Source of the DNA: a candidate division WOR-3 bacterium | Lineage (GTDB): Bacteria > Hydrothermota > Tepidihabitantia > B3-TA06 | Assembly (NCBI GenBank): GCA_965649265.1 | Contig: CBFGKC010000006.1 | Location: 96,001 to 160,000, forward strand | DNA length: 64,000 nt | Reading direction: 5' to 3' | In this document: piece after piece, positions 1 to 64,000 of the stretch | How the letters are laid out: each line of letters opens with the position of its first letter | Numbering within the stretch: position 1 is the first letter of the stretch | Made by a program: the position numbers and the translations under genes | Notes under the pieces: generated by a model | The model's input: only the letters and a program-made list of their open reading frames with translations | Told to the model about the DNA's origin: nothing | The model's database searches: none

Positions 1-180
1 TGTCCTACTTAGTTATCCACATTTTTGACGCGGTTCGTTAAACCTGACCTCACTTTCACCCAAGTTTTGTCCCACTTTTGTCCAGCTTTTTTCATCCCGC
101 GAATCTACTTCGCAGTCTTCTGGGGCATAAATGGAGTTCCATGAAAAAAGTCCGGGCATTTTTTCAGGGATTGTTTTAGC

Positions 181-209
181 TTGACATAACGCCTATTCTC
201 TGTTATGCT
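181..209 (+). promoter_or_regulatory. sigma70-type promoter of pdxJ-secDF operon
   Basis: TTGACA (181-186), 17-nt spacer, TG-n-TATGCT (204-209); ATG at 218. Confidence 0.7.
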
Positions 210-217
210 TGCAGCTT

Positions 218-931
218 ATGCGAGAACTTAGCGTCAACGTCGATCATGTGGCTACACTGCGACAGGCAAGGCGTGAGCGGTTTCCCGATCCCGTTCATTT
301 TGCACTGCTTGCGGAGGCCGGCGGTGCTTCCGGCATCACGTGCCACCTGCGCTCGGACCGCCGCCACATCCAGGACGATGACGTACACCGTCTCAAGTCC
401 GCCATCAAGGGCGAGTTGAATCTTGAGATGGCGGCTACTGAAGAGATGGCGAGCATCGCTCTCGCAGTAAAGCCGCATCAGGTGAGTCTTGTGCCCGAGC
501 GTCCGGAGGAGGTCACGACCGAGGGCGGGCTCGATCTTAAGTCCCGCTTCGACGCGGTTAAGCCTTATGCGGAACGAATCGCGGCGGCAGGCATTCGTAT
601 CTCCTGCTTTATTGAGGCGGAGGAGGAGATGATCGCGCGCGCAAAAGATTTGGGGGCGAAACGCGTTGAATTCAACACCGATGCTTATGCCAAAGAGCCT
701 GAACGCCGTTCGGAGTTCATCGTGTTATTTAAAGGGATGGCCGTATATGCCGCCTCCCTTGGTCTCGAGGTTCATATCGGTCATGCCCTCGATTACGAGA
801 ACCTTCCTCCACTGATGGGGATAACTGAAATTCGAGGCGCGTCGATAGGCTTCTCTATAATCGCGCGCGCACTCGAGGTGGGTATGAAGGAAGCGGTTAG
901 AGAGATGGTCAAACTTATTGGAAAGGAATAA
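218..931 (+). CDS. pdxJ: pyridoxine 5'-phosphate synthase
   Basis: LSVNVDHVATLRQAR, ITCHLRSDRRHI, LNLEMA, VTTEGGLD motifs; start moved to ATG 218. Confidence 0.97.
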   Translation: MRELSVNVDHVATLRQARRERFPDPVHFALLAEAGGASGITCHLRSDRRHIQDDDVHRLKSAIKGELNLEMAATEEMASIALAVKPHQVSLVPERPEEVTTEGGLDLKSRFDAVKPYAERIAAAGIRISCFIEAEEEMIARAKDLGAKRVEFNTDAYAKEPERRSEFIVLFKGMAVYAASLGLEVHIGHALDYENLPPLMGITEIRGASIGFSIIARALEVGMKEAVREMVKLIGKE

Positions 932-973
932 TTGTGAATTTTAAAAATACAACAAGCCTTGCGAGGAGGTTTG

Positions 974-2515
974 ATGAAGCGTAGTTTGTGGATCAAAGTG
1001 ATCCTTTTTGCTGCTTTCCTGGTCGTGGGAGTTGTATTGCTTTATCCGACGATCCAGTTGTGGACAACTCCTGATCTTACCGAGGACGAGCGTATAGAAC
1101 TTGAAAAACATTCATTGCATCTTGGACTGGATATAGTCGGAGGCATGCATCTTGTGCTTGAGGCGGATACCTCTGGCCGGGGATATGGTGCAGCGGACGT
1201 GGCCAGTGCAACGGACAATGCCGTTCGTATTATCCGCAAGCGTGTTGACGATCTAGGTGTTTCCGAGCCGAGCATCCAGAAGGTGGGCAAGAACCGCATT
1301 CAGGTACAGCTTCCAGGCATTGCCGATCGCGCACGTGCACTGGATATACTGGGTAAGACAGGTCTTCTGGAGTTCCGAATGCTCGCGGATCCTGCTGCGA
1401 CGGCAGCGGTCTACAAAAGCATGAACTCTTTACTCTCCGGGGATACCACCAACGCCCAGACCCCGTTGAGTAAATACTTTATTGCGGTTGAAGGCGATAC
1501 CGGCATACTTGATCGCGACTACAAGGATGTCAAGGAACTGATACTTAAGGCAAAGGGTGTGGTTCCTTCGGACGTGGAGGTGCTCTTCGGCCCTGATGAG
1601 GATGTAGGCAACCAGAAGGTAAGGCGCTTGTATATTGTAAAAAAACAGGTTGCCATAACCGGAGGTGATATAAGCGAAAAGGATGTTCAGGCGCAGTTGT
1701 ACCAGGGCAGGGAGCCCGGGCTTGCCGGAAGCTGGACAGTTGAGATGGGCCTTAAGCGCAGTGGACAGTACAGGTTTGCAGAGATTACGGGCTCAAACGT
1801 CGGCAAGAGACTCGCCATAGTGCTCGACGGCATCGTGATGTCCGCGCCCGTCATAAAGGAAAGGATTCCTGCTGGATCTAAACCCGTGATTACCACTCAG
1901 GACAGGGAGGGTACGGAGGCGCGTGATCTTGCGAACGTCATCCGTCACGGCGCCCTGCCGGTTCCCCTCCGCATAGCGGAGGAGCGCACGGTGAGCCCTA
2001 CGCTCGGCCGGGACTCAGTCAACGCGGGCGTTCTTGCCCTTCTCGTCGGTTTTGCGGCGGTCATTCTCTTCATGATGATTTACTATACCGGTGCGGGCCT
2101 TGCGTCGGTCGTATCCCTGATACTCAATATCTTCGGTCTTATGGCCGTACTTGCAGGCATCAGAGCGACTATTACGCTGCCGGGCATTGCAGGCATTGCC
2201 CTGACCATCGGAATGGCCGTGGACGCGAATGTGCTGATATTCGAACGAATACGAGACGAACTGCGAATGGGAAAATTCACTCGGACGGCCGTGGAGGCCG
2301 GATACCACTCCGCGTGGTACGTGATTCTCGACTCCAACATAACCACGATACTCATGGCGGCGATTCTGTTCATCATCAACTCCGGGCCGGTGCGCGGGTT
2401 TGCGATTACCCTGAGCATCGGTCTTTTGATAAACATGGTAACGGCTGTGTACTTCTCCAGAGGCATATTCGACCTGTATCTCGCAAAGAATCCAGCCCGC
2501 AAACTTTACATATAG
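974..2515 (+). CDS. secD: protein translocase subunit SecD
   Basis: LGLDIVGGMHLVLEA, GVSEPSIQ, GMAVDANVLIFERIRDE, DSNITT; RBS GAGGAGG before ATG 974. Confidence 0.97.
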   Translation: MKRSLWIKVILFAAFLVVGVVLLYPTIQLWTTPDLTEDERIELEKHSLHLGLDIVGGMHLVLEADTSGRGYGAADVASATDNAVRIIRKRVDDLGVSEPSIQKVGKNRIQVQLPGIADRARALDILGKTGLLEFRMLADPAATAAVYKSMNSLLSGDTTNAQTPLSKYFIAVEGDTGILDRDYKDVKELILKAKGVVPSDVEVLFGPDEDVGNQKVRRLYIVKKQVAITGGDISEKDVQAQLYQGREPGLAGSWTVEMGLKRSGQYRFAEITGSNVGKRLAIVLDGIVMSAPVIKERIPAGSKPVITTQDREGTEARDLANVIRHGALPVPLRIAEERTVSPTLGRDSVNAGVLALLVGFAAVILFMMIYYTGAGLASVVSLILNIFGLMAVLAGIRATITLPGIAGIALTIGMAVDANVLIFERIRDELRMGKFTRTAVEAGYHSAWYVILDSNITTILMAAILFIINSGPVRGFAITLSIGLLINMVTAVYFSRGIFDLYLAKNPARKLYI

Positions 2516-2524
2516 GAGGCCGGC

Positions 2525-3463
2525 ATGCTGCAACTTATTAAAGACGCAAAGATTCCCTTTACCAGAATCCGCTACTGGGGATACATCTTCTCGGGAGCGA
2601 CTCTGCTCATGACCGCCGTTCTACTTATAGTAAACAAGGGTCCCAACTACGGCATTGACTTTACGGGCGGAACAAGAATCGGGCTCGAGTTATCAGGAGA
2701 CGTCAAGACCGCCGAGGTTCGCAAAGTGCTTACAAGTCTTGGTGAAACAGACGTGAAGATATTCCGGATTCAGTCTCCCAATTCAAAAAAAGTAGGCTAT
2801 GACATTCAGGTCCCGCCGCACACGGGCATCGTGAAAACCGGTGAGGAGACATTCAGCCAAAGGCTCGTGAACAAAATAAAGGAGATGCGGCCCGGCATTG
2901 AGGTTACACTTACCGGCGAGGAGAACGTATCAGCCGCTTTCGGTAAGGAATTGCAGAATAGGGCTATAATAGCCATGCTTATCGGTATACTCTTGATGCT
3001 CGTTTATCTTGGTATTCGAATAAACTTCCGTTTCTCTTCCGGTATCGCGATATCGGTTTTTCACGACGTTTTCTTTACCTTAGGTATCATAACTCTTACA
3101 GGAATCAAGATAGACGTCACGGTTGTCGCTGCTCTGCTTACCCTCATCGGCTACTCGGTGAACGACTCCATTGTCGTTTCCAAGCGTATCCAGGAACTCA
3201 TGAAACTCAGACGCGGTGCAACCCTTGAAGAAAACATCAACGACGGCATCAATAACACGCTTTCGAGAACCATCATTACCGCGGCAACGACTCTGTTTAC
3301 CGCGCTCGCGCTCGTCATCTTTGCATCCAAAACCGCCGTTTTTCCGTTCGCATTCACCATGTCGATCGGGATAGTCGTCGGGACTTATTCCTCAATATTT
3401 GTGGTTGCGCCGCTCGTTGTCGAGTGGGAAAAAATCGTTCCTTCGCGCAGACGCAGGCGCTAG
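2525..3463 (+). CDS. secF: protein translocase subunit SecF
   Basis: GIDFTGG, GYSVNDSIVV, TLSRTIIT, GTYSSIF; follows secD. Confidence 0.97.
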   Translation: MLQLIKDAKIPFTRIRYWGYIFSGATLLMTAVLLIVNKGPNYGIDFTGGTRIGLELSGDVKTAEVRKVLTSLGETDVKIFRIQSPNSKKVGYDIQVPPHTGIVKTGEETFSQRLVNKIKEMRPGIEVTLTGEENVSAAFGKELQNRAIIAMLIGILLMLVYLGIRINFRFSSGIAISVFHDVFFTLGIITLTGIKIDVTVVAALLTLIGYSVNDSIVVSKRIQELMKLRRGATLEENINDGINNTLSRTIITAATTLFTALALVIFASKTAVFPFAFTMSIGIVVGTYSSIFVVAPLVVEWEKIVPSRRRRR

Positions 3464-3481
3464 TTAAATCTGGGAGATTTT

Positions 3482-3976
3482 ATGGCCGGTTCTCAACCAT
3501 CACTGGTTCTGAGAATCGGCCTCTCCTTTTTCGGTACCGGTTATATCGGGAAAGGGGGAGGAACCCTTGCGAGTGCGGTTGCCGCTTTAGGCTGTTTCTT
3601 CCTGTGGCCCTATCCGCTCGTTTCATCAGGCATCCTTCTCGTGCTTTCCGCGTTTGGGATATGGGCAAGCTCCTATGCTGAGAAGAGAGGGTGGGGGTAC
3701 GACGATCCGCGAATAACGATAGACGAGGTGTGCGGCATGCTTGCCGCATCCATACTGCTTCCCCGCCCACCCACCCTTTGGGGGGCCCTGCTCGTTCTCG
3801 GTCTGGCGTTTCTCCTCTTCCGGCTTCTCGATATCATCAAGCCCCCTCCAGTTTCCTTGATGGAGCGTCTTCCAGGGGGCTGGGGCGTGATGGGTGACGA
3901 CCTGGTTGCCGGCATAATCGCGAACGGCCTTGTGCAGCTAGTAAGACTCTTGCCGCAGGGGTGGTTGGGTGGCTAG
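3482..3976 (+). CDS. pgpA: phosphatidylglycerophosphatase A
   Basis: GTLAS, DDPRITIDEVCG, FRLLDIIKP, GGWGVMGDDLVAG. Confidence 0.93.
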   Translation: MAGSQPSLVLRIGLSFFGTGYIGKGGGTLASAVAALGCFFLWPYPLVSSGILLVLSAFGIWASSYAEKRGWGYDDPRITIDEVCGMLAASILLPRPPTLWGALLVLGLAFLLFRLLDIIKPPPVSLMERLPGGWGVMGDDLVAGIIANGLVQLVRLLPQGWLGG

Positions 3977-5216
3977 TAAACTGGAATCCGCCGAACTCGT
4001 AATCATCGGCGACGAACTCCTTGCGGGTACGGTCAATGATGTAAATATCGGCTACCTTACCTCAAAACTCTTAGAGATAGGCCTTTCCATATCACGCGTA
4101 ACCGTCACCGGGGACGCCCCGGTAACGCTCGAAGGCGTTCTCTCCGAAGCACTCCAGCGTTCGCGCCTGGTCATCTCGTCGGGCGGGCTCGGTCCGACAT
4201 CAGACGACCCAACGCGAGCGGTGGCCGCTCGCCTCTTCGGCAGCGAGCTTTACTCTAATAAGTCCCTCCTTACCCTTATCCGTAAACGCTACGCCAGGCT
4301 CGGCCGCAAACTGAGCGCCCTCGGTGCGACCCAGGCGCTCGTGCCCCGCGGGGCGATACTACTCAGAAACCCTGTAGGTGCCGCGCCCGGAATCGTCCTC
4401 GCTCGCGATACCGGTACGCTTATTATGCTTCCAGGTGTGCCTTCGGAGGTCAGAGCCATTACCGAGCCGGGACTGCTAGCGTACCTTTCAGAAAACTTCC
4501 AGCTTCCCAAACCTCACATCCTTCTCGTCCGGACATCCAGCAAAGTTGAAACCGAGCTACAAGAGCTTCTTACACCCTTTCTCTCCTCCCAGAAGGGTTT
4601 GAAGGTTTCCTATTTGCCCAAACGCGGCACCGTCGATCTGAGGTTAGAAACATCATCTGAAAGAAGGCTCGGTCTTGCTCTGAAGGAAATAAGAAAAATA
4701 CTCGGCCAGGCCATTTACGCGACGGGGGAGAAGAGCCTTGCAGAGGCGGTCGGTGAACTACTCCTCAATCAGAACGCTACACTTTCGGTTGCAGAAAGCT
4801 GCACCGGAGGCATGCTTGCATCCGCAATCGTCGACGTTGCGGGCAGTTCCCGATATTTCCTCGGCGGCGTCGTGAGCTACTCCAACGAGACAAAAGAAAC
4901 CCTCCTGGGTGTGTCGCATACGCTCATTACCAGATACGGCGCAGTCAGCCCAGAGGTCGCCCAGGCCATGGCCGAGGGCGCGCGTGAACGCTTCGGCTCG
5001 ACTTACGCCGTCTCGATCACCGGCGTCGCTGGACCTGGAGGGGGCACGAAAGCTAAACCGGTCGGTCTCGTGTATATATGCGCAGCAGGGCCGGGCGTTG
5101 TGAAAGTCGAACGTACTTTTTTTCCTTCCTCTCGTACCATTATCCGCGAACGGAGCGCCGTGCTCGCCCTCGCCCTCCTCAGAGCCCTTCTTTTACCCCA
5201 CGAATCTACTTTGTAG
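3969..5216 (+). CDS. cinA: CinA competence/damage-inducible protein (MoCF domain + PncC NMN deamidase)
   Basis: IGDELLAG, GGLGPTSDD, LPGVPSE, VAESCTGG, GAVS, ITGVAGPGGG. Confidence 0.95.
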   Translation: MASKLESAELVIIGDELLAGTVNDVNIGYLTSKLLEIGLSISRVTVTGDAPVTLEGVLSEALQRSRLVISSGGLGPTSDDPTRAVAARLFGSELYSNKSLLTLIRKRYARLGRKLSALGATQALVPRGAILLRNPVGAAPGIVLARDTGTLIMLPGVPSEVRAITEPGLLAYLSENFQLPKPHILLVRTSSKVETELQELLTPFLSSQKGLKVSYLPKRGTVDLRLETSSERRLGLALKEIRKILGQAIYATGEKSLAEAVGELLLNQNATLSVAESCTGGMLASAIVDVAGSSRYFLGGVVSYSNETKETLLGVSHTLITRYGAVSPEVAQAMAEGARERFGSTYAVSITGVAGPGGGTKAKPVGLVYICAAGPGVVKVERTFFPSSRTIIRERSAVLALALLRALLLPHESTL

Positions 5217-5285
5217 CTTTGCGGGGACCCCTCAGCCCTCCTTAGTAACACCACCCTTCACTGAAAATTATCCAGGGACCTTCCG

Positions 5286-5461
5286 GTCGAACGAAGTTCG
5301 ACAAGCGACATCCTCTGCAGAATTCAATTCTGCCAATGCGCCTCCGGCGCTCCTCATTGGAGAGTAGATGTAAAATGGCAGAAGCGAAGTTTTGCCTCCA
5401 AACGATGTTATTCATGCAAAACTTCTCATGCGCCTTCCAGGCGCTCGCCCTCCCTCAGAGC
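5286..5461 (+). repeat. dispersed ~170-bp multi-hairpin repeat (REP/MITE-like), copy 1
   Basis: Homologous to 12441-12602 (-) and 33744-33843 (+); hairpins GTCGAAC-GAA-GTTCGAC and GCGCC-TCC-GGCGC. Confidence 0.85.
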
Positions 5462-5746
5462 GCATCTTTTCTCTACGAATCTACTTTGTAGCTCCGCGGG
5501 GATCCCGTAATCGTTCTCGTCCTTTATCAGTAGAGTTCTGTTGCGTTCAACACCTCCTGCACCAGCAATAACTCAGTTCTCATAAGATCCTTTTAGAGAA
5601 TAGCATATGTATCCTGATTGCGTAAGTTACGTGCTGTTTTAAAGATGTCGTTCAGGTGTTGTCTTTACCATGAGTCTTTGAATCAACCCCGAATCGTGAA
5701 GGGATCTTGATTTACATTAGTCAGAGCATTCGTTCGGTCGGTTTTC

Positions 5747-5774
5747 TTGACATCCACGACTAAAAAGTTATACT
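5747..5774 (+). promoter_or_regulatory. sigma70-type promoter, leaderless thpR
   Basis: TTGACA-N16-TATACT, ATG 7 nt downstream, no SD. Confidence 0.7.
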
Positions 5775-5781
5775 CCCGACG

Positions 5782-6324
5782 ATGCGCCTTTTTTTCGGAG
5801 TCGGGTTGCCAATGGGTGTAAGGAAGGAGGTCTGGAATTTTTGCTCCACAATAAAGGAAAAACTCCCGAGAATGAAATGGGTCGAAGAGGGGAACTTGCA
5901 CATAACCCTGCGGTTTCTGGGCGAGGTGGAAAAAGAAAAACTAGCCACGCTCGTTCGGCTTTCCGATGAAGCATCCCGTGACACAAAAGCATTCCCCGTG
6001 ACACTCGGAAGTCTAGGTGCTTTTCCCAATCATAAACGGGCCAGGGTCTTCTGGTGGGGACTTTCCGAAGGAGGAGAGGAGTGTGTTCAATTGTTTCGAA
6101 AACTGGAGGCGCGGCTTGTAGATTCAGGCTTTACTCCCGAAGACAAGGCCTTCCATCCTCATATTACACTTTCTCGTCTTAATCCCCCATCAACCCTTGC
6201 GATCGAAGATTATACCACCCCGAAAGGGTCGTCCTTTACATGTGACAGATTTACCCTTTACGAGAGCGTACTAAGGCCGCAGGGGCCCCTCTATAAAACG
6301 ATAAAGGAGTTCGATCTTGCCTAA
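5782..6324 (+). CDS. thpR: RNA 2',3'-cyclic phosphodiesterase (2H family)
   Basis: MRLFFG start, two HxT motifs (HITLRFLGE, HPHITLSR). Confidence 0.93.
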   Translation: MRLFFGVGLPMGVRKEVWNFCSTIKEKLPRMKWVEEGNLHITLRFLGEVEKEKLATLVRLSDEASRDTKAFPVTLGSLGAFPNHKRARVFWWGLSEGGEECVQLFRKLEARLVDSGFTPEDKAFHPHITLSRLNPPSTLAIEDYTTPKGSSFTCDRFTLYESVLRPQGPLYKTIKEFDLA

Positions 6325-7474
6325 GACTCCACCGAAACCCGAGGGACCGGTTACACCTGTCAAACGTGCCCTGAATATCGCCCTGTTCGTAGTATCCCTG
6401 TATGTGTTTCTTCTGAGCATAGAGATGATCTCGGGCACGCTTTCCGGCTTTAAGGATTTCGCCCGGTTTCTTCTCACTCTAACCAACAATCCGATAGTAG
6501 GTCTTTTCATCGGTATCCTTACGACCGCCATTATCCAGAGTTCTTCGGCCACCACCTCGCTTGTCGTCTGCCTTGTGGCATCGGGAGCGATATCGGTCAA
6601 TCATGCCATTCCCATAATCATGGGCGCCAATATCGGAACGACCATCACCAACATGATAGTTTCCCTCTTCCATATCTCCAGGAAAGAGGAGTTTGCCAAG
6701 GCATTCCCTGGCGCAATCGTGCATGACATGTTCAACATCCTCACCGTCATCGTCCTTTTCCCGATTGAGATATTCCTTCATCCCCTCGAGATTGTTTCAA
6801 ACTTTATGGCAAAGGGATTCACCGGCATCGGCGGATTCAAGGTACTCTCTCCCCTGAAATTTATAGTCGAACCGGTGTGGAAACTAATCCATGCGGGTGT
6901 AAATGCCCTTGTTAAACTCGTCATCCCTCCCTCAAAATTCCAGGGCACCCTTATAATACTCGTGTGTCTAGTGATCGCGATGGTGCTTTTGTTTTTCGGT
7001 CTTTCCTTCATGGTCAAGGGTATGCGCAGGCTTACCGGTTCAAAAACCGAGGTTTTCATAGACCGCTATCTTTTCGGTGGACCCATCAGGGCATTTCTCG
7101 TGGGTATGATTGTTACATCGGTAATACAATCATCCTCGGTAACCACATCATTCGTCGTTCCCCTTGTCGGTGCCGGTCTCGTAACCCTTGAGCAGATATT
7201 CCCTTATACCCTTGGAGCCAACATTGGAACCACCATCACGGCAATACTTGCGTCGCTCGTCACAGGTTCCCCCCTCGCGATACAAGTCGCGTTTGCGCAT
7301 TCGCTTTTCAATATCTTCGGAACCGTTCTCTGGTATCCTTTGAGAATTGTACCCATAACGTTTGCCAAAAGCCTCGGCAAGCTTGTTGCCTGGAAGCGCT
7401 GGATGGCGTTTGTATATATCGCAGTTGTGTTTATAATTATTCCTGTGGGACTTATACTCTTGCTTAGGAGGTAA
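6317..7474 (+). CDS. Na+/phosphate symporter (NptA/SLC34-like)
   Basis: Two QSSS motifs and two GANIGTT repeats; hydrophobic. Confidence 0.92.
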   Translation: MPKTPPKPEGPVTPVKRALNIALFVVSLYVFLLSIEMISGTLSGFKDFARFLLTLTNNPIVGLFIGILTTAIIQSSSATTSLVVCLVASGAISVNHAIPIIMGANIGTTITNMIVSLFHISRKEEFAKAFPGAIVHDMFNILTVIVLFPIEIFLHPLEIVSNFMAKGFTGIGGFKVLSPLKFIVEPVWKLIHAGVNALVKLVIPPSKFQGTLIILVCLVIAMVLLFFGLSFMVKGMRRLTGSKTEVFIDRYLFGGPIRAFLVGMIVTSVIQSSSVTTSFVVPLVGAGLVTLEQIFPYTLGANIGTTITAILASLVTGSPLAIQVAFAHSLFNIFGTVLWYPLRIVPITFAKSLGKLVAWKRWMAFVYIAVVFIIIPVGLILLLRR

Positions 7475-7476
7475 GA

Positions 7477-8142
7477 ATGTACTATGGTGAACTGATCAAA
7501 TCGTGGGAAGGTTCGGGTCTTTTAAAACTTTGCATGCAGGACATGTTCAAGATGCTCGACATCTCCGAGAAGATGTTCGAGGCGGCATGGGAGATGATTA
7601 CGGGCACCGGTGAAATAACCGACCTCTACAAGATGGACAAACAGCTCAACGAATTGCAGATAGCCATCCGTCGCCGGATTCTCGAACACATGGCTATTAA
7701 TCCCGGCCAGGATATCAACGCATCCTTCGTTCTGGGGGTACTTGTAATAGATCTCGAGCGCATCGGCGACTATGCCAAGAATTTCGACGACATCGCGCGT
7801 CATTACCCCGAACCCATCTCGGGCGGTGTCTTCGATATATTGCATGAAATGGCCAAAAAGGTCAAGGCGATGTTTGATGAGACCAGGGATGCGCTCGTCA
7901 AGAACGATTCCAAGCTTGCTCGTAAGCTTATGCAGGATCAGGCTGATATGGCGAAAGAAGCAGACAGGTTTATGGATCAGCTCATGGAATCCAAGGATTT
8001 GACCGTTAAGCAGGGAATCGTTGCCGCGATGCTTGCCCGTTACATAAAGCGCGTAAGCGCTCATCTTAAAAACGTGGTGTCGAGTGTGGTCAATCCTTAT
8101 CACAGAATTGGCTACAGGCCTAACGAAAAAGAAGATGATTGA
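7477..8142 (+). CDS. PhoU-domain protein
   Basis: DLERIGDYAKN motif, all-helical, follows Na/Pi symporter. Confidence 0.85.
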   Translation: MYYGELIKSWEGSGLLKLCMQDMFKMLDISEKMFEAAWEMITGTGEITDLYKMDKQLNELQIAIRRRILEHMAINPGQDINASFVLGVLVIDLERIGDYAKNFDDIARHYPEPISGGVFDILHEMAKKVKAMFDETRDALVKNDSKLARKLMQDQADMAKEADRFMDQLMESKDLTVKQGIVAAMLARYIKRVSAHLKNVVSSVVNPYHRIGYRPNEKEDD

Positions 8143-8158
8143 GTTATTCTCAAGGTAC

Positions 8159-8186
8159 TTGACAAACTTCGAAATTCGACTATCAT
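8159..8186 (+). promoter_or_regulatory. sigma70-type promoter with no downstream ORF
   Basis: TTGACA (8159-8164)-N16-TATCAT (8181-8186). Confidence 0.55.
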
Positions 8187-8192
8187 TAGTCA

Positions 8193-8318
8193 TATACAAC
8201 CAGGGACGATATTTGAAGGCTGCGGAGATGCGTCTTTAAAGAGATTCCCGTAACACACCTCCCTTCCCTCACCCCCTCCCCTGGAGAGTGCGTCCATGCC
8301 TCTCCAGGGGTTTTTTTT
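8193..8318 (+). ncRNA. candidate small RNA (unclassified)
   Basis: Lies between a consensus promoter and an intrinsic terminator; internal hairpin TTTGAAGGC...GTCTTTAAA; no ORF. Confidence 0.35.
8278..8318 (+). terminator. intrinsic terminator
   Basis: 11-bp stem CCCCTGGAGAG/CTCTCCAGGGG followed by T8. Confidence 0.85.
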
Positions 8319-8495
8319 GAGCGATGATTTGGCATGCCTCTTCAGGATTTTTTTAGGAACGATTTGCCGGGTTCATCCACGTCCTTCATGAATTTTCTAT
8401 TGTCCCCAAATGATTTCTGAGGCAGTCGTTTGAGGTGCTACTCCCTTTGTCATACGCAAAAGGACCGCGATTCCGAACTTGCAATCTAGCTAATA

Positions 8496-8523
8496 TTGAC
8501 ATGCACTCTTCCGTATCTATACT
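8496..8523 (+). promoter_or_regulatory. sigma70-type promoter, leaderless ispF
   Basis: TTGACA-N16-TATACT, ATG 6 nt downstream. Confidence 0.7.
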
Positions 8524-8529
8524 CACACC

Positions 8530-9003
8530 ATGCGCGTAGGCTTGGGTTTCGACTCTCACCCGTTCTCAAAAGAAAGAGCGCTCGTCATTGGCGGGGTGAA
8601 GATTCCCCATGAGCGGGGACTTTCCGGCCACTCCGATGCCGACGTGCTCCTGCATGCCGTCTGTGATGCCCTTATCGGCGCGGCAGGGCTTTCGAGCATC
8701 GGCGAGCTCTTCCCGGATACCGACCCTCATTACAAGGACGCCGACAGCGCTTTTTTGCTTCAGGAAGTATTCAATCGCATACAAAAACTCGGCTATCGCG
8801 TAGTAAACCTCGACTGCACTATTCTTGCCGAAGAGCCCATGCTCGTTCCCTATCGCGACCGGATGCGCGACCGGATCGCAGAGATACTCGAGATAGAGAT
8901 ATCCCAAATCGCAATAAAACCGAAAAGGGGAGAGGGTATGGGGTTCGTCGGCCGGGCCGAAGGCATTGCCGCATTTGCCGTCGTGCTCCTTGATATCGAA
9001 TGA
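8530..9003 (+). CDS. ispF: 2-C-methyl-D-erythritol 2,4-cyclodiphosphate synthase
   Basis: MRVGLGFDSH, GHSDADVLLHAVCDAL, FPDTDP, GRAEGIAA. Confidence 0.97.
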   Translation: MRVGLGFDSHPFSKERALVIGGVKIPHERGLSGHSDADVLLHAVCDALIGAAGLSSIGELFPDTDPHYKDADSAFLLQEVFNRIQKLGYRVVNLDCTILAEEPMLVPYRDRMRDRIAEILEIEISQIAIKPKRGEGMGFVGRAEGIAAFAVVLLDIE

Positions 9004-9692
9004 TTCCTCTTCGCGACGAGATTCGACCTAAGAGGCGTCCTTACGTGGTTTACGTTCTTATCGGTCTGAACGTAGCCGTTTACCTCATCGAGTTACTCCT
9101 CTACCTCTCGAATCGCTCCTCATTCGGAGAATTCATCTACTCCTGGGGGCTTGTTCCGCGAAGGCTTTTCTTTGAAACCTCATGGACCGATATCGCCTCG
9201 ATATTCACCTCCATGTTCCTTCACGACGCGCCCAGCCCCTTGCACGTAGGTGCCAATATGCTCTTTCTATGGGTCTTCGGCGATAACATCGAGGACGCAA
9301 TGGGCCACTGGCTCTTTATCCCGTTTTATCTCGTTTGCGGAGCTGCGGGTGCGCTTTTGCACGCGGTCATTACCCCCTCATCACCGGTGGTCATGATAGG
9401 CGCTTCAGGCGCAATATCCGGGATACTGGGCGCTTACGTGGTTCTCCATCCCCGGTCAAAGGTGCTCTCGCTCGTCATCTTCTACTTCATAAGGATCATG
9501 TACATACCCGCATGGGTATTCATCGGCATCTGGTTCGGCTACCAGCTCTTGTACGGTATTCTCACACTCGGAAGCGGGGGAGGAGGGGTCGCGTTCCTTG
9601 CCCATATCGGCGGGTTTGTTGCAGGTCTCATCGTTGCCCTCATATTCCGCAAGAGGCTCCTAAGGGATTACTACATTGAAATCCACCCGTAA
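9000..9692 (+). CDS. rhomboid family intramembrane serine protease
   Basis: HVGANMLFLWVFGDNIED, GASGAISG, AHIGGF. Confidence 0.95.
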   Translation: MIPLRDEIRPKRRPYVVYVLIGLNVAVYLIELLLYLSNRSSFGEFIYSWGLVPRRLFFETSWTDIASIFTSMFLHDAPSPLHVGANMLFLWVFGDNIEDAMGHWLFIPFYLVCGAAGALLHAVITPSSPVVMIGASGAISGILGAYVVLHPRSKVLSLVIFYFIRIMYIPAWVFIGIWFGYQLLYGILTLGSGGGGVAFLAHIGGFVAGLIVALIFRKRLLRDYYIEIHP

Positions 9693-9752
9693 CACCCGTA
9701 ACACCCGTAACACCCACCCGTAACACCCATCTGTAATACCCACCAGTAATAC
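9683..9752 (+). repeat. CCCGTAACAC short tandem array
   Basis: About 4 good and 2 degenerate copies of (AC)CCGTAAC; the first copy supplies the rhomboid stop codon. Confidence 0.85.
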
Positions 9753-9891
9753 ATCCCTTTTCCTACTGTCCGTGATCTGGAAGGATGTCGTTCAGATTAT
9801 CTTAATGTAAGAGACCGATGTAGAGGTGCTTCTGAATGTAAAACCTCGTTTATGCGCTGTAAAACTCAGCCGAATTATAGACAATCTCTAA

Positions 9892-9918
9892 AAGGGTTCT
9901 AAGGGTTCTAAGGGTTCT
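9892..9918 (+). repeat. 9-bp tandem repeat AAGGGTTCT x3
   Basis: Direct reading. Confidence 0.8.
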
Positions 9919-10014
9919 GAGGTGGGCGGCACCGGATGTCGCTTGTCGAACTTCGCTCGGTCGTACTGATTGGTCGAATCTGTTCGTGCAAAATCAGGAA
10001 GTTTTTTTGACATG

Positions 10015-10110
10015 AATGCGGGGTCCCCAAACGGATGCGGAGCAGACGCTTGGGGTAAAAAATGCGGGGTCCCCAAACGGATGTAGAGCAGACGCTTGGG
10101 GTGAAAAATG
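10015..10110 (+). repeat. ~46-bp palindromic tandem duplication (REP-like)
   Basis: AATGCGGGGTCCCCAAACGGATG(C/T)(G/A)GAGCAGACGCTTGGGGT x2 with CCCCAA...TTGGGG stem; related to 21576-21611. Confidence 0.8.
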
Positions 10111-10155
10111 TGGGATACCTAAAAAGACTATGTGACTTTTGGGTCAAAAAGAGGG

Positions 10156-10902
10156 TTAATCGTCCGAATGGCCCCGGTTTATCATCTCCCACTCCTTTTG
10201 CTCGTCGACGAGAATGGGTTCTTCATCATTCTCATCGTAATCGGCCTCTGCGTAGTCGTGCAGTCTGAGACAGAGCTTTGCGTAGCTCTCGTCCTCGAAC
10301 CTCAGGCAGCACAACAGCCTGCCGCACATGCCCGAAATCTTGTCCGGGTTCACGTAAAGGTTCTGCCTGCGGGCCGAGCGAAGGCTTATAGGCCTCAATT
10401 CAGCCAAAAAGGCCGTGCAGCAGAGCGGCCTTCCGCATGGGCCAAGCCCGCCCACCAGCCTTGCATGATCCCTTATGCCTATTTGTTTTATGACTACCCT
10501 GCAGCCCAGAACCAGACTCACCTCCTTGTGCAGCTTGCGGAAATCCAGGCGGTGCTCGGAAAGAAAGTAGAACGCTATTTTCTGGCGGTCAATCCAGCCG
10601 TGAACGTCCACCACCCTCATGGGCATCTCGTACTCCTTGACTATTGCCTTGAACGTATTGAGGGCTTCGGCTTCCCATGAGCGCTGTTCCTTCAGAAGAA
10701 ACAGGTCATCTTCGGTGGCTTTTCTTATCGCGATGGCTTTTGGCTGGGCGTCGTCCGATTGGGCTTTTACGACACCGATGTCATCGCAGCCCTTGAAACG
10801 AAGTATGACCATGTCTCCAGGTAACAAATCAAGTCCCACCGCTGCGGTGGCGACCACGCGCATGAGCGAGTGACATTCTACTATGTAGTGCTTCTCACTC
10901 AT
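10156..10902 (-). CDS. PSP1/YaaT (RicT-like) regulatory Fe-S protein
   Basis: RLDFRKL, QIGIRD, GGLGPCGRPLCC, SGMCGRLLCCLRFE; start moved to MSEKHY. Confidence 0.9.
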   Translation of the reverse strand: MSEKHYIVECHSLMRVVATAAVGLDLLPGDMVILRFKGCDDIGVVKAQSDDAQPKAIAIRKATEDDLFLLKEQRSWEAEALNTFKAIVKEYEMPMRVVDVHGWIDRQKIAFYFLSEHRLDFRKLHKEVSLVLGCRVVIKQIGIRDHARLVGGLGPCGRPLCCTAFLAELRPISLRSARRQNLYVNPDKISGMCGRLLCCLRFEDESYAKLCLRLHDYAEADYDENDEEPILVDEQKEWEMINRGHSDD

Positions 10903-10906
10903 CCGG

Positions 10907-12055
10907 TTATCCCGAGCCGGGCAGATATCCTGCGGGTGAAACCAGGACATACTGTCCGAATCCGAGCTTGTCCTCGAAGATGAACTCGGAACCGCCGTTG
11001 TAGGTCCATACGATATAAGGATTCTGGTTCATCTCGAAGGGATGTTCCTCGACCTGATCGGGCGGGCCGAAGCGCATGTATATCTTCGCCCTGTCCGAAA
11101 GGTATCCCTTGTCGCCGTGCCCGAAGCTGCGTTCGCAGTAGTTTATCTTCTCAAAGTAATTCTCGAGAGTTTCGTTGTAGTCGGTCTGGGGGGTGGGGTC
11201 CTTGGTTTTCCAGAAACTGTCCCAGACAGACTGCCTCATTTCTGGCGCGACTTTTTTCATGTACTCGCGTTCGTCGGTAGTCGTTATGTAGATGAGCTTG
11301 TCAACGAGTTCATTGTAACGGCCTGGATCGAGTTTGAATGGCTTTTGAATGCGGAAGAAGGCCTCCTCTTCATCCAGCATCTTTCCCTTGCCGAATGCCT
11401 TTATCGAAATCTTGTACTCCTCGGTGGGAAACTTTTCGAGACCCACTATCCACTTTGCTTCGTCCGGAGGCTTTTCGATGTTTTCCTTTTGGGTGAAACC
11501 CGAGGATTCCTTGAATGTGATAGTCAACAGCGCGGAGTCGAGCTCTTGCTCGTATACGGGCACGCTCACGACGAGCGTGTCGTTGCCTGTGAAGGGTTTC
11601 GAGAGCATCCTTTGTCCCTGCCCGTCCGCGATTTCAGGAGTTCCGAGCGCTTTATGGTAGATATCCATCTCGAAATCCTTGCTGAGCCTGCGGGTTGCGC
11701 CCAGCATTCGCACGCTTACATTGCCCTGGTAGTGTCCTTTGGGAAGAAAGACCTCGAGCGTTTCGGACACCGTCTTCATGCGTGAGGCAGCGTCCTCGGT
11801 GGACCACACAACAACGTCTCCGAAACTTTCAGTGCCGTATACCTCCTTCTTTTTGTCCGTCAGCTGCAAGACAGTCTGATACGATGCCTTGTACTCGTTG
11901 CCGGACTTAGTGAACTGAAGGCTCGAGTATGGCAGCGAAAGGTAAACTCTTACGAAGAATTTTCCATCCGCCTCGCCTCGTTCGATGGAGGTCTGAAAAT
12001 CGTACTCCACCGACCCTGGTTGACCAAGCAAAGATATAATTAATAGTAACTGCAT
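10907..12055 (-). CDS. GWxTD-domain protein, exported
   Basis: Signal peptide; FWKTKDPTP, NE..NYF, GYLSDRAKIYMRFGPPD. Confidence 0.88.
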   Translation of the reverse strand: MQLLLIISLLGQPGSVEYDFQTSIERGEADGKFFVRVYLSLPYSSLQFTKSGNEYKASYQTVLQLTDKKKEVYGTESFGDVVVWSTEDAASRMKTVSETLEVFLPKGHYQGNVSVRMLGATRRLSKDFEMDIYHKALGTPEIADGQGQRMLSKPFTGNDTLVVSVPVYEQELDSALLTITFKESSGFTQKENIEKPPDEAKWIVGLEKFPTEEYKISIKAFGKGKMLDEEEAFFRIQKPFKLDPGRYNELVDKLIYITTTDEREYMKKVAPEMRQSVWDSFWKTKDPTPQTDYNETLENYFEKINYCERSFGHGDKGYLSDRAKIYMRFGPPDQVEEHPFEMNQNPYIVWTYNGGSEFIFEDKLGFGQYVLVSPAGYLPGSG

Positions 12056-12061
12056 CACTAT

Positions 12062-12089
12062 ATCATAACCGCATAGAGTGAGATGTCAA
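12062..12089 (-). promoter_or_regulatory. sigma70-type promoter, leaderless GWxTD gene
   Basis: TTGACA-N16-TATGAT-N6-ATG on minus strand. Confidence 0.7.
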
Positions 12090-12440
12090 GAAGGAGGTTT
12101 GCTCCTTTGCCGAAAAGATCGCAAGAGAAGGGTTCCGGACAGAAGCTCATTCGGTTTTAAGCCTGCAGTTTTGCCAGTACAGTCTTACGACTCTGAAGTA
12201 ACTTCCGTAAGACCCATCGGTCGAACTTCGTTCGAGAAAGACGTTGTAAGATCAGGGTGTTTTGGACAAGGAGCTAACTGATTCAGATAAGAGAATCTCT
12301 GGGCAAGCTTGGCTGTCACTATTACGAATCTCAGGTAGTGTCGGAGGTGCTGCAACCTCCTGAAGGCGTAAGTAAAGCCAATCAATAACCTCGTTCACTT
12401 TGTTTATCTTTTCTTGCCGAAAGACAAGAAGCTAGGGAAG

Positions 12441-12602
12441 GCTCTGAGTGAGGGCGAGCGCCTCGAAGGCGCTGGGCGCAAGCTTCACTTCCGCCATTTT
12501 ACATCTACTCTCTAATGAGGAGCGCCGGAGGCGCATGAGCAGAATGGAATTCTACAACTGAGGGCGTCGACATCGAATGTCGCTTGTCGAACTTCCTTCG
12601 AC
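12441..12602 (-). repeat. dispersed ~170-bp multi-hairpin repeat, copy 2
   Basis: Reverse complement aligns with 5286-5461. Confidence 0.85.
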
Positions 12603-12658
12603 AGATTATTCCATGGAAAGATCAGAGGGAAAATCTGAGAGGGGGGCTCTGAGTAGTG

Positions 12659-12717
12659 CCCCGTAACACACCCGTAACACACCCGTAACACACCCGTAAC
12701 ACGACCGTAACACGACC
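12659..12717 (+). repeat. 11-bp tandem array CCCGTAACACA x5
   Basis: Direct reading; last two copies degenerate (CCGTAACACGA). Confidence 0.88.
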
Positions 12718-12786
12718 TCGTTCGACTTTGTTCGTAATTGAGGGAAAGCTGCTCAGATTGTCTTATCAGTGTCGTTGAATATGGTT

Positions 12787-12818
12787 CTGAGGAGGGCTGA
12801 GGAGGGCTGAGGAGGGCT
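12787..12818 (+). repeat. 10-bp tandem repeat CTGAGGAGGG x3
   Basis: Direct reading; abuts the stop codon of the 12817 gene. Confidence 0.8.
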
Positions 12819-14577
12819 ACCACTCGATCATGTAAATAGCATTATTCCAATCGGAAAGTACTGCCTGGGTCTTACCTAAATAGCTCCGTACCCAGATATC
12901 TGTGATGAGAGTGCCCACTTTCTTTCTCTTGATGAGTGACGGATTGGCAGGGCTTGAAACATCAAGAACCCTAAGTCCGCATACTCCGTCGGCCAGATAA
13001 GCCGTATTTCCCGAGAAGTAAAAACCTCTGGTATCGCTTCCCTGATCCCCGACCCATGTCGCCAGTTGTTTGGGTTTCTGGGGATTGGTTACGTCAAGAA
13101 CAATAAACCCTTGAGTACCGGCTGCAACGTAAGCACACTGTTGCGCGACGAATACCTTGTAAACCGCGTCACTTGTCGGAAATATGCTTGCATGCTGTAT
13201 CGGGTCGTTTGCAACCGGATTCCAACTGAGGATTTGCACGCCCGCATTACCTTCGGAAACGTATATGTAGTTGTCGGCCACAAAAATGCTCTGAGGTATG
13301 TCGTAAATGGTGTCAACACAAAGAGTGGTATCGGTGTTGTAGTCGAAATACACGATGGTGCTTGTGGAAGTAGCTGGATTGGTGCAACCTATAAAGATTG
13401 CGCTTCCCAGATTGTATACCGCTCTTGCTTCCCCGCCCAGGGTTGATGCGTCAATAGAAATAACTTCCTCTGGCGAGTATGGGTCCGAAACATGGTATGC
13501 GTGGTAACCTTCCTTGCCGAAAGCCACATGCAGAAGGTTTGCCGGGAGGTAAAGATCGTAGGCGTAGGCGTCAGGGTTGCCGTGAGGAGTACGTATGACG
13601 GTTCCGGGGTTCAGCCCGGCGTCGAAAACCTGAAAGCCTTGCACGCTCTTTTCACGTGCGGCACAGAAAATGTGGTCTGCGGTATTGGCCAGGCGGACGC
13701 CGTGACCTCCGTCAAGATCAAGTGTTCCTGAGAGGCTGTCAGTAGTGGTAAAGATTCTATTCGAGTAAACCCTTTTGTTGTCGGAGTCAACTATCGCTAC
13801 AACGTAATAGTATCCGGTTCCAGGGGTCAGAGAAACGTCCGTCCATGTCGTGTCCGTCTGGTTGAATATTACCTCAACAGCCGAACCGATTGTGTTGGTA
13901 TCGGGCGCGACAGAGCGGTAAATTTCGTAGCAAAACCATCTGGCGTAGGTGCTGGCAGTCCAGGTGAGTGTCAGTTGTCTGGTCGTAACATTTGTGGCCG
14001 GCAAGAGGGTTACTGGTTTGAGGGTATCTTTTTCAACGGTCACAACCAGAGAATCATAAGCAACCCCGCCTTTACCGTCTGAAACCGTCAGGCAAAAAAG
14101 GTATTCTTTAGGATCCCAGGGAGCCTTCCACGTAAAGGATTGTCCTGAATAGATCGTATCCTCATCCACGGATGCCCATTCGAAGGTCAAAGAATCGCCG
14201 TCGGGATCCTCTGCGGCGGTCTGGATGAGAGTGGTATGGCCGGTCTTTAAGGGATTTACGGAAGCGGATACCGATGTTATTACGGGTTGGTTATTTCCTT
14301 TAATGAGTTCGGCCGTCGTGTCGAAAGAAGGGAGTTGCATGGTTAAATCAATCTCATGTTTCCACTCCACATAATCCGTGAGCGCCAACCTCAATTCGTG
14401 ATGGCCGAAAGGCACGTCCTCGAGTACGCAATCCGTCTTTGCTCCTGTAAGGCTGTCGTCGAGGAAAATATCTGCGCCCGAAGGTACCGACTTGATATCT
14501 ACCGTTCCCGTTTGAGGCAGGCAAGAAATTGTCGCGATCAAAGCCGGATAAAATAACCTCAGCAAACCCTTTTGCAT
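12817..14577 (-). CDS. lipoprotein with PEGA, Ig/PKD-like, FN3-like and LVIVD-repeat domains
   Basis: Lipobox TISC; SVPSGADIFLD (PEGA); DPDGDSLTFEW; YYYVV; AYLADGVCGLRVLDVSSP. Confidence 0.85.
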   Translation of the reverse strand: MQKGLLRLFYPALIATISCLPQTGTVDIKSVPSGADIFLDDSLTGAKTDCVLEDVPFGHHELRLALTDYVEWKHEIDLTMQLPSFDTTAELIKGNNQPVITSVSASVNPLKTGHTTLIQTAAEDPDGDSLTFEWASVDEDTIYSGQSFTWKAPWDPKEYLFCLTVSDGKGGVAYDSLVVTVEKDTLKPVTLLPATNVTTRQLTLTWTASTYARWFCYEIYRSVAPDTNTIGSAVEVIFNQTDTTWTDVSLTPGTGYYYVVAIVDSDNKRVYSNRIFTTTDSLSGTLDLDGGHGVRLANTADHIFCAAREKSVQGFQVFDAGLNPGTVIRTPHGNPDAYAYDLYLPANLLHVAFGKEGYHAYHVSDPYSPEEVISIDASTLGGEARAVYNLGSAIFIGCTNPATSTSTIVYFDYNTDTTLCVDTIYDIPQSIFVADNYIYVSEGNAGVQILSWNPVANDPIQHASIFPTSDAVYKVFVAQQCAYVAAGTQGFIVLDVTNPQKPKQLATWVGDQGSDTRGFYFSGNTAYLADGVCGLRVLDVSSPANPSLIKRKKVGTLITDIWVRSYLGKTQAVLSDWNNAIYMIEW

Positions 14578-14690
14578 CTCTCGTCCTTTCTGAAAGTTAA
14601 TTTAGTATAACCTCGTAATGGGGTATGTCAAGGCAAACAAAACGCGGGGTCGAAGTTCCGTAAAACTTGTTTCATCATCTTGCTAATGCA

Positions 14691-14840
14691 TCAATCCGGT
14701 TTTCTGATTGTCTGCTCCAGGCTTGGGCTAGGGGGAGGAGGCAAGGCCTGGACAATCTGGAGTGTAAAATGTCCATTTCTTCGCAGCATATCGATATCCT
14801 CACGTTCCTTCAGACTCAAGTGATAGTATTCCTTGTGCAT
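14691..14840 (-). pseudogene. IS30-family transposase N-terminal remnant
   Basis: MHKEYYHLSLKEREDIDMLRRNGHF..QI.QAL resembles the IS30 HTH start (Y-H-L-S-x-x-E-R-x-x-I); truncated at 49 aa. Confidence 0.5.
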
Positions 14841-14975
14841 ACTTATAGCAACGAAATTCCACTCACTTTTCAAGGTCTTGAAAATCATTGTTTGTACTTA
14901 CTTCATTCTACTTGACAAAGCTAGGAATGTTATTAATCTTGACGTATATATCAACAATATAATCAAAGGAGAGAG

Positions 14976-15866
14976 ATGGAAAAAACCACAGTCCTTGCAA
15001 AGCTTCGGGTGTCAATGAAATTCTCAGAAGAAGCCCAAGATTGGTTAAGGGAGGTATCGAAAAAGGATATTTGGTTTACGAAAGAAGCAGGAACTCCTTT
15101 CTTTTTGGAATTCAGAGGGTGGTGGAAAAAAGCCCTGATTTCTTCAAGTGAACCAATAATATGTGAGTATTTTCTTGGTCTTGGTTTGCCTGAAGATAAG
15201 CTCCCTCATATTGAGCTATATGAAACTTATCCGGGATCATGGAATATGGATGCATCTCTGGTGATTGTTGGAGCAGTAGGGATGGCATATAAGATTCTGA
15301 AGGGTCTTTCTGAACTCCCCAAGATTGCAGATGGTCTAATGAAATTAAGGGATCGATTAAAACAAGCGTTCACAAAAGAAGCAAATCAAAAAGCAACCGA
15401 AGCCCTTACAACTCAGGTAAAACAGAATAATTTACCTTCTCCTCCATCCAATCCGATTCGGACTGATTACGTTATAGATGCTCGTCCCATCGTTGCGTTA
15501 ACTTCCGTGACTTCTTCCCATGGGCTTCACATGAGTGTTGCTGTAACTCGAGGTGCCTTAACACTTGAGAATCTCGGAGATGAGCCACTAAGGGATATAA
15601 GGATAGGTATATTCAAGAGTAATTCCCCTCAAAATGAATGGAGGTATGCAGATTCTTACATGGGTGAAGTGGCTATGTTGTCCTCAAAGCAAACAATTAC
15701 GAAGGAATTAGCTGACTTTAGAGATTCCGATGATATACCTTTGGACCTTTCCGATGATATTCCCTTTTATGTAGATTGTTGGATTCAAGATATTCACGGT
15801 ATCTACCTTTTTATATTCTACCTAGAAAAAGAAAATCCTAAAGAACAACGTAGGGGCCGACCTTAA
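14976..15866 (+). CDS. hypothetical protein (AT-rich, probably acquired)
   Basis: 296-aa ORF with RBS AAAGGAGAG; no recognised motif. Confidence 0.75.
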   Translation: MEKTTVLAKLRVSMKFSEEAQDWLREVSKKDIWFTKEAGTPFFLEFRGWWKKALISSSEPIICEYFLGLGLPEDKLPHIELYETYPGSWNMDASLVIVGAVGMAYKILKGLSELPKIADGLMKLRDRLKQAFTKEANQKATEALTTQVKQNNLPSPPSNPIRTDYVIDARPIVALTSVTSSHGLHMSVAVTRGALTLENLGDEPLRDIRIGIFKSNSPQNEWRYADSYMGEVAMLSSKQTITKELADFRDSDDIPLDLSDDIPFYVDCWIQDIHGIYLFIFYLEKENPKEQRRGRP

Positions 15867-15875
15867 GGTCGGCCC
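15850..15875. repeat. GTAG-type REP-like palindrome or bidirectional terminator
   Basis: GTAG-GGGCCGACC-TTAA-GGTCGGCCC between convergent genes; similar copy at 52212-52238. Confidence 0.7.
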
Positions 15876-15905
15876 GCGATTTCTCTCGAGAAAGATTTTA
15901 ACCGG

Positions 15906-17453
15906 TTAAAATCTCTCCGTTATTGATTTTCCCTGCATGAACAGCAACAAGTAGTCGCGTCCGCCGGCCTTGGAGTCGGTGCCGGACATGTTGAAACCGC
16001 CGAACGGCTGCACGTCAACGAGCGCCCCCGTGCACTTGCGGTTGATGTACATGTTGCCGACGTGGAAGAGCCTCTTGGCCTTCTCTATCTTTGCTCTGTC
16101 GCGTGTGAACACCGCGCCGGTCAGGCCGTACTCGGTCGAGTTCACTATCCTGAGGCCGTCTTCAAAGTCCTTGCACTTTATCAACGCAAGAACCGGAGCG
16201 AATATCTCCTCCTGCGCGATGCGGGCGTCCCAGGCGATATCGCCGAATACGGTGGGTTCGATAAAGAAGCCCTTGTCGCCGGCGCGGCCGCCGCCCGTCA
16301 GGAGCTTGCCTTCCTTTTTGCCAATCTCGATGTAGGCGAGCGTGTTCTTCATTGACTTCTCGTTGATAACGGGGCCCATCCAGTACTGCTGGTCCTTGGT
16401 GGGGCCGACCGTGATCTTCTGCACGCGCGGCACGAGCTTTTTCACGAACTCGTCGTAGACCTTCTCTGAGATTATCGCGCGCGAGCAGGCCGAGCACTTC
16501 TGACCCTGGAACCCGAACGCCGATATCGCGACCGCTTCCACCGCGGCGTCTATATCGGAATCCTCGTCCACAAGGATGCAGTCCTTGCCTCCCATCTCGG
16601 CGACCACGCGCTTTATCCAAATCTGGCCCTTCTGCGTTTTGGCCGCGTTCTCGATTATCCGCAGACCAACTTCCTTGGAGCCCGTGAAGCTGATGAACCG
16701 CGTCTTGGGATGGTTCACGAGGTACTCGCCCGCTATCGAGCCCGGGCCGGTCAAAAAGTTAAGCACCCCCCCGGGGAGTCCGGCTTCCTTCATTATCTCT
16801 AAAAATAGCTGACCCATCATGGGCGAATCTGAGGAGGGCTTGAGGATTATCGTGTTGCCCGTGACCATGGCGGCCGTGCTCATGCCGACGAGGATCGCCC
16901 AGGGGAAGTTCCACGGCGGAATAATCAATCCGACTCCGAGTGCGATGTAGCGCAGTTCGTTGTTCTCGCCAGGGAAAGGTGTTACGCCCTGATTGGGGCC
17001 CAGTCTCAGCATCTCGCGTGCGTAGAAGTCGAGAAAGTCTATGCCCTCGGCGGTGTCCGCGTCCGCCTCGAGCCAGTTCTTGCCTTCCTCGAGAACCATC
17101 GCGGCGTTTATCTCGTAGCGGCGGCGGCGCGAAATCTCGGCGGCCTTGAGAAAGATGTTCGCGCGCTCGCGGTAGTCAAAGAAGCGCCACCACTCGAACG
17201 CCTCGAGTGCCGCCTGCATTGCCTGCTCGGCCAGCTTCTCGTCGGCTTTCTGGAAGTTGCCGATGACCTGCTCGGGATTCGCGGGATTGATTGACGCAAA
17301 GGTTTCCTTAGCCTTCACGTCCTTTCCGCCGATGTACAGGGGATAGGTCTGGCCAAGCTTCGCCTCGAGCGCGGCAATGGCCTCAAGCTGCTTTTTCTTG
17401 CAGCCCTCGCACGAAAAGTCCTTGTAAGTTTCGTTCTTGAACGGAAGAACCAC
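15906..17453 (-). CDS. pruA: L-glutamate gamma-semialdehyde (P5C) dehydrogenase
   Basis: PFKNE, PWNFP, FTGSKEVG, AEMGGKD, GQKCSACSR, QPFGGFNMSGTDSKAGG. Confidence 0.96.
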   Translation of the reverse strand: MVLPFKNETYKDFSCEGCKKKQLEAIAALEAKLGQTYPLYIGGKDVKAKETFASINPANPEQVIGNFQKADEKLAEQAMQAALEAFEWWRFFDYRERANIFLKAAEISRRRRYEINAAMVLEEGKNWLEADADTAEGIDFLDFYAREMLRLGPNQGVTPFPGENNELRYIALGVGLIIPPWNFPWAILVGMSTAAMVTGNTIILKPSSDSPMMGQLFLEIMKEAGLPGGVLNFLTGPGSIAGEYLVNHPKTRFISFTGSKEVGLRIIENAAKTQKGQIWIKRVVAEMGGKDCILVDEDSDIDAAVEAVAISAFGFQGQKCSACSRAIISEKVYDEFVKKLVPRVQKITVGPTKDQQYWMGPVINEKSMKNTLAYIEIGKKEGKLLTGGGRAGDKGFFIEPTVFGDIAWDARIAQEEIFAPVLALIKCKDFEDGLRIVNSTEYGLTGAVFTRDRAKIEKAKRLFHVGNMYINRKCTGALVDVQPFGGFNMSGTDSKAGGRDYLLLFMQGKSITERF

Positions 17454-17634
17454 ATTTCCTCCTTGGGTTGGATTTTGATTTTGAATTTTGAGATAATCTT
17501 ACCGATTAGGGAAGGAAAGTCAAACGGGGAAGCCCCCTCGCCCGTCGGGGAAGGGGAAGGGTGAGGGTTACCGGGGTTCCCTCGGACGTGCCTGGTTCGT
17601 TCGTGAGGAAAAGAAAAGTCAAATGAAAATACTG

Positions 17635-17662
17635 TTGACATTTTAGGCGTGATATGTACAAT
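17635..17662 (+). promoter_or_regulatory. sigma70-type promoter
   Basis: TTGACA-N16-TACAAT. Confidence 0.6.
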
Positions 17663-17695
17663 ATCTTACAGGCTTTTTTTAACAGAGGAGGATTC

Positions 17696-18064
17696 ATGCC
17701 AAGATTCAAATGCCCTCATTGTGGTTTTCCATTCGATGCTCCAGCAGCTAAAACTGTGTTTTGTCCAAGATGCAGAGGACCAGTTGCTCAATTCAAAGGG
17801 GGTGGTTGTTTTATTGCGAGTGAAGTGTATGGGGCAAACGCTACTCAAACTAATACTCTTCGATTGTATCGCGATCAAATTCTTCTTAAATCAAAAATCG
17901 GCTGTATTACAGTTGCTTTGTATTACCTCACATCTCCGAAAGTTGCGCAATTCCTTTATACTCATAGATCTTACTCTGTATTTGTTCGTCAGTCTTTTTT
18001 AGATTCTTTTGTGAATTACGCAGAAATATGTCTTAAACAACATGAGAGAAAACTGAAGGTCTAG
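17696..18064 (+). CDS. small zinc-ribbon protein with CFI-box C-terminal domain
   Basis: CPHC...CPRC, then GGGCFIASEVYG...LRLYRD...YYLTSPKVA; RBS GAGGAG. Confidence 0.8.
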   Translation: MPRFKCPHCGFPFDAPAAKTVFCPRCRGPVAQFKGGGCFIASEVYGANATQTNTLRLYRDQILLKSKIGCITVALYYLTSPKVAQFLYTHRSYSVFVRQSFLDSFVNYAEICLKQHERKLKV

Positions 18065-18206
18065 ACCGTATAAGTTTATTTTTCAAGTCAGCTGTGTAAT
18101 TCTCGGGCCGGTCTACGCGAAGCGGATGCCACAGGTGTCAACATAGGCCCCTACAATTTATTCGATTCTACTGGGGGGTAGCCTAAGGAGCATTCCCTTC
18201 GGGAAT

Positions 18207-18308
18207 AGATTCTCACGTCGCAGGCTTTAACTGAAAGCCTGCTCCTCAGAATGACATATTTAACTTGGGCCAAGTCATCCTGAGGACGCGTAGCGTCCGT
18301 GAGGATCT
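18207..18308. repeat. inverted pair of GTCAT(C/T)CTGAG...GA(A/G)TCT-type REP-like elements
   Basis: 18207-18256 (-) and 18274-18308 (+), each with an internal hairpin. Confidence 0.7.
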
Positions 18309-18434
18309 CACTAAATGAAAGCGGATGTTCATTTACTCGTGCCCTCAAACAGGCGATTGCTTCAATTGCTCGATGCTAGCTCGCCAAAGATTTTTTCCCT
18401 CCTTTTTTTTCCCTCCCCGCAGTGGGGGAGGGGG

Positions 18435-19889
18435 CTACCTCAACGCGATAATCTTCCTCGTGACCTGCTTTCCGTTCGCGCGGAGGGTGCAGAAGTAGAC
18501 ACCACTACCCTCAGCGCCCCCCTCCCTCAACGCGATGCGGTGGGAGCCTTTGCCCATCCACCCTTGCGCGAGCGTGGCCACCCTGCGGCCCGCCGGGTCG
18601 TAGAGCGCGAGCTCAACCTCAGCCGCTTCGGGAAGGTAGAAGCTTAAGACCGGCCTGGCAAAGCCGCTTTGCTCCACATCGAAAAGTAATCCCAGGTGCT
18701 TGCGTTCCTCACCCACACCCGGGACGGGCTTGACCGGGATGCGGCCGCGCAGGTAGAGTATCTCGCTGTTGCCGGGCGCAAGGTCGTGGTAAATCAAATT
18801 GACGAACGAATCCGTCAGCGCCACGAACGGGCTGTAAGAAGCGGTCAAGGTCTGCGAGAGATTCGTGTCCGCGTTCCACGTCGCGCCGAGGTCGTGTGAC
18901 TCCGCGAAGTAGATTTCGAAATTGCCGTCGCGAGTGTCGTGCCACGAGACGTAGATGCTTGAGTCTCTCGCCGCAAGCGACGGGTTCATGGAGTACCCGG
19001 CCGCGTTCGAAACGCGCGATGGGCTCGACCAGGTCTCGCCGCGGTCCAGTGAATACTCGGTGAATATCTCGAAGTTATAGTCAAACCGCCTGTCCATCCA
19101 CGCGAGATAGATCACCGAATCCTGGACCTCTATCGTCGGCATCCACGAGCTTGCCGGGTCGTCCGTGAGGCGTGTATCCTCGCTCCAGGTCATGCCCGCA
19201 TCCGCCGAGCGCTTGAAATAAATCTCCCTCGAGCCCGAGCGCGCGTCCGACCAGACCACGTAGACGTTGGAATCCTTTACCGCCACGCAGGGGAAGCATG
19301 AATCCGAAGGAATCTGTACGAGCCGCACATCCGCGTCCCAGGTCTGACCGGCATCCACCGATCGCTTGTAGTAAACCTCGTCCGTGGCGTTGCGGTTGTC
19401 CTCCCACACGACGTGGACGAAGGTGCCCGAAGCCGCCATCGAGCCGAAGCGCGAGCGCGCGGGGTCCGTCGTAAGGCGGACCTCATCATCCCATGTCTGG
19501 CCGTCGTCCGAAGACCGGCGGAAGTACATCTCCAGGTTGCCGTCGCGCCAGTCCTGCCACAGGACGTACACGAGGGAATCCTCGACCGCGATTGAAGGAT
19601 ATGCCGACCCGCTTGGCGTGAGGCTGACCTTCATTGCGTCGTTCCAGGTCACACCCTTATCGGCGGACCTGATGTAGTAGAGGTTGTTCGGGGCCTCGGC
19701 CTCACCCCAGATGACGTGAACGGTTGCGTCCCATACCGCCATGCAGCGGGAGTTGTTGTATCCCAGGTACGACCATGTCGGTGTCTCGGAGAGCTGTTGT
19801 AACGGTTCCCAAAGAACCTCCGCGTCGAGTGTTCCGGTTCCTGAGATCGCGATAAGCAGCGAAATCATGACTGAAAAGAAAGTCTTCAT
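18435..19889 (-). CDS. secreted BNR/Asp-box (sialidase-like) propeller protein with T9SS-type CTD
   Basis: Repeated WxDxRDGNxEIYxxRSxDxGxTW; C-terminal LYDPAGRRV...GVYF...RKIIALR. Confidence 0.88.
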   Translation of the reverse strand: MKTFFSVMISLLIAISGTGTLDAEVLWEPLQQLSETPTWSYLGYNNSRCMAVWDATVHVIWGEAEAPNNLYYIRSADKGVTWNDAMKVSLTPSGSAYPSIAVEDSLVYVLWQDWRDGNLEMYFRRSSDDGQTWDDEVRLTTDPARSRFGSMAASGTFVHVVWEDNRNATDEVYYKRSVDAGQTWDADVRLVQIPSDSCFPCVAVKDSNVYVVWSDARSGSREIYFKRSADAGMTWSEDTRLTDDPASSWMPTIEVQDSVIYLAWMDRRFDYNFEIFTEYSLDRGETWSSPSRVSNAAGYSMNPSLAARDSSIYVSWHDTRDGNFEIYFAESHDLGATWNADTNLSQTLTASYSPFVALTDSFVNLIYHDLAPGNSEILYLRGRIPVKPVPGVGEERKHLGLLFDVEQSGFARPVLSFYLPEAAEVELALYDPAGRRVATLAQGWMGKGSHRIALREGGAEGSGVYFCTLRANGKQVTRKIIALR

Positions 19890-19951
19890 CCATTCCTCCT
19901 GAATGTTATTTTAAATCGAATCTGTAGAGAGACCACGGCCGTTGAAGCCAG

Positions 19952-21391
19952 TCAGCGTAAAACAATCAACTTGCGCGAAAGAATCCTGTCTCCGGATTCA
20001 AGAATGCACAAGTAGACGCCTTCCGGAGCCATGCTTCCGGTGATGTCGGTTCCGTCCCACGAGACCGTATGGCTGCCTTCGGGCACTCGCTCGCACAAGA
20101 GCGTCTTCACGAGTCTTCCGGAAGCGTCAAGCAGCTTCAACCGCACGCTGCCTGCCGCCGGTATGTCAAAGTACACCAGCGCCACGCCTGAATTTATGAG
20201 CGATATCTTTAACGCCGGTCCATCTGCGTGGGGTTTCTCGCTTGTCCCCGGTTCAGGCTTATGGGGGATTAGCGCTTTTTTGTAGTATATCTCGTGGTTG
20301 CCGCTTTCGTTGTCCTGCAGGATCATATGCAGGACAGAATCCGAGAGTGCAAGAAAAGGGCTGTAAGAAGTAGCGGTGTTATTGCTGAGATTGGTATCGG
20401 CGCTCCAGGTCGCGCCGAGGTCGGTCGAGTACTTGAAATAAATTTCGGCGTTGCCGTCGCGGAAATCGTACCAGGCGAGGTAGACGGCCGAATCGGACGT
20501 TACCATATACGGGGTGCGGGAGTGACCGGCGGCATCCGTGAGTCTTTGGTCAGGGCTCCAGGTTGTACCCGCATCCAGCGAATGCTTGTAGTATATCTCG
20601 TGGTTGTTCCACGGGTCGTTGCGGTCGTCAGTCCATGCAACGTGAATGTTTGAGCCGTTGACCGCAATGGCAGGATGCTCCGAGTTCTTGGGATCGTCCT
20701 CGATGCTTGCATTTTTATCCCAGCTTTGGCCTTTGTTTCCGGAATGCTTGTAGTAAATCTGTGTGCCTTCTACCCATACGATATAGACGTCTGAACCCTG
20801 TGATCGAACGGCGGGGAACGAAGAGCGGAGAACGGTTCCTGAAAGATTCGTGTCCGCACTCCACGTGGTTCCGTTATCGGTCGAACGCTTGTAATATACC
20901 TCCATGTTGCCGTCGCGGAAGTCCTGCCAGACAAGATGGAGCACCGAATCCGAAACCGCTATCGATGGATACAGCGAGGAGTCGGCGTCGAATGTCAGCC
21001 GCTGCTCTTCCGTCCAGGTGCTTCCGGAGTCCTCGGAGCGCGTGTAGTATATCTCGTTCCACGCGTTCTGCCATACCACGTGAACGAGCGCTCCCTCTGT
21101 CGCGATTGCAGGGTAGTCGGCGGCGCCCGGCGCGTGAGAGAGCACCGTATCCCCGAGCCACGTTTGGCCTTCGTCGAGCGAGCGGGCGTAGCGGATGTTA
21201 TATGGACCGTACGCCTCGCCCCACACCGCGTGAAGGACCTTGCCCGAACGGACGAGCGACTGCGTGTTGTTGTAGCTGAGGTATGACCATGAGGGCGTGT
21301 TCGATATCTTTTGGCCGGGCTGCCACTGCGGCTGCGCCGCGAGCGTTGCCGCGAACACTAAAGCGATGACTGCTGAAAGAAGGTATTTCAT
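19952..21391 (-). CDS. secreted BNR/Asp-box propeller protein with FlgD/T9SS-type CTD (paralog of 18435)
   Basis: Same repeats; WDGTD...GVYL...RKLIVLR; start moved to MKYLLS. Confidence 0.88.
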   Translation of the reverse strand: MKYLLSAVIALVFAATLAAQPQWQPGQKISNTPSWSYLSYNNTQSLVRSGKVLHAVWGEAYGPYNIRYARSLDEGQTWLGDTVLSHAPGAADYPAIATEGALVHVVWQNAWNEIYYTRSEDSGSTWTEEQRLTFDADSSLYPSIAVSDSVLHLVWQDFRDGNMEVYYKRSTDNGTTWSADTNLSGTVLRSSFPAVRSQGSDVYIVWVEGTQIYYKHSGNKGQSWDKNASIEDDPKNSEHPAIAVNGSNIHVAWTDDRNDPWNNHEIYYKHSLDAGTTWSPDQRLTDAAGHSRTPYMVTSDSAVYLAWYDFRDGNAEIYFKYSTDLGATWSADTNLSNNTATSYSPFLALSDSVLHMILQDNESGNHEIYYKKALIPHKPEPGTSEKPHADGPALKISLINSGVALVYFDIPAAGSVRLKLLDASGRLVKTLLCERVPEGSHTVSWDGTDITGSMAPEGVYLCILESGDRILSRKLIVLR

Positions 21392-21522
21392 CCGGACCTC
21401 CAGTTTTTTTCTCCGCCGTCCGGCGAAGTCCACAAAGATTGAGATAAGGATAATGTATGTCGAAAAGGCTCATTGTCAAGAGGGGGGAGGGGGCAGTGCC
21501 TGGAAGTTTGTTGCATCCGGTA

Positions 21523-21550
21523 TTGACAACGCTTGGTCTCGGCCTATATT
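21523..21550 (+). promoter_or_regulatory. sigma70-type promoter
   Basis: TTGACA-N16-TATATT. Confidence 0.6.
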
Positions 21551-21625
21551 AAAGATGTAAACTTTGACTCCCCACGGGGTCCCCACGCAGACGCGAAGTG
21601 GATGCGCAGGGTATAACATTCGGAG

Positions 21626-23314
21626 GTGAACGTGAAACGGTTAGTGCTTTTAATAGTAATCCCAATGATAATCTTTGCAGGGGATGGATGGGTGAGGACA
21701 TATGGTGGAGGTGGAGGATGTTGTGTACAATTGACTGATGATGGTGGCTATATTATTGTTGGGGTAAATAGTGAGCATCTCTCGATTCTTAAAACTGATG
21801 GAAACGGTGATACATTGTGGACGAGTTTTTTTCCTGAAGGAATTTGGAGTATCGGGAAGAGCATTACAGAAACAAGTGATGGATGTTATATTGTAACTGG
21901 GTTATTACATGGTTCGGGGATAAATGAAGTCGGTCTTTGGTTAATTAAGGTGGATTCCGTAGGCAAAACATTGTGGTCATATGTCTACGGAAGTGAGGAA
22001 GGAGCTGACGGTGAGTGTGTACAAAAAACAAACGATGGAAACTATATAATTACTGGTATTGTTAAAGGTGATCTTTGGTTGCTTAAAGCCAACCCTCAAG
22101 GTGATACCATTTGGACGAAAAGATATGGCAGAGAGGGTTACGAGGATATCGGTTTATTCCTCGAACAAACAAAGGACGGTGGTTTCGTAATTACAGGCTA
22201 TAAAGATTATTCTGTTGCTCTGGGAAGCGAACCTAATTTGTGGTTATTAAGGACTAATTCTCAAGGTGATACCCTGTGGACAAAAAACTATGGTGGTTTG
22301 GGTATTTGTAAAGGGACCTGTGTTCGTCAAACCGAAGATGAGGGGTTCATAGTTACTGGTATAAACCGTTCACTCAATGACCTATGGTTAATCAAAACCA
22401 ATAACGCAGGAAACATTGTTTGGTCTAAGATATATGACTGCGGTGTTAACTGGGATGCATCACCTTGTATTCAGAAAACTATTGACGGGGGGTATATTTT
22501 AATAACTATGACTCTTGCTTTTGGTGCAGGTTCCGTAGATTTCTGGTTAGCTAGAACGAATATTGACGGCGACACTTTATGGACACGAACCTATGGAGGA
22601 ACCGGTATAGATTGGCCGTATTATGTACAACAAACAAATGACGAAGGGTACATTCTCGTAGGTTCGGGGATGGGAGGGCTTATTGTGATTAAGACAGATT
22701 CTTTAGGAGATATCGCGGTGGCTGTTTCTCCCACCGATATCGGTCGACCAGACAACGGTGGCGATTATTACGGGGTTAGACCAGGTGCATATTTTACAAA
22801 TTGGGGAACATTTGAAGAAGCAAAAGGCTTCTATTGTCATTGTGAAATTGCAGATATCAATGATTCAACTTTATTCTACCATGACAGCGTTTTAATCGCT
22901 GCTCCCATTAAACCTTGGGAAACAAGATACGTATCATTTGTTCAGTGGATTGCACCTGCGATATCCAGTTTCACGGCAACATTCTATACAACAAAAGCCA
23001 ATAATCCACAGAGAAAGTCAGTTTCCTTTCGTTGGAGCGGTATCGCTGAACCCGTAACACCCGTAAGGTACCAGGCTTCTCCAGAAATGGAGATATCCTC
23101 ATCAATCGGTTCGACCATCACCCTTCGCTACTCGAACTGCGCCGACGGTTTCCGGGCGTCCGTCTACGACGCGTCTGGAAGAGAAATTGACGAGATAGAA
23201 TCGTCCTCAACCTCAGGCACACTAGAATGGGGGGAGTGTTACGGGCCTGGAATGTACTTTATACTTGCCGAGGGCTCGAATAGAAGCCCGACAAAGGTCG
23301 TGCTGGTCAGGTAG
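21626..23314 (+). CDS. secreted beta-propeller repeat protein with T9SS-type CTD
   Basis: Signal peptide; repeats LxKTxxxGDTLWTxxYG / QTxDGGYI; YDASGR...GMYF...KVVLVR. Confidence 0.85.
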   Translation: MNVKRLVLLIVIPMIIFAGDGWVRTYGGGGGCCVQLTDDGGYIIVGVNSEHLSILKTDGNGDTLWTSFFPEGIWSIGKSITETSDGCYIVTGLLHGSGINEVGLWLIKVDSVGKTLWSYVYGSEEGADGECVQKTNDGNYIITGIVKGDLWLLKANPQGDTIWTKRYGREGYEDIGLFLEQTKDGGFVITGYKDYSVALGSEPNLWLLRTNSQGDTLWTKNYGGLGICKGTCVRQTEDEGFIVTGINRSLNDLWLIKTNNAGNIVWSKIYDCGVNWDASPCIQKTIDGGYILITMTLAFGAGSVDFWLARTNIDGDTLWTRTYGGTGIDWPYYVQQTNDEGYILVGSGMGGLIVIKTDSLGDIAVAVSPTDIGRPDNGGDYYGVRPGAYFTNWGTFEEAKGFYCHCEIADINDSTLFYHDSVLIAAPIKPWETRYVSFVQWIAPAISSFTATFYTTKANNPQRKSVSFRWSGIAEPVTPVRYQASPEMEISSSIGSTITLRYSNCADGFRASVYDASGREIDEIESSSTSGTLEWGECYGPGMYFILAEGSNRSPTKVVLVR

Positions 23315-23662
23315 AACCGGATGTTCGCTCGCATTGAGTGGGGGAGAGGGCTTTTGTGAAGGCGAAGAAGGTGGTTCTAGTCAGTTAAACTTCACCGCCC
23401 CCTCCCCCTCCGGATACCGGTGGAATTTTTTGTGCCCGGGACGAATGAGGCGATTGCCTCGGCCCATGCGCCTCCCAGTCGCTGTTTGTCCCACTTCTGA
23501 CCCACACTTTGACCGACTGCCGTAAGGGGCGGCTGACCCTCCTTCGGAGTGTTTGAAGTTTGCCTCGATTTCATTTTTCAGTAGGCATACTTCCCCGCAA
23601 TAATCGAAATTTCGCCCTGAATATGCCATGAAAAAAACCCAAAATTGGCCATTTTGTCCATC

Positions 23663-23690
23663 TTTTGTCCCACTTTTGTCCAGCTTTTTT
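23663..23690 (+). repeat. 28-bp dispersed repeat identical to 65-92
   Basis: TTTTGTCCCACTTTTGTCCAGCTTTTTT at both sites. Confidence 0.85.
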
Positions 23691-23859
23691 TACCCCAAAA
23701 TAGTCGCATTTTCCTCAAGAACGGACTACAATTTTGTGGGGATTCCCGTTTTTTCACCCCGGACGTCCACTTCGCCTCGCTCGTATCAAGCGGACTCCCC
23801 GTTTACCCAGTTATAAAATGAGATTCCACAAGATTAAGCCTGACTTGTGCTTATGAACG

Positions 23860-26127
23860 TTATCTCAAAATCACGAGCTTGGTTTTGTAGCGGAACGAGC
23901 TGCCTTTTGCTTCAACGAAATACACGCCGCCGGGCATAGGACGGTTGAGGTTGTCCTTCGTGTCCCAGGTGTAACTTACGTTATTCGAATAGATTACGGA
24001 AAGAGGAACCTGTCTTACCACTTGTCCTGCGATGTTGTAAATCGTCAGATTGACCGTTTGTCCCGGATCGGCTGAAAACAAAATCTCGGTTTGATTATTG
24101 GTAATATTCGGAATACATTCGAGCCCGTCGATTGTCGAGGTCACACCTGTTTTAAGTATCGGTACTGTAACGACATGCGAATCGTTGTTCGAATGAGGCA
24201 GAATGATAAAAATACGTTTTCCCCTGATCTCATAACTTTGCAGTTTAACCCCGTCCATCCATAAGTTACCATTAATTTTGTACTTGTCTGGATCGAATTC
24301 GATGACCAGGGTTTCGTCCCTGCTGAGTTTCCCGTTAAAGGAAAAGACCAGACCTATATATTTTGAATATGAGTAACTTATGTTGTGTATGTCCCGAAGC
24401 TCATCCATGAAATCGCCGTATTCGTCAGGAAACAGGTAATCGAGATGGGGAAAATCGGTTTCCATAGCGGTGAAAACCTTATTGATTTTATCGTATGCCG
24501 TATCAGAACCACCATCGAACCATGCCCATGGATGTCCAGCAGTCAGCACATATTTTCCTTTCTGCAATAATATCTTGACGGAATCATAATTATCTGGTGT
24601 ATCGCCCGACCACGTTGAGGAAAGGAGCCATAGTCGATTACTAGGTGAATAAACGGGGCACACAAAAGTATTCACTTTGGATTTCGCTCTTACGAAGGAA
24701 TAATCACTGACTTTAAAACCGTGGCGGAGCAGTGAAGAAGTAAGGGAAGCGCACGTTTTGAATCCGGGGGGACGAATGAAACGCAAGGATTTGTTCGTCA
24801 GACCTAAGGAGTCGTACATCTTTTCGATTCTTACGAAAGTGGATTCAGCACCTATCGAATCGTTGTGCTCAAACTCCCAGCCTGGCCCCAGAGAATCCGG
24901 CGTCGGATAGTCAGGCTCGCTGTCACTTGGGGTGTGGTGCAGACCGTGGCTGCCCAAACGCGCCTGGTCTTCGTAGCCGTAAATCAAGTTTGCGTTTTCT
25001 ATGTTGCGCAGCCAGGCCCTGTATTCTTCAGTTGAATGGTAGAGGACATTCCTGTACTTACCGTTTACTCGCCACCACCGGGTTTCTTCAGGGTTTTCTA
25101 CCCAGGAGCTGTCCCTGACATAATTAAGCAAGATCAGCCATCCCTGTTTCATGCGAGGATGATCTTCCAACAATCTTACCATGCAATGACTTATTGGAGT
25201 TGTCGTATCCTGTCCGGATTTAGGCACGAACCATGTGGGCGGCGATCCTGGTTTTTTAGGAACCTCAAAGGGGATGTTGTCAAACATCATCATTACGATT
25301 TGCTCGTTCCCGTTGGGGAACGGGGAGAAGTATGCGAGAGGGCATTCGAGTGCTGTTTGAATTTCTTCTGAGGCGTTGCCTAAGACAAGTTCATAACTGC
25401 ATTCGAGAACATCACCAGGGCCAAGAATGGAGTAAGATGCCGGGCCGGTCCATGAATTTATTTTTCTCAACAACTCACTTTTTAGAGTCCATTCCTTTGA
25501 GTGTGAAATGTGGTTAAGATTCCACAATCCCCAATAAGGGTTTCTTGAGATTACCCATAACGTGGAGTAAAGATTTCGGAATTCTAGTATAGGGAAAACA
25601 CTCAAGGGAGATTTTTTTAAAGTATCAGTGTCGGAAAAAGAGTAGACTTCGCCTGTATGATTATAAGTCTTGAAAGATTCGAAAGTCGGTATCTTCGATG
25701 TGAGATCAAGCCCTTCGGGAAATTTTACCGTGTCGAGTGCCTCGAAGCGGTATTTCAAGAACAGATGATTTTCCACAAGCGTCATTTCAATTTCTGTGGA
25801 GAGGTTAAGCGGGGTAGCACTCGAATTGGTGAATTGCGGAGAAAATATTTTAATCTTATTTGTGTCCAGTATTACGACTTCTCCCGATGAAGGAAAGTAG
25901 TCGCCCGCCCTGAGGGCAAAAAAATCATTTGTTCCGTCAACGATCTTTTTTTCTCCGGCGGTAAGATTCAGGATAGAACCGACAGGGGTTTTCAATTTCG
26001 TAACACTCGTAGTGACTTCAAATGAAGATGATCTTATTGACCATGTGCCGTCGAGATTATTGATTACTGTTGCGAAACCAAATCCACGGATCAATAAAAA
26101 CGAAATTAAAACAAGAAAACGTTTCAT
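23860..26127 (-). CDS. secreted polysaccharide-deacetylase-like (NodB-type) protein with FlgD/T9SS CTD
   Basis: MMFDN, GSHGLHH, FIRPPG, AGHPW; IYNIAGQVVR, WDTKD, GVYFVE, KLVILR. Confidence 0.7.
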   Translation of the reverse strand: MKRFLVLISFLLIRGFGFATVINNLDGTWSIRSSSFEVTTSVTKLKTPVGSILNLTAGEKKIVDGTNDFFALRAGDYFPSSGEVVILDTNKIKIFSPQFTNSSATPLNLSTEIEMTLVENHLFLKYRFEALDTVKFPEGLDLTSKIPTFESFKTYNHTGEVYSFSDTDTLKKSPLSVFPILEFRNLYSTLWVISRNPYWGLWNLNHISHSKEWTLKSELLRKINSWTGPASYSILGPGDVLECSYELVLGNASEEIQTALECPLAYFSPFPNGNEQIVMMMFDNIPFEVPKKPGSPPTWFVPKSGQDTTTPISHCMVRLLEDHPRMKQGWLILLNYVRDSSWVENPEETRWWRVNGKYRNVLYHSTEEYRAWLRNIENANLIYGYEDQARLGSHGLHHTPSDSEPDYPTPDSLGPGWEFEHNDSIGAESTFVRIEKMYDSLGLTNKSLRFIRPPGFKTCASLTSSLLRHGFKVSDYSFVRAKSKVNTFVCPVYSPSNRLWLLSSTWSGDTPDNYDSVKILLQKGKYVLTAGHPWAWFDGGSDTAYDKINKVFTAMETDFPHLDYLFPDEYGDFMDELRDIHNISYSYSKYIGLVFSFNGKLSRDETLVIEFDPDKYKINGNLWMDGVKLQSYEIRGKRIFIILPHSNNDSHVVTVPILKTGVTSTIDGLECIPNITNNQTEILFSADPGQTVNLTIYNIAGQVVRQVPLSVIYSNNVSYTWDTKDNLNRPMPGGVYFVEAKGSSFRYKTKLVILR

Positions 26128-26268
26128 AGACTGTGTTAAAGGGCTTTGTTCAGCCAGGCAAGGAAAATTCCCGCCCTTCATGATTTTTAAAAGTAACCCG
26201 CACGGTTGATGGTATAAATATCACCACTACTACCTCTGAACAATACCCTTACCTCCTTTCATAAACAA

Positions 26269-26296
26269 ATTATAATATGAGGTGCGTGTTTGTCAA
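26269..26296 (-). promoter_or_regulatory. sigma70-type promoter
   Basis: TTGACA-N16-TATAAT on minus strand. Confidence 0.7.
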
Positions 26297-26411
26297 GGAC
26301 TTATCGGAAAGAAGCATTTGTACTTTATATAGATAAGTTTGTTGTCCTTCATTCATGTCTTTTGTATTTTCTCTTGAAGCGGCACATATGATTTTTTTTG
26401 CAATGTACGAA

Positions 26412-27830
26412 TTAGCGTGTGACGGTAGACAAGTCAAAACGGGAAAACCCGGCGTCAGTGGCAATCCAGAGATAACGATCTTGCAGAGCTACTGCGGTGA
26501 CATTATCCGAAAGCAAACCGTCCTTTGATGTGAGGGAAAGCTGGTAGTTGGTTTCCGGATTGTATATGGTAACTCCGCCCTTGCCGCCGATTATTATGAG
26601 GCTGTCCGTTCCGGTTACCGAACGCTGCGGAACCGGCATAAATCCTGGGGTTACGTAATATGACCAGCCTGACCGCGATTGCTTGACCACAAGGGAGCCG
26701 GTCCAGAAATAGCGAGCGTTTTTGCCCCTAACTATCGCAAGTACGTCGTTTCGAACGAGTTTCATGCGTTCATCCTCAAGTGGAGCAGGAGAGCCTTTTG
26801 GTATTATTGCAAGCGTTATCCCATCCTCAGACGCAACGAAAAGCGAGTCTTTGTGAAAATCGACATCGTAAATTGTTTTTTGGGTGGTAATTGTTGACAG
26901 GGTTCTCGCCCCGAGATTATAAACGTCAATTTTCAGAGGGGCAAGAAGAAAGAGGTTTCCTTCTATAAGTCGAGCCTTATCATAGGTTGTCAGGCGGAGG
27001 TTCCCGGCGATGCCGTCGCTCCAGGCGGGCTGAGGACTGGTCGTGGTTCCCCAACGTGAAAATGCCCGAAATACAGTACTTCCGTTTCTCTGAACTAACT
27101 GATCTACTCCGTTCGTACCGAAGGCGTAAAGCGAGGTATCCGAACTGAAAAAAGAACTTACATCTACAGCTCCAGGGCTTTGGTATCGTAAGAGCTCGCG
27201 CCAGGAGAGCGCGTCAAATACCAGATATCCATACCCCGGTACTGATACGTAGGCCCTGTTCCTGAATTTGAAAACCATGGTGTAGGAGCGCTGCATGAGG
27301 GCATCATCGGTAAAAAACCACGGATTTAAATAAGGGTAACTGCGTGGTTTACTCTCAGGGGTATTCGGCCCGAACCAGTGAGTTGTCGAATCAGGTTCAA
27401 CGTTTTTCTCCTGGCCGGAGAGCTTCTCGACAGGCTGTACAAACGAGCCGTGGTCCAGAAACAGGTATTCGTTCGAGAGTCCAATTTTTGAGACAGGTGA
27501 GACTTTTGAAAGAATTATAGAACTTGTAATTCCACTCTGCGGTTGGAAAGTGTAAAGCCTGCCTTCTGTCGTGACGACCCAAAACCCGATAATGCTGCGG
27601 TCGTATATCGCCATTGATATGTTTTGAGGCAGCCCCCTCTCTGCTCCAAATGTCTCTCCGGGCAGGTTAGTGGAGGCGTCAAGTGTTAGTATTGACGTCC
27701 TGGTTACGGCGTATACGCTGCCGAAGACGTCATCGGCCGTGAAATTTCTTATTTCGTACAGCTTCGGATACTGCTGCCAGTCCGAGGGATTAAAGAAGTA
27801 TGCCAGAATCGAGAGCAGGATTGCGTTCAT
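26412..27830 (-). CDS. exported beta-propeller protein (two-component regulator propeller-like)
   Basis: Signal-like N terminus; GLPQNI, DGLLSDNVTAV..LWIATDAGFSR. Confidence 0.7.
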   Translation of the reverse strand: MNAILLSILAYFFNPSDWQQYPKLYEIRNFTADDVFGSVYAVTRTSILTLDASTNLPGETFGAERGLPQNISMAIYDRSIIGFWVVTTEGRLYTFQPQSGITSSIILSKVSPVSKIGLSNEYLFLDHGSFVQPVEKLSGQEKNVEPDSTTHWFGPNTPESKPRSYPYLNPWFFTDDALMQRSYTMVFKFRNRAYVSVPGYGYLVFDALSWRELLRYQSPGAVDVSSFFSSDTSLYAFGTNGVDQLVQRNGSTVFRAFSRWGTTTSPQPAWSDGIAGNLRLTTYDKARLIEGNLFLLAPLKIDVYNLGARTLSTITTQKTIYDVDFHKDSLFVASEDGITLAIIPKGSPAPLEDERMKLVRNDVLAIVRGKNARYFWTGSLVVKQSRSGWSYYVTPGFMPVPQRSVTGTDSLIIIGGKGGVTIYNPETNYQLSLTSKDGLLSDNVTAVALQDRYLWIATDAGFSRFDLSTVTR

Positions 27831-29419
27831 TTTTCATCCTTACAATGGCATTCATCACACTCTTCTTCATTATCATCCTCTTCCAGTGACGCGAAGGCCT
27901 GAGGAAGATAGCGAAGCAGGTCGCCGGCAAGCAAGGAGTGTTCGCCGATGTCCTCTATCGCTATATCAGCCGCTTTACCGTGAAGCCAGACGCCGAGCCG
28001 CGCGGCGGGGGAGAGGGGCATTTTTTGTGCAACAAGGCCGGCTATTATCCCTGTCAGAACGTCGCCGGTTCCTCCCGATGCGAGTCCCGAGTTTCCGGTC
28101 GAGTTAACCCAGGTTTCTGAGGGGCATCCGGTAACCGTCGGCGCGCCTTTGAGTGCAAGCACCGTTCCCCATTTTTTTGCATACTCCTCTGAAAGATCAA
28201 GTCTTTTCGAATCCACTTGCTTCGCATCCATGTCGGTCAGTCTTCCGAACTCTCCGGGATGCGGTGTCAGAATAAGTGGGGGCTTCTTTCCTTCGAGTAA
28301 TCCAGGCTCCGAGGCAATGGCGTTGATTCCGTCAGCATCGATAATCAACGGTTTCTTCCACTGCTTGAAGAGTTTCTTGACAAGTTCCACCGTTTCAGGA
28401 TGAGTGCCGAGTCCTGGACCAATTGCCAGAACGTTCACGTCCTCCACCATTGACATTATTTCCTCTAGCGCTTTCGATGAGATGTGGCCGTCGCCTGTAT
28501 CTGCCAATGGTTTTTTGACGACCTCCAGGAGAGAGGAATCGAATACGCCGCTCATGGTTGCCGGGAATCCGAGGTAAACGATTCCGGCGCCGGACCTTCC
28601 TGCCGCCTCGCAGGCAAGCCGCGCGGCGCCGCTCATGCCCTGGGAACCTGCAACAACGAGAACCTTGCCGAAGGTCGCCTTGTTTCCCCAGGGGACGCGA
28701 GAAGGAACTAGGAGGGAGGCGTCTTCGGACGTCATAAGTCGCAAATGCCCCTCGCCATCAAAGATCGCGCCAGGTATACCGATATCTGCAACCCACACCT
28801 CGCCGCAGTATTCCATGGTTGGATAAAGCACATGGCAGGGTTTCAGGTAAGCCATTGTGACCGTTACATCCGCTTGAACCGCAGTCCCTGGTTTTTCAAG
28901 CATGCCGTCAGCCTCGATTCCTGACGGCAAGTCGACGCTCACGACGAAACCCTCAGACTCGTTTACGAGTTCTATCGCCTTTTGAGCGAGTTCATCAGGC
29001 TTACCCTTGAATCCTGTGCCGAGAATCGCGTCCACGACCACGTCAAACGAATCGATATCGTCAATCCACGAAGCCAGGCCGTCCTCATCCAAGACCTCGT
29101 CTATGGGCAATCCCATCTTCTCGGCTATTCTCGCATTGGTAAGGGCATCGCCTTTCAGGTCGTCCACCCTGGCAAGCAGAATGATTTCGACGAACGCACC
29201 CCTGTTGGCCAGGTGGCGGGCCACGACGAATCCGTCGCCGCCGTTGTTACCTTTTCCGCAAACCATAAGAGCCCTTAAGCCGTCCGTGCCCAGGTACTCC
29301 TCGATGGTTTCGGCGACCGCACGGCCCGCGTTTTCCATGAGTAAAATTGTGGGTATCCCGAACTCGCTGGACGCGCGTTCATCTATTCCGCGCATCTCGT
29401 CGCGTCTCACAATACGCAT
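27827..29419 (-). CDS. nnr: bifunctional NAD(P)H-hydrate epimerase/dehydratase
   Basis: LMENAG, GKGNNGGDG, DAILGTG, DLPSG, TPHPGEF, GGTGDVLTG. Confidence 0.96.
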   Translation of the reverse strand: MRIVRRDEMRGIDERASSEFGIPTILLMENAGRAVAETIEEYLGTDGLRALMVCGKGNNGGDGFVVARHLANRGAFVEIILLARVDDLKGDALTNARIAEKMGLPIDEVLDEDGLASWIDDIDSFDVVVDAILGTGFKGKPDELAQKAIELVNESEGFVVSVDLPSGIEADGMLEKPGTAVQADVTVTMAYLKPCHVLYPTMEYCGEVWVADIGIPGAIFDGEGHLRLMTSEDASLLVPSRVPWGNKATFGKVLVVAGSQGMSGAARLACEAAGRSGAGIVYLGFPATMSGVFDSSLLEVVKKPLADTGDGHISSKALEEIMSMVEDVNVLAIGPGLGTHPETVELVKKLFKQWKKPLIIDADGINAIASEPGLLEGKKPPLILTPHPGEFGRLTDMDAKQVDSKRLDLSEEYAKKWGTVLALKGAPTVTGCPSETWVNSTGNSGLASGGTGDVLTGIIAGLVAQKMPLSPAARLGVWLHGKAADIAIEDIGEHSLLAGDLLRYLPQAFASLEEDDNEEECDECHCKDEK

Positions 29420-29496
29420 GTTACCTCTCCCTTTGTGTATCTATTTTTTCTTCTTGTCCTGAAAATTCTTGCCTGTGCCGGATAGTGCAGAAAGGC

Positions 29497-30561
29497 TCAT
29501 CCGTAGAAGTACTGGTAAGAGAGCGAGCGTATTACGTCTCCGGAACGATCCTTGCTTATCTCCTCCAGAATATGTCCCTTGTCATCGTAGCGTAGATCGA
29601 CGAATCCGTAAGGCTTGTTGCGCTCGTCGTGCCAGATTATCTTTATAGGCTCCTTTCCTTCTTTATCGTACTTGTACTCCCATGATTTCGTACGCCTTTT
29701 GTTGCTGTCGTGCCATTCCTTTTTAAGAAGGCGGCCTTTGCGGTCGTACTGGAATTCAATCGTATTTAAAATCTCGTTCTGGGAGTTACGGGTAATTTCC
29801 TTGGTAATCTTTCCGTCCTTGCTTACTTCCCTGTCGAAAACCTGCAGGGTGACACCCGAACGATCTATGTGTATTTCCTGAACCAGGACCCCGTCCTTGT
29901 CGTAAATCATCTGTTGTGTGCGGACAGGCTGTCCTGCGGTGTCGAAGAAAACCATTCTCGTGAGACGATCCCCGTCGTACTCGTAGCGGCATATCTCGTT
30001 TACGCGATCGTTGAGAACCGTGCGGCGTTCGACCAGTCGGTTGCCCGATCCCTTTGGAGGAGGGGGAGGGGGTGCTGAAAAAGAAGCCTGGCCTTGAGGC
30101 TGGGGTTGTGGAGAAGCGGTTCTTGTGTCCTTTGCTTGCGTTTTGGCCTGCGGCTGCAGCTGAGGCTCCGGAGCGCGCTGTTTGGCGGCAATGGCGGGCG
30201 AAAGCGTCGGCATGGCATCCCTGCGCGGATGTTCGTCTCCCTGTTTGAGCGATAAGCGAAGTCTGGATTCCAGATGTGTTTCAAGATGATCTATGAGCTT
30301 TACGGCCTTTTCGAGGTCGTTGGACTCGATAACGGCCAGCGTAATTTCGTTAAGTATCTCGACCTGGAATTCGTGAGCGGCAATCTTGATAAGCTCGGGA
30401 GAAATGGATTCGCGCGCGGCCGCAAGATGCACTTCCACCCTCTGGCTGAGCTTGCGGTTTTCCTCAAGAAGATCCGCAATGCGTTTGGCCAGTTCTTCCT
30501 GTTCTTTTGCCAGGTCCTGGTACTTTAAATAATCTTTTTCGGGATCGTACTTAGAAGCCAT
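29497..30561 (-). CDS. hypothetical protein: coiled coil + Pro/Gln linker + YD/RHS-like repeats
   Basis: YEYDGDRL, YDKDG, YDRKGRL, YDDKGHI; no signal peptide; start ATG 30561 or GTG 30573. Confidence 0.75.
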   Translation of the reverse strand: MASKYDPEKDYLKYQDLAKEQEELAKRIADLLEENRKLSQRVEVHLAAARESISPELIKIAAHEFQVEILNEITLAVIESNDLEKAVKLIDHLETHLESRLRLSLKQGDEHPRRDAMPTLSPAIAAKQRAPEPQLQPQAKTQAKDTRTASPQPQPQGQASFSAPPPPPPKGSGNRLVERRTVLNDRVNEICRYEYDGDRLTRMVFFDTAGQPVRTQQMIYDKDGVLVQEIHIDRSGVTLQVFDREVSKDGKITKEITRNSQNEILNTIEFQYDRKGRLLKKEWHDSNKRRTKSWEYKYDKEGKEPIKIIWHDERNKPYGFVDLRYDDKGHILEEISKDRSGDVIRSLSYQYFYG

Positions 30562-30592
30562 GGATTGTCTCACTGGTTGTTGTCATACGCTA

Positions 30593-30621
30593 ACTATACC
30601 AAGCTTAAGTGCCCTTGTCAA
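30593..30621 (-). promoter_or_regulatory. sigma70-type promoter
   Basis: TTGACA-N17-TATAGT on minus strand. Confidence 0.65.
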
Positions 30622-30663
30622 GCTAAATAAAATGCCCCCTAAAAGTCGAATGACGACATTTAG

Positions 30664-30700
30664 GGATCCCGAGAAGTCAGTTTCGGACTTCTCGGGGTCC
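30664..30700 (-). terminator. hairpin downstream of the 30706 gene
   Basis: GGATCCCGAGAAGTC-AGTTTCG-GACTTCTCGGGGTCC; weak U-tract. Confidence 0.55.
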
Positions 30701-30705
30701 CGGAT

Positions 30706-32043
30706 TCATTTCACAATTATAACCTTGCAGATTCGGCAAGGATCTACATCGGGGACTATGAAATACACGCCTGCCTCGTGTCCTTTACCCCATTTGAAAG
30801 TGCCTTGTGTTTGAGATGGTTTTATTTTGTCCACCTTGCGGCCGGATGCGTCGTATACATCGGCTTGAAAACCGCTGGGATGTCCCGAGTATTGCAGCAC
30901 TATCTCCTTACCGATGGGGGAGAGGAGTTGCCAGGCTGTTATTTGCTCGACAGCAGGTTTTTCCGCGACTCCTACGTTGCCAAGGGAATCGGTCTTAATA
31001 AGACAGATTTTGTAAATACCGCTTTCCGAGGTCATAACCTCTCCGGTAATAATAAAACCCTTATCCTGGGTTTCCTGGACACTGAATCCTCTGTTCCATG
31101 AGTTTTCGCCGAATTGTTTTGTCCACTGAAAGTTTCCATTTTTATCTAACTTAAGGAGGAGCAGAAAAGTTCCGTGATCGGTCCTGAAAATTCCGGTTGC
31201 GGCTAAACCGCCGTCATATGTCTCATCACAATCATAGGCCTGCAGAGAATCTCTTGCAAAAGACCAGACTGTATCCCCCAGTTCATCGAGCTTGAGTATC
31301 CATAAAGCCTGCCCGCCGTTTTTCCAGCCTGCAACATAGTACCCACCTTCGGTCTGGTGTATGGAGTAGCCCTTTTCTCCTTCCGTGGACAAGCCATGGC
31401 TTTTTGCCCAAAGGAGATTGCCCTTATCATCGGTCTTGACAACGCCCAGATGAAAGGCTGAATCTCTGCCTGTTACAATAAAACCGTTATCTTCAGTTTT
31501 TGCGATACACAAACCTTCCAGCCCATACTGGTGCGTCCAGACCGTATCGCCGTTCTTGTCGAACTTCATGATAGTCCAGGGGGTGCCTGTTGCAGCATAT
31601 CCGTCTGCCGTTTCGATTACACATTCGCCATAAGAAAAACCACTATTATTGCCAATCGCCTGAGTCCATAAAGTGTCGCCATAAGGGTTCGTTTTTATCA
31701 ACCACAAATGAACCGTCTGCCAGCCACCCGCACAACTACCCACGAGCGTATATCCTTCGTCAGTTGTTTGGATGACAGAAAGGCCTTTACCGCCGTAAGC
31801 TTTTGAATCCTTGTATGTTTTAGACCATTGGATTTCGCCCAAAGGATCGGTTTTCAGGAGGCAGGTTCCGGCTACTATATATCCTCCATCCTTTGTTTGC
31901 TTGACGGAGTATCCTGAATTGAAATCAGCGTCACCGTAAGTTTTCATCCAGCCGGCAACACTCGACAGAGGGAATATCAGCAACCCAAGAACCGTCAAGA
32001 CTATGTTTGTCAGAGGATTAAACACTAACCTCGATTTTTCCAT
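30706..32043 (-). CDS. secreted beta-propeller repeat protein with T9SS-type CTD (paralog of 21626)
   Basis: GWMKTYG, QTKDGGYI, LIKTDSLG; YDASGRKV...GVYF...KVIIVK. Confidence 0.85.
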   Translation of the reverse strand: MEKSRLVFNPLTNIVLTVLGLLIFPLSSVAGWMKTYGDADFNSGYSVKQTKDGGYIVAGTCLLKTDPLGEIQWSKTYKDSKAYGGKGLSVIQTTDEGYTLVGSCAGGWQTVHLWLIKTNPYGDTLWTQAIGNNSGFSYGECVIETADGYAATGTPWTIMKFDKNGDTVWTHQYGLEGLCIAKTEDNGFIVTGRDSAFHLGVVKTDDKGNLLWAKSHGLSTEGEKGYSIHQTEGGYYVAGWKNGGQALWILKLDELGDTVWSFARDSLQAYDCDETYDGGLAATGIFRTDHGTFLLLLKLDKNGNFQWTKQFGENSWNRGFSVQETQDKGFIITGEVMTSESGIYKICLIKTDSLGNVGVAEKPAVEQITAWQLLSPIGKEIVLQYSGHPSGFQADVYDASGRKVDKIKPSQTQGTFKWGKGHEAGVYFIVPDVDPCRICKVIIVK

Positions 32044-32131
32044 AAAACCTCCTCAAGGTTTTTTTGGCTTACGCCTCCTCATTAACGCCCAACAATTAAA
32101 TTCTGGTCAAAAAACCTGCTTATCAAGCTCT

Positions 32132-33433
32132 CTAGCTCGCGTAAGGGAACAGGAACTTTAGCGATGCGCCGAAGCGGTAGAACTTTTCGGTATACAAATC
32201 TTCCTCCAGCCCGAACTTCTTGGACCAGGTCGCGTACTCGAAGGAACTGTTGAGGACAACATACGAAGAGATAGGTATGCCTATCCCTGCGGTTACACCT
32301 TTGAGATACTTTGGTGTGTGCTGGCCTGAGTCGGCCTGCGGGATCGCGTCAAAGTAGAAACCTCCGCGTACTATCACAGGCGATACGAATTCGGCACCGA
32401 AGCGGAACGTGGAACCGTCGTTCACGCCGAGCCTTGAGCCTAAGGCCTCGACGGCAGTGAAGAAGCGAGTCTGGAATTCACCTGAAAGATTGAGGAAAGG
32501 CAAAATCTTCGACCGCAAACCGACGGTGAAGACGCCGGGCAACATGTAGGCTGTTGAGTCATCTACCTGGTGTTTTATCTGAATTCCATTAGTGTCCAAT
32601 ACAAGCGTTGAATCAAACCAAGTAATCTCCGTTCCGGAAAGGCTTTCCTCGCCCCATCTCCAGCCCCAGGCTATAGGTGATCGATATGAGAAGCTTATAC
32701 CCAACTGGGGAAAGGGTTCCGCAAACGCGCCTACAGTGAAAAAATTTCCTGTCGAGGAGAAGTTACCTTTGTATCTTATTCGTGTTTCATCGTATATACC
32801 GGAGGTGTCCCCGTCTTCAATCTCAAGATCATCGTAAACGCTTACTTCGTAATAGCTGCTTTTGAGCTTCTCTAGTGCGCTGAAGCTGAAGGCCAGACCA
32901 ATGGAGTAATTGTCCAGTATGCTCATTGCGATCGCCGGGGTTATTACCCTTAAACCGCCGGTTGCGGTATCGGTCATCTTATAACTTCCGTTTTCGAATT
33001 CCCAGTTAATCTCCCTGTTGACGGCATTATCAATATGTAGGTGATAGCCGAAAGCAGGATAGAGCACAGCGTATTCCGCGATCTGGATGGGCAAAGCTAA
33101 AGAGACGTGTGTGAACTGGGGGATGGTGTTATATTTTGTGTAGTATTGCTCTTCTTGTATCTCTTCCTGGCCGAAACCCCAGTAAAGCCTTCCGCCGATC
33201 TCCATTTCAAGATAATCAGCGTCCAGCAAAAGAGCAGGATTGAAAAAGATGGCGTTCGAACCCTGAGCGCTGACCGATCCGGTATTGCCCATGCCGCAGG
33301 AACGGACATCCACGACGGTGGGATTAATTGCGTCAACCATAAATGCATAAACGGTTGAATTTACGAAAAATAGCGGTAACAATACGACCAAAGTCTTAAA
33401 GGTCGCTTTTTTTTCAAATCCTGACATGCACAT
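32132..33433 (-). CDS. outer-membrane beta-barrel (FadL/PorV-like)
   Basis: VRSCGMGNT...NAIFFNPALL motif; alternating beta-strands; RBS GGAGG. Confidence 0.75.
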   Translation of the reverse strand: MCMSGFEKKATFKTLVVLLPLFFVNSTVYAFMVDAINPTVVDVRSCGMGNTGSVSAQGSNAIFFNPALLLDADYLEMEIGGRLYWGFGQEEIQEEQYYTKYNTIPQFTHVSLALPIQIAEYAVLYPAFGYHLHIDNAVNREINWEFENGSYKMTDTATGGLRVITPAIAMSILDNYSIGLAFSFSALEKLKSSYYEVSVYDDLEIEDGDTSGIYDETRIRYKGNFSSTGNFFTVGAFAEPFPQLGISFSYRSPIAWGWRWGEESLSGTEITWFDSTLVLDTNGIQIKHQVDDSTAYMLPGVFTVGLRSKILPFLNLSGEFQTRFFTAVEALGSRLGVNDGSTFRFGAEFVSPVIVRGGFYFDAIPQADSGQHTPKYLKGVTAGIGIPISSYVVLNSSFEYATWSKKFGLEEDLYTEKFYRFGASLKFLFPYAS

Positions 33434-33692
33434 ACCTACCTCCAGGCTTGCCTTTTTTGTATCTATAGTGTATACCGAAACATGTGATTTGTCAAGCCCT
33501 TCTGTGAGCTTCTGGTCATCTAAGTCAAGCCAAAAAAACATCTGTAACCGTCAGCCCTCTCAGTCATATCCCGGCATTGGTCTTACAGACTGAGTTAATT
33601 GGAATAATATCCAAATCACAAGCAGAGAAAGATGTGTTACTGAGTCCTCCTCAGAAACCTCCTCAGAGCTACCCCTCAGTCTTCCTTACATC

Positions 33693-33843
33693 CCCGGCGC
33701 TCCTCATTGGATCAGTAATAATGAAACAGCAGAAGCCGGAGGGTTCTGCCAATGCGCCTCCGGCGCTCCTCATTGGAGAGTAGAAGTAAAATGGCGGAAG
33801 CGGAGCTTGCGCCCAGCGCCTTCGAGGCGCTCGCTCTCCTCAG
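33693..33843 (+). repeat. dispersed multi-hairpin repeat, copy 3 (with internal partial duplication)
   Basis: TTCTGCCAATGCGCCTCCGGCGCTCCTCATTGGAGAGTAGA...GCGCCTTCGAGGCGCTCG. Confidence 0.85.
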
Positions 33844-34012
33844 AAATACCCTGACACATGTCTGACACACTGAGCTAATCTTAGCGGTATGTTTCTATTT
33901 ATGAGCTATGAGGGAGAAGGGGGGGCAGGAGCCCTCCTCAGAGACCTCTCGGTGTCGATTTTACATAATTTTCTGAGCGGAGTATCTTTCTATTCACGAC
34001 CAATGAGGGATG

Positions 34013-34070
34013 GTGTGTTACGGGGGGGGGACGGGTGTTACGGGTGGGTGTTACGGGTGGCGTTACGGGG
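34013..34070 (-). repeat. CCCGTAACAC array at the radical SAM gene stop
   Basis: GTGTTACGGG copies on the plus strand; the first minus-strand copy supplies CCG TAA of the rSAM gene. Confidence 0.8.
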
Positions 34071-35085
34071 CAGAGAGAATCTGGGCGACGAATGGTTCGG
34101 TACCACCGCATTCATTTGCGGCGGCCCGGCACGATGCCCGGCATGTCTCGATATCCTTGCACCCTCTGCACATCTCCGGTATATCCTCAATGAACTCCTT
34201 CCTTTCGGCGGAATCCATCAGCTCCCAGAAACTTTTTTCCCTGATATTCCCGAGAACGAGCGGGGTGTGGTTGCACGGACGCAGATTGCCTATGGAATCC
34301 ACCACCGGGTAGCACTCCTCGGTTCCCGCCGAGCAGAAACCGAAGCCGAGATGCGGGTAGTTCTTAATATCCACGAGGCAGCAGGGGATAGGTATCGATA
34401 CGCTTATGGGGAACCTCTTTTCTACCGCGAACCGCTCGGCTGTGTCGAGCATGAAGAGCACATCCTGGGGGGAGGGGGAGAGTTCGTCGAGATTCTCGAG
34501 TCCCCTTCCGCCGGGATTGAAGCGGTTGAGCATCACGCCGTGCGTACCGAGGCTCCTTGCGAACTCCAGGGTTTCCCAGAGCCTTGCGAGGTTGATCTTT
34601 GTGACGATCAGGGCGACTACAATCTTCGCCTTTGTCGAAAGCACGGCCTCTATCCCTCGAACTGATTTCTCGAAGCTTCCACTGCATCCCTGCAGGTATT
34701 CGTGCTCGTCTGGCCTGTCCGATAGAAGCTGGATCTCGAAAAGAGAGATTCCAGCCCTCACAAGCGTCTTTGCGAGTTTCTTGTCGAGCGCCTGGCCGTT
34801 CGTGATGATGTTGAGCTGAGCGCCCGAGAGTGCGGCCTGAAGCGAGATGTCCACGAGATCGGGTCTCAGAGTCGGTTCTCCGCCGCTTATCGTGAAGAGT
34901 GACGGCTTCGTCTCTTTTAAGAGCTTTGCCAGCATCTCGCGGGTTTCCTTTGGGTTCAAGTCCTCATGTACAGTTTCCGGATGCTTATGCCAGATGTTGT
35001 AGCAGAAGCGGCATTTGAGATTACATCTTTGGGTTACTTCGAAGATGAGGATTTTCTGGCGGCGGTCCCTTAACGAATCGTTCAT
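34063..35085 (-). CDS. radical SAM/SPASM-domain protein (putative protein maturase)
   Basis: CNLKCRFC, SGGEPTLR, ITNG; SPASM CSAG...GNLRPC...GNI...CRGC-x5-C-x3-C; ATG 1 nt after the stop of the last array gene. Confidence 0.93.
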   Translation of the reverse strand: MNDSLRDRRQKILIFEVTQRCNLKCRFCYNIWHKHPETVHEDLNPKETREMLAKLLKETKPSLFTISGGEPTLRPDLVDISLQAALSGAQLNIITNGQALDKKLAKTLVRAGISLFEIQLLSDRPDEHEYLQGCSGSFEKSVRGIEAVLSTKAKIVVALIVTKINLARLWETLEFARSLGTHGVMLNRFNPGGRGLENLDELSPSPQDVLFMLDTAERFAVEKRFPISVSIPIPCCLVDIKNYPHLGFGFCSAGTEECYPVVDSIGNLRPCNHTPLVLGNIREKSFWELMDSAERKEFIEDIPEMCRGCKDIETCRASCRAAANECGGTEPFVAQILSAP

Positions 35086-35086
35086 G

Positions 35087-35662
35087 CTAATTATCTTCCT
35101 TTTTCTCAGTTCCTGACGTATCCGGTTTGCTGACTATTAGTTTTGCCAGGTGAGAGGTTTCAGAATTAAGCGAGGATATTTTCATGAAGACCCTGACGGT
35201 TTCAGGCGGAAGGCCTCGAACATCCAGCCTCGCTTCCAGAAGTTCCGCGGAGCTGTCGAATTTCCCGTCGACCGGGTCGAGCGATATAATATAAGGTTCA
35301 GCATCCGGTCGGCTAACCGCGGCCGTAGCACTGTATATTATGTCACCAGGTATTTCTGTTCTTCCAAGAACCTTTATAGTTACGGAATCCGCACCCCTGG
35401 TCGGGTTGGGATAGATCAAAAGCGAGTCGACAATCTCATCTGCAGGCGGAGAAAAATGAACATAGTAGCAAGTAATCGCCGGTTCATAGTGACGGTGTGT
35501 CAGACATCCTATGAGCGAAAGTAAGCCTCCTAGAAGAACCAGTTTAAAATGTCTGGTTGTTCTTGAAAATCGGTTCTTGCTCTCTAAAACCGAAAGAAGA
35601 TGGAATACTAAACCTCCCGCTCGGCTCAACAACCCTGAGAGCCTATTACGCAACTTGATCAC
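35087..35662 (-). CDS. CY-motif array protein 12 (predicted lipoprotein)
   Basis: Leader ..SRAGGLVFHLLS..; LIG-C; AITCY; YPNPTRGADSV; VDGKFD. Confidence 0.88.
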   Translation of the reverse strand: MIKLRNRLSGLLSRAGGLVFHLLSVLESKNRFSRTTRHFKLVLLGGLLSLIGCLTHRHYEPAITCYYVHFSPPADEIVDSLLIYPNPTRGADSVTIKVLGRTEIPGDIIYSATAAVSRPDAEPYIISLDPVDGKFDSSAELLEARLDVRGLPPETVRVFMKISSLNSETSHLAKLIVSKPDTSGTEKKEDN

Positions 35663-35691
35663 TGGTCAATATACGGCTGATAGGGATGGTG

Positions 35692-36252
35692 TCAATCCTT
35701 TTCTTCCGTAGAGTCAGGGTCCGTCACGACAAGCATTAGTTGTTGCGTATACATGCCTGCCTGGGAGGTGTAGAAGGTCAGGTCCACCCATGTTGTTTCG
35801 GAGACAAGCCCTCCGATATAGAACCTCCCCTGAACGGCCTCAAGCGTGTCCGAAAAATCTCCGTCAACCGCATCGAGAGGCGTAAGAAGCGTGTCTGATG
35901 CCAGTTTTATCGTCGCGCCGGTAATGATGTTGCCTTCTATTCCCGGATCGTAAACCTTGGCCGTCGCCTTCACCGTTACCGTATCCGCGCCTTTTGTAGG
36001 ATTCGGCGTAATAGCAGCCTCGGTGACTACCACGGGGTCAATTATGGCCATGTCGTAGCAGGTTGCTATGGGTGTCTCCGGCTGTGCCCTGAGCCAGCCT
36101 GCAACAGTCAGAACGAGACCTAAAACGAAGAGCTTGGTCCACCTCGCCGTCTTTTTAATAGTTCCCTCCTCCTCCCAGCTTGAAAGAACCGGAAGGAGTT
36201 TTGCTCCTATCCTCGTTATGAATGATGAAAGCGCGTTTCGAGTCTTAATCAT
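35692..36252 (-). CDS. CY-motif array protein 11 (SPase I type)
   Basis: ARWTKL; LRA|QPETPIATCY; TPNPTKGADTV; VDGDFSDT. Confidence 0.9.
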   Translation of the reverse strand: MIKTRNALSSFITRIGAKLLPVLSSWEEEGTIKKTARWTKLFVLGLVLTVAGWLRAQPETPIATCYDMAIIDPVVVTEAAITPNPTKGADTVTVKATAKVYDPGIEGNIITGATIKLASDTLLTPLDAVDGDFSDTLEAVQGRFYIGGLVSETTWVDLTFYTSQAGMYTQQLMLVVTDPDSTEEKD

Positions 36253-36281
36253 GTTTTACTGTACCTCACTTTTCCGGACTG

Positions 36282-36839
36282 TCAATCTTTTTCTGTCGAA
36301 TCGGGTTCAGAAATCACAAGCTGCAGCCCTTCAACATTTATGCCTGCCTGCGGGGTGTAGAATGTGATGTAAACCCGGGTGGTTTCGGGTCCAAGCCCGG
36401 TGACGCACAGACGGCCTTCAACTGTCTCGAGCGTGTCCGAAAACTTGCCGTCGACCGCACGGAGAGGGACAATAACCGTATCGCCGCCAATTCTTGCATC
36501 CGCTCCGGAGATTATATTGCCTTCAAGTTTCGAATCGTAGACCCTTGCGGTCGCTCTCACCGTAACCGAGTCGGCGCCATTTGTGGGGTTAGGCGTAATA
36601 GCAGCCTCAGTGATTATTACCGGTTCAATGACGACCGGATCATAACAGGTCGCATACCCCCTGGTCTCTTGGGCCGAGAGCCAGCCTAGTAAGCCCAGGA
36701 TGAAACCCAGAATGTAGATTTTTGCAAATCTCGCGAATCCCTTAAGAACCCCTTCCTCCTCCCACCTTGAGAGAAGCGGGAAGAGTTTTGCTCCAACATT
36801 GCTTACAAACGCCGCGAGCGAGCTGCGAGCTTTGGCCAT
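36282..36839 (-). CDS. CY-motif array protein 10 (SPase I type)
   Basis: LSA|QETRGYATCY; TPNPTNGADSV; VDGKFSDT; RBS AAGGAGG. Confidence 0.9.
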   Translation of the reverse strand: MAKARSSLAAFVSNVGAKLFPLLSRWEEEGVLKGFARFAKIYILGFILGLLGWLSAQETRGYATCYDPVVIEPVIITEAAITPNPTNGADSVTVRATARVYDSKLEGNIISGADARIGGDTVIVPLRAVDGKFSDTLETVEGRLCVTGLGPETTRVYITFYTPQAGINVEGLQLVISEPDSTEKD

Positions 36840-36903
36840 AAAATTCCTCCTTGACTGCGACTACTCCTGTTATACAGTTGCAGGTGCAATAAATTCCCTT
36901 AAC

Positions 36904-37443
36904 CTATTCGGTTATCTCGATATCTGAGCTGTCTTCGATTACCTTGTTCTTGCTTGTAGATATTCTGACATGGACTTTTGCGTTTGCGGTATCGATACCC
37001 CTGATGCTTAACTTCGCCGAGATTTCCTCGTATGAACCGTCAAAAGCACTATCCGCAGCCAGCATCTCCACCGTGTCGGAATTTGCACCTTTCCCGGTAA
37101 TGAAACACTGTGCCGATTTTACATAATTGTCCTTGGAGCCTGGGATTATATTGGCTCTGGCTTTGACCATAACCGAGTCGGCTCCAGCCGTAGGATCAGG
37201 CAAAACCTCGATATTATGAATGGGGGGAGGTACAGGCTCGTAGCACGTGACCGGGCAGCAGGCGGTCGAGCCGGCCGCTCCGGAAAGACCTAATCCTGAA
37301 ACGAGTGCACTCAGGAATGAAAGCTTCATCCACCTTGCAAGCTTGGGTAGTACCCTGCGTTCCTCGCATCTTGAGTAGAAGTCAAAAAGCGCAAAACCGG
37401 CTTTCCTGAGAATCTCGAAAACAATGTGTCTTGCCTGAGCCAT
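36904..37443 (-). CDS. CY-motif array protein 9
   Basis: Start MAQARH; CEERRVLPKLARWMKL; STACCPVTCY; PDPTAGADSV; ADSAFDG. Confidence 0.9.
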   Translation of the reverse strand: MAQARHIVFEILRKAGFALFDFYSRCEERRVLPKLARWMKLSFLSALVSGLGLSGAAGSTACCPVTCYEPVPPPIHNIEVLPDPTAGADSVMVKARANIIPGSKDNYVKSAQCFITGKGANSDTVEMLAADSAFDGSYEEISAKLSIRGIDTANAKVHVRISTSKNKVIEDSSDIEITE

Positions 37444-37450
37444 GATACTG

Positions 37451-37990
37451 CTATTCTGATTCCGTGATGTACAAATCCACTGTCGTGTAATCTCGCTCCC
37501 CTTTATTGGAGGTGGCCTCAATGTTTACACTGCAGGTATCGCCTGCGGCAAGATTGCCTACGTATAATCGAGCTTCTACGTCTTTCATTCCGTATGGATC
37601 GGTTTTCGTGACAATCATCGTTATGGTGTCGTCATTAAGAACACATATCACCTTATCCACATAATCTTCTTCTATGCTTACTCCATTGGGGACATTTGCG
37701 CTCGCTTCAACGGTTACTGAATCTGAGCCTGACGTCGGATTAGGGGTTATTGAGCAGGTTGCGATTTGAGGTTTCGGGTACTCCATCGGTGCGTAACACG
37801 TTATGCAGTTGAGCATGCTGGCCGCACTCAATGCGGTAATTCCTGTCACGAAGGCTCCGAGGAAGGTCGTTTTTACCCACCTGGAAGCCCTTGGCAGTAT
37901 CCCGCAATCCTCACAGTGGGAGAAGAAGTTGAAGAGTGATGTTCCCATTCTCCTCAAGGTTTCAAAGAAGAGGTAGCGGCTACTGGCCAT
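37451..37990 (-). CDS. CY-motif array protein 8
   Basis: CEDCGILPRASRWVK; MLNCITCY; TPNPTSGSDSV. Confidence 0.9.
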   Translation of the reverse strand: MASSRYLFFETLRRMGTSLFNFFSHCEDCGILPRASRWVKTTFLGAFVTGITALSAASMLNCITCYAPMEYPKPQIATCSITPNPTSGSDSVTVEASANVPNGVSIEEDYVDKVICVLNDDTITMIVTKTDPYGMKDVEARLYVGNLAAGDTCSVNIEATSNKGERDYTTVDLYITESE

Positions 37991-38005
37991 TGTGCCTCCG
38001 GTGAT

Positions 38006-38521
38006 TTATTCAGTTATCTCGAGGTCGATTGTTGTATCCGCTCGCTGGTCTTCATTGTCGTATTCTGTGATTTGTATGGTTACTGTATCGGGCTCGAGGT
38101 CTCCTATATACAACTTCGCGTTCACGGCATATTCATTCGTGTAGTCTCCAGGCTCTATCTTCATGACGGTGGTGTCATTCTCGAGGATACATATCACCTT
38201 TTTCAATTCAATCCCGTTATCGGCAATTGCCTTGGCGGAAACGCTAACAGTGTCGGCCCCTGCCGTAGGATTTGGTGCCACGGAGGCGTTTTCGATTCGA
38301 GGTGATTCAATTGGCAAGTAGCAGCCGGTGGGGATACAGTTGATCATGCTGGCCGCGCTCAACGCGGTAATTCCTGTCACGAAGGCTCCGAGGAAGGTCG
38401 TTTTTACCCACCTGGAAGCCCTTGGCAGTACCCCGCATTCCTCACAGCGAGAGAAGAAGTTAAAGAGTGAGGTGCCTATCCTCCTCAAGGATTCAAAGAA
38501 AAAAAACTTTGTTCTAGCCAT
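38006..38521 (-). CDS. CY-motif array protein 7
   Basis: Start MARTKF with RBS AAAGGAGG; MINCIPTGCY; APNPTAGADTV. Confidence 0.9.
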   Translation of the reverse strand: MARTKFFFFESLRRIGTSLFNFFSRCEECGVLPRASRWVKTTFLGAFVTGITALSAASMINCIPTGCYLPIESPRIENASVAPNPTAGADTVSVSAKAIADNGIELKKVICILENDTTVMKIEPGDYTNEYAVNAKLYIGDLEPDTVTIQITEYDNEDQRADTTIDLEITE

Positions 38522-38543
38522 GGTTCCTCCTTTCACTGTATTA

Positions 38544-38571
38544 AATATAATCAACTTGCTCGGATTGTCAA
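38544..38571 (-). promoter_or_regulatory. internal promoter within the array
   Basis: TTGACA-N16-TATATT on minus strand, same boxes as the array head promoter. Confidence 0.65.
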
Positions 38572-38603
38572 TCCATGAAAATCACCTGAAATCCTGGCAG
38601 GTG

Positions 38604-39131
38604 TTATTTATCAGTAACGCGGAGAACGGTCGAGCCTATGCCCCAGCCTGAGGTTTTTGAATCGACTTTTACAAAGACCTGAGTGCTGTCCGTTTTGATT
38701 TTCTTCACGTATATGCGCCCGATGAGTTCCTCATTATTCTCGTCGAATGCGCCGTCCCTCGCTATCATCCGGATGGTGTCTCCATCGACTATGCACTGGG
38801 CTGAGGCTATTATTTCGAGATCGCTTGCGTTTTCAAGTCTGGCTTTGGCGGTAACGGTCACCGAGTCGGCGCCTTTCGTCGGGTTAGGCTTGACTACTAT
38901 CTCCGAAACCCTGGGATATACGGCCACAGGTTCGTAGCAGGTCACGAGCCCCTGATCCAGCGGAGGTTTTTTGGCGCATGCCGCAATGATGGTCAGCCAC
39001 GCTCCAGCAAGCGCGAGCTTGAGCCAGCGTGATATCCTTGGCAGAGCGCTTCGTTCCTCACACCCGGTCAGAATGGAGAACAGTGCCGAGCCTGTTCTCC
39101 TCAAAAACCTTGACAGTAACTCTCGCTTCAT
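38604..39131 (-). CDS. CY-motif array protein 6 (predicted lipoprotein)
   Basis: IAA-C lipobox; GLVTCY; KPNPTKGADSV; RDGAFDE. Confidence 0.9.
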   Translation of the reverse strand: MKRELLSRFLRRTGSALFSILTGCEERSALPRISRWLKLALAGAWLTIIAACAKKPPLDQGLVTCYEPVAVYPRVSEIVVKPNPTKGADSVTVTAKARLENASDLEIIASAQCIVDGDTIRMIARDGAFDENNEELIGRIYVKKIKTDSTQVFVKVDSKTSGWGIGSTVLRVTDK

Positions 39132-39700
39132 AACGAGTCCTTTTCAGTGATAAATAGCGGTAATGAAACCAGTGCTTCTTCACCCTTGGAAGTGGCCGCG
39201 TGCACGTAGACGAAGGTGGTCCCGGGTTTAAGACCCGCGACGCTGATGCGTGCCTCAATCATCTCGACGGTATCCGAGAAGCGGCCGTCCACAGGGTACA
39301 TCCGGATTTTCCTTGACGTATCAATGGCCATTACGAGCCAAGCATCCGACACGTAATTGTTCTCAAGGCCAGGTTCCAGCACCCTTGCGGTGCCCGTTAT
39401 CTTGACAGTGTGCACGCCCCTTGTCGGGTTCGGGCTTGCCTGAACTACTGAGATTTCGGGATCCATCCTTCTCATCATGTAACATGTGTGGACAGGACCG
39501 TCGCCGTCTCCTCCTGGTCCGGGTCTTGCCTTTTTCCCGCACGAGGCTATCAGGGCGACAACGAGCCCGAGTAGCGAAACCTTCAAAAAGCGCGCGGTCT
39601 TTGAAAATATTGGAGTATCCTGGCATCTCGATAGCGCATTAAACACCAGATTACCTGCATTTCTGAGAACTGCAATCAAGCTCTTTCTCATCTTTGCCAT
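39128..39700 (-). CDS. CY-motif array protein 5 (predicted lipoprotein)
   Basis: IAS-C lipobox; PVHTCY; SPNPTRG; VDGRFSDT. Confidence 0.9.
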   Translation of the reverse strand: MAKMRKSLIAVLRNAGNLVFNALSRCQDTPIFSKTARFLKVSLLGLVVALIASCGKKARPGPGGDGDGPVHTCYMMRRMDPEISVVQASPNPTRGVHTVKITGTARVLEPGLENNYVSDAWLVMAIDTSRKIRMYPVDGRFSDTVEMIEARISVAGLKPGTTFVYVHAATSKGEEALVSLPLFITEKDSL

Positions 39701-39719
39701 TCTGCCTCTCCTATCTCGT

Positions 39720-40262
39720 TTAATCTGGTTCAGTAATCACCAGTTCTAAAGATTCAATTTCAATTTGACCGGAAGAATTTTCTACCTCTAAGTATATCCA
39801 TGTCGTTTCCGGCTCAAGGTCTCCAACGTAAAGTCGGCCGACTATTCTCTCCGAAGCGGCGTCGAATTTCCCGTCAATCGCCCGCATGGGGTAATATATT
39901 GTATCTCCATCCATTCTCATGCGGGCTGAGCTTATCGTGCTTTCGCCGCTGTAGTGATCGCTAATCTTTGCCGTGGCCTTGACGGTTACCGAATCGGCGC
40001 CCCTTGTAGGGTTAGGCCTTACGGAAAGTTTGGATAGTTCTATGAGGGGAGGGGGGGCGGGCTTGTAGCACATTATGACGTCTTCCTTTGCTTCGAGCGA
40101 GAGAGCGCTCACGAGTGCCACGAAAAATCCGAGGAATGTGAGCTTCAACCATCTTGCCGCCCCGGGGAGGATGCGGCGTTCCTCGAATCCGGAAAACGTT
40201 CCGAAAAGCCTTCCGCCAATCCTTGCAAAAAAGTCTGCCAGGCGTTTTCTGAGTTCAGGCAT
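39720..40262 (-). CDS. CY-motif array protein 4 (SPase I type)
   Basis: LEA|KEDVIMCY; RPNPTRGADSV; IDGKFD. Confidence 0.9.
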   Translation of the reverse strand: MPELRKRLADFFARIGGRLFGTFSGFEERRILPGAARWLKLTFLGFFVALVSALSLEAKEDVIMCYKPAPPPLIELSKLSVRPNPTRGADSVTVKATAKISDHYSGESTISSARMRMDGDTIYYPMRAIDGKFDAASERIVGRLYVGDLEPETTWIYLEVENSSGQIEIESLELVITEPD

Positions 40263-40263
40263 A

Positions 40264-40833
40264 TCAATCCTCCTTATTCTCGTTGCTGTCCGCTTCCGGT
40301 GCGGTGATGATTAATTGCCTCCAGGTGCTTTCCGCGTTGCCTGAGTTTGTCCTCACCACTATGTAAATCCAGGTGGTCTCCGGCTTGTGATCCCCGACGT
40401 AGAGACGGCCTTCGACTGTTTCAAGGGTATCGCCGAACTTACCGTCAACCGCTTTCATCGGATATAAAAGGGTATCTCCGGTAAGCTGCATAATTGCTTC
40501 GGAAACAGCGGTGTCACCTGAGCAATAATATGCAGATTCCAATTTTGCGGTTGCCTTGACTGTAACGGTGTCTTTTCCTGCAGTGGGGTTCGGTGTTGCC
40601 GAGACATCGAAGATACTTAAGTGAGGTTCCTCAATAGGCACGTAGCACATGATGATATCGTCGTCCGCCTTGAGCGCTGGCGCGCCCAGCAGGGTTACCA
40701 GCAATCCCAGAACCGAAAGCTTTAGCCATCTTGCCGGTCTGCGTAGGATACCGCGTTCCTCCAATCCGGACAGTATCCCGAATAAGGAGCCGCCTATCCG
40801 TGAAGAGATGCGGGCCAGTAAGCCTTTTGTCAT
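40264..40833 (-). CDS. CY-motif array protein 3 (SPase I type)
   Basis: LKA|DDDIIMCY; TPNPTAGKDTV; VDGKFGDT. Confidence 0.9.
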   Translation of the reverse strand: MTKGLLARISSRIGGSLFGILSGLEERGILRRPARWLKLSVLGLLVTLLGAPALKADDDIIMCYVPIEEPHLSIFDVSATPNPTAGKDTVTVKATAKLESAYYCSGDTAVSEAIMQLTGDTLLYPMKAVDGKFGDTLETVEGRLYVGDHKPETTWIYIVVRTNSGNAESTWRQLIITAPEADSNENKED

Positions 40834-41409
40834 CTACTCCTCCCTGGCAGCGCTCGAATCAGCTGCGAGCGAATCAATCCTTGTTACGGTGTAGGACTGC
40901 CAAAGAATCTCTTCATCTTCTCTGGAACTCGTCACGTCTATAAAGAACCAGTGGGTGCCGGTATCCAGGTCGCCTGTGTAAAACATGGCCTCAAGAACCT
41001 CAAGAGTGTCGTTAAGCTTGCCGTCCACGGCCTTCATGGGAATCCTCAGGGTGTCACGCTGCCTGGAAAGCCAGGCGTTTCGGATGTAATTGTTCTCAAG
41101 GGTCGGGTCCAGAACTTTTGCAGTTACCTTTACTTTTACCGAGTCCGCTCCTCGAGTCGGATTTGGTGTGATGGACACATCCGAAATCTTTACCTCCGGC
41201 ATCCTCATGGCTACGTAACAGGTCTTAATTGTTTCTACCTCGGCGGAAAGTGCTCCGATGGCTGCGGTAAGAAATCCAAGCAGTGAGAGCTTTAACCAGC
41301 GCGAAGCGCTGGGCACAATCCCGCGCTCTTCGAATCGCGACAGGAGTGAAAAGAGACCTCCTCCCAGCACTTCAAGAATCCTTACGACGAACCCTTTCGT
41401 TCTCGCCAC
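40834..41409 (-). CDS. CY-motif array protein 2 (SPase I type)
   Basis: GTG start at 41409 (MARTKG); LSA|EVETIKTCY; TPNPTRGADSV; VDGKLNDT. Confidence 0.9.
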   Translation of the reverse strand: MARTKGFVVRILEVLGGGLFSLLSRFEERGIVPSASRWLKLSLLGFLTAAIGALSAEVETIKTCYVAMRMPEVKISDVSITPNPTRGADSVKVKVTAKVLDPTLENNYIRNAWLSRQRDTLRIPMKAVDGKLNDTLEVLEAMFYTGDLDTGTHWFFIDVTSSREDEEILWQSYTVTRIDSLAADSSAAREE

Positions 41410-41410
41410 G

Positions 41411-41983
41411 TCACTCCACCTTTGTCGAATCAGTCCTGATAGAATCAGGCTCCGAGACTTCAAAATAAAACCAGCTCGCTTCCAGTGCATCCTGGGATGT
41501 CTGGACGAGCATTGAGATCGAGTACTGGCCCGGTTCAAGATTTCCAACGTAAACCGTACCCTCGAGCACCTCGAGCGTGTCGTCCATCTTGCCGTCAAGT
41601 GCTTTGACCTTGAACCTCGTCGTATCACCGTCCCAGGAGAGCCAGGCGTCCTTTATGAAGTTATCCTTGATATTCGAGTACATCACCTTGGCCTGGGCCT
41701 TCACTTTCACCGAATCCGCTCCCTTCGTGGTATCAGGGGTTACGGACTTCTCTGTTATGATGACGTCGGGAATCCTCGCGACGATGTAGCAGGTGACTTC
41801 CGGATCCCTGGCTTGAAGTGAGAGTGTCGCGACTAGCGAGGCTATGATTCCCAGGGTCGAGATCTTTATCCATCTCGCGGCACGCGGCATGACGCCTTTT
41901 TCTTCTATCATTGTCAGAAAATGGAAAATTGCATCTCCCAGTTTCCCTAACAGCCTGGATAAGAGGTTGCGTGTCTTGGCCAT
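41411..41983 (-). CDS. CY-motif array protein 1 (SPase I type)
   Basis: Start MAKTRN with RBS AAAGGAG; LQA|RDPEVTCY; TPDTTKGADSV; LDGKMDDT. Confidence 0.9.
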   Translation of the reverse strand: MAKTRNLLSRLLGKLGDAIFHFLTMIEEKGVMPRAARWIKISTLGIIASLVATLSLQARDPEVTCYIVARIPDVIITEKSVTPDTTKGADSVKVKAQAKVMYSNIKDNFIKDAWLSWDGDTTRFKVKALDGKMDDTLEVLEGTVYVGNLEPGQYSISMLVQTSQDALEASWFYFEVSEPDSIRTDSTKVE

Positions 41984-42033
41984 CGTCGCTCCTTTAATTC
42001 TCAATACAAGAAAACATCTCAAATATTCCCCAC

Positions 42034-42061
42034 AATATAAGCCCCAAAAGACAGGTGTCAA
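42034..42061 (-). promoter_or_regulatory. promoter of the CY-array/rSAM operon
   Basis: TTGACA-N16-TATATT on minus strand. Confidence 0.65.
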
Positions 42062-42085
42062 GCATATCTTACGGGCGGATACTCA

Positions 42086-42114
42086 TTGACAAAGATGCAG
42101 CATTTCTCTATAAT
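42086..42114 (+). promoter_or_regulatory. consensus sigma70 promoter (divergent)
   Basis: TTGACA-N17-TATAAT. Confidence 0.75.
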
Positions 42115-42198
42115 AAAACATGGGAAAGAACAGGGAGTTTCCAATGAAAAAAAAAAGGTTTGTGATAGTTCCGAGTCATTTTACAGGGAGAGATTGAG

Positions 42199-43521
42199 AT
42201 GCATCCATTTCTGGTTTTCTGTTGTTGTTTGATTTCATCTTTGACTTGGAATAGACATTATGATTTTCGGTTTAGTGACCACTGTAGCGCGCTTGTGCCG
42301 GTAGAGGACGGTTACGTGATTACGGGTAACACTATGCGGTATCTATTCGTGCAGAAGGTCGATACTCTGGGAAATCAAGTCGGTTACAAAGAGTGGTATA
42401 AGGCCGAAGGTTATGACATAGAGAGAATGTCTGATGGTTATATTATTCTTGCGTACAAAGACGAATCTCCCAGGCACGGGATTTGGTTGGTAAGAACAGA
42501 TAGCGATTTTGACACACTTTGGAGTAGAAGCTATGGATATAATAATGGAATTATGGCAAAATCTCACTCATTTGATTTAACAGATGACAGTGGTTTAGTG
42601 ATGGTCGGTGAGTGCGGCACGGGTCTTATTGTCTTTAAAACCGATAGTCTTGGTGATAGCTCCTGGGTAAAAAAATATTTTCAGTCTGTCTCGATGCGCG
42701 CTGGGAATTTTATTGAAGAAACATCTGATCAAGGTTTTATTGTTACGGGAGTTTGTGAGGAACGTTTTTTTGCACTGAAATTGGATGAGAATGGGGATTC
42801 CTTATGGTGTAAGAAATATTTTGAGGAAAAAACAGGTGAAGGTCTTTGTATAAGAGAAACCTCCGACAAAGGCTTTATAGTATTGGCTAGGATAAGGTAT
42901 GGTAGTTCGGATTCCTTGCTTCTCATCAAGACGGATTCTTTTGGAAACGCTTTGTGGGTGAGAAAATTCAATTCGATGTCTCATTGGACTAGAACATGTT
43001 ATATTGAGGTTCTGGATGATGGTTATGTTATGATTTCAGGGTCACAAGAAGGTCCATTAGTCAGGAAATTTGACGAGTCTGGGAATGTCCTTTGGACAAA
43101 GACCTACAATCGTAATTTCGGTTATTTTTCCGGATTTGAAGGCACATGTATTCATTACACATCGGATAAAGGTTTTATTATTGGCACCGCTTTGGATATA
43201 TCTCCATACGGATCAGACCTCTGGCTGGTGAAAACCGACAGCCTAGGAAACACGGTTCCTCTTGAATCCGTGATAGAGCCAACGGAGACTGCCGTTAGCG
43301 AAGTTCATCTGAGTGTTTTGAATTCAGCTGTTGCATATTCCTTACCTGCTGGCGAGCGTTGTTTGTTGAAAATCTATGATGTTAGTGGAGTATTGAAAAA
43401 AGGAGAAATTGTTTGTGGCCGCGGAGAGATGCGACTAAAAGAATTCCCTGTAGGGGTTTATTTCGCTGAGTTACAGTTCATGCGAAGTGCTGAAATCAAA
43501 AAGGTATTAGTTTTTCCCTAG
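42199..43521 (+). CDS. secreted beta-propeller repeat protein with T9SS-like CTD
   Basis: LVKTDSLG / ETSDKGFI repeats; IYDVSG...GVYF...KKVLVF; AT-rich. Confidence 0.82.
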   Translation: MHPFLVFCCCLISSLTWNRHYDFRFSDHCSALVPVEDGYVITGNTMRYLFVQKVDTLGNQVGYKEWYKAEGYDIERMSDGYIILAYKDESPRHGIWLVRTDSDFDTLWSRSYGYNNGIMAKSHSFDLTDDSGLVMVGECGTGLIVFKTDSLGDSSWVKKYFQSVSMRAGNFIEETSDQGFIVTGVCEERFFALKLDENGDSLWCKKYFEEKTGEGLCIRETSDKGFIVLARIRYGSSDSLLLIKTDSFGNALWVRKFNSMSHWTRTCYIEVLDDGYVMISGSQEGPLVRKFDESGNVLWTKTYNRNFGYFSGFEGTCIHYTSDKGFIIGTALDISPYGSDLWLVKTDSLGNTVPLESVIEPTETAVSEVHLSVLNSAVAYSLPAGERCLLKIYDVSGVLKKGEIVCGRGEMRLKEFPVGVYFAELQFMRSAEIKKVLVFP

Positions 43522-43571
43522 TCGAAAATAGTTTTCGTTGACTAACTCTTTTGTTCAAGTACAATCCCCGC

Positions 43572-43991
43572 GTGAAGCAGCTCTTATCGGACTGGCGGGT
43601 GCTTTCGGCGATCGCGATACTCGGATGGGGGACCTGGGGCATACTCTCAAAGATTGCCCTGAAACAGGTTGACTGGCGGGTCATGATGCTGATTACGTCC
43701 GTAGCCGCCCTTCCTCTGGCTTTCATACTCGGGATTCCGAATTTCGACTGGAAGTTTAACCGCTACATCCTTCTCGCTTTTTTTGCAGGAATCGGAGCCG
43801 AGGTCGCGACGCTCTCCTTCAACCGCGCGATTCAAAAGGGCGGACCCGCGAACGTCGTGGTCCCACTCACCTCACAGTACGTGCTCGTCATAGTGCTTTT
43901 TTCGACCATTTTCCTAAAAGAGCCTATAACGTGGCAGAGAATCGTCGGCATCGTTGCCGCGCTCATAGCAATTGTGATGCTTTCGCTGTGA
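43572..43991 (+). CDS. EamA/DMT-family small membrane transporter
   Basis: WGTWGILSK, GPANVVVPL, FLKEPIT; TTGACT-N16-TACAAT-N6-GTG leaderless start. Confidence 0.88.
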   Translation: MKQLLSDWRVLSAIAILGWGTWGILSKIALKQVDWRVMMLITSVAALPLAFILGIPNFDWKFNRYILLAFFAGIGAEVATLSFNRAIQKGGPANVVVPLTSQYVLVIVLFSTIFLKEPITWQRIVGIVAALIAIVMLSL

Positions 43992-44296
43992 TATTTTTCC
44001 TTATCGAATGAGTGCAAATCGAACCACCTCTTTCGTACTCTCCTTCTTACCCCCGGGATAGTATTGAGGGCGTCATTGCGTTGTTCACAGGATTACTGAT
44101 ATGGTTTTGCATGCAGAATTGCAAAGAATACTATATTTAAGAAAACACCCGATTTTCAGGCGAAGTTAAAGATACAAATCGAAAATCATTACGGCGGCGA
44201 CAATCATTGCGAATCAACGCTATAATCCCTAATGCACAATTGATGAATTTCCTGTGACTTGATACGGTGGCCTTCGGCAAAAGCCGAAATCTACTG

Positions 44297-44512
44297 TTAT
44301 TTCCTTGAAGCTTTGTTCAGTTCTTGCAGAACTTTTTCAGGCTCGGCAATATTGTAGCGGTCCATAAGCTCACCAACGGTTCCCCAGGCTGGTTCGCCGC
44401 AAACAAAGCAAGGCATACCAAACGCTATGAAAACCTCGACCGTTTCAGGATATTTCGAAATCACCTCTTCGATGACGGATTCCCTCGAAATCTCAAAGTC
44501 TCCTTTATTCAT
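44297..44512 (-). CDS. DUF1858-domain small protein
   Basis: IEEVISKYPETVEVF..FGMPCFVC. Confidence 0.85.
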   Translation of the reverse strand: MNKGDFEISRESVIEEVISKYPETVEVFIAFGMPCFVCGEPAWGTVGELMDRYNIAEPEKVLQELNKASRK

Positions 44513-44604
44513 TATAATCTCCTTAAGTTATGTTAGTTATAATAACAAATACTTGACAATTCGGTGATTCTTTAGCATAATTATACGGACTATAGGAGGA
44601 TGCA

Positions 44605-44979
44605 GTGAATTTATCTCGTGCCGAGCGAATACAAGAATTACTCAACGATATCCGCAGGATTGATCCTGATATAGAAGGTACAGCCGTTGCGACAAATGAA
44701 GGCCTTGTCATTGCTTCTTCCCTTAACGAGAATCTTGACGAAGAAAGACTTTCGGCCGTATGTGCAGCAGTAAACGAGGCCATTCGCAGGACGGCGGAGG
44801 AACTGGATAAAGGCAGGCCAACAGAGGTTCTCATTCATGCCCCGCAAGGCTACATTTTCATCATGAAGGCAGGAGCGGCTTCGCTTCTTGTTGCCGTCAC
44901 ACGGCGTACGGCGAATGTCGGACTCATCCTGTTGGACATGCGTAAGATAGCACGCGAAGTAACACCTATCCTCGACTAA
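44605..44979 (+). CDS. roadblock/LC7 (MglB-like) protein
   Basis: IEGTAVATNEGLVIAS, RLSAV, NVGLILLDM; RBS AGGAGG. Confidence 0.9.
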   Translation: MNLSRAERIQELLNDIRRIDPDIEGTAVATNEGLVIASSLNENLDEERLSAVCAAVNEAIRRTAEELDKGRPTEVLIHAPQGYIFIMKAGAASLLVAVTRRTANVGLILLDMRKIAREVTPILD

Positions 44980-44980
44980 A

Positions 44981-45604
44981 TCAATTTCCGCTCGTTCGGA
45001 AGTACACCTTGAAATCGCTCCAGTCCTTGGGTGTCTGGAGAGGAGGAAATGTGTCAATTTCTTTTGTATCTGTACTGTCAACAGGTAAGTGGGGGAGAAA
45101 GATTGTTTCGGCCGCCACGTCTTTCCAATTTGATATATACCAGTAGTTGCCCCGTTTTATAATCTCGAGCTTCATTCCACCTGCAAGGGTTTCGTAGCCG
45201 TCGATGGCTGTAAGAATCAGGTAGTTTGCGTCAAGGTAGGCCATGGTATCGTTTGCGGAGAAAGAAGTAGTGTCCATTTGAAGCAGAAGGGGGGGGATCT
45301 GTCTGGACGTGGCGAGCTGGTTGAACATCTTCTGGGTGAGCCTTGATTCGGCCGAGTCCTCCCACGGGGTATACGCGGTTCCTCTTGTGGAATCCTCGGG
45401 GTTGAACTTGAAGCTGAAGGTATCCAGACACAGAAAGAATTTTTCGAAATCAAGCGTGTTGTAGGAATCCACAAGATTGTGAATGACGGCCATGGAATCA
45501 ATGGGAGTCAATTCCCTTGCATAGTCGCGGGGGTCAAAAAACTCGCAGCCAGCCGCCAGAAGTACTAAAATAAAACCCAAAATCACGCAAAAGAACTTTT
45601 TCAC
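44981..45604 (-). CDS. hypothetical lipoprotein (NTF2-like fold possible)
   Basis: Lipobox LAAG-C; FDPR; WYISNWKD. Confidence 0.75.
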   Translation of the reverse strand: MKKFFCVILGFILVLLAAGCEFFDPRDYARELTPIDSMAVIHNLVDSYNTLDFEKFFLCLDTFSFKFNPEDSTRGTAYTPWEDSAESRLTQKMFNQLATSRQIPPLLLQMDTTSFSANDTMAYLDANYLILTAIDGYETLAGGMKLEIIKRGNYWYISNWKDVAAETIFLPHLPVDSTDTKEIDTFPPLQTPKDWSDFKVYFRTSGN

Positions 45605-45658
45605 GGTAACTCCTTGTTATTCAAATTTCGATTCGTCTGCGGTTCATACGAGGTGAGT

Positions 45659-47428
45659 CTAAAAAGAACCGTAGATCGACAAAGAAGCTTCGAGTGGTGC
45701 CTCATAGTCGCTTCTGATAAACTTGAAACCGCCGCTTATGGTCAGATACGGCCACGGGTAGTAGTTTGCCTCAATGCCTGCAAAATGGCTGGACTGTGTC
45801 AGCGCTTGCCCGTCGGAAGGGAATAGCTTTTGTTTGAGTCCCACGAAACCGGTGATTGTCAACCACTGTCTGGACCACCAACCGGGTTGATACCATTTTG
45901 GAGCCTCCTCTTTTCTCAGGGATATGTAAGAGAGGCTGTAGCGCTGCTCAATCTCGTCGCGAATAGCGCTTTGTTTGAGGTCGCCGGAAATCATGCGCCA
46001 GTTTTCGTATCTCTTCCAACTCACTCTTGCATCAGGTCTCAAGCACTCTTTCGGAAAAAGAGTCAATTCAAAAATATCGGACCAGGTTCTATCGGCGCGG
46101 TTGTTGGAAGAGTCTGTATAATATTCGGTCCAGTCAAAAGAAAGACTGGCAGAATTCGCAATGGACGAAAAACTCAGTATATTAAGATCGCAGTCCCATG
46201 CAGCCTGGCTTGAACGGCGAAGGTTTGAACTTGCAGCATAGGCCGGTCTTACATAGTGCGTGCGAGTAACAGAATGGTTGAGCTTGAAGTTTGTCGTAAA
46301 GTCGGTCCAGAGGTTGAGGGAGGTGGAGAGGTTTGCCTTTTCCGTGAACTTGTCATGGTCCAGATTGTTGAGGGTATCGGGCGTGTCAAAGCGTTCCAAA
46401 GAAATGGTGTGGGAGAAATACATGGATCCGGGAGATAGGGGGCGGGCCTCGCTGCCTGTGCTTCTGGCGTAGGAAGGTCTTCTCGTGAAATTGTGGTTTA
46501 TTGTGCTGGTGAATGTGTTAAGTGTTTTGTTGTAATCGTAGTAACTTTCACTTTGGTCGTGCAAGGTGTTGTCAGTAGAGAAAAGAAGGCGCAGGGAAGT
46601 ATACCGCAAAACCTGGTAAAGCATGGTTGCGTCAAGATTGCGTTCGGTTTCCTTGTAGCTGGAACTCATGAAGGAATTGTTCACGAGCGTATCGATTGAA
46701 TAGTTCGCGGAAAAATCAAGTTTAATACGCGGAGATAATGAAAGGGTATCTCTGATCCAGGCAAGAGCGCCCAGCTCGTCATAATCCGAAAAACCCCTTG
46801 CTTCGCGCTTGCCGAATGATGCTCCCGAAAGGAAGCCGCTTTTAAAAAACGGCAGCGATGACAAGGAAATTTCAAAGGTGTCTCCCTTATCGCTCCAGTT
46901 TGAATGAATTTCTCTATTGTGATAAAAACTCAAGGTGCAAGGTGCGGTACGAACCATAAAAAGCGCATAGTCCTGCATAGTCGTATCGAAAGACCATCCG
47001 GCACCCGGTCCGTAAAGAGCGACTCTTTCATTTCCGTAACTGGCTTTGAAGTGTGTATAGAGGAGGTCCTTTGTGGTTACCGTATTTAAATAAGCGTAGG
47101 ATGCGTGGCGTTCGTATCCTTCCGTACCGTCGGACTCGGTGGTAAGGGTTTTGGAACCATTAATTCCTGTGGTCAGGGAAAACCAGTCAACGGGACGATA
47201 TGTGAGATCGACGACGCCGTAGTTAATCCTGTTAAGATTCTTGGAAAGCGAGTCCCAGTTGGAGGAACTCCACTGGCTCAGGGATACTCCTAACTGGCTG
47301 GAAAGCATGCGCTCAAAGTATGCACTTTCCCAAAACCCTCTGGTCAAGACGGTATTGTATCCGGAACTTTGAACTATTACCGTGTCTGCGTTGAAGGCGC
47401 TAGGCAATAATATCAATAAGCTTAACAT
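45659..47428 (-). CDS. hypothetical outer-membrane beta-barrel protein
   Basis: Signal peptide, Ser/Thr/Tyr-rich alternating strands, C-terminal Phe. Confidence 0.7.
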   Translation of the reverse strand: MLSLLILLPSAFNADTVIVQSSGYNTVLTRGFWESAYFERMLSSQLGVSLSQWSSSNWDSLSKNLNRINYGVVDLTYRPVDWFSLTTGINGSKTLTTESDGTEGYERHASYAYLNTVTTKDLLYTHFKASYGNERVALYGPGAGWSFDTTMQDYALFMVRTAPCTLSFYHNREIHSNWSDKGDTFEISLSSLPFFKSGFLSGASFGKREARGFSDYDELGALAWIRDTLSLSPRIKLDFSANYSIDTLVNNSFMSSSYKETERNLDATMLYQVLRYTSLRLLFSTDNTLHDQSESYYDYNKTLNTFTSTINHNFTRRPSYARSTGSEARPLSPGSMYFSHTISLERFDTPDTLNNLDHDKFTEKANLSTSLNLWTDFTTNFKLNHSVTRTHYVRPAYAASSNLRRSSQAAWDCDLNILSFSSIANSASLSFDWTEYYTDSSNNRADRTWSDIFELTLFPKECLRPDARVSWKRYENWRMISGDLKQSAIRDEIEQRYSLSYISLRKEEAPKWYQPGWWSRQWLTITGFVGLKQKLFPSDGQALTQSSHFAGIEANYYPWPYLTISGGFKFIRSDYEAPLEASLSIYGSF

Positions 47429-48275
47429 AATCACCTGGAGAAAGTTCTTGCGGTCTTACATTTGACAAATGTCCGGTATTTTCGATAACCATTGCCGGGG
47501 AGGGTACACCGATCATTTTCAGGTTATTGGCGAGGGTTTTTCGCCTGTGAGCGAAACACTGCCTGACAAGCCTAGAGAAGGTTGCGGGGTCGTCGGGCCA
47601 CAAGGGCTTTTCCAGCGGTTCGACTTTTATCGTTATCGAACGAACCTTGGGCACGGGCGCAAACGCGCGCGGGTCAATCTCAAAGAGTTTCTGGGTTTTC
47701 AGGAAAGCCTGCGCGACCACGGAAAGAGCCGAATAGTCATGAGAACCAAGCTGGGCCGTCAACCGCTCGGCAAACTCCGCCTGAACCGTAAGCACGGCTT
47801 TCTTCCAGAATTTCCTCCTGTCGAGCAGCCAGAAGAGTATCTCCGCCGACAGGTGATACGGAAGATTTCCCAGTACCCCGTCCACACATCCATAGCGATC
47901 AATATCAAGTTCTCTGACATCCGAAAGGAAAAGCTCGAGATTCTTGTGGAGGTCGGCAAGAACCCGGAGAGTCGGGAAGCATGTCTCGTCCACTTCCACC
48001 GCTACTATTCTCGATACCCTGTCGACAATCAAGCGGGTCAGCTCGCCGGTTCCCGCACCTATCTCGATTACCGTATCTTCTTTTTTTGCGCCAAGACTGT
48101 CAACGATTCTTTCACCCACCTCTTTCCATCGCAAGAAGTGCTGACCCAGGCGCTTCTTGGGGTGAACATGGATAATACCCCCATCTAATTTACTGCGTAA
48201 ATTAGATGGGGACCCGCTATCCACGGGCACGGTTCTGGTACTTGAATCTCCGTGCAAGGTTTTCCTCTTACCCAA
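47400..48275 (-). CDS. rsmA: 16S rRNA m6,2A dimethyltransferase
   Basis: PKKRLGQHFL, IEIGAGTG, GNLPYHLS, FAHRRKTLANNL; start uncertain. Confidence 0.93.
   Translation of the reverse strand: MGKRKTLHGDSSTRTVPVDSGSPSNLRSKLDGGIIHVHPKKRLGQHFLRWKEVGERIVDSLGAKKEDTVIEIGAGTGELTRLIVDRVSRIVAVEVDETCFPTLRVLADLHKNLELFLSDVRELDIDRYGCVDGVLGNLPYHLSAEILFWLLDRRKFWKKAVLTVQAEFAERLTAQLGSHDYSALSVVAQAFLKTQKLFEIDPRAFAPVPKVRSITIKVEPLEKPLWPDDPATFSRLVRQCFAHRRKTLANNLKMIGVPSPAMVIENTGHLSNVRPQELSPGDYVKLIDIIA
48179..48211. repeat. perfect 15-bp-stem palindrome at the rsmA 5' end
   Basis: CCCCATCTAATTTAC-TGC-GTAAATTAGATGGGG. Confidence 0.85.
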
Positions 48276-49020
48276 GGAACAGCTCCTTGCCGTTGCGTTC
48301 GGTAAGTGCCGCTATATCCTCAGCAGGTTTGACTAGAATTTCGGCCGCCTTCTCCACAACATATCGGACATATGCGGGTTCGTTACGTTCCCGGCGATGG
48401 GGTTCGGGCGTCAGGTAGGGACAATCGGTCTCCACTAGAAGCCGCTCGAGTGGTGCATTGCCTAGCCAGCGTCGGGTTCTCAGAGCGTCATAAGTTATGG
48501 TTCCGTTCAGACCGAGGTAGAAGCCGAGTTCGACTATTCTGTCCACCTGATTCGAATCGGCGGACACCGAATGGAACACACCCCAGTAGTAGCCGATTTC
48601 CTCTACCGTTCGTATGGTATCGTCCATCGCCTCCCTGGTGTGAATAACTATCGGTAGCTTAACGGACTCGGCGAGTTCTATCTGCTCGGCAAACACCCGG
48701 CGCTGGACGTCGCGCGGGGAGAGGTCCCTGTAGAAATCTAACCCTATTTCTCCAATGGCCTTGACCTTCTCGTGTCTTGTCAATTCCTCAAGTCTGATTA
48801 AATAGTCAGGAGGTGTGTTACGGGAGTCGTGAGGATGATAACCCACGGCAACCCATACCCCGTCGTGTCTTTCCGCGAAGCCAATGGCATCCTCGCACGA
48901 TCGCAGGTCCCAGCCCACCTCAAGCATGAGCGTGACACCCTCCCCCCTGGCCCGTTCTAAGACTCTCTCCCTGTCATTAGCGAAACGTTTGTGGCATATA
49001 TGGGTGTGGGTATCGAACAT
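48268..49020 (-). CDS. tatD: TatD-family deoxyribonuclease
   Basis: FDTHTH, GYHPHD, AIGEIGLDF, IHTREA, ETDCPYL. Confidence 0.95.
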   Translation of the reverse strand: MFDTHTHICHKRFANDRERVLERARGEGVTLMLEVGWDLRSCEDAIGFAERHDGVWVAVGYHPHDSRNTPPDYLIRLEELTRHEKVKAIGEIGLDFYRDLSPRDVQRRVFAEQIELAESVKLPIVIHTREAMDDTIRTVEEIGYYWGVFHSVSADSNQVDRIVELGFYLGLNGTITYDALRTRRWLGNAPLERLLVETDCPYLTPEPHRRERNEPAYVRYVVEKAAEILVKPAEDIAALTERNGKELFLG

Positions 49021-49036
49021 CTTCCCCCTTCATTCC

Positions 49037-49360
49037 TTAAGTCAGTCTTGAACCCGGTTCCGCTTCCTTGTCCATCGTTGCAAGGATAATCTTTCCCTCG
49101 CTTGTCGCTGCAAGAAGCATTCCCTGCGACTCTATTCCTCTGATTACCGCAGGTTCAAGATTGGCGACCACTATAATTTGTTTGTCAAGGAGTTCCTCAG
49201 GCGCATAATGCTGGGCTATACCCGCTACAAGCTGACGTTCTTCGATGCCCACGGTGATTTTCAACTTCAGGAGCTTGTCAGCGCCTTCAACTCGTTCCGC
49301 CGCGAGTACTTTTGCGACTCTCAGATCTACCTTCCTGAAATCATCAATGGAGATGGCCAA
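49037..49360 (-). CDS. stand-alone tRNA-binding domain (MetRS C-terminal/Trbp111-like)
   Basis: IDDFRKVDLRV, ADKLLKL, RQLVAGI, ESQGMLLAA. Confidence 0.9.
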   Translation of the reverse strand: MAISIDDFRKVDLRVAKVLAAERVEGADKLLKLKITVGIEERQLVAGIAQHYAPEELLDKQIIVVANLEPAVIRGIESQGMLLAATSEGKIILATMDKEAEPGSRLT

Positions 49361-49463
49361 TTCTCCTCCTTGAATTAATTTTTAGTGTAGGATACTCATG
49401 AGACTCGTTCTGTCAACGATATGAATTTTTTCGCGTAAAGAAATTGGCAATAATTGGCCGGTT

Positions 49464-51500
49464 TTAATTAACCAGGATAATCTTTCTTATGGATATTTCG
49501 TCGGTAGTTAATGTTCTTAAGAAGTATACGCCGGTTGAAAGGTTTTGAGGCCAGTGTATTTCCATTTCACCGTTAATTACTTGCAGTGGAAGGATTTCTT
49601 CTATCCTTCTGCCGCCAATATCGTAGAGTTCCATTCTGGCGAGCGTCCGGTAGGGCAGATTGAGTTTGAACGGCACGCGGCTGTCCATTACCACGGGAAG
49701 GCTAAGGAGCCTGGAAACGGCACTGTCACGGGGCAGTATTTGTTCCTCGATGCTCAGTCTCAAGACCGGTTTGGCAGCAACAGGCTTGCACCTGCGGAAC
49801 ATTGCATCGATGGTGTTGCTGTCTGCAGCGTAAGATAAAAGAGTAATCTCATCGACGATTCCCTCTACAGAGTGGAGCTTATTGTTCTGACTGCCGACAA
49901 AGAAAGGCCAGTCTTGGTTTTGGTCTTTACCGGGGCGGCCGACCCAGATAGAATCCTGCAATACTGAATTTCGGTAGAAACGAATTATTTCCCCGTCATA
50001 TGTAGCCGCCAGAAACATCCAATGATCAAGATTCTCCTGCGGATCCCCGGTCAAACGAAAGAAAGACTTCGATCGCGATTCGGTTGTGGTCCAGAGCGTG
50101 TCGTGCAAGAACGCAAGGTCCTCCGGCAGCAAGGGCTCGGAACAGAACGAAACGAATCCGGCTCTGTAATCTTCGAAAGCCGCGGCTTTTTCGAGATCGA
50201 ATTTGATGAGACTTGCGTTGCCCGATTCCCAGACGTACTTACCGTCAAAATCCAGACCCTGAGAAGAGCCGGCGTTTCTGTATCGTCCTAAAATCTTCGG
50301 CTGGCCGGTGGCAAGAGAGGTCTTTTCGTCAACGATGTATGTGTAATGATTGACTCCCCAGGTGGAAATAAGAAGGCGTGACGTATCACCAAACGGAGCA
50401 AAACAGCATGCGGATAAGCTGTCTTGGTTGATAGAGAACGTACCGATGATGTTCGCGGAATGCGTTTCGTATGATTTATGATAATCGATCGCGTAAATCA
50501 TATTGGATTTGAAATCCGAGGCCCACAAGATATCGGATACCGAATCGTATGCCAGTCCTGACGTATGTTTGGCCTCGGGCGGCATATCGAACCAGCCGGT
50601 GCGTGACAGGTCGGCAGGATTGATCCTCCATACTTGAGAGGGTTGATTCGGATCGAGGTCAACGGCAAGAAAAAGCTCTTCCCCGACCGATGTAAGCCCC
50701 TGGGGAATAAATTTTTCTGAAACAAGGGGGCTTCCTACCCTTTCCCAGCCGAATGGAGGCATCATGCACGTAGAGGTTGTTGCCGCGTGGGATACCGAAA
50801 AGCAGAGATTCCCGCTTTGGAGCCAAATTTTGAAAAAATCGCTCACTTCGGCAATGATTCGCTGCGAAGCGGAGTATGCAAGGTTGCTCGAAGTGTCAAG
50901 CTTGAGCCATAAGGCGACTGTAAATGAATCCCTCAACGAATTCACGGGAATATCTGCCATTGCATAAGTACCTTTAGAAAAACACAAAGCCGAGCCCGAT
51001 GAAAATGTCAAATCTTCCCTGTTTTGCCATCCTCCGCCGTCCCCTTCCTTCCAGGATGTTCCGTTAAGAGTAAGACAACCGTTATGTTCCTCATAGTATG
51101 TCGAGTTCCCCAGGCCTTCGTCGCAGTGGAAAACCCAGCCTTGACCCGGGTCGACGGATATTTTTGTAAATACCGAATCGAAGTTTGGCCCAGTGTTTTC
51201 TTCATTTGCATAATATAAATCAAGGAAATCTTCGCCGGGTAAGAGAGTATCCATCTTGAGCCAGATGCTGGTTGAATTGGTTTGAATAGTATCCTCAATC
51301 CAGTACGGGATAAGATTATTATGGTGATAAAAGCGCAGCGAGTACGCCTCCGGATCGAGCTTTCCCTGGTCAATTAGGTCGCGGGTATCCAGATTTAAAT
51401 GAACCTGAACGTCTACAGCCGGGGTATCCGCAGGATTGCTTACTGTAATCTTGCGCTCGTATATATTCGACGCGAAGAGGTATAAAATCAAAAGCCCCAC
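49464..51500 (-). CDS. secreted DUF2341 + LamG-like + propeller protein with T9SS-type CTD
   Basis: RKITVSN...LRF...IPYWIE (DUF2341); FTVALW, AATYDG, GIVDEI (LamG); YDIGGRRI...GVYF...KIILVN. Confidence 0.78.
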   Translation of the reverse strand: MGLLILYLFASNIYERKITVSNPADTPAVDVQVHLNLDTRDLIDQGKLDPEAYSLRFYHHNNLIPYWIEDTIQTNSTSIWLKMDTLLPGEDFLDLYYANEENTGPNFDSVFTKISVDPGQGWVFHCDEGLGNSTYYEEHNGCLTLNGTSWKEGDGGGWQNREDLTFSSGSALCFSKGTYAMADIPVNSLRDSFTVALWLKLDTSSNLAYSASQRIIAEVSDFFKIWLQSGNLCFSVSHAATTSTCMMPPFGWERVGSPLVSEKFIPQGLTSVGEELFLAVDLDPNQPSQVWRINPADLSRTGWFDMPPEAKHTSGLAYDSVSDILWASDFKSNMIYAIDYHKSYETHSANIIGTFSINQDSLSACCFAPFGDTSRLLISTWGVNHYTYIVDEKTSLATGQPKILGRYRNAGSSQGLDFDGKYVWESGNASLIKFDLEKAAAFEDYRAGFVSFCSEPLLPEDLAFLHDTLWTTTESRSKSFFRLTGDPQENLDHWMFLAATYDGEIIRFYRNSVLQDSIWVGRPGKDQNQDWPFFVGSQNNKLHSVEGIVDEITLLSYAADSNTIDAMFRRCKPVAAKPVLRLSIEEQILPRDSAVSRLLSLPVVMDSRVPFKLNLPYRTLARMELYDIGGRRIEEILPLQVINGEMEIHWPQNLSTGVYFLRTLTTDEISIRKIILVN

Positions 51501-51540
51501 GCGCTCCTGCCTTTCTTAGAGTGAGTGGGGCTTTCGAATA

Positions 51541-51903
51541 TCATGAACTCATGAAGTTTTGATAGATAATCCCGTAGCGCGTCCTGACCGGTTCGTTGGA
51601 GCCCATTCTTGCGACCCAGCCGTTCTGAACGACTTGCCAGGTGCCGGGCTTGACGCCCTTTGATTCCACGAACGCGTTCACGGCCTCGGGGCCCATGATG
51701 CTATTCTTGCCCATCAGCGCCGTTATCTCGGCGTACTTATCCAGGGTGATGCCCTCGATAGGCGCCCACATGGGGTCATTGAAGTCCACCGGCTGCGAAG
51801 CCTTCTGCTGATCTTCCGCGGCCTTTGCCTGCATATCCTGGGATTTTTTTATCGCATCGTTGGCGTTCTTCATCATGTTGTCGAAATCCTTAAACATGCC
51901 CAT
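51541..51903 (-). CDS. hypothetical protein
   Basis: RBS AAAGGAGG; PIEGITLDKYAEI, W...GW..RM pattern. Confidence 0.78.
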   Translation of the reverse strand: MGMFKDFDNMMKNANDAIKKSQDMQAKAAEDQQKASQPVDFNDPMWAPIEGITLDKYAEITALMGKNSIMGPEAVNAFVESKGVKPGTWQVVQNGWVARMGSNEPVRTRYGIIYQNFMSS

Positions 51904-52347
51904 GGTTCCTCCTTTGGTTTTGGCATACGTTGGCAGTATAGACAGCCGGTTAAAGTTGTCAATACGGAATTTTCCGGGTGTACTTAGGTAGAATAGAGGA
52001 TGTCCTCCTTATCGAGAGGGGGTACTACCCCTCTTCGTTCTTGGATGAGGCTGCGCTTCAAGGAAGCGCCGGGTGAGGGTTCCTCACTAACTGGAAGGGG
52101 GGAGGGGGAATCACTTTCTTCCTACCTTGGTGGAGGGGGCGGGGCGACCTCGTAGGGGCTTACGTGGATGCTTCTGCATCCGCTTCGCGTTAGGTGAGCC
52201 CGCAAAAAAACGGGCTGACCTGAAGGTCGGCTCCTGCACTTTGCGAGGCTGCGCCCGTTAAAGAATTTGATATTGCAGAGTAAACCTAATTGCTTTGATA
52301 ATCCTCGATTATCTTCCCATGATCGAAACAAATGTCACCCCAAGTAA

Positions 52348-52767
52348 TTACTTCGTAATTTCTTGGGGACCCCGATTGATGTAATCACGGATGATTGTTG
52401 AGTGATCAAACGTAATCTGTTCCGGTAATGTATCCAGCTTAAAGACGCGGGCGAGCTTCGCGTCGTCGCCTTCGCGTAACACACCCTTGCCGTCGGCGGT
52501 GAAGACGACGGATACGGTATGGAAGCGGGGATCGCGCGAGGGTTCGGAGTAGACGTGGAACTGCTCGAGATTGTCCAAATCGAGTCCGGTCTCCTCCTTC
52601 ATCTCCCTGCGCACGGCCTGCTCGACCGTCTCGCCTATCTCGACGAACCCGCCCGGCAGCGCCCACCCCGGGGGAGGGTAGCGTCTCTCGACAAGGATAA
52701 TCCCGCCTTCGTACCGGATGATGCAGTCAACGGTCAGGTATGGGGTTTTGGGCGGCGACCAGGTCAT
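52348..52767 (-). CDS. NUDIX hydrolase
   Basis: Nudix box GGFVEIGETVEQAVRREMKEETGL; RDPR; GDDA; FDH. Confidence 0.95.
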   Translation of the reverse strand: MTWSPPKTPYLTVDCIIRYEGGIILVERRYPPPGWALPGGFVEIGETVEQAVRREMKEETGLDLDNLEQFHVYSEPSRDPRFHTVSVVFTADGKGVLREGDDAKLARVFKLDTLPEQITFDHSTIIRDYINRGPQEITK

Positions 52768-52793
52768 ACGCTGTCAGTAATGCAACAATCGTT

Positions 52794-52938
52794 TTGTTGC
52801 CGCAATGACACGGTCATTGCACTCCACACGGACTTGTTGCCGCAATGACACGGTCATCGCACTCCACACGGACTTGTTGCCGCAATGACGCGGTTATCGC
52901 ACTCCACACAGACTTTGTTGCCGCAATGGCGCGGTCAT
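52794..52938. repeat. 40-bp palindromic tandem repeat, 3.6 copies
   Basis: TTGTTGCCGCAATGACACGGTCATTGCACTCCACACGGAC; internal stem GCAATGAC-ACG-GTCATTGC. Confidence 0.9.
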
Positions 52939-52972
52939 AATCGATCTGCGTAGTTCTTGAATCAAATAATCC

Positions 52973-55459
52973 CTAATGCGCTTCGCCCCAGTTATCGCCC
53001 GAACCTATCTCGACCTCCAGGGGCACCGAGAGCTTCCACGCCGATTCCATGTCGCGCTTGACTATCTCCATCGCGCGGTCTACCTTTTTTTCAGGAACCT
53101 CGAACAGAAGCTCGTCGTGTATCTGCAGGAGCATTCCTGGCTCTATGCCTTCGTCCGTAAGACTCTTTTCGACCTTTATCATCGCGGCCTTGATGATGTC
53201 GGCTGCGGAGCCTTGCACGGGCGCGTTGATGATCGCGCGCTCGGCGACGTCGGCGCGATTGGGAACCTGCGGCACGCGGCGCACACGTCCCGCAATCGTG
53301 GAGACGTAGCCTTTCTCCACCGCCTCCTGCACAATGCGCTCCCGCCAGGCCGATACGCCCGGGAACGACGCGAGGTAGTGATCGATGAAGTGCGCGGCCT
53401 CCTCGGTCGAGACGCCCATGCGGCGGGCGAAGCCGTAGGGACCCATGCCGTAGATGATTCCGTAGTTGATGGCCTTCGACATGCGGCGGTGGTCCGCCGT
53501 GATCTCCGATTCTTTTACCCCGAACACGCGCATGGCGGTCTCGGTGTGCACGTCGCGGTGGGCGTGGAAGATTTCTGTAAGCGCATCGTCGGCTGCGATA
53601 TCGGCAAGCACGCGAAGCTCTATCTGGGAGTAGTCCGCCGACAAAAGCTTGTTGCCTGCAGCGGCCACGAAGCCCTTGCGCATCGCCGGCCCGCGCTCGC
53701 CCCTTATCGGAATATTTTGCAGGTTAGGGTTGGCGGTCGAAAGCCTGCCGGTCGAAGCGCCGGTCTGGTCGAAGGTGGTGTGAATCCTCGAATCGGAATC
53801 CACGAGCGTGACGAGCGGCCTCAGATACGTTGAAAGCAACTTGGAGAACTCCCGCCACTCGAGAATCTTCGGGATGACCGGGTGCGCGTCCACCATCTCC
53901 TCAAGCACGTCCGCCGAGGTCGAATAGCCCGTCTTCGTGCGCCTGCGCGGCCTGATGCCTAAATCCTTGAAGAGAATTTGCTGCAGCTGCTTAGGCGAGC
54001 CTATGGTGAACTTCGTTCCGGCAAGCTCGTAAATATCGGTCTCGAGTTTTGCGAGTTCGTCCTCCCACTCGTCCGTCAACTTACCGAAATACTCAGTATC
54101 GAGCCTGACTCCGCGCTCTTCCATCTTCGCAAGAACAGGGATGAGGGGCACCTCCATCTCTTCGTAGACCTTGAGTGCGCTCACTTCCTTTAGCTCCATC
54201 TCGTAATGCTCGCCCGCATCGTGCATGAGGCTTACGGCGTCGGCCGGCGATGCCAGCGGCCTTCCTGCCGCGTGCACGAGAACGCGCTCGAGCGTTCTCA
54301 GGGAGAGATCGGAGTTTTCCACGAACGCCATAAGATGCAAATCCCAAAGCTTGCCTTTGATCTCAAACCCCAGCTTGATCAGCGGTTTGGCGTCCCAGAG
54401 AATCTTGGGAAAAGCTTTGTTCGAAAGCAACTCCCGAACTTGTTCCTCCTTGACCTCGGCAATCGTGAATCCGTCGGATGCTAGAACCCTTTCGTAGCAT
54501 CCTCCGATGCAGCCTTTCTCGTCGGAAAACATGTCGGCCTGACCCGTTTTCTCCTCGAACAGGAAGGAAAGGGGGTCACCCTTCTTCGGCGCAAACTCAG
54601 CCTTCGAAATCTCGAGCGTTCCCTTCTTCTTGTCCTTCGGTTTCATGTGCGAAAGGCGCGAGGTGAAGCCGAGCTCGTTGTAGACGGCCTGCAGCGCCCC
54701 TTCGTCCTCGCTTCCGCAACGCAGGTCCTCATCCTTGATCTTCAAGGGTACGTCCTTGTGAAGCTGAACGAGTTCGTAAGAGAGCGTTGCTATCTGTCTG
54801 TGTTCTGCCAGCTTCTCGTCCTTTTCGAGCGCGGTCGCGAGGTTACCGTACTTCTCGATAAGAGCGAGCGCACGTTTTGGACCGATGCCGGGAACGCCCG
54901 GTATGCCGTCCGACGAGTCGCCCATGAGTGCGAGGAGGTCCGTTACCTTTTCGGGCGTCACTCCCATCTTCGTCTTCACTCCCTTTGAGTCGAACTCCTC
55001 GTCCTTGTAGGTGTCGTAAACGACTACATTATCTCCCACCAGTTGCGTCAAATCCTTGTCGCCCGAGACAATCACGATCTTCGTGAACTTTTCCCTGAAA
55101 CGCTCCGTTATCGTGGCCATGATATCGTCGGCCTCGTAACCCTCGAGTAAAAAGACGGGCAGGCCCTGCATCTTGGCGATTTCAGCGATCATGGGAACCT
55201 GCCAGATAAGCTCGTCTGGCGTCTCGGGTCTGTCCTTCTTGTAGTCTCGGAACTTTTCGTGCCTGAATACTTCTCTTCCTGCGTCGAACGTGATGACAAT
55301 GGAATCCGTCGGGTAGCGTTCCCTTATCTTGTCCATGGCCTGAAGGAACCCGTAAATCGCCGAGGTGTTGCGACCTTTTGTGTCTCTCAGGGGGTTGCGG
55401 ATAAGGGCGAAGTACGAGCGGTAGGCTATGGAGTGGCCATCAATCAGGACAAGTATCAC
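52973..55459 (-). CDS. polA: DNA polymerase I
   Basis: LIDGHSIAYRSY, GYEADD, GDSSDGIPGVPGIG, DYSQIELR, KAINYGIIYG, QIHDELLFE; GTG start at 55459. Confidence 0.97.
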   Translation of the reverse strand: MILVLIDGHSIAYRSYFALIRNPLRDTKGRNTSAIYGFLQAMDKIRERYPTDSIVITFDAGREVFRHEKFRDYKKDRPETPDELIWQVPMIAEIAKMQGLPVFLLEGYEADDIMATITERFREKFTKIVIVSGDKDLTQLVGDNVVVYDTYKDEEFDSKGVKTKMGVTPEKVTDLLALMGDSSDGIPGVPGIGPKRALALIEKYGNLATALEKDEKLAEHRQIATLSYELVQLHKDVPLKIKDEDLRCGSEDEGALQAVYNELGFTSRLSHMKPKDKKKGTLEISKAEFAPKKGDPLSFLFEEKTGQADMFSDEKGCIGGCYERVLASDGFTIAEVKEEQVRELLSNKAFPKILWDAKPLIKLGFEIKGKLWDLHLMAFVENSDLSLRTLERVLVHAAGRPLASPADAVSLMHDAGEHYEMELKEVSALKVYEEMEVPLIPVLAKMEERGVRLDTEYFGKLTDEWEDELAKLETDIYELAGTKFTIGSPKQLQQILFKDLGIRPRRRTKTGYSTSADVLEEMVDAHPVIPKILEWREFSKLLSTYLRPLVTLVDSDSRIHTTFDQTGASTGRLSTANPNLQNIPIRGERGPAMRKGFVAAAGNKLLSADYSQIELRVLADIAADDALTEIFHAHRDVHTETAMRVFGVKESEITADHRRMSKAINYGIIYGMGPYGFARRMGVSTEEAAHFIDHYLASFPGVSAWRERIVQEAVEKGYVSTIAGRVRRVPQVPNRADVAERAIINAPVQGSAADIIKAAMIKVEKSLTDEGIEPGMLLQIHDELLFEVPEKKVDRAMEIVKRDMESAWKLSVPLEVEIGSGDNWGEAH

Positions 55460-55565
55460 GCCCCCCTCCCAGCCTTCCTCGCCCTCCTCGCCCTCCTCAG
55501 GCACACCCTTCTCAGCCTCATCTGTCTGATTAAAGGACGTTTCAATCGAGGGAGTCTTGCTCGAT

Positions 55566-56324
55566 TCATGGTGTACTCTGCCGCTTTTCTTTTGCTTGTT
55601 GAAGAGACTTTTTCACCAGCTCAGTTGCTCTGTACAGCGATTCGAAGGTGCCCGCATCCGTCCACCAGCCCGAAAGCTTTGCCCAGCGCATCTGGCCCCA
55701 GGAGATATAGGTGTTGTTCACGTCCGTTATCTCGAGTTCATTTCTTCCTGATGGCGAGAGCCCTTTAACGATCTCGAACACACGTTTGTCGTACATGTAG
55801 ATTCCGGTCACAGCCAGGTTGGATTCCGGTTTCTTCGGCTTCTCCACAATCCTGGCGACGTGTGCACCTTCCACGGTCGCAACGCCGAAGCGCTGGGCGT
55901 CCTTCACTTCCTTCAGAAGAATCATCGCGCCGGTTCCGGCGGCCTCGAACTTCTTGATGTAGGGGAGGAGGGGGGCGGAAAAAATGTTGTCTCCGAGAAT
56001 CACCACAACCGGCTGGCCCTCCGAGAAATCCTCGGCGAGCGATAGCGCTTCCGCGATGCCGCCGTGACCGTCCTGGTAGGTGTAGTGCAGACCCTTGATG
56101 CCGAACTTCCTTCCGTTTCCCAAAAGCCTCAAAAAGTCACCCGCGAATTCGCCGCCCGTGACCAAAAGTATCTCCTCGATTCCGGCCTCGACTAATTTCT
56201 CAATAGGATAAAGCACCATCGGTTTGTCGTAGACAGGCAAAAGGTGTTTGTTGGTCACCTCAGTCAGCGGCGCGAGCCTGGTGCCCATGCCGCCCGCAAG
56301 TATCACGCCTTTCTTCAATTTCAT
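55566..56324 (-). CDS. sugar-phosphate nucleotidyltransferase (RmlA/SpsI-like)
   Basis: GVILAGGMGTRL, NKHLLPVYDKPM, LGDN, EKP, ELEITD, WTDAGT; leaderless promoter TTGACT-N17-TAAGAT. Confidence 0.93.
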   Translation of the reverse strand: MKLKKGVILAGGMGTRLAPLTEVTNKHLLPVYDKPMVLYPIEKLVEAGIEEILLVTGGEFAGDFLRLLGNGRKFGIKGLHYTYQDGHGGIAEALSLAEDFSEGQPVVVILGDNIFSAPLLPYIKKFEAAGTGAMILLKEVKDAQRFGVATVEGAHVARIVEKPKKPESNLAVTGIYMYDKRVFEIVKGLSPSGRNELEITDVNNTYISWGQMRWAKLSGWWTDAGTFESLYRATELVKKSLQQAKEKRQSTP

Positions 56325-56445
56325 TCGCTATCTTACAGCAGGAGAGGGGAGGAGTCAAGGGAGTAAATGATTACACGCAAAGTTTGACACTATAAGACGG
56401 TTTTCTTATAATGCAAACAGAGGATACAAGCCAAAGGAGGAAAAG

Positions 56446-57657
56446 ATGAAGCGTTGCTTTCTCGCAGTTGTGTTCGCAGTGCTTTTGTTCGTTTATTGCT
56501 CTCTGCCGAAGTATCACGGCGAGCCTCTCTGGACTTTTGAGGCCAAAGGGAGGATATGTTCCTCGGCTCTCGGCCAGGATGGAACTATTTATTTTACCAT
56601 GAATTACAAAGATACCGCAAGTCTTTATGCGCTGAACCCCGACGGCGACATTAAATGGAAGTACACGTCAATTAGCACAAAGGATACTTTGAGGAGCTTT
56701 GATTTCCTGTCGATAAGAAGCGACGGGACAATCTATGTCGGCGGCGAGAGTGTTCTTTTCGCGCTGAATCCGGACGGAAGTCTCTTATGGAGTTATGAAG
56801 ATGTTTGTCAGGTCGGCGGAATGCTAATCGGGACTGAAGGGGCGTTGTACATTCTCGACAGCGGTATTCTCATCGCATTAAACGAGAGTGGAGAAAAGCT
56901 ATGGGAATCTGATTTGGACATTATTCTTCTGGGATGCATTTCAGCCGATGGATCGGTATATGTTTATGAGAGCAGCCTTAGTTCTCCGATTGAAAATGCT
57001 GTTTCCTTGTATCCAGACGGCACTTTAAAGTGGCGGCGTGATTGCACAATTGGATTTCCTTGTCCCTATCCTAGTCCAGCTGTTGGCGAGGACGGAACAA
57101 TCTACGATGCACAGATGTATCTCATGGCCATTTCGGACAATGGGGATTGCTTATGGAATTACAAGGATTGTTTTAATCCGTCAATAGGCTCAGATGAAAG
57201 CATATATGCCGTTGGGTATTACAACAATGCCAAAAAGAACAAAGTTATAGCGTTTGACGATTCGGGTAAAGTGGCATGGGAATACAAGATTCCGGGGGAA
57301 AAAAGAACAGTGGGTTATATTTCGCCTGTGGTTGGTGCAGACGGGACGATCTATGTGGGTGAATGTTTTTACTTCTTTTGGGGTTGGACTCCTGAAGAAG
57401 ACTACTATCTTTACGCGCTGGATAATACCGGCAGGCTTTTGTGGACATATAGTATTGACGGGTTTCTCTCGAATCCTCCTCTGCTTGCCCAGGACGGGAC
57501 GCTCTACTTATGCACGAATTCTTCACTCGAAAGCGACGGTGCTAATTCAAAAGTAAAAATAACCGCCCTTCAAACCGAGTCAATGGGTCTTGCCTCCTCC
57601 TCCTGGCCGCGGGCCGGGCACGACAACCAGAACACGGGCCGCGCGAGTGGGCATTAG
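56446..57657 (+). CDS. PQQ-like beta-propeller lipoprotein
   Basis: Repeats DGTIY / LYALNPDG..KW; lipobox-like VY-C; promoter TTGACA-N17-TATAAT at 56384-56412. Confidence 0.85.
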   Translation: MKRCFLAVVFAVLLFVYCSLPKYHGEPLWTFEAKGRICSSALGQDGTIYFTMNYKDTASLYALNPDGDIKWKYTSISTKDTLRSFDFLSIRSDGTIYVGGESVLFALNPDGSLLWSYEDVCQVGGMLIGTEGALYILDSGILIALNESGEKLWESDLDIILLGCISADGSVYVYESSLSSPIENAVSLYPDGTLKWRRDCTIGFPCPYPSPAVGEDGTIYDAQMYLMAISDNGDCLWNYKDCFNPSIGSDESIYAVGYYNNAKKNKVIAFDDSGKVAWEYKIPGEKRTVGYISPVVGADGTIYVGECFYFFWGWTPEEDYYLYALDNTGRLLWTYSIDGFLSNPPLLAQDGTLYLCTNSSLESDGANSKVKITALQTESMGLASSSWPRAGHDNQNTGRASGH

Positions 57658-57740
57658 GAAAGTACTTGACAGTGTAGAATTTCCTTTTATTATTTATATG
57701 TGGTCAAACCCTGCGAGGCGGGAAAATCTAGGAGGATAAC

Positions 57741-58934
57741 ATGAAGCGTGTGTACGTTATCTCCATAGCCGCGGCAGTCGTCCTTACAACCTGTTCCTTT
57801 CCTGAATACAAAGGTGAAGCACTCTGGACTTACGAGGTCTCAGGACACCTGGGTTCCACAGCGCTGGGCAACGACGGTACAATCTATTTTACCGTCGACT
57901 ACGTCTCCGATACTTTTAATGTTGACAGCGCCAGCCTTGTTGCCTTGAATCCTGACGGCTCACTGAAGTGGAGTCGTACCGAGAAATACGATGCCGGAAC
58001 CTACAACGGAATGGGGGCCTTATCCATCGGTTCGGACGGCACCCTTTACATCGCAGGCAAGTTACTTTATGCGTTATCTCCCGAGGACAGCGTTCTATGG
58101 ATGTATGAGCCGGAACAATACATATACCAGATTCTTGTCGGTGCGGATGGCACCCTTTATATCCTTGTCAATCGCACCCTCTGTGCTGTAACCGGCGAGG
58201 GGCAGCTTTTGTGGAAATCTCCCTTGAACCTGTGGAGACTCTACGGCGTGACTTCCGACGGAACCGTCTACGCCGCGGAAATAGATAATACTTTCTCCAA
58301 TATTGCGGTGAACGCGGACGGGTCTCTCAAGTGGCGCTACGACCGGGGAACGTCGAGCAACTGTCAGTATGCGGCAATCGGCGAAGACGGCTCAACCTAC
58401 TGCAGCGGTTTTGCGCTTAAGCCTGACGGAAGCCTGAAGTGGAAGTACGCCGGAATGTACGAGCCTTCTTTAGGAACGGATGACAACGTCTGCTCAGGCT
58501 CCTACATAGAAGAAAATAAGAGAGGGATCATTACCCTTGATACGAGCGGAAATCTTCTCTGGGAATACGAGATTCCGGGAAAGAGCTATGTTTCGGGGTT
58601 GAACCCGCCTGCTATCGGCGCCGACGGAACAATCTACATCGGTGAGTATTACATATCTATGGGCATAGGAAGCGACCCCGGCGTGGTCCCTCACGATTAT
58701 TACCTCTACGCGGTTGACAAGACCGGAAAATCGCTGTGGAAGTATAATACCGACGGCCAGGCTGCAGGCTCTCCGCTTATCGCACCCGACGGGACGCTTT
58801 ACCTCTGGTCCGAAACGTATTTGTCTGAGCTCGGCTACAAACTTCACGCGATAAAGACGGAGTCCATGGGGCTTGCCGCCTCTTCATGGCCCCGCCCTGG
58901 TCACGACAACCGGAATACGGGCTGCGTGCAATAA
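57741..58934 (+). CDS. PQQ-like beta-propeller lipoprotein (paralog of 56446)
   Basis: Same repeats; shared C-terminal TESMGLAxSSWPRxGHDNxNTG; lipobox LTT-C. Confidence 0.85.
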   Translation: MKRVYVISIAAAVVLTTCSFPEYKGEALWTYEVSGHLGSTALGNDGTIYFTVDYVSDTFNVDSASLVALNPDGSLKWSRTEKYDAGTYNGMGALSIGSDGTLYIAGKLLYALSPEDSVLWMYEPEQYIYQILVGADGTLYILVNRTLCAVTGEGQLLWKSPLNLWRLYGVTSDGTVYAAEIDNTFSNIAVNADGSLKWRYDRGTSSNCQYAAIGEDGSTYCSGFALKPDGSLKWKYAGMYEPSLGTDDNVCSGSYIEENKRGIITLDTSGNLLWEYEIPGKSYVSGLNPPAIGADGTIYIGEYYISMGIGSDPGVVPHDYYLYAVDKTGKSLWKYNTDGQAAGSPLIAPDGTLYLWSETYLSELGYKLHAIKTESMGLAASSWPRPGHDNRNTGCVQ

Positions 58935-59026
58935 TCTTTTCCGGTCCACTTGGAGGTTTAATACGGTCGCGCGGCAGTACCCGGTATTTTAGTTGACAGA
59001 TCGCGAAGCGCACCTTATAATGAAGG

Positions 59027-60160
59027 ATGAAGCGTTTGCTTATCCTTCTGGTCGCGGCGGCGTTGCTTGCAGGTTGCGCGTCCCAGTCGGTAAAAAAAGG
59101 TAAAACCGGGCTCGAACTGCTCTATATCGCGGACGTACCGGCCGACGATGCCGGGTGTTCGGCGCTCTACTCTACAATCAAGGGGTTCGAAAATCCCCTC
59201 GTCGTAGTTGATGATCCAACGTTCTCCACTATCTCCGATCTTGCCTGGTGGGAGGGGCAAAGGGAGCTTTTTCTCCTCGACTCTCTGGGTGTGGGACTTT
59301 TTTTCCTTCCTTCCTCCTGGATGCTTCTCGGTGCGGACAAGCTCAAGGAACTCTCGAACGAGGCCGATTTCTTCATGCCAGCGATGAATCTTGCCGACAA
59401 CTCGCTGCGCTACATTTTGCCTCGCTACATGATACGCAGGCAGGGTTCGTATCGTCTGGCCTTCTCTGCGGCGGTCAGACCGGAGAAACAAGCGTTTCTC
59501 ATTAAAGGAGAGAATCTTCTTAATGTGGATTCGCTTCTGCCCGTGACCGCTACTTACCTGGCCATGCAGTCCGATTTCTTCTTCTTTTTCAATGATGATT
59601 CGACCGGAAAGGTTTCATCGGGGATCAACTCCATTCCGCGTGGTGCCGGTTCTCGTCAGCTTTCCTTAAGCTTCCGCAGCACGACGGAATTCAAGCTTAA
59701 CCAGAAGCCCTTGAGACTTGCGGCCGCGTCTGCGACCAATCCATGCGCGCTGTGGCAGCAGAAGGCTGATTCCATCGACTTGGAGCTTCTGGGCGCGAGT
59801 TCTGAAGGCGTTTCCACGGACTCGCTGCGGCAGCTGGCAGCGAAGGCTCTTGGCTCAAGCGAGAGCGTAATGGTTTATCTCGGCGATGGGTTCATAAAAG
59901 ATTCGCTGCCCGCCGGTCAAATAACATTCGGCAAGATGCGCAGAGTTCTCGCCCCCGAGATTTTCGTCGCAGTTCCAAGACAGGATTTCGTCAACGCTTT
60001 CCCGCGAGAGGGGGAGGGGGTATCTCAAAAAATAAAGGAAGTGATTTTACCTTCATCTCTTTTCATCGCCGATGAGGCTTTAGGAAGCACTCACGCGAAG
60101 CCGACAGGATTGACTTCGGCTTCGCTGGTTCGTAAGATGTTTTCAAAGGAGGAGAAGTGA
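59027..60160 (+). CDS. lipoprotein, possibly a degenerate 5'-nucleotidase-like fold
   Basis: Lipobox LAG-C; DSLPAGQITFG resembles the 5'-nucleotidase C domain; promoter TTGACA-N17-TATAAT-N5-ATG. Confidence 0.65.
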   Translation: MKRLLILLVAAALLAGCASQSVKKGKTGLELLYIADVPADDAGCSALYSTIKGFENPLVVVDDPTFSTISDLAWWEGQRELFLLDSLGVGLFFLPSSWMLLGADKLKELSNEADFFMPAMNLADNSLRYILPRYMIRRQGSYRLAFSAAVRPEKQAFLIKGENLLNVDSLLPVTATYLAMQSDFFFFFNDDSTGKVSSGINSIPRGAGSRQLSLSFRSTTEFKLNQKPLRLAAASATNPCALWQQKADSIDLELLGASSEGVSTDSLRQLAAKALGSSESVMVYLGDGFIKDSLPAGQITFGKMRRVLAPEIFVAVPRQDFVNAFPREGEGVSQKIKEVILPSSLFIADEALGSTHAKPTGLTSASLVRKMFSKEEK

Positions 60161-60840
60161 CAGCTCAAGAAGCAACCATCAAAAAGGAACAAAAAACACG
60201 TGGTATTCGCTGGGGCAGGCTTATCTGGACGCTGTTCGTCGTCCTCTACCTCATAAACTTCGCAAAGAACCTCTTCGGCGACGTCGCTCAGAATGAAGCC
60301 GCAATACCCATAATCTACTTCATCGTATGGCTTTGCTGGCTCGGAGTGGAGTTTTACCTTGGGGCGCTCTTTTTCCAGTCGAGCCTTGTGATGAACTTTA
60401 ATCCATGGCTCAAGGCCGGTTTTGCCCTTTTCTTTTACGCCATGCAGGGGCTTGCTCCATGGGACGCATTCGCAAGCACACATATCCGCTTCGCATACCC
60501 CGTGTTCAACATCCTCGGGCTTCTCCTGTTCGGTCTCGGGATTTTTATACGCATCTGGTCGCTTATAGTCTTTAAACGCGCTAAAAACCCGAGGGACGTT
60601 CTGAAAACGAGGCCGTGGCTGATGTCGAGGCACCCGCGTTACATCGGCATGCTTCTCGTGATGTTTGCAATACCTCTCGTGTTCTTTTCGCCGTGGGCCA
60701 TGCTTGCGACCGTCGTAATCGGGCTGCCCTTGTGGTATCTTGAAACGAGATTCGAGGAGAAAAAACTTGCGGAAGAATGGGGCGAAACTTACAGGGATTA
60801 TTGCGCACGCACTCCCCTGGCTCCTCGTCTTAAGCCTTAG
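60157..60840 (+). CDS. ICMT/PEMT-family membrane methyltransferase
   Basis: SRHPRYIG, EEKKL..WGETYRDYC..TP; multiple TM segments. Confidence 0.85.
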   Translation: MTAQEATIKKEQKTRGIRWGRLIWTLFVVLYLINFAKNLFGDVAQNEAAIPIIYFIVWLCWLGVEFYLGALFFQSSLVMNFNPWLKAGFALFFYAMQGLAPWDAFASTHIRFAYPVFNILGLLLFGLGIFIRIWSLIVFKRAKNPRDVLKTRPWLMSRHPRYIGMLLVMFAIPLVFFSPWAMLATVVIGLPLWYLETRFEEKKLAEEWGETYRDYCARTPLAPRLKP

Positions 60841-61624
60841 TTCCTGTTCGCCGGCCGGGCATAAAGAAAAGGTCGTGGGCACACCTCGGAAAGTGGTGTC
60901 GCTCGTTCCCAGCATCACCGAGATAGTATACGCGCTTGGGGAGGATTCTAAACTTGTCGGCGTGACTACGTTCTGTGATTATCCGCCGCAGGTCAAGGAG
61001 AAATCTGTAGTCGGCGATTTTCTTCATCCCGATCCCGAGAAACTCAAGTCGCTGAAACCGGATATCGTTCTTCTGACAACCCCGACACAGGCTCAGCTGG
61101 CATCCGACCTGCGCGCCTCTGGATACAGGGTGGCCGTATTCGAGGACCCGGCGACGCTCGAGGGCGTATTCGCGCAAATCCAGGCACTCGCCGACACGCT
61201 CGGAGTCGGTTCCAAAGGCCGCAAACTCGCCGACAGCCTTCGTGCGAGCGTTACCGCCATCGGCGCAAGGGAAAGCCTTTCCTGCTACGTTGAAATCTCG
61301 GACGCTCCGCTGGTTGCGGCAGGCGCGTCCTACCTATCGGACGCGCTCGCGCACATAGGGCTTTTTAATATCTTTTCCGACCGCAGAGGATATCCTGCAA
61401 TAGACCCGGAGGAAGTCGCCAAACGCCAGCCGCAGGTGGTTCTGCTGCTTTATCCCAATGCGTCCGGGGCAAAGGTCTCCTCGCGCATCGGCTGGGCAAA
61501 AGTTCCTGCCGTCCAGAACCGTATGGTTTTTTCGAATCTTCCTCTTGACGAACTCATGCGTCCCGGGCCGAGGCTCATCCACGCTCTCATCGAAACCGAT
61601 TCCGTAATACGTGATGCGCGCTAG
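60740..61624 (+). CDS. BtuF-like ABC substrate-binding lipoprotein
   Basis: RKVVSLVPSITEIVYALG, VGVTTFCDYP, LMRPGPRL; lipobox LSS-C; start uncertain. Confidence 0.88.
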   Translation: MKRDSRRKNLRKNGAKLTGIIAHALPWLLVLSLSSCSPAGHKEKVVGTPRKVVSLVPSITEIVYALGEDSKLVGVTTFCDYPPQVKEKSVVGDFLHPDPEKLKSLKPDIVLLTTPTQAQLASDLRASGYRVAVFEDPATLEGVFAQIQALADTLGVGSKGRKLADSLRASVTAIGARESLSCYVEISDAPLVAAGASYLSDALAHIGLFNIFSDRRGYPAIDPEEVAKRQPQVVLLLYPNASGAKVSSRIGWAKVPAVQNRMVFSNLPLDELMRPGPRLIHALIETDSVIRDAR

Positions 61625-62558
61625 ACTGGGTTGGGCCCTCCTCCTCATCCTGCTTCTCATACTCGTTTCTCTCTCCCTCCTTATCGGTCCGGCGGGGCTT
61701 TCCTTCGGCCTGATTCTGTCTCGCCTGCCGAGAACCTTTCTCACACTCTTTGCAGGCGGCATCCTCGCTCTCGTCGGCGCGGCGCTTCAGGGGCTTTTGG
61801 AGAATCCGCTCGTCGATCCCTACATCATAGGCTCCTCATCAGGCGCAGGTGTCGGTGTTGCCCTTGCCTTGCTCACCGGCTGGACATCGGTGTACGGCAG
61901 ACCCTTGTTCGCATTCGCAGGCGCAATGGGTGCGCTTCTTCTCGTATACTTCTTTGCCCGCATGAAGGGCCGTATCTCACGTCTCTCCCTTATCCTATCC
62001 GGGGTCGCGGTCGGCTTCGTGGGTTCGAGTCTCGTAATGATTCTTATGGTGCTTTCCCGCTCCGAACTCTCCCAGATCATCTACCTCCTTATGGGTTCCA
62101 CCAACATCATCTTCACCCCTCAGGAGTTCTGGACCTTTGTTATCTCCGCATTTCTCTCCATAGTCCTTTGCACCTGGCTTATCACGCGCTGGCGCTCACT
62201 CGACATACTTTCCGCAAACATCGAGTCCGCCGAATCGCTCGGGGTCAACACCCAGCGACTGACGACCGAGGTTTTCATCATTTCAGCCGTGCTCGTGGGC
62301 GTTGTGGTCGCGTTTGCGGGCGCCGTCAGCTTCGTGGGTCTGATAGTTCCCCACATCGCCAGATTCATATTCGGTCCAAGGCATTTGCGCGTGCTGCCTG
62401 CAAGCTTTCTTGCCGGCGCGTCCTTGTTACTTCTTTCAGACATCATCCTCAGGCTTTTTGCCATGCTCACGAACGTCTACCTGCCTTTGTCCGTCATCAC
62501 CACTCTCGCAGGCGTGCCGTTCTTTCTTTTCATCATGAGAAGGAAGTCGAATGTTTGA
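61614..62558 (+). CDS. BtuC/FecCD-family ABC permease
   Basis: RLPR, LQGLLENPLVDPYIIG, AESLGVN, FVGLIVPHIAR, GVPFF. Confidence 0.93.
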   Translation: MRARLGWALLLILLLILVSLSLLIGPAGLSFGLILSRLPRTFLTLFAGGILALVGAALQGLLENPLVDPYIIGSSSGAGVGVALALLTGWTSVYGRPLFAFAGAMGALLLVYFFARMKGRISRLSLILSGVAVGFVGSSLVMILMVLSRSELSQIIYLLMGSTNIIFTPQEFWTFVISAFLSIVLCTWLITRWRSLDILSANIESAESLGVNTQRLTTEVFIISAVLVGVVVAFAGAVSFVGLIVPHIARFIFGPRHLRVLPASFLAGASLLLLSDIILRLFAMLTNVYLPLSVITTLAGVPFFLFIMRRKSNV

Positions 62559-63318
62559 GGTTCGTTCTCTTTCCTTTTCCTATCCCAGACGCCCGCTGTT
62601 CGAGAACCTTTCCGTCGGCATCGAAAAAAACGAGTTCGTCTCGGTCGTCGGTCCTAATGGGGCGGGCAAGAGCACGTTCGTCAAGCTTCTGGCTAGGCTT
62701 CTTTATCCCTCATCCGGCAAGATACTGTTCGAGAAGCGATCCCTCGCCTCTTATCCCCGCCGCGAACTCGCAAGGCGAGTGGCGTACGTTCCGCAGGAGA
62801 GCCATTTTTCCCTCGACTTCACCGTTCTCGAGACCGTGCTTCAGGGACGCCATCCCTATCTGGGCGCGCTCGAATTGTATCGCTCTTCCGACTACGCGCT
62901 CGCGCGCTCGTCGCTCGAAAGGCTCGGGATACTCCATCTCGCCGGGAAGAACATCAACAATATCTCCTCTGGTGAGCGCCAGCTTGCCGTCATATGCCGC
63001 TCGCTCGTGCAGGAGCCGTCGATCATCCTTCTTGACGAGCCCCTCAATCACCTCGACCTGCACCACCAGCTAGAAGTCCTTGTCCTTCTCAGGTCCCTTA
63101 ACCGGGAGGGGATAGGTATCGTTCTCGTCGCCCATGACCTCAATCACGCAGCGCTCTGCTCGAACCGCATGCTCATCTTCGCCCAGGGCCGTCTTGCGGA
63201 GGATAATTCTCCAGACGTTCTTCTCAATCCGGATATCATCGAACGCTACTGGGGCATCAGACCTCTCGAAGGCCGCCACCCTGAAACCGGCAAGCGCCAG
63301 ATATTCCTGCCACTGTAG
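62551..63318 (+). CDS. BtuD/FecE-family ABC ATPase
   Basis: GPNGAGKST, ISSGERQ, LLDEP, HDLN. Confidence 0.95.
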   Translation: MFEVRSLSFSYPRRPLFENLSVGIEKNEFVSVVGPNGAGKSTFVKLLARLLYPSSGKILFEKRSLASYPRRELARRVAYVPQESHFSLDFTVLETVLQGRHPYLGALELYRSSDYALARSSLERLGILHLAGKNINNISSGERQLAVICRSLVQEPSIILLDEPLNHLDLHHQLEVLVLLRSLNREGIGIVLVAHDLNHAALCSNRMLIFAQGRLAEDNSPDVLLNPDIIERYWGIRPLEGRHPETGKRQIFLPL

Positions 63319-63618
63319 ATTACCCCAAAATAATACTCCGTATTCTTTTGGGGACCCCGTAAGACACGAAAGCGCGAATCCCACACAAGCCCCTTCAGAT
63401 TTTCCTCAGCCCTCCTCAGCCCCCCTCACTCTCCCCTCAACTCGCCTCAGTTCCCCTCAGCCTTCCTCGGTTCTTTACGTATTGGCATCGCGCGTGATTT
63501 GTAAATTTGTCGTCGATCGCGAACAATCAATCTCTTAATTATTTCTAACCCTTTTATTTGTCGCGGCTGATTATTTTTATGAGGATGTGAATCGCAGGCG
63601 TAGTTGTGGAAGAAGGGG

Positions 63619-63677
63619 TACCCCGCAAAGATGCCGGGTCTCTTTGCGGGGTATTTAAAGGGCGGCTTTCGCCGCCC
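63619..63677. terminator. two hairpins between convergent genes
   Basis: TACCCCGCAAAGA...TCTTTGCGGGGTA and GGGCGGC-TTTC-GCCGCCC (followed by TTT on minus strand). Confidence 0.65.
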
Positions 63678-63698
63678 CACAGTCTGTCCCTGAACGAC

Positions 63699-64000
63699 TT
63701 ACTTTACGATAGTTACCTTTGCGGTCCTGGTACCCGCGCCGTTGTCGAGCCTGACGAAATAGACTCCTGTTGGAACATGACGTCCCACATCGTCCGTGCG
63801 ATTCCAGGAGAGCGTGTGATTGCCAGCGCTCGCCTCGGTGCTCGCAAGCATCCGCACCAGCCTGCCCGACGCGTCGAATACGGAAAGTGTCATGCTTCCG
63901 GCCTTCGGCAATTGGTAGTTGATGCGGACGCTGCCCGATGCCGACATATCGTTCACCGAAAGACTCAGCTCGCGAACCATCTCCATTGTTTGCGATTGCG
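63699..64000 (-). CDS. C-terminal part of a FlgD/T9SS-CTD protein (runs off window)
   Basis: FDASGRLVR, WNRTD, GVYFVRL, KVTIVK. Confidence 0.82.
   Translation of the reverse strand, partial: QSQTMEMVRELSLSVNDMSASGSVRINYQLPKAGSMTLSVFDASGRLVRMLASTEASAGNHTLSWNRTDDVGRHVPTGVYFVRLDNGAGTRTAKVTIVK

What the first reader, a model, noticed from the sequence alone, without database searches (positions are those of the whole stretch)
34063..41983. Radical SAM/SPASM enzyme at the end of an operon of 12 tandem exported x-Cys-Tyr proteins: candidate new protein-modification system
Seen: 12 co-oriented, mostly abutting paralogs (171-191 aa) are followed 1 nt later by a radical SAM gene with a full SPASM cysteine set. 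All paralogs share four parts: a long conserved leader, a hydrophobic signal segment, an invariant CY dipeptide (9 TCY, 2 MCY, 1 GCY) inside an otherwise hypervariable stretch, and a P-N/D-P/T-T-x-G Ig-like domain. Known: SPASM enzymes modify peptides and proteins (thioether crosslinks in sacti/ranthipeptides, cyclophanes, formylglycine in sulfatases, tyramine excision at X-Y-G by PlpX-type spliceases). An rSAM/lipoprotein pairing is described as TIGR04133/TIGR04134. Inference: the enzyme modifies the CY motif of each precursor before export, giving a library of surface proteins with a modified N-terminal core. Tyr is never followed by Gly here, so the chemistry may differ from spliceases, for example a Cys-Tyr or Cys-backbone crosslink.
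Basis: partly seen in the sequence, partly recalled or inferred. Interest (0 to 1): 0.93.

Follow-up and report, generated by a model that had tools for sequence, protein, structure and literature searches.

The report
Radical SAM enzyme paired with Cys-Tyr proteins
Twelve tandem genes for small exported proteins that share an invariant Cys-Tyr pair are followed by a radical SAM enzyme whose relatives in several other bacterial phyla also sit next to unrelated exported proteins with the same motif, pointing to an undescribed protein-modification system.

Summary
Twelve co-oriented paralogs (171-191 aa, window 35087-41983, minus strand) are followed 1 nt later by a 340-aa radical SAM/SPASM gene (34063-35085).

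Each paralog has an N-terminal helix, a signal-type hydrophobic helix, a variable coil holding an invariant Cys-Tyr, and an Ig-like beta-sandwich.

- In 41 related genomes, the paralog family and the rSAM ortholog occur in the same 7, always adjacent.
- rSAMs 33-45% identical, from Chloroflexota, Planctomycetota, Pseudomonadota, Spirochaetota and Patescibacteria, sit directly downstream of otherwise unrelated exported proteins. Many of these carry Tat signals, and they carry the same [T/M]-C-Y-x-P motif.
- 60 of 66 assessable loci hold the motif upstream, against 1 of 268 control genes.
- The enzyme has no RRE domain and meets no curated NCBIfam cut-off. The substrates match no Pfam or NCBIfam family.

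My best reading (about 0.7) is a motif-directed maturase. It would modify Cys-Tyr in the cytoplasm before export, as the anaerobic sulfatase-maturating enzyme does with sulfatases.

The chemistry cannot be resolved in silico and nothing has been shown experimentally. I found no paper describing the system. I class it as a new variant of a known kind, of high interest.

The parts
41411..41983 (-). Paralog 1 (190 aa). Cys-Tyr at aa 65-66 (window 41786-41791), context EVTCYIVARI. This is its only Cys.
40834..41409 (-). Paralog 2 (191 aa, GTG start). Cys-Tyr at aa 64-65 (41215-41220). This is its only Cys.
40264..40833 (-). Paralog 3 (189 aa). M-C-Y at aa 62-64 (Cys-Tyr codons 40642-40647).
39720..40262 (-). 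Paralog 4 (180 aa). M-C-Y, Cys-Tyr codons 40065-40070. This is its only Cys.
39128..39700 (-). Paralog 5 (190 aa). Lipobox-like I-A-S-C ends the hydrophobic segment. Cys-Tyr at aa 73-74 (39479-39484).
38604..39131 (-). Paralog 6 (175 aa). Lipobox-like I-A-A-C. Cys-Tyr at 38934-38939.
38006..38521 (-). Paralog 7 (171 aa). G-C-Y, Cys-Tyr codons 38318-38323. A promoter-like site lies upstream at 38571-38544.
37451..37990 (-). Paralog 8 (179 aa). Cys-Tyr at 37793-37798.
36904..37443 (-). Paralog 9 (179 aa). Cys-Tyr at 37240-37245.
36282..36839 (-). Paralog 10 (185 aa). Cys-Tyr at 36642-36647. Modelled: helix 2-29, helix 33-55, coil 56-73, beta-sandwich 74-176.
35692..36252 (-). Paralog 11 (186 aa). 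Cys-Tyr at 36055-36060. This is its only Cys.
35087..35662 (-). Paralog 12 (191 aa, GTG start). Cys-Tyr at 35465-35470.
34063..35085 (-). Radical SAM/SPASM enzyme (340 aa). The radical SAM core starts at about residue 12-16, and no RRE/PqqD domain was detected. CX3CX2C at C21/C25/C28, plus 8 conserved C-terminal Cys.
42034..42061 (-). Promoter-like site (TTGACA-16-TATATT) upstream of paralog 1. This is a consensus match only.

Best explanation
The locus is a two-component protein-maturation module. One component is a cytoplasmic radical SAM/SPASM enzyme. The other is its substrates, here amplified to 12 paralogs in one tightly packed operon.

Proposed steps:
1. The enzyme recognises a short linear motif (hydrophobic residue, T or M, then C-Y-x-P) in an unstructured stretch of the secretory precursor. 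It needs no RiPP-type leader or RRE domain. This step is inferred.
2. It uses the 5'-deoxyadenosyl radical and two auxiliary clusters to modify the Cys and/or the Tyr. This is inferred, and the product is unknown.
3. The precursor is then exported by Sec. The genome shows no TatA or TatC but does have LspA. Export is inferred.
4. The signal is cut by signal peptidase I or, for 2 of the 12 paralogs, by signal peptidase II. This is inferred from the sequence after the hydrophobic segment.
5. The modified Cys-Tyr is then left about 5-20 residues from the new N-terminus, on a variable stalk in front of an Ig-like domain.

My order of preference for the chemistry is:
- a thioether from the Cys sulfur to a nearby carbon (sactionine or ranthionine type, possibly onto the Tyr);
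- a Tyr-centred C-C or C-O crosslink, or a Cys-Tyr-derived protein-bound cofactor;
- anSME-like oxidation of Cys to formylglycine.

What is shown: gene order, conservation, and the cross-phylum pairing of enzyme clade and motif. All catalytic and cell-biological steps are inferred.
For: 1. The Cys-Tyr pair is strictly conserved.
- It is present in 44 of 44 copies that cover the site in the window and six relatives.
- It and M1 are the only invariant positions among 42 full-length members.
- The flanking residues are the least conserved part of the protein.

2. The pair is not a disulfide site. In 4 of 12 paralogs it contains the only Cys in the protein.

3. The two genes are gained and lost together.
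- The same 7 of 41 genomes hold both genes, always adjacent.
- Four genomes of the same family have neither.
- One of those four (G006) keeps a 34-aa leader remnant at the syntenic site.

4. The motif follows the enzyme clade across phyla.
- Among non-Stahlbacteria loci with at least 700 nt of upstream sequence, 63 of 66 have a same-strand ORF with Cys-Tyr ending within 1.6 kb upstream of the rSAM. 60 of 66 have [T/M]-C-Y.
- Among control ORFs of the same loci the figures are 43 of 268 and 1 of 268 (loci).
- The motif context is shared. T at -1 occurs in 22 of 42 and 39 of 50 instances. P at +3 occurs in 23 of 42 and 33 of 50.

5. The substrates are otherwise unrelated.
- A profile-profile comparison of the Stahlbacteria family with the Chloroflexota family aligns only the 9 columns around TCYxP.
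- A spirochaete substrate shares the whole architecture of signal, Cys-Tyr and beta domain (84.5% probability).

6. On a tree of 52 rSAMs, all 32 with a Cys-Tyr neighbour fall in one 34-row group. The other 2 rows have no upstream sequence. Support is SH-aLRT 84.

7. No third gene is conserved around the pair.

8. In both modelled substrates the Cys-Tyr lies in coil.

9. The Chloroflexota partners carry Tat signals (invariant RR; TIGR01409 hit). Tat export takes proteins finished in the cytoplasm, which fits cytoplasmic maturation before export.

10. The closest solved relative by sequence is the anaerobic sulfatase-maturating enzyme, aligned over residues 12-320 (E 4e-10).
Against: - No mass-spectrometric, expression or biochemical data exist.
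- The highest NCBIfam scores are to tetrapyrrole enzymes: AhbD 111.8 bits, NirJ2 99. These are far below their cut-offs of 500, and close to the scores for peptide maturases such as GeoRSP 101.6 and PqqE 81.7.
- Some loci lack an upstream Cys-Tyr gene: L068, L144 and L145.
- One family member has Tyr-Tyr in place of Cys-Tyr (P0030).
- Loci from the two collections partly duplicate each other, and relatives are not independent.
- I assigned the 'Cys-Tyr neighbour' labels on the tree myself.
- The branch uniting the clade has only moderate support (SH-aLRT 84, quick search).
- A Sec substrate with a signal peptide would have to be modified before translocation. The sequence alone does not explain how that is timed.
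Confidence: 0.7

Rival explanations
1. The rSAM acts on a small molecule, such as a tetrapyrrole-like or other cofactor precursor. The Cys-Tyr proteins bind that product or become covalently loaded with it. Cys-Tyr would then be an attachment or ligand site, not the direct radical SAM substrate.
For: - The best NCBIfam scores are to AhbD, NirJ2, NirJ1 and AhbC.
- One source names a relative 'AdoMet-dependent heme synthase'.
- The enzyme has no RRE.
- The Chloroflexota partner family has further invariant residues near TCY (H122, R125, W58), as a cofactor site might.
Against: - All those scores are 4-6 times below the family cut-offs, and similar to the scores for peptide maturases.
- No tetrapyrrole or other biosynthetic gene is conserved beside the pair.
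- In the Stahlbacteria family nothing but Cys-Tyr is invariant. That is a poor basis for a cofactor pocket.
Confidence: 0.13
2. Cys-Tyr is a structural, sorting or processing signal read by another machine, such as a protease or anchoring enzyme. The rSAM would be linked to these proteins for some other reason, for example as a partner that needs them as a scaffold or regulator.
For: - Cys-Tyr lies close to the predicted signal-peptide cleavage region in the Stahlbacteria family.
- Direct binding of the two proteins has not been demonstrated.
Against: - In the Chloroflexota family the universally conserved TCY lies about 100 residues after the signal, in a loop of a helical domain. It is therefore not a signal-proximal feature.
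- The lipobox-like Cys is a separate residue in both families.
- The only gene that tracks the motif across phyla is the rSAM.
Confidence: 0.1
3. The association is an artefact of shared ancestry and local synteny, and has no functional meaning.
For: Many loci come from related Anaerolineae MAGs, and some are duplicates between collections.
Against: - The pairing holds across at least five phyla with non-homologous partner proteins.
- The control rate for [T/M]-C-Y is 1 of 268.
- Both genes are lost together in same-family genomes.
Confidence: 0.03

Closest known systems
Anaerobic sulfatase-maturating enzyme (anSME; PDB 4K36-4K39) with sulfatases
   Same: - SPASM radical SAM enzyme of similar size with no RRE.
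- It is the closest solved structure by sequence (E 4e-10, aligned over residues 12-320).
- As I recall it, anSME acts on a short Cys-containing motif in a full-size protein that is exported afterwards.
   Different: - The recalled sulfatase motif C/S-x-P/A-x-R is not present. Here the motif is [T/M]-C-Y-x-P, with no conserved Arg.
- The substrates are not sulfatases.
- The sequence similarity is weak.
- The product is unknown.
CrpC/CrpA of Methanococcus voltae (PMC13692751; abstract and outline read)
   Same: A SPASM radical SAM enzyme that modifies Cys of a protein-sized substrate encoded next to it (ranthionine crosslinks).
   Different: - CrpA is Cys-rich, and a section heading of that paper says CrpC has a predicted RRE.
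- Here a single Cys-Tyr is conserved and 4 of 12 substrates have one Cys in all.
- Here no RRE was detected, and the substrates carry export signals.
QhpD/QhpC of quinohemoprotein amine dehydrogenase (recalled, not checked here)
   Same: A SPASM enzyme crosslinks Cys residues of a small protein subunit in the cytoplasm before that subunit reaches the periplasm.
   Different: - Several Cys-to-Asp/Glu links and a dedicated protease and transporter are part of that system, as I recall it.
- Here no third gene is conserved.
- Here the motif is Cys-Tyr.
TIGR04133 / TIGR04134 radical SAM-lipoprotein pair
   Same: The idea of an rSAM/SPASM gene paired with a lipoprotein-type exported protein.
   Different: - The rSAM scores 83.3 bits against a cut-off of 425.
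- None of the 12 paralogs matches any NCBIfam model above its cut-off.
PqqE and MftC (Tyr-containing peptide substrates; cofactor biosynthesis)
   Same: - SPASM enzymes whose substrates hold an essential Tyr (recalled).
- Full-length but sub-threshold matches: PqqE 81.7 bits, MftC 75.5 bits.
   Different: - Those act on short peptides with a PqqD/RRE partner, and the product is excised (recalled).
- Here the substrates are 170-260 aa exported proteins, with no RRE and no peptidase.
PlpX-type spliceases (X-Y-G motif, recalled)
   Same: A radical SAM/SPASM enzyme acting at a Tyr in a short motif.
   Different: Tyr is followed by Gly in 0 of 42 family members. No PlpY-like partner gene is present.

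Membership tests
Radical SAM superfamily (PF04055) | CX3CX2C cluster motif and a match to the family model above its cut-off | tested here: met
   PF04055 scores 74.5 bits (cut-off 29.5). C21, C25 and C28 are invariant in 7 orthologs.
SPASM subfamily (PF13186) | C-terminal Cys-rich domain for two auxiliary 4Fe-4S clusters | tested here: met
   PF13186 scores 30.6 bits (cut-off 21.5). Eight invariant Cys lie between 236 and 326, including CX2CX5CX3C at 306-319.
TIGR04133 (rSAM paired with lipoprotein) | Score at or above the curated cut-off (425 bits) | tested here: not met
   83.3 bits.
TIGR04134 (lipoprotein partner of TIGR04133) | Match of the partner protein to the model | tested here: not met
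   No NCBIfam family above its cut-off for any of the 12 paralogs: 8 and 4.
AhbD / NirJ tetrapyrrole radical SAM enzymes | Score at or above the curated cut-offs (500-650 bits) | tested here: not met
   AhbD 111.8, NirJ2 99, NirJ1 85.9, NirJ 84.8 bits.
anSME-sulfatase system | Substrate motif C/S-x-P/A-x-R in a sulfatase (motif recalled) | tested here: not met
   The motif here is [T/M]-C-Y-x-P with V/A/I at +4. The paralogs have no sulfatase domain.
RRE-dependent RiPP radical SAM maturases | PqqD-like RRE domain on the enzyme or as a partner gene | tested here: not met
   Pfam finds only PF04055, PF13186 and PF13353 at E up to 0.1. The radical SAM core starts at residue 16 of 340. No small partner gene lies in the operon.
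PlpX-type spliceases | X-Y-G substrate motif (recalled) | tested here: not met
   Gly after Tyr in 0 of 12 and 0 of 42.
Tat-exported substrates | Twin-arginine motif in the signal, and Tat machinery in the genome | tested here: not met
   The window paralogs have R-W/F/H-x-K, not RR. PF00902 (TatC) and PF02416 (TatA) were not found in the 96% complete genome. The Chloroflexota partners do have invariant RR.
Bacterial lipoproteins | Lipobox L/I-A/S-G/A/S-C at the end of the hydrophobic segment, and LspA in the genome | tested here: inconclusive
   Two of 12 paralogs end the hydrophobic segment with I-A-S-C or I-A-A-C. LspA is present. No dedicated predictor was available.

The most novel reading that the evidence does not exclude
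A widespread, undescribed class of motif-directed radical SAM/SPASM protein maturases exists. At least 440 clusters at 90% identity match the enzyme profile. Members are seen in Stahlbacteria/WOR-3, Chloroflexota, Planctomycetota, Pseudomonadota, Spirochaetota and Patescibacteria.

These enzymes would install a new kind of modification on an adjacent Cys-Tyr pair of exported proteins. Examples are a Cys-Tyr-derived crosslink or a protein-bound cofactor made anaerobically by radical chemistry.

In this lineage the substrate gene has expanded into arrays of 9-18 variable Ig-domain proteins, all dependent on one enzyme.
Probability: 0.35. Interest if true: 0.92.

Novelty: new variant of a known kind. 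Interest (0 to 1): 0.85.

Why it matters
Radical SAM/SPASM enzymes are known mainly as makers of small modified peptides. Validated cases on full-size proteins are few: sulfatases, the QHNDH gamma subunit (recalled), and recently CrpA.

Three features stand out here:
- The enzyme clade is tied to a four-to-six-residue Cys-Tyr motif rather than to a leader peptide.
- The motif sits in non-homologous exported proteins of several phyla, most of them uncultured.
- No curated model or paper describes the pairing.

If the modification is real, it would add a new post-translational chemistry on secreted proteins of anaerobes. It would also provide a portable short tag for enzymatic protein modification. 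And it would give a handle on the cell-surface biology of WOR-3/Stahlbacteria, where one enzyme would service a dozen variable Ig-domain proteins.

The hypothesis is directly testable with two genes.

Tried and rejected
Complex prediction. Complex prediction was run with the rSAM (alignment A3), three 4Fe-4S clusters, SAM and residues 1-95 of the substrate alignment A4. The tool gave no verdict. The pair scored 0.62, but one unrelated control scored 0.55. I count this neither for nor against binding.

Expression. The look-up of sequencing runs on the whole operon listed no RNA holder. It listed one DNA run with a small share of words.

Other dead ends:
- The protein-atlas search on paralog 10 and on a Chloroflexota partner gave best scores of 0.80, below the level the tool treats as meaningful.
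- Foldseek of the Chloroflexota partner model against the PDB gave no match at E <= 0.001.
- Foldseek of the paralog model gave only generic Ig/E-set folds at TM about 0.4.

Literature. Eight searches found no paper on this enzyme-motif pair. One search was badly framed and uninformative. In PMC11951088 the passages mentioning radical SAM concern only MCR methylations. Supplementary files were not consulted.

Ideas considered and rejected:
- Cys-Tyr as the lipobox Cys. The lipobox-like Cys is a different residue.
- Cys-Tyr as a disulfide partner. It holds the only Cys in 4 of 12 paralogs.
- The N-terminal segment as a type IV pilin or Tat signal. The spacing and residues do not fit, and no Tat genes were found.
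- The flanking 469-aa barrel-like and 445-aa propeller-like genes as parts of the module. They are missing next to the pair in G007 and G009.

Not done: placing the enzyme in a tree with reference sequences of named SPASM families. None could be brought in.

Full report
**What is there**

On the minus strand of the window, twelve ORFs of 171-191 aa run from 41983 down to 35087. Gaps between them range from -4 to 82 nt. A 340-aa ORF (35085-34063) starts 1 nt after the last one.

The twelve align over their whole length. Invariant positions are M1, G16, R37, K40, C65, Y66, P83, T86, G88, V92 and D130. The residue before Cys-Tyr is T in nine, M in two and G in one. Pairwise identity is 0.17 in the eight residues before Cys-Tyr, 1.0 at Cys-Tyr and 0.20 in the twelve after. 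It is 0.55 where the C-terminal domain begins.

An AlphaFold2 model of paralog 10, built with 42 homologues, has mean pLDDT 89. It shows helix 2-29, helix 33-55, a coil at 56-73 that holds Cys-Tyr, and a beta-sandwich at 74-176. Foldseek finds only generic Ig/E-set folds.

**The enzyme**

The 340-aa protein matches PF04055 and the SPASM domain PF13186 above their cut-offs. It has CX3CX2C at C21/C25/C28. Eight further Cys are invariant in seven orthologues, including CX2CX5CX3C at 306-319.

Its radical SAM core starts at residue 16, and no RRE/PqqD domain was found.

Against NCBIfam it matches 84 families at E <= 0.1, but none near its cut-off:
- AhbD 111.8 bits (cut-off 500)
- GeoRSP 101.6 (400)
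- NirJ2 99 (500)
- TIGR04133 83.3 (425)
- PqqE 81.7 (381)
- MftC 75.5 (265)

By sequence, the closest solved structure is the anaerobic sulfatase-maturating enzyme. It aligns over residues 12-320 at E 4e-10. Public sources call its relatives only 'radical SAM protein', sometimes 'with 4Fe4S-binding SPASM domain'. One is auto-named a heme synthase.

**The paralogs**

None of the 12 matches a Pfam family (8 tested, the other 4). None matches an NCBIfam family above its cut-off (8, 4). The only listed hit is a sub-threshold AgrD match of 16.2 bits.

The own genome (2.74 Mb, 96% complete) holds exactly these 12 copies.

A profile search of 1.84 billion representatives found 705 proteins at E <= 1e-3. 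About 40 are full-length, 170-200 aa. The rest carry only the Ig-like domain, often repeated in proteins of 500-4000 aa. The C-terminal domain is thus a common surface-protein module with no Pfam model.

I read 44 of the listed proteins, all of 359 aa or fewer. Of these, 42 cover the site: 41 have Cys-Tyr and one (P0030) has Tyr-Tyr. Several of them are the window's or the relatives' own proteins.

**Co-occurrence in relatives**

Among 41 genomes (own plus 40 relatives), full-length family members occur in seven: G000 (12 copies), G001 (9), G002 (18), G003, G007 and G009 (1 each), and G005 (at least 3, at contig ends). An rSAM orthologue of 66-89% identity occurs in exactly the same seven. The next best hits are 31% or lower. 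In every case the rSAM follows the last paralog directly.

Four genomes of the same family have neither gene. One of them (G006) keeps a 34-residue match to the leader at the syntenic position, between homologues of the window's flanking genes. The flanking barrel-like (32132-33541) and propeller-like (30706-32043) genes are absent beside the pair in G007 and G009. The unit is therefore [substrate]n + rSAM.

Cys-Tyr is present in 44 of 44 copies that cover the site. Among 42 full-length members, the only invariant positions are M1, C65 and Y66.

**The decisive observation: the motif follows the enzyme across phyla**

A scan of one genome per species with the rSAM alignment returned 42 loci. 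One is a MAG labelled Candidatus Stahlbacteria (70% identity). Twenty-nine more score 219-338 bits against the orthologue profile (186 bits for one frameshifted copy). They come from Chloroflexota, Planctomycetota, Pseudomonadota, Spirochaetota, Patescibacteria and unclassified MAGs.

The gene directly upstream varies by lineage:
- In most of these loci it is a 200-260 aa protein with a twin-arginine signal, an invariant Cys after the signal, a helical body and an invariant T-C-Y in a loop. The consensus is ...HVWRSNAPITCYEP.... Many also carry a second TCYxPxPP right after the signal.
- In the spirochaete and Patescibacteria loci it has hydrophobic segments, a lipobox-like Cys, then [T/M]-C-Y-[E/V]-P and a beta-rich domain.

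Profile-profile comparison makes two points. The spirochaete protein aligns with the Stahlbacteria family from the signal through the beta domain (84.5% probability). The Chloroflexota family shares nothing with it except nine columns around TCYxP.

A second, partly overlapping set of 67 metagenome loci behaves the same way.

One rule was applied to all non-Stahlbacteria loci with at least 700 nt upstream. It asks for a same-strand ORF of at least 60 aa ending within 1.6 kb upstream.
- 63 of 66 such loci hold Cys-Tyr, 60 of 66 hold [T/M]-C-Y, and 58 of 66 hold [T/M]-C-Y-x-[PAVMI].
- For other long ORFs in the same loci the figures are 43, 1 and 0 of 268.
- The misses are L068, L144 and L145.

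The motif context is shared: T at -1 in 22 of 42 and 39 of 50 instances, and P at +3 in 23 of 42 and 33 of 50.

rSAMs of 28-35% identity from Aegiribacteria, Omnitrophota and a Woesearchaeote have no such neighbour. On a quick maximum-likelihood tree of 52 rSAMs, all 32 with a Cys-Tyr neighbour fall in one 34-row group; the other 2 rows have no upstream sequence. Support is SH-aLRT 84. Two rows were left out: a truncated copy, and a duplicate of one contig. No third gene family recurs around the pair.

Caveats:
- Some loci are duplicates between collections.
- Relatives are not independent.
- I assigned the neighbour labels myself.

**How it most likely works**

The only element common to all partners is the short motif, and the enzyme lacks an RRE. 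I therefore infer direct, motif-based recognition, as in the sulfatase system (recalled knowledge), rather than leader-guided RiPP logic.

The enzyme has no signal peptide and needs SAM and reducing equivalents, so it must act in the cytoplasm. Its Chloroflexota partners use Tat, which exports proteins finished in the cytoplasm.

The window's genome shows no TatC or TatA but has LspA. Its paralogs have R-W-x-K rather than RR, so export there is presumably by Sec.

The hydrophobic helix ends in I-A-[S/A]-C in two paralogs. In most others it ends in sequences such as L-S-A, L-Q-A, L-K-A or L-E-A. This looks like a mix of signal peptidase II and I sites. Cleavage would leave Cys-Tyr about 5-20 residues from the mature N-terminus.

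The conserved 30-residue helix ahead of the signal is peculiar to this lineage. It may hold the precursor back for modification, but that is speculation.

The Cys is not a disulfide partner: it is the only Cys in paralogs 1, 2, 4 and 11. It is not the lipobox Cys either.

The product cannot be deduced. Cys invariance and two auxiliary clusters fit a thioether. The adjacent invariant Tyr suggests a Cys-Tyr link or a Tyr-centred crosslink or cofactor. Formylglycine formation is the conservative alternative.

**Operon features**

A promoter-like TTGACA-16-TATATT lies upstream of paralog 1 (42061-42034). The same two hexamers recur before paralogs 7 and 12. Shine-Dalgarno-like purine runs precede most genes. 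These are pattern matches only.

**Comparison and novelty**

In logic the system resembles anSME with sulfatases. In substrate size it resembles CrpC/CrpA (PMC13692751, abstract read) and QhpD/QhpC (recalled). It fails the defining tests of each named family considered (see the membership table).

Eight literature searches found no description of it. Pfam and NCBIfam have no model for enzyme clade or substrates.

I class it as a new variant of a known kind: radical SAM/SPASM maturation of a ribosomal product. Three things are new: the motif, the exported protein substrates in several unrelated folds, and the tandem expansion of substrates.

Everything about catalysis remains to be shown.

Noticed in passing
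L069:1903-4705 and L071:3096-5985 (also L060, L065): In Pseudomonadota and unclassified MAGs, the Cys-Tyr-associated rSAM is preceded by a protein full of S-P-W/S-S-P-W repeats that ends with a Cys-Tyr motif (for example IMCYFMGPP). A second radical SAM/SPASM-like gene lies further upstream. This may be a more elaborate, two-enzyme version of the system.
   Followed up: partly
L044:7427-7528 (G006:C7:62426-62527): A same-family genome lacks both paralogs and rSAM. It keeps a 34-residue match to the paralog leader between the homologues of the window's flanking genes. This looks like a deletion scar.
   Followed up: partly
window 38544-38571 and 35668-35695 (minus strand): The promoter-like pair TTGACA-16-TATATT seen upstream of paralog 1 recurs inside the array, before paralogs 7 and 12. 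The array may have internal promoters.
   Followed up: no
P0030 (176 aa): One full-length family representative has T-Y-Y where all others have x-C-Y. It may be a decayed or enzyme-independent copy.
   Followed up: no
window 30706-32043 (-) and 42199-43521 (+): Two ~440-aa proteins flank the operon. They have weak SBBP beta-propeller repeat matches. The first also has a weak match to the T9SS type A sorting domain (16 bits, below cut-off).
   Followed up: partly
window 32132-33541 (-): A 469-aa protein has weak, sub-threshold matches to BamG, PorV and FadL-type outer-membrane barrels. It is present beside the operon only in the two closest genomes.
   Followed up: partly
P0001, P0006, P0013 and many others: The Ig-like domain of the paralogs (P-N-P-T-x-G-A-D ... 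D-G-x-F-D) is repeated 3-11 times in proteins of 500-4000 aa. It has no Pfam model of its own.
   Followed up: partly
Alignment A5 (Chloroflexota partner family; e.g. L048:345-1055): Besides T-C-Y, this Tat-signal family has an invariant Cys right after the signal (mostly R-C, sometimes G-C or A-C). It also has invariant W58, H122, R125, Q151 and D179. That is more than a mere tag would need, and hints at a functional site around the modified residues.
   Followed up: no
window 27827-29419 (-): A bifunctional NAD(P)H-hydrate repair enzyme (YjeF N- and C-terminal domains above cut-off). This is an ordinary housekeeping gene downstream of the locus.
   Followed up: yes

Follow-up and report, generated by a model that had tools for sequence, protein, structure and literature searches.

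Tat signals with long n-regions are bound by maturation chaperones, and cytoplasmic maturation precedes export of the proteins that carry them. The radical SAM enzyme anSME targets the motif C/S-x-P/A-x-R. [quoted passage not shown] The same review also gives its effect on the targeting route as little or variable, and notes that for several ESPR proteins cytoplasmic glycosylation precedes export (PMC8151025). For the bufferins, Sec and signal peptidase have been described as the export and maturation route of RiPPs (PMC11626156). Two further reports state that the 28-residue leader of QhpC is required for its interaction with QhpD (PMC7876137) and that the common 47-residue N-terminus of CrpA and CrpB aids CrpC processing (PMC13692751).

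Here we compare with these systems a locus in the window, the whole 64,000-nucleotide stretch of DNA that was analysed. Twelve small exported-protein genes lie in tandem on the minus strand at 35087-41983, a span that runs exactly from the ATG of the first paralog to the stop of the last (35087), and they are followed by a gene encoding a radical SAM (rSAM)/SPASM enzyme. Each paralog consists of an extension of ~40 residues, an uncharged h-region of 14-16 residues, an L-x-A/A-x-A-like site or lipobox, a Cys-Tyr pair (CY) and an Ig-like domain. In the list below each gene starts at its higher coordinate; extensions are given as window positions and CY as residue numbers.

42034..42061, minus strand: promoter-like TTGACA-16-TATATT upstream of paralog 1, a consensus match only
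41411..41983, minus strand: paralog 1, 190 aa; extension (residues 1-40) 41864-41983; h-region residues 41-56, ending LSLQA; CY 65-66; AGGAG 6 nt upstream of the ATG
40834..41409, minus strand: paralog 2, 191 aa; GTG start one base past the paralog 1 stop; extension 41290-41409; CY 64-65
40264..40833, minus strand: paralog 3, 189 aa; extension of ~38 aa, 40720-40833; CY 63-64
39720..40262, minus strand: paralog 4, 180 aa, the top match to the family profile; extension 40143-40262; CY 65-66
39128..39700, minus strand: paralog 5, 190 aa; extension 39581-39700; lipobox IAS|C at the h-region end; CY 73-74
38604..39131, minus strand: paralog 6, 175 aa; extension of ~38 aa, 39018-39131; lipobox IAA|C; CY 65-66
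38006..38521, minus strand: paralog 7, 171 aa from the ATG at 38521; extension 38402-38521; ALSAAS site; CY 67-68
37451..37990, minus strand: paralog 8, 179 aa; extension 37871-37990; ALSAAS site; CY 65-66
36904..37443, minus strand: paralog 9, 179 aa from the ATG at 37443; no clear Shine-Dalgarno sequence seen upstream of the start; extension 37324-37443; CY 67-68
36282..36839, minus strand: paralog 10, 185 aa; extension 36720-36839; WLSA|Q site; CY 65-66
35692..36252, minus strand: paralog 11, 186 aa; extension 36133-36252; WLRA|Q site; CY 65-66
35087..35662, minus strand: paralog 12, 191 aa, GTG start; extension 35543-35662; lipobox LIG|C; CY 65-66
38544-38571 and 35668-35695: promoter-like sites similar to that of paralog 1, consensus matches only
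34063..35085, minus strand: rSAM/SPASM enzyme, 340 aa; start one base past the paralog 12 stop

The longer open reading frame listed for paralog 2 was rejected as an over-extension.

The basic N-terminal segment is present in all 12 tandem ORFs, and the consensus of their alignment, MAxxRxxLxxxLxRxGxxLFxxLSxxEExGxLPRxARWxKLxxLG, is the one that the initial annotation of this DNA had read on each paralog. M1, G16, R37, K40, C65 and Y66 are invariant in the 12 copies, as are P83, T86, G88, V92 and D130 of the Ig-like domain. Because Shine-Dalgarno-like GGAG/AGGA sequences stand 5-10 nt before the start in 10 of the 12 paralogs and the genes are tightly packed, the extension can be taken as translated. 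Among 73 unique family members, the region before the h-region has a mean length of 39.3 residues (range 32-40) and a mean net charge of +5.3 (range +2 to +8). Its amphipathicity is modest: the maximal 18-residue helical moment exceeded the shuffled mean in 12/12 copies and fell in the top 5% of shuffles in only 4/12.

A search for further substrates in the same genome, using a 78-position N-terminal profile, recovered each of the 12 copies at 80-107 bits (E values of 1e-22 to 1e-30) and, among the 47 candidates scored, no other match at E<=1. The match of the extension is not due to chance. Against 1.84e9 representative proteins the profile gave 42 matches at E<=1e-3, of which 39 are proteins of 150-201 aa matched at the N-terminus; the remaining three are a 127-aa fragment, a 44-aa relic and a marginal 369-aa repeat protein. 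CY was present in 8 of the 11 profile-matched proteins inspected. Occurrence of the leader on proteins without CY or in genomes without the rSAM had been named beforehand as evidence against the original proposal; the proposal was not refuted in this way, as the profile matched only this family. The extension is thus a real, translated feature that is specific to a family linked to the rSAM enzyme.

The enzyme carries a CxxxCxxC cluster (C21/C25/C28), and these cysteines, together with C236, C251, C271, C306, C309, C315 and C319, are invariant in 22 homologs. It matches the Pfam domains Radical_SAM (74.5 bits) and SPASM (30.6 bits), as a maturase-type enzyme should. The best 25 of 76 named NCBIfam rSAM families all stayed far below their curated cut-offs, the highest scores being 111.8 bits for AhbD (cut-off 500) and 101.6 bits for GeoRSP (cut-off 400). 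The closest solved structure is PqqE (6c8v, 85 bits), and anSME (4k36/4k37) is among the nearest solved relatives, with 52 bits over the SPASM part. The rSAM core begins at residue 13-16 (residue 16 of 340 by Pfam) and therefore leaves no room for an N-terminal RRE. The PqqD domain (PF05402), a model that divergent RREs can escape, had no match at E<=0.01 in this 96%-complete genome, and no small ORF with an RRE/PqqD-like domain was found adjoining the paralog-rSAM pair.

The tie between the segment and the enzyme, also suggested at the outset, was supported by adjacency of the family and the rSAM/SPASM gene in all nine genomes that carry the enzyme. In the six other genomes of the taxonomic family f1 with full-length paralogs, the rSAM ortholog (67-89% identity, 522-691 bits) lies directly downstream of the last paralog, and in two genomes of family f26 an rSAM homolog (38% identity, 243 bits) adjoins a distant paralog. 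The four f1 genomes without the rSAM at E<=1e-30 are also without a full-length paralog. Across the phylum's 272 genomes, the next-best rSAM does not exceed 127.5 bits. A single enzyme is accompanied by 1 to 17 precursors that share the extension, and no conserved protease or transporter gene was found beside the paralog-rSAM pair. It is very likely that the Ig-like exported proteins and lipoproteins are substrates of this adjacent RRE-less enzyme, which probably modifies the invariant Cys-Tyr before export.

The initial annotation placed the segment in the cytoplasm and assigned its removal to signal peptidase, and sequence patterns support both predictions. A charge of ~+5 precedes an uncharged stretch of mostly 14-16 residues (mean 17.6, range 11-26, 73 unique sequences). 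Under loose pattern rules, of which the L-x-A rule is often satisfied by chance, 56/73 members have an L-x-A/A-x-A-like site, 16/73 a lipobox (12 of them canonical, IASC/IAAC/ISAC/LIGC) and 72/73 one or the other. Three of the 12 window copies (IASC, IAAC, LIGC) carry a lipoprotein signal, and the genome has two LspA genes. By the same kind of rules the family shows the Sec-type features of a positive n-region, an uncharged h-region and small -1/-3 residues or a lipobox, but not an n-region of only a few residues. The premise that ordinary Sec n-regions are short omitted two known exceptions: both the extensions of ESPR type and the long n-regions of Tat signals fit this family better.

Relatives outside the phylum bear on the Tat exception. 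In other phyla, homologous rSAMs (~40% identity) adjoin T-C-Y-x-P proteins without this leader, the motif standing after short, Tat-like SRRxF signals or after soluble or internal helical hairpins. The hhalign match covers the h-region and CY only; residues 1-40 had no hhalign match. In a quick tree, whose branches are long and whose root is uncertain, the WOR-3 rSAMs grouped with Chloroflexota and Armatimonadota enzymes at 96% support. The neighbours of the Chloroflexota and Armatimonadota enzymes carry SRRxF-type signals, and curated Tat models gave no match on the Chloroflexota or Armatimonadota substrates scanned. The leader of the f26 relatives is ~10 residues shorter than that of f1, and its motifs RRGLIP, RRGFLP, KRGLMP and RKGVLP align to E-[ER]-R-G-x-L-P of f1, with RR in 2/4; the f1 consensus at the Tat-equivalent position is E-E-R-G-x-L-P ... 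R-W-x-K, without a twin arginine. TatC (PF00902) was found in 0/5 f1 genomes (90-96% complete; the control was positive in 11/14 genomes) and is present in G052 of f26. Thus, a Tat signal in the strict sense (S/T-R-R-x-F-L-K plus translocase) is lacking in f1 and partly present in f26, and f1 must export by Sec or another route. The extension probably arose by remodelling of a Tat-type n-region in a TatC-less lineage, as suggested by a short aligned motif in four f26 sequences, two with RR.

With due caution, and at somewhat less than even confidence, we favour a reading in which the n-region, ESPR-like and probably of Tat origin, links modification in the cytoplasm to export by Sec and is lost with the signal peptide. 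The extension would be the cytoplasmic front of an unusually long two-part signal peptide, laid out as n1 (MAKxR), h1 (a helix of weak amphipathicity that includes G16 and LF), n2 (EExGxLP plus RxARWxK), h2 (the h-region) and c (L-x-A or lipobox). The invariant Cys-Tyr, which follows the h-region by ~8-10 residues, would be the target of the rSAM/SPASM enzyme. Since radical SAM reactions take place in the cytoplasm, modification of the precursor would have to come before translocation. In the manner of ESPRs and long Tat n-regions, the extension may keep export post-translational or slow, and it may help to retain the precursor near the enzyme until CY is modified. Export of the modified precursor by Sec would follow, with the extension and h-region cut off together by signal peptidase I or, in lipobox copies, by LspA.

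Rather unlikely, but the next best account, is a true RiPP-type leader, in which the rSAM binds residues 1-40 without an RRE and requires them for CY modification, and signal peptidase serves as leader peptidase. The initial suggestion of an rSAM recognition element of this type is partly supported. The extension is a conserved N-terminal region distinct from the modified part, CY lying 24-33 residues downstream of residues 1-40; it is confined to the rSAM-linked family and shared by all precursors of one enzyme; and the QhpC leader (PMC7876137) and CrpA/CrpB N-terminus (PMC13692751) are precedents. Over the 73 members it is also the best-conserved long stretch, with a relative entropy of 2.28 bits per position vs 1.83 each for the Ig-like domain and the h-region. 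Between orthologs, however, identity is 0.71 for the leader vs 0.73 for the domain, so that the leader is no better kept and the "conserved leader, variable core" pattern is absent. Neither the enzyme nor a partner shows an RRE/PqqD-like domain, within the reach of PF05402, the ~40%-identity enzyme clade is paired with T-C-Y-x-P sites that lack this leader, and hhalign found no counterpart of residues 1-40. In addition, the shorter f26 leader suffices, and the bufferin signal peptide was dispensable for modification (PMC11626156). That residues 1-30 are strongly conserved in Tat-less genomes nevertheless argues for a specific binding partner, possibly the rSAM.

We consider it improbable that the h-region is an uncleaved signal anchor, a permanent membrane helix that would make the 40 residues the cytoplasmic tail of a type II membrane protein, functional in the mature protein. 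Cleavage is predicted only, one subgroup has 20-26 uncharged residues extending to CY that could form such an anchor, the tail is conserved as a folded domain would be, and L44/G45 of the h-region are nearly invariant. However, most h-regions are 14-16 residues long, short for a membrane span, with charged residues after them; canonical lipoboxes at the h-region end in 12/73 members imply cleavage by the LspA that the genome encodes; and nearly all non-lipobox members have a small -1 residue. Least probable is an evolutionary leftover, a former Tat n-region whose charge serves Sec targeting only, unlinked to the rSAM step and conserved through recent paralog descent: it accords with the f26 RRG[FL][LI]P alignment to f1 ERGxLP, the lack of TatC in f1 and the unexceptional ortholog conservation, but diverged paralogs across three genera keep 39% identity in the extension where the domain has drifted to 33% and the linker to 11%, and a charge-only role would not preserve G16, E27, R37 and K40, which are invariant or nearly so across those genera.

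Of the known systems, bufferins resemble the route proposed for this family: their small precursors are modified on Cys in the cytoplasm, and Sec export is followed by trimming by signal peptidase, with the signal peptide replacing RiPP leader and protease (PMC11626156). They differ in that BufA signals are of ordinary length and dispensable for modification, with no conserved pre-signal extension described, and in that modification falls to an MNIO and its DUF2063 partner rather than to an rSAM/SPASM protein. QhpC/QhpD and CrpA/CrpC share protein-sized substrates, a conserved N-terminal leader, a SPASM enzyme and Cys-centred chemistry (PMC7876137, PMC13692751), and QhpC also a periplasmic destination (PMC7876137). 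Unlike the enzyme here, QhpD and CrpC employ an RRE, and the QhpC leader is cut by the dedicated protease QhpE, with export via an ABC transporter; in our family a signal peptide follows the leader, and the pair lacks a conserved neighbouring protease or transporter gene. anSME is likewise an RRE-less SPASM radical SAM enzyme that modifies Cys in full-length proteins before export, whereas the motif here is T-C-Y-x-P and the substrates are not sulfatases. Tat signals with long n-regions have parallels in the SRRxF-type signals of substrates in other phyla and in RRG[FL][LI]P plus TatC in f26, whereas f1 has no twin arginine at the aligned place and TatC was found in 0/5 f1 genomes. Neither the ESPR (PF13018) nor any other Pfam family had a match at E<=0.01 in the 4 of 12 paralogs scanned, and we know of no link between ESPRs and a radical SAM enzyme. 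The extension here is also longer (40 vs ~25 aa) and more basic, and the paralogs, of ~180 aa with an Ig-like domain and without a beta-barrel translocator, are not autotransporters. In both cases, however, the layout is n1-h1-n2-h2-c, and the extension is proposed to be removed with the signal peptide, as the ESPR is.

The interval from 35087 to 41983 is bounded precisely by the first ATG and the last stop codon of 12 tandem genes of 171 to 191 codons each, in a genome of 2.74 Mb that is 96% complete. Gene 2 starts with a GTG one base past the stop codon of gene 1, the intergenic gaps range from −4 to 82 nt, and a GGAG or AGGA box lies 5 to 10 nt upstream of 10 of the 12 starts; the mechanically listed longer ORFs of genes 1, 2, 7, and 9 are over-extensions. 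Upstream of gene 1 lies a TTGACA-16-TATATT site; because two more sites (11 of 12 matches) resemble it, the array may contain internal promoters. The features of the region are as follows:

29497–30573, minus strand: 358-aa protein with a Pro/Gln-rich middle, a repeat-like C-terminal half, and a weak DUF4595 match
30706–33541 and 42199–43521, flanks: outer-membrane barrel of the FadL/BamG/PorV type and two beta-propeller proteins of the SBBP type, one of which weakly matches a T9SS sorting domain
33542–34062: gap of about 520 bp separating the radical SAM gene from the FadL/BamG-like porin (about 630 bp should the porin begin at an internal MSGFEKK)
34063–35085, minus strand: radical SAM/SPASM enzyme (rSAM), 340 codons, beginning one base after the last stop of the array
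35087–41983, minus strand: array of 12 paralogs
35668–35695, minus strand: TTGACA-16-TATATT site before gene 12
38544–38571, minus strand: TTGACA-16-TATATT site before gene 7

All 12 proteins share one plan: a segment of about 40 residues, an uncharged stretch (the h-region), a short variable linker, an invariant Cys-Tyr (CY), and a domain opening PNPTxGADSVTVKA. The segment consensus, MAxxRxxLxxxLxRxGxxLFxxLSxxEExGxLPRxARWxKLxxLG, matches that of the initial annotation, which had described a conserved leader of about 40 residues ahead of the h-region; this observation is confirmed. The stretch preceding the h-region has a mean length of 39.3 residues and a net charge of +5.3 across 73 unique family members. 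Information per position is 2.28 bits in the segment, 1.83 in both the h-region and the Ig-like domain, and 1.01 in the linker. The helical amphipathicity of the segment is modest, exceeding the shuffled mean in 12 of 12 proteins but ranking among the highest 5% of shuffles in just 4. In one family member, P0193, a 25-residue acidic Glu/Gly-rich insert right after LSGWEE and before RVARWLK divides the segment into two modules, so the leader tolerates splitting there.

The segment is confined to this family. In the genome itself, a whole-protein profile matched only the 12 genes, and a profile of the first 78 residues found the same 12 even at E ≤ 1 (47 candidates scored); the search for further leader-bearing substrates that had been proposed thus returned only the array. 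Among 5.8 billion proteins there were 43 family members at E ≤ 1e-3. Of the 36 that were retrieved, 35 have the segment at their start as well as CY, and P0044 (125 aa) starts inside the h-region. The 78-residue profile, run without a word index or length limit on 1.84 billion representatives, gave 42 hits: 39 proteins of 150 to 201 aa matching at the N terminus, a 127-aa fragment (P0172), a 44-aa leader-only relic (P0194), and a 369-aa repeat protein of marginal significance (E 8e-4). In this search, the leader never occurred in a fused or re-used form. CY was present in 8 of 11 inspected hits, and P0187 has T-Y-Y at that place. A leader without CY or without rSAM, which would have spoken against the initial proposal, was encountered only as one relic and one TYY variant.

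We examined the link to rSAM across 272 genomes of the phylum. Full-length paralog matches occur in only seven, all of the long-leader WOR-3 family (f1): 12 copies in the genome under study, 9 in its congener G100, 17 in G102, at least 4 on two contigs in G101, and one full-length copy each in G094, G097, and G098. Outside these seven, only the Ig-like part matches, within reading frames as long as 2742 codons. Searching for rSAM returned 522 to 691 bits in exactly the six other f1 genomes with full-length paralogs, 243 bits in two genomes of a family of distant relatives (f26), and at most 127.5 bits elsewhere in the phylum. The rSAM gene directly follows a family member in nine of nine genomes, and the four f1 genomes without rSAM also lack a full-length paralog. 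One genome with neither, G093, retains a 51-codon leader-only ORF (locus L026:1480–1635, on G093:C7) that encodes MARTRYFFFEALRRMGNSLFSFFSRCEDRGVLA... and then runs out of frame; it adjoins EamA and Roadblock genes, is syntenic with the window at about 42000–44000, and looks like a remnant of a lost cluster. The pairing of substrate and enzyme is well supported.

Besides rSAM, no conserved partner gene emerged among the neighbors in the nine genomes. Genomes outside the genus (which includes G100) that have the system lack the FadL/BamG-like porin and the SBBP propellers, and for EamA there is no more than synteny. The 358-aa protein is encoded directly after rSAM in G097 and G098, and at a distance of a few genes in G100 and the genome under study; it adjoins rSAM in some f1 genomes only and was rejected as a conserved partner, though it may serve the system as an accessory. 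The gap beside rSAM holds no convincing ORF for a small RiPP recognition element (RRE) protein. In G052, an f26 genome, a second, unrelated 492-aa radical SAM protein and a 223-aa multi-pass membrane protein are encoded directly upstream of the distant paralog–rSAM pair (L042:5810–7932, on G052:C1).

The Pfam radical SAM domain of rSAM spans residues 16 to 176, with cluster cysteines C21, C25, and C28; because it starts at residue 16, too little sequence precedes it to accommodate an RRE. PF05402 had no match in the genome. The nearest solved structures are PqqE, SkfB, and anSME, and against NCBIfam the enzyme scores far below every family cut-off. For the precursor, no solved structure matched (best E 0.44), and ESM Atlas scores were at most 0.85, with weak Big_7 and Big_13 hints at 0.78 that serve as leads only. 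At E ≤ 1e-20 the enzyme has 558 homologs, mostly at 41 to 44% identity. We fetched 79 loci of such homologs (L054–L132; rSAM at about 4001 in most, about 40% identity), with record titles naming Planctomycetota, Chloroflexota, Armatimonadota, Myxococcota, Pseudomonadota, Kiritimatiellia, and Cyanobacteriota, although MAG labels may err. Within 2.5 kb upstream on the same strand, C-Y-x-P occurs at 100 sites in 61 of the 79 loci, compared with 0, 1, and 1 sites in the controls (upstream on the opposite strand and downstream on both strands). A Thr precedes the Cys at 81 of the 100 sites. A sulfatase-type FGly motif was rejected, since C-Y-x-P differs from it.

By pattern class, 29 sites in 23 loci (Chloroflexota) follow an SRRxF-type signal and a lipobox-like Cys, 7 sites in 6 loci (Planctomycetota) follow a TM-RGPRWKRRL-TM hairpin, and 67 further sites are internal, after soluble helical hairpins ending RPTEMRxATCY or HVWRSNxPITCY. 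The partner proteins carry one to several T-C-Y-x-P motifs, the first often just past the SRRxF-type signal or the hairpin; the soluble hairpins form 55-residue cassettes of the pattern YPFDxxGK...GLL[ST]xxEAxLL...RPTEMRxATCYxP or ...HVWRSNxPITCYEP. Neither these substrates nor their enzymes match a curated family, and the partner proteins lie outside Pfam and NCBIfam. The WOR-3 leader is absent from all three classes, and hhalign against two of them aligned only the h-region and CY (64% and 44% probability), so residues 1 to 40 are not taken as homologous to the elements upstream of TCY elsewhere. Thus the clade most probably recognizes T-C-Y-x-P locally, perhaps along with the helix immediately before it, and the 40-residue segment is a lineage-specific addition.

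The origin of that addition may lie in a Tat signal. In four f26 relatives the leader is about 10 residues shorter (for example, MAKIRQNVLSGIGKLFLRAAKRGLMPKR) yet alignable with that of f1, and its RRGLIP, RRGFLP, KRGLMP, or RKGVLP aligns with E-[ER]-R-G-x-L-P of f1. The twin-arginine consensus is S/T-R-R-x-F-L-K, which R-R-G-F-L of the f26 leader resembles. TatC is present in G052, and it was not found in any of five f1 genomes (G100, G102, G094, G097, and the genome under study; 90 to 96% complete); with no twin arginine at the aligned site either, Tat export of the f1 proteins was rejected. In a quick, weakly rooted tree, WOR-3 enzymes grouped at 96% support with Chloroflexota and Armatimonadota enzymes whose partners carry SRRxF-type signals. 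The motif alignment, the TatC distribution, and this grouping, from few sequences, are consistent with a Tat-type signal that grew longer and shed its twin arginine in a Tat-less lineage.

Radical SAM enzymes act in the cytoplasm because they depend on SAM, a reductant, and Fe-S clusters. With CY located beyond the signal, modification must precede translocation. A Tat signal would permit this order where Tat is available; in the Tat-less f1 lineage, export would have to use Sec, which is able to act early. A precedent is the ESPR (PMC8151025), a conserved 25-residue extension before the normal signal of type 5 secreted proteins that slows Sec export, keeps targeting of EspP post-translational, and often occurs on proteins that undergo cytoplasmic glycosylation. 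In bufferins (PMC11626156), Sec and signal peptidase export and trim cytoplasmically modified small proteins, the signal being dispensable for modification. Because modification must precede Sec export, and by analogy with these precedents, our leading though still tentative reading is that the segment is an ESPR-like, probably Tat-derived n-region that would buy time, or give hold, for the rSAM step and leave together with the signal peptide.

Direct docking of the segment on rSAM is a serious rival, compatible with the ESPR-like reading, although we consider it rather unlikely. The QhpC and CrpA leaders (PMC7876137 and PMC13692751) provide precedents. The initial annotation had likened the segment to a RiPP leader that rSAM might recognize, and its occurrence on the rSAM-linked family alone agrees with this. 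Against a canonical RiPP leader stand an enzyme with no place for an RRE, a genome without PF05402, and related enzymes paired with T-C-Y-x-P proteins that lack this leader. In addition, leader and domain are 71% and 73% identical across eight reciprocal-best ortholog pairs between the genome and G100, and 39% and 33% identical among paralogs; the contrast of conserved leader and variable core is absent, which tempers the RiPP picture. Overall, the initial interpretation is partly supported.

An improbable alternative is that the hydrophobic stretch is retained as an uncleaved anchor. Signals were assigned by pattern rules in the 73 unique members. The uncharged stretch spans 14 to 16 residues in most, followed by charged residues; L-x-A or A-x-A-like ends occur in 56 of 73 and a loose lipobox in 16, of which 12 are canonical (IASC, IAAC, ISAC, or LIGC, then K/R), including window genes 5, 6, and 12. 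The genome encodes two LspA proteins, and neighboring secreted proteins have short, ordinary n-regions. The CY cysteine was rejected as the lipobox cysteine: it sits past charged residues, 8 to 10 positions after the h-region, is preceded by T rather than G, A, or S, and coexists in some copies with a separate canonical lipobox. In one subgroup (ALSAASMLNCITCY), 20 to 26 uncharged residues extend as far as CY, so an anchor is conceivable there. Taken together, these features favor a cleavable Sec or lipoprotein signal, and the 40 residues would be lost along with it, in keeping with the removal by signal peptidase proposed initially. That the segment is a functionless relic seems more doubtful still.

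A literature search, with subscription journals outside its coverage, found nothing on this system, and the wider T-C-Y-x-P system looks undescribed. With somewhat greater reserve than for the ESPR-like reading, we suggest that the array is a branch of a widespread modification system in which the RRE-less clade of 558 homologs would introduce a new modification at T-C-Y-x-P in secreted proteins of several phyla, including Candidatus Stahlbacteria (candidate phylum WOR-3), with the motif placed just past an export signal or after repeated helical-hairpin cassettes. The enzyme would read the element directly upstream, whether a Tat signal, a two-helix membrane hairpin, or a Sec signal with the 40-residue extension. 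The export signal would thereby act as the RiPP leader, and the Tat-less Stahlbacteria may have evolved the extension so that radical chemistry in the cytoplasm comes before export by Sec.

Signal peptides are usually regarded as generic address labels, and Sec exports proteins unfolded, possibly co-translationally. Here, a conserved 40-residue extension is fused to the signal peptide and found only on putative radical SAM substrates. If it times export, it would be a compact natural answer to the problem of finishing oxygen-sensitive cytoplasmic chemistry before Sec acts. The array further suggests that several phyla, mostly uncultured, have a T-C-Y-x-P modification system outside the Pfam and NCBIfam families. 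Among known systems, the ESPR is the best-documented analogue of the segment, which is akin to two known kinds of element, extended signal peptides and the leaders of rSAM-modified proteins.
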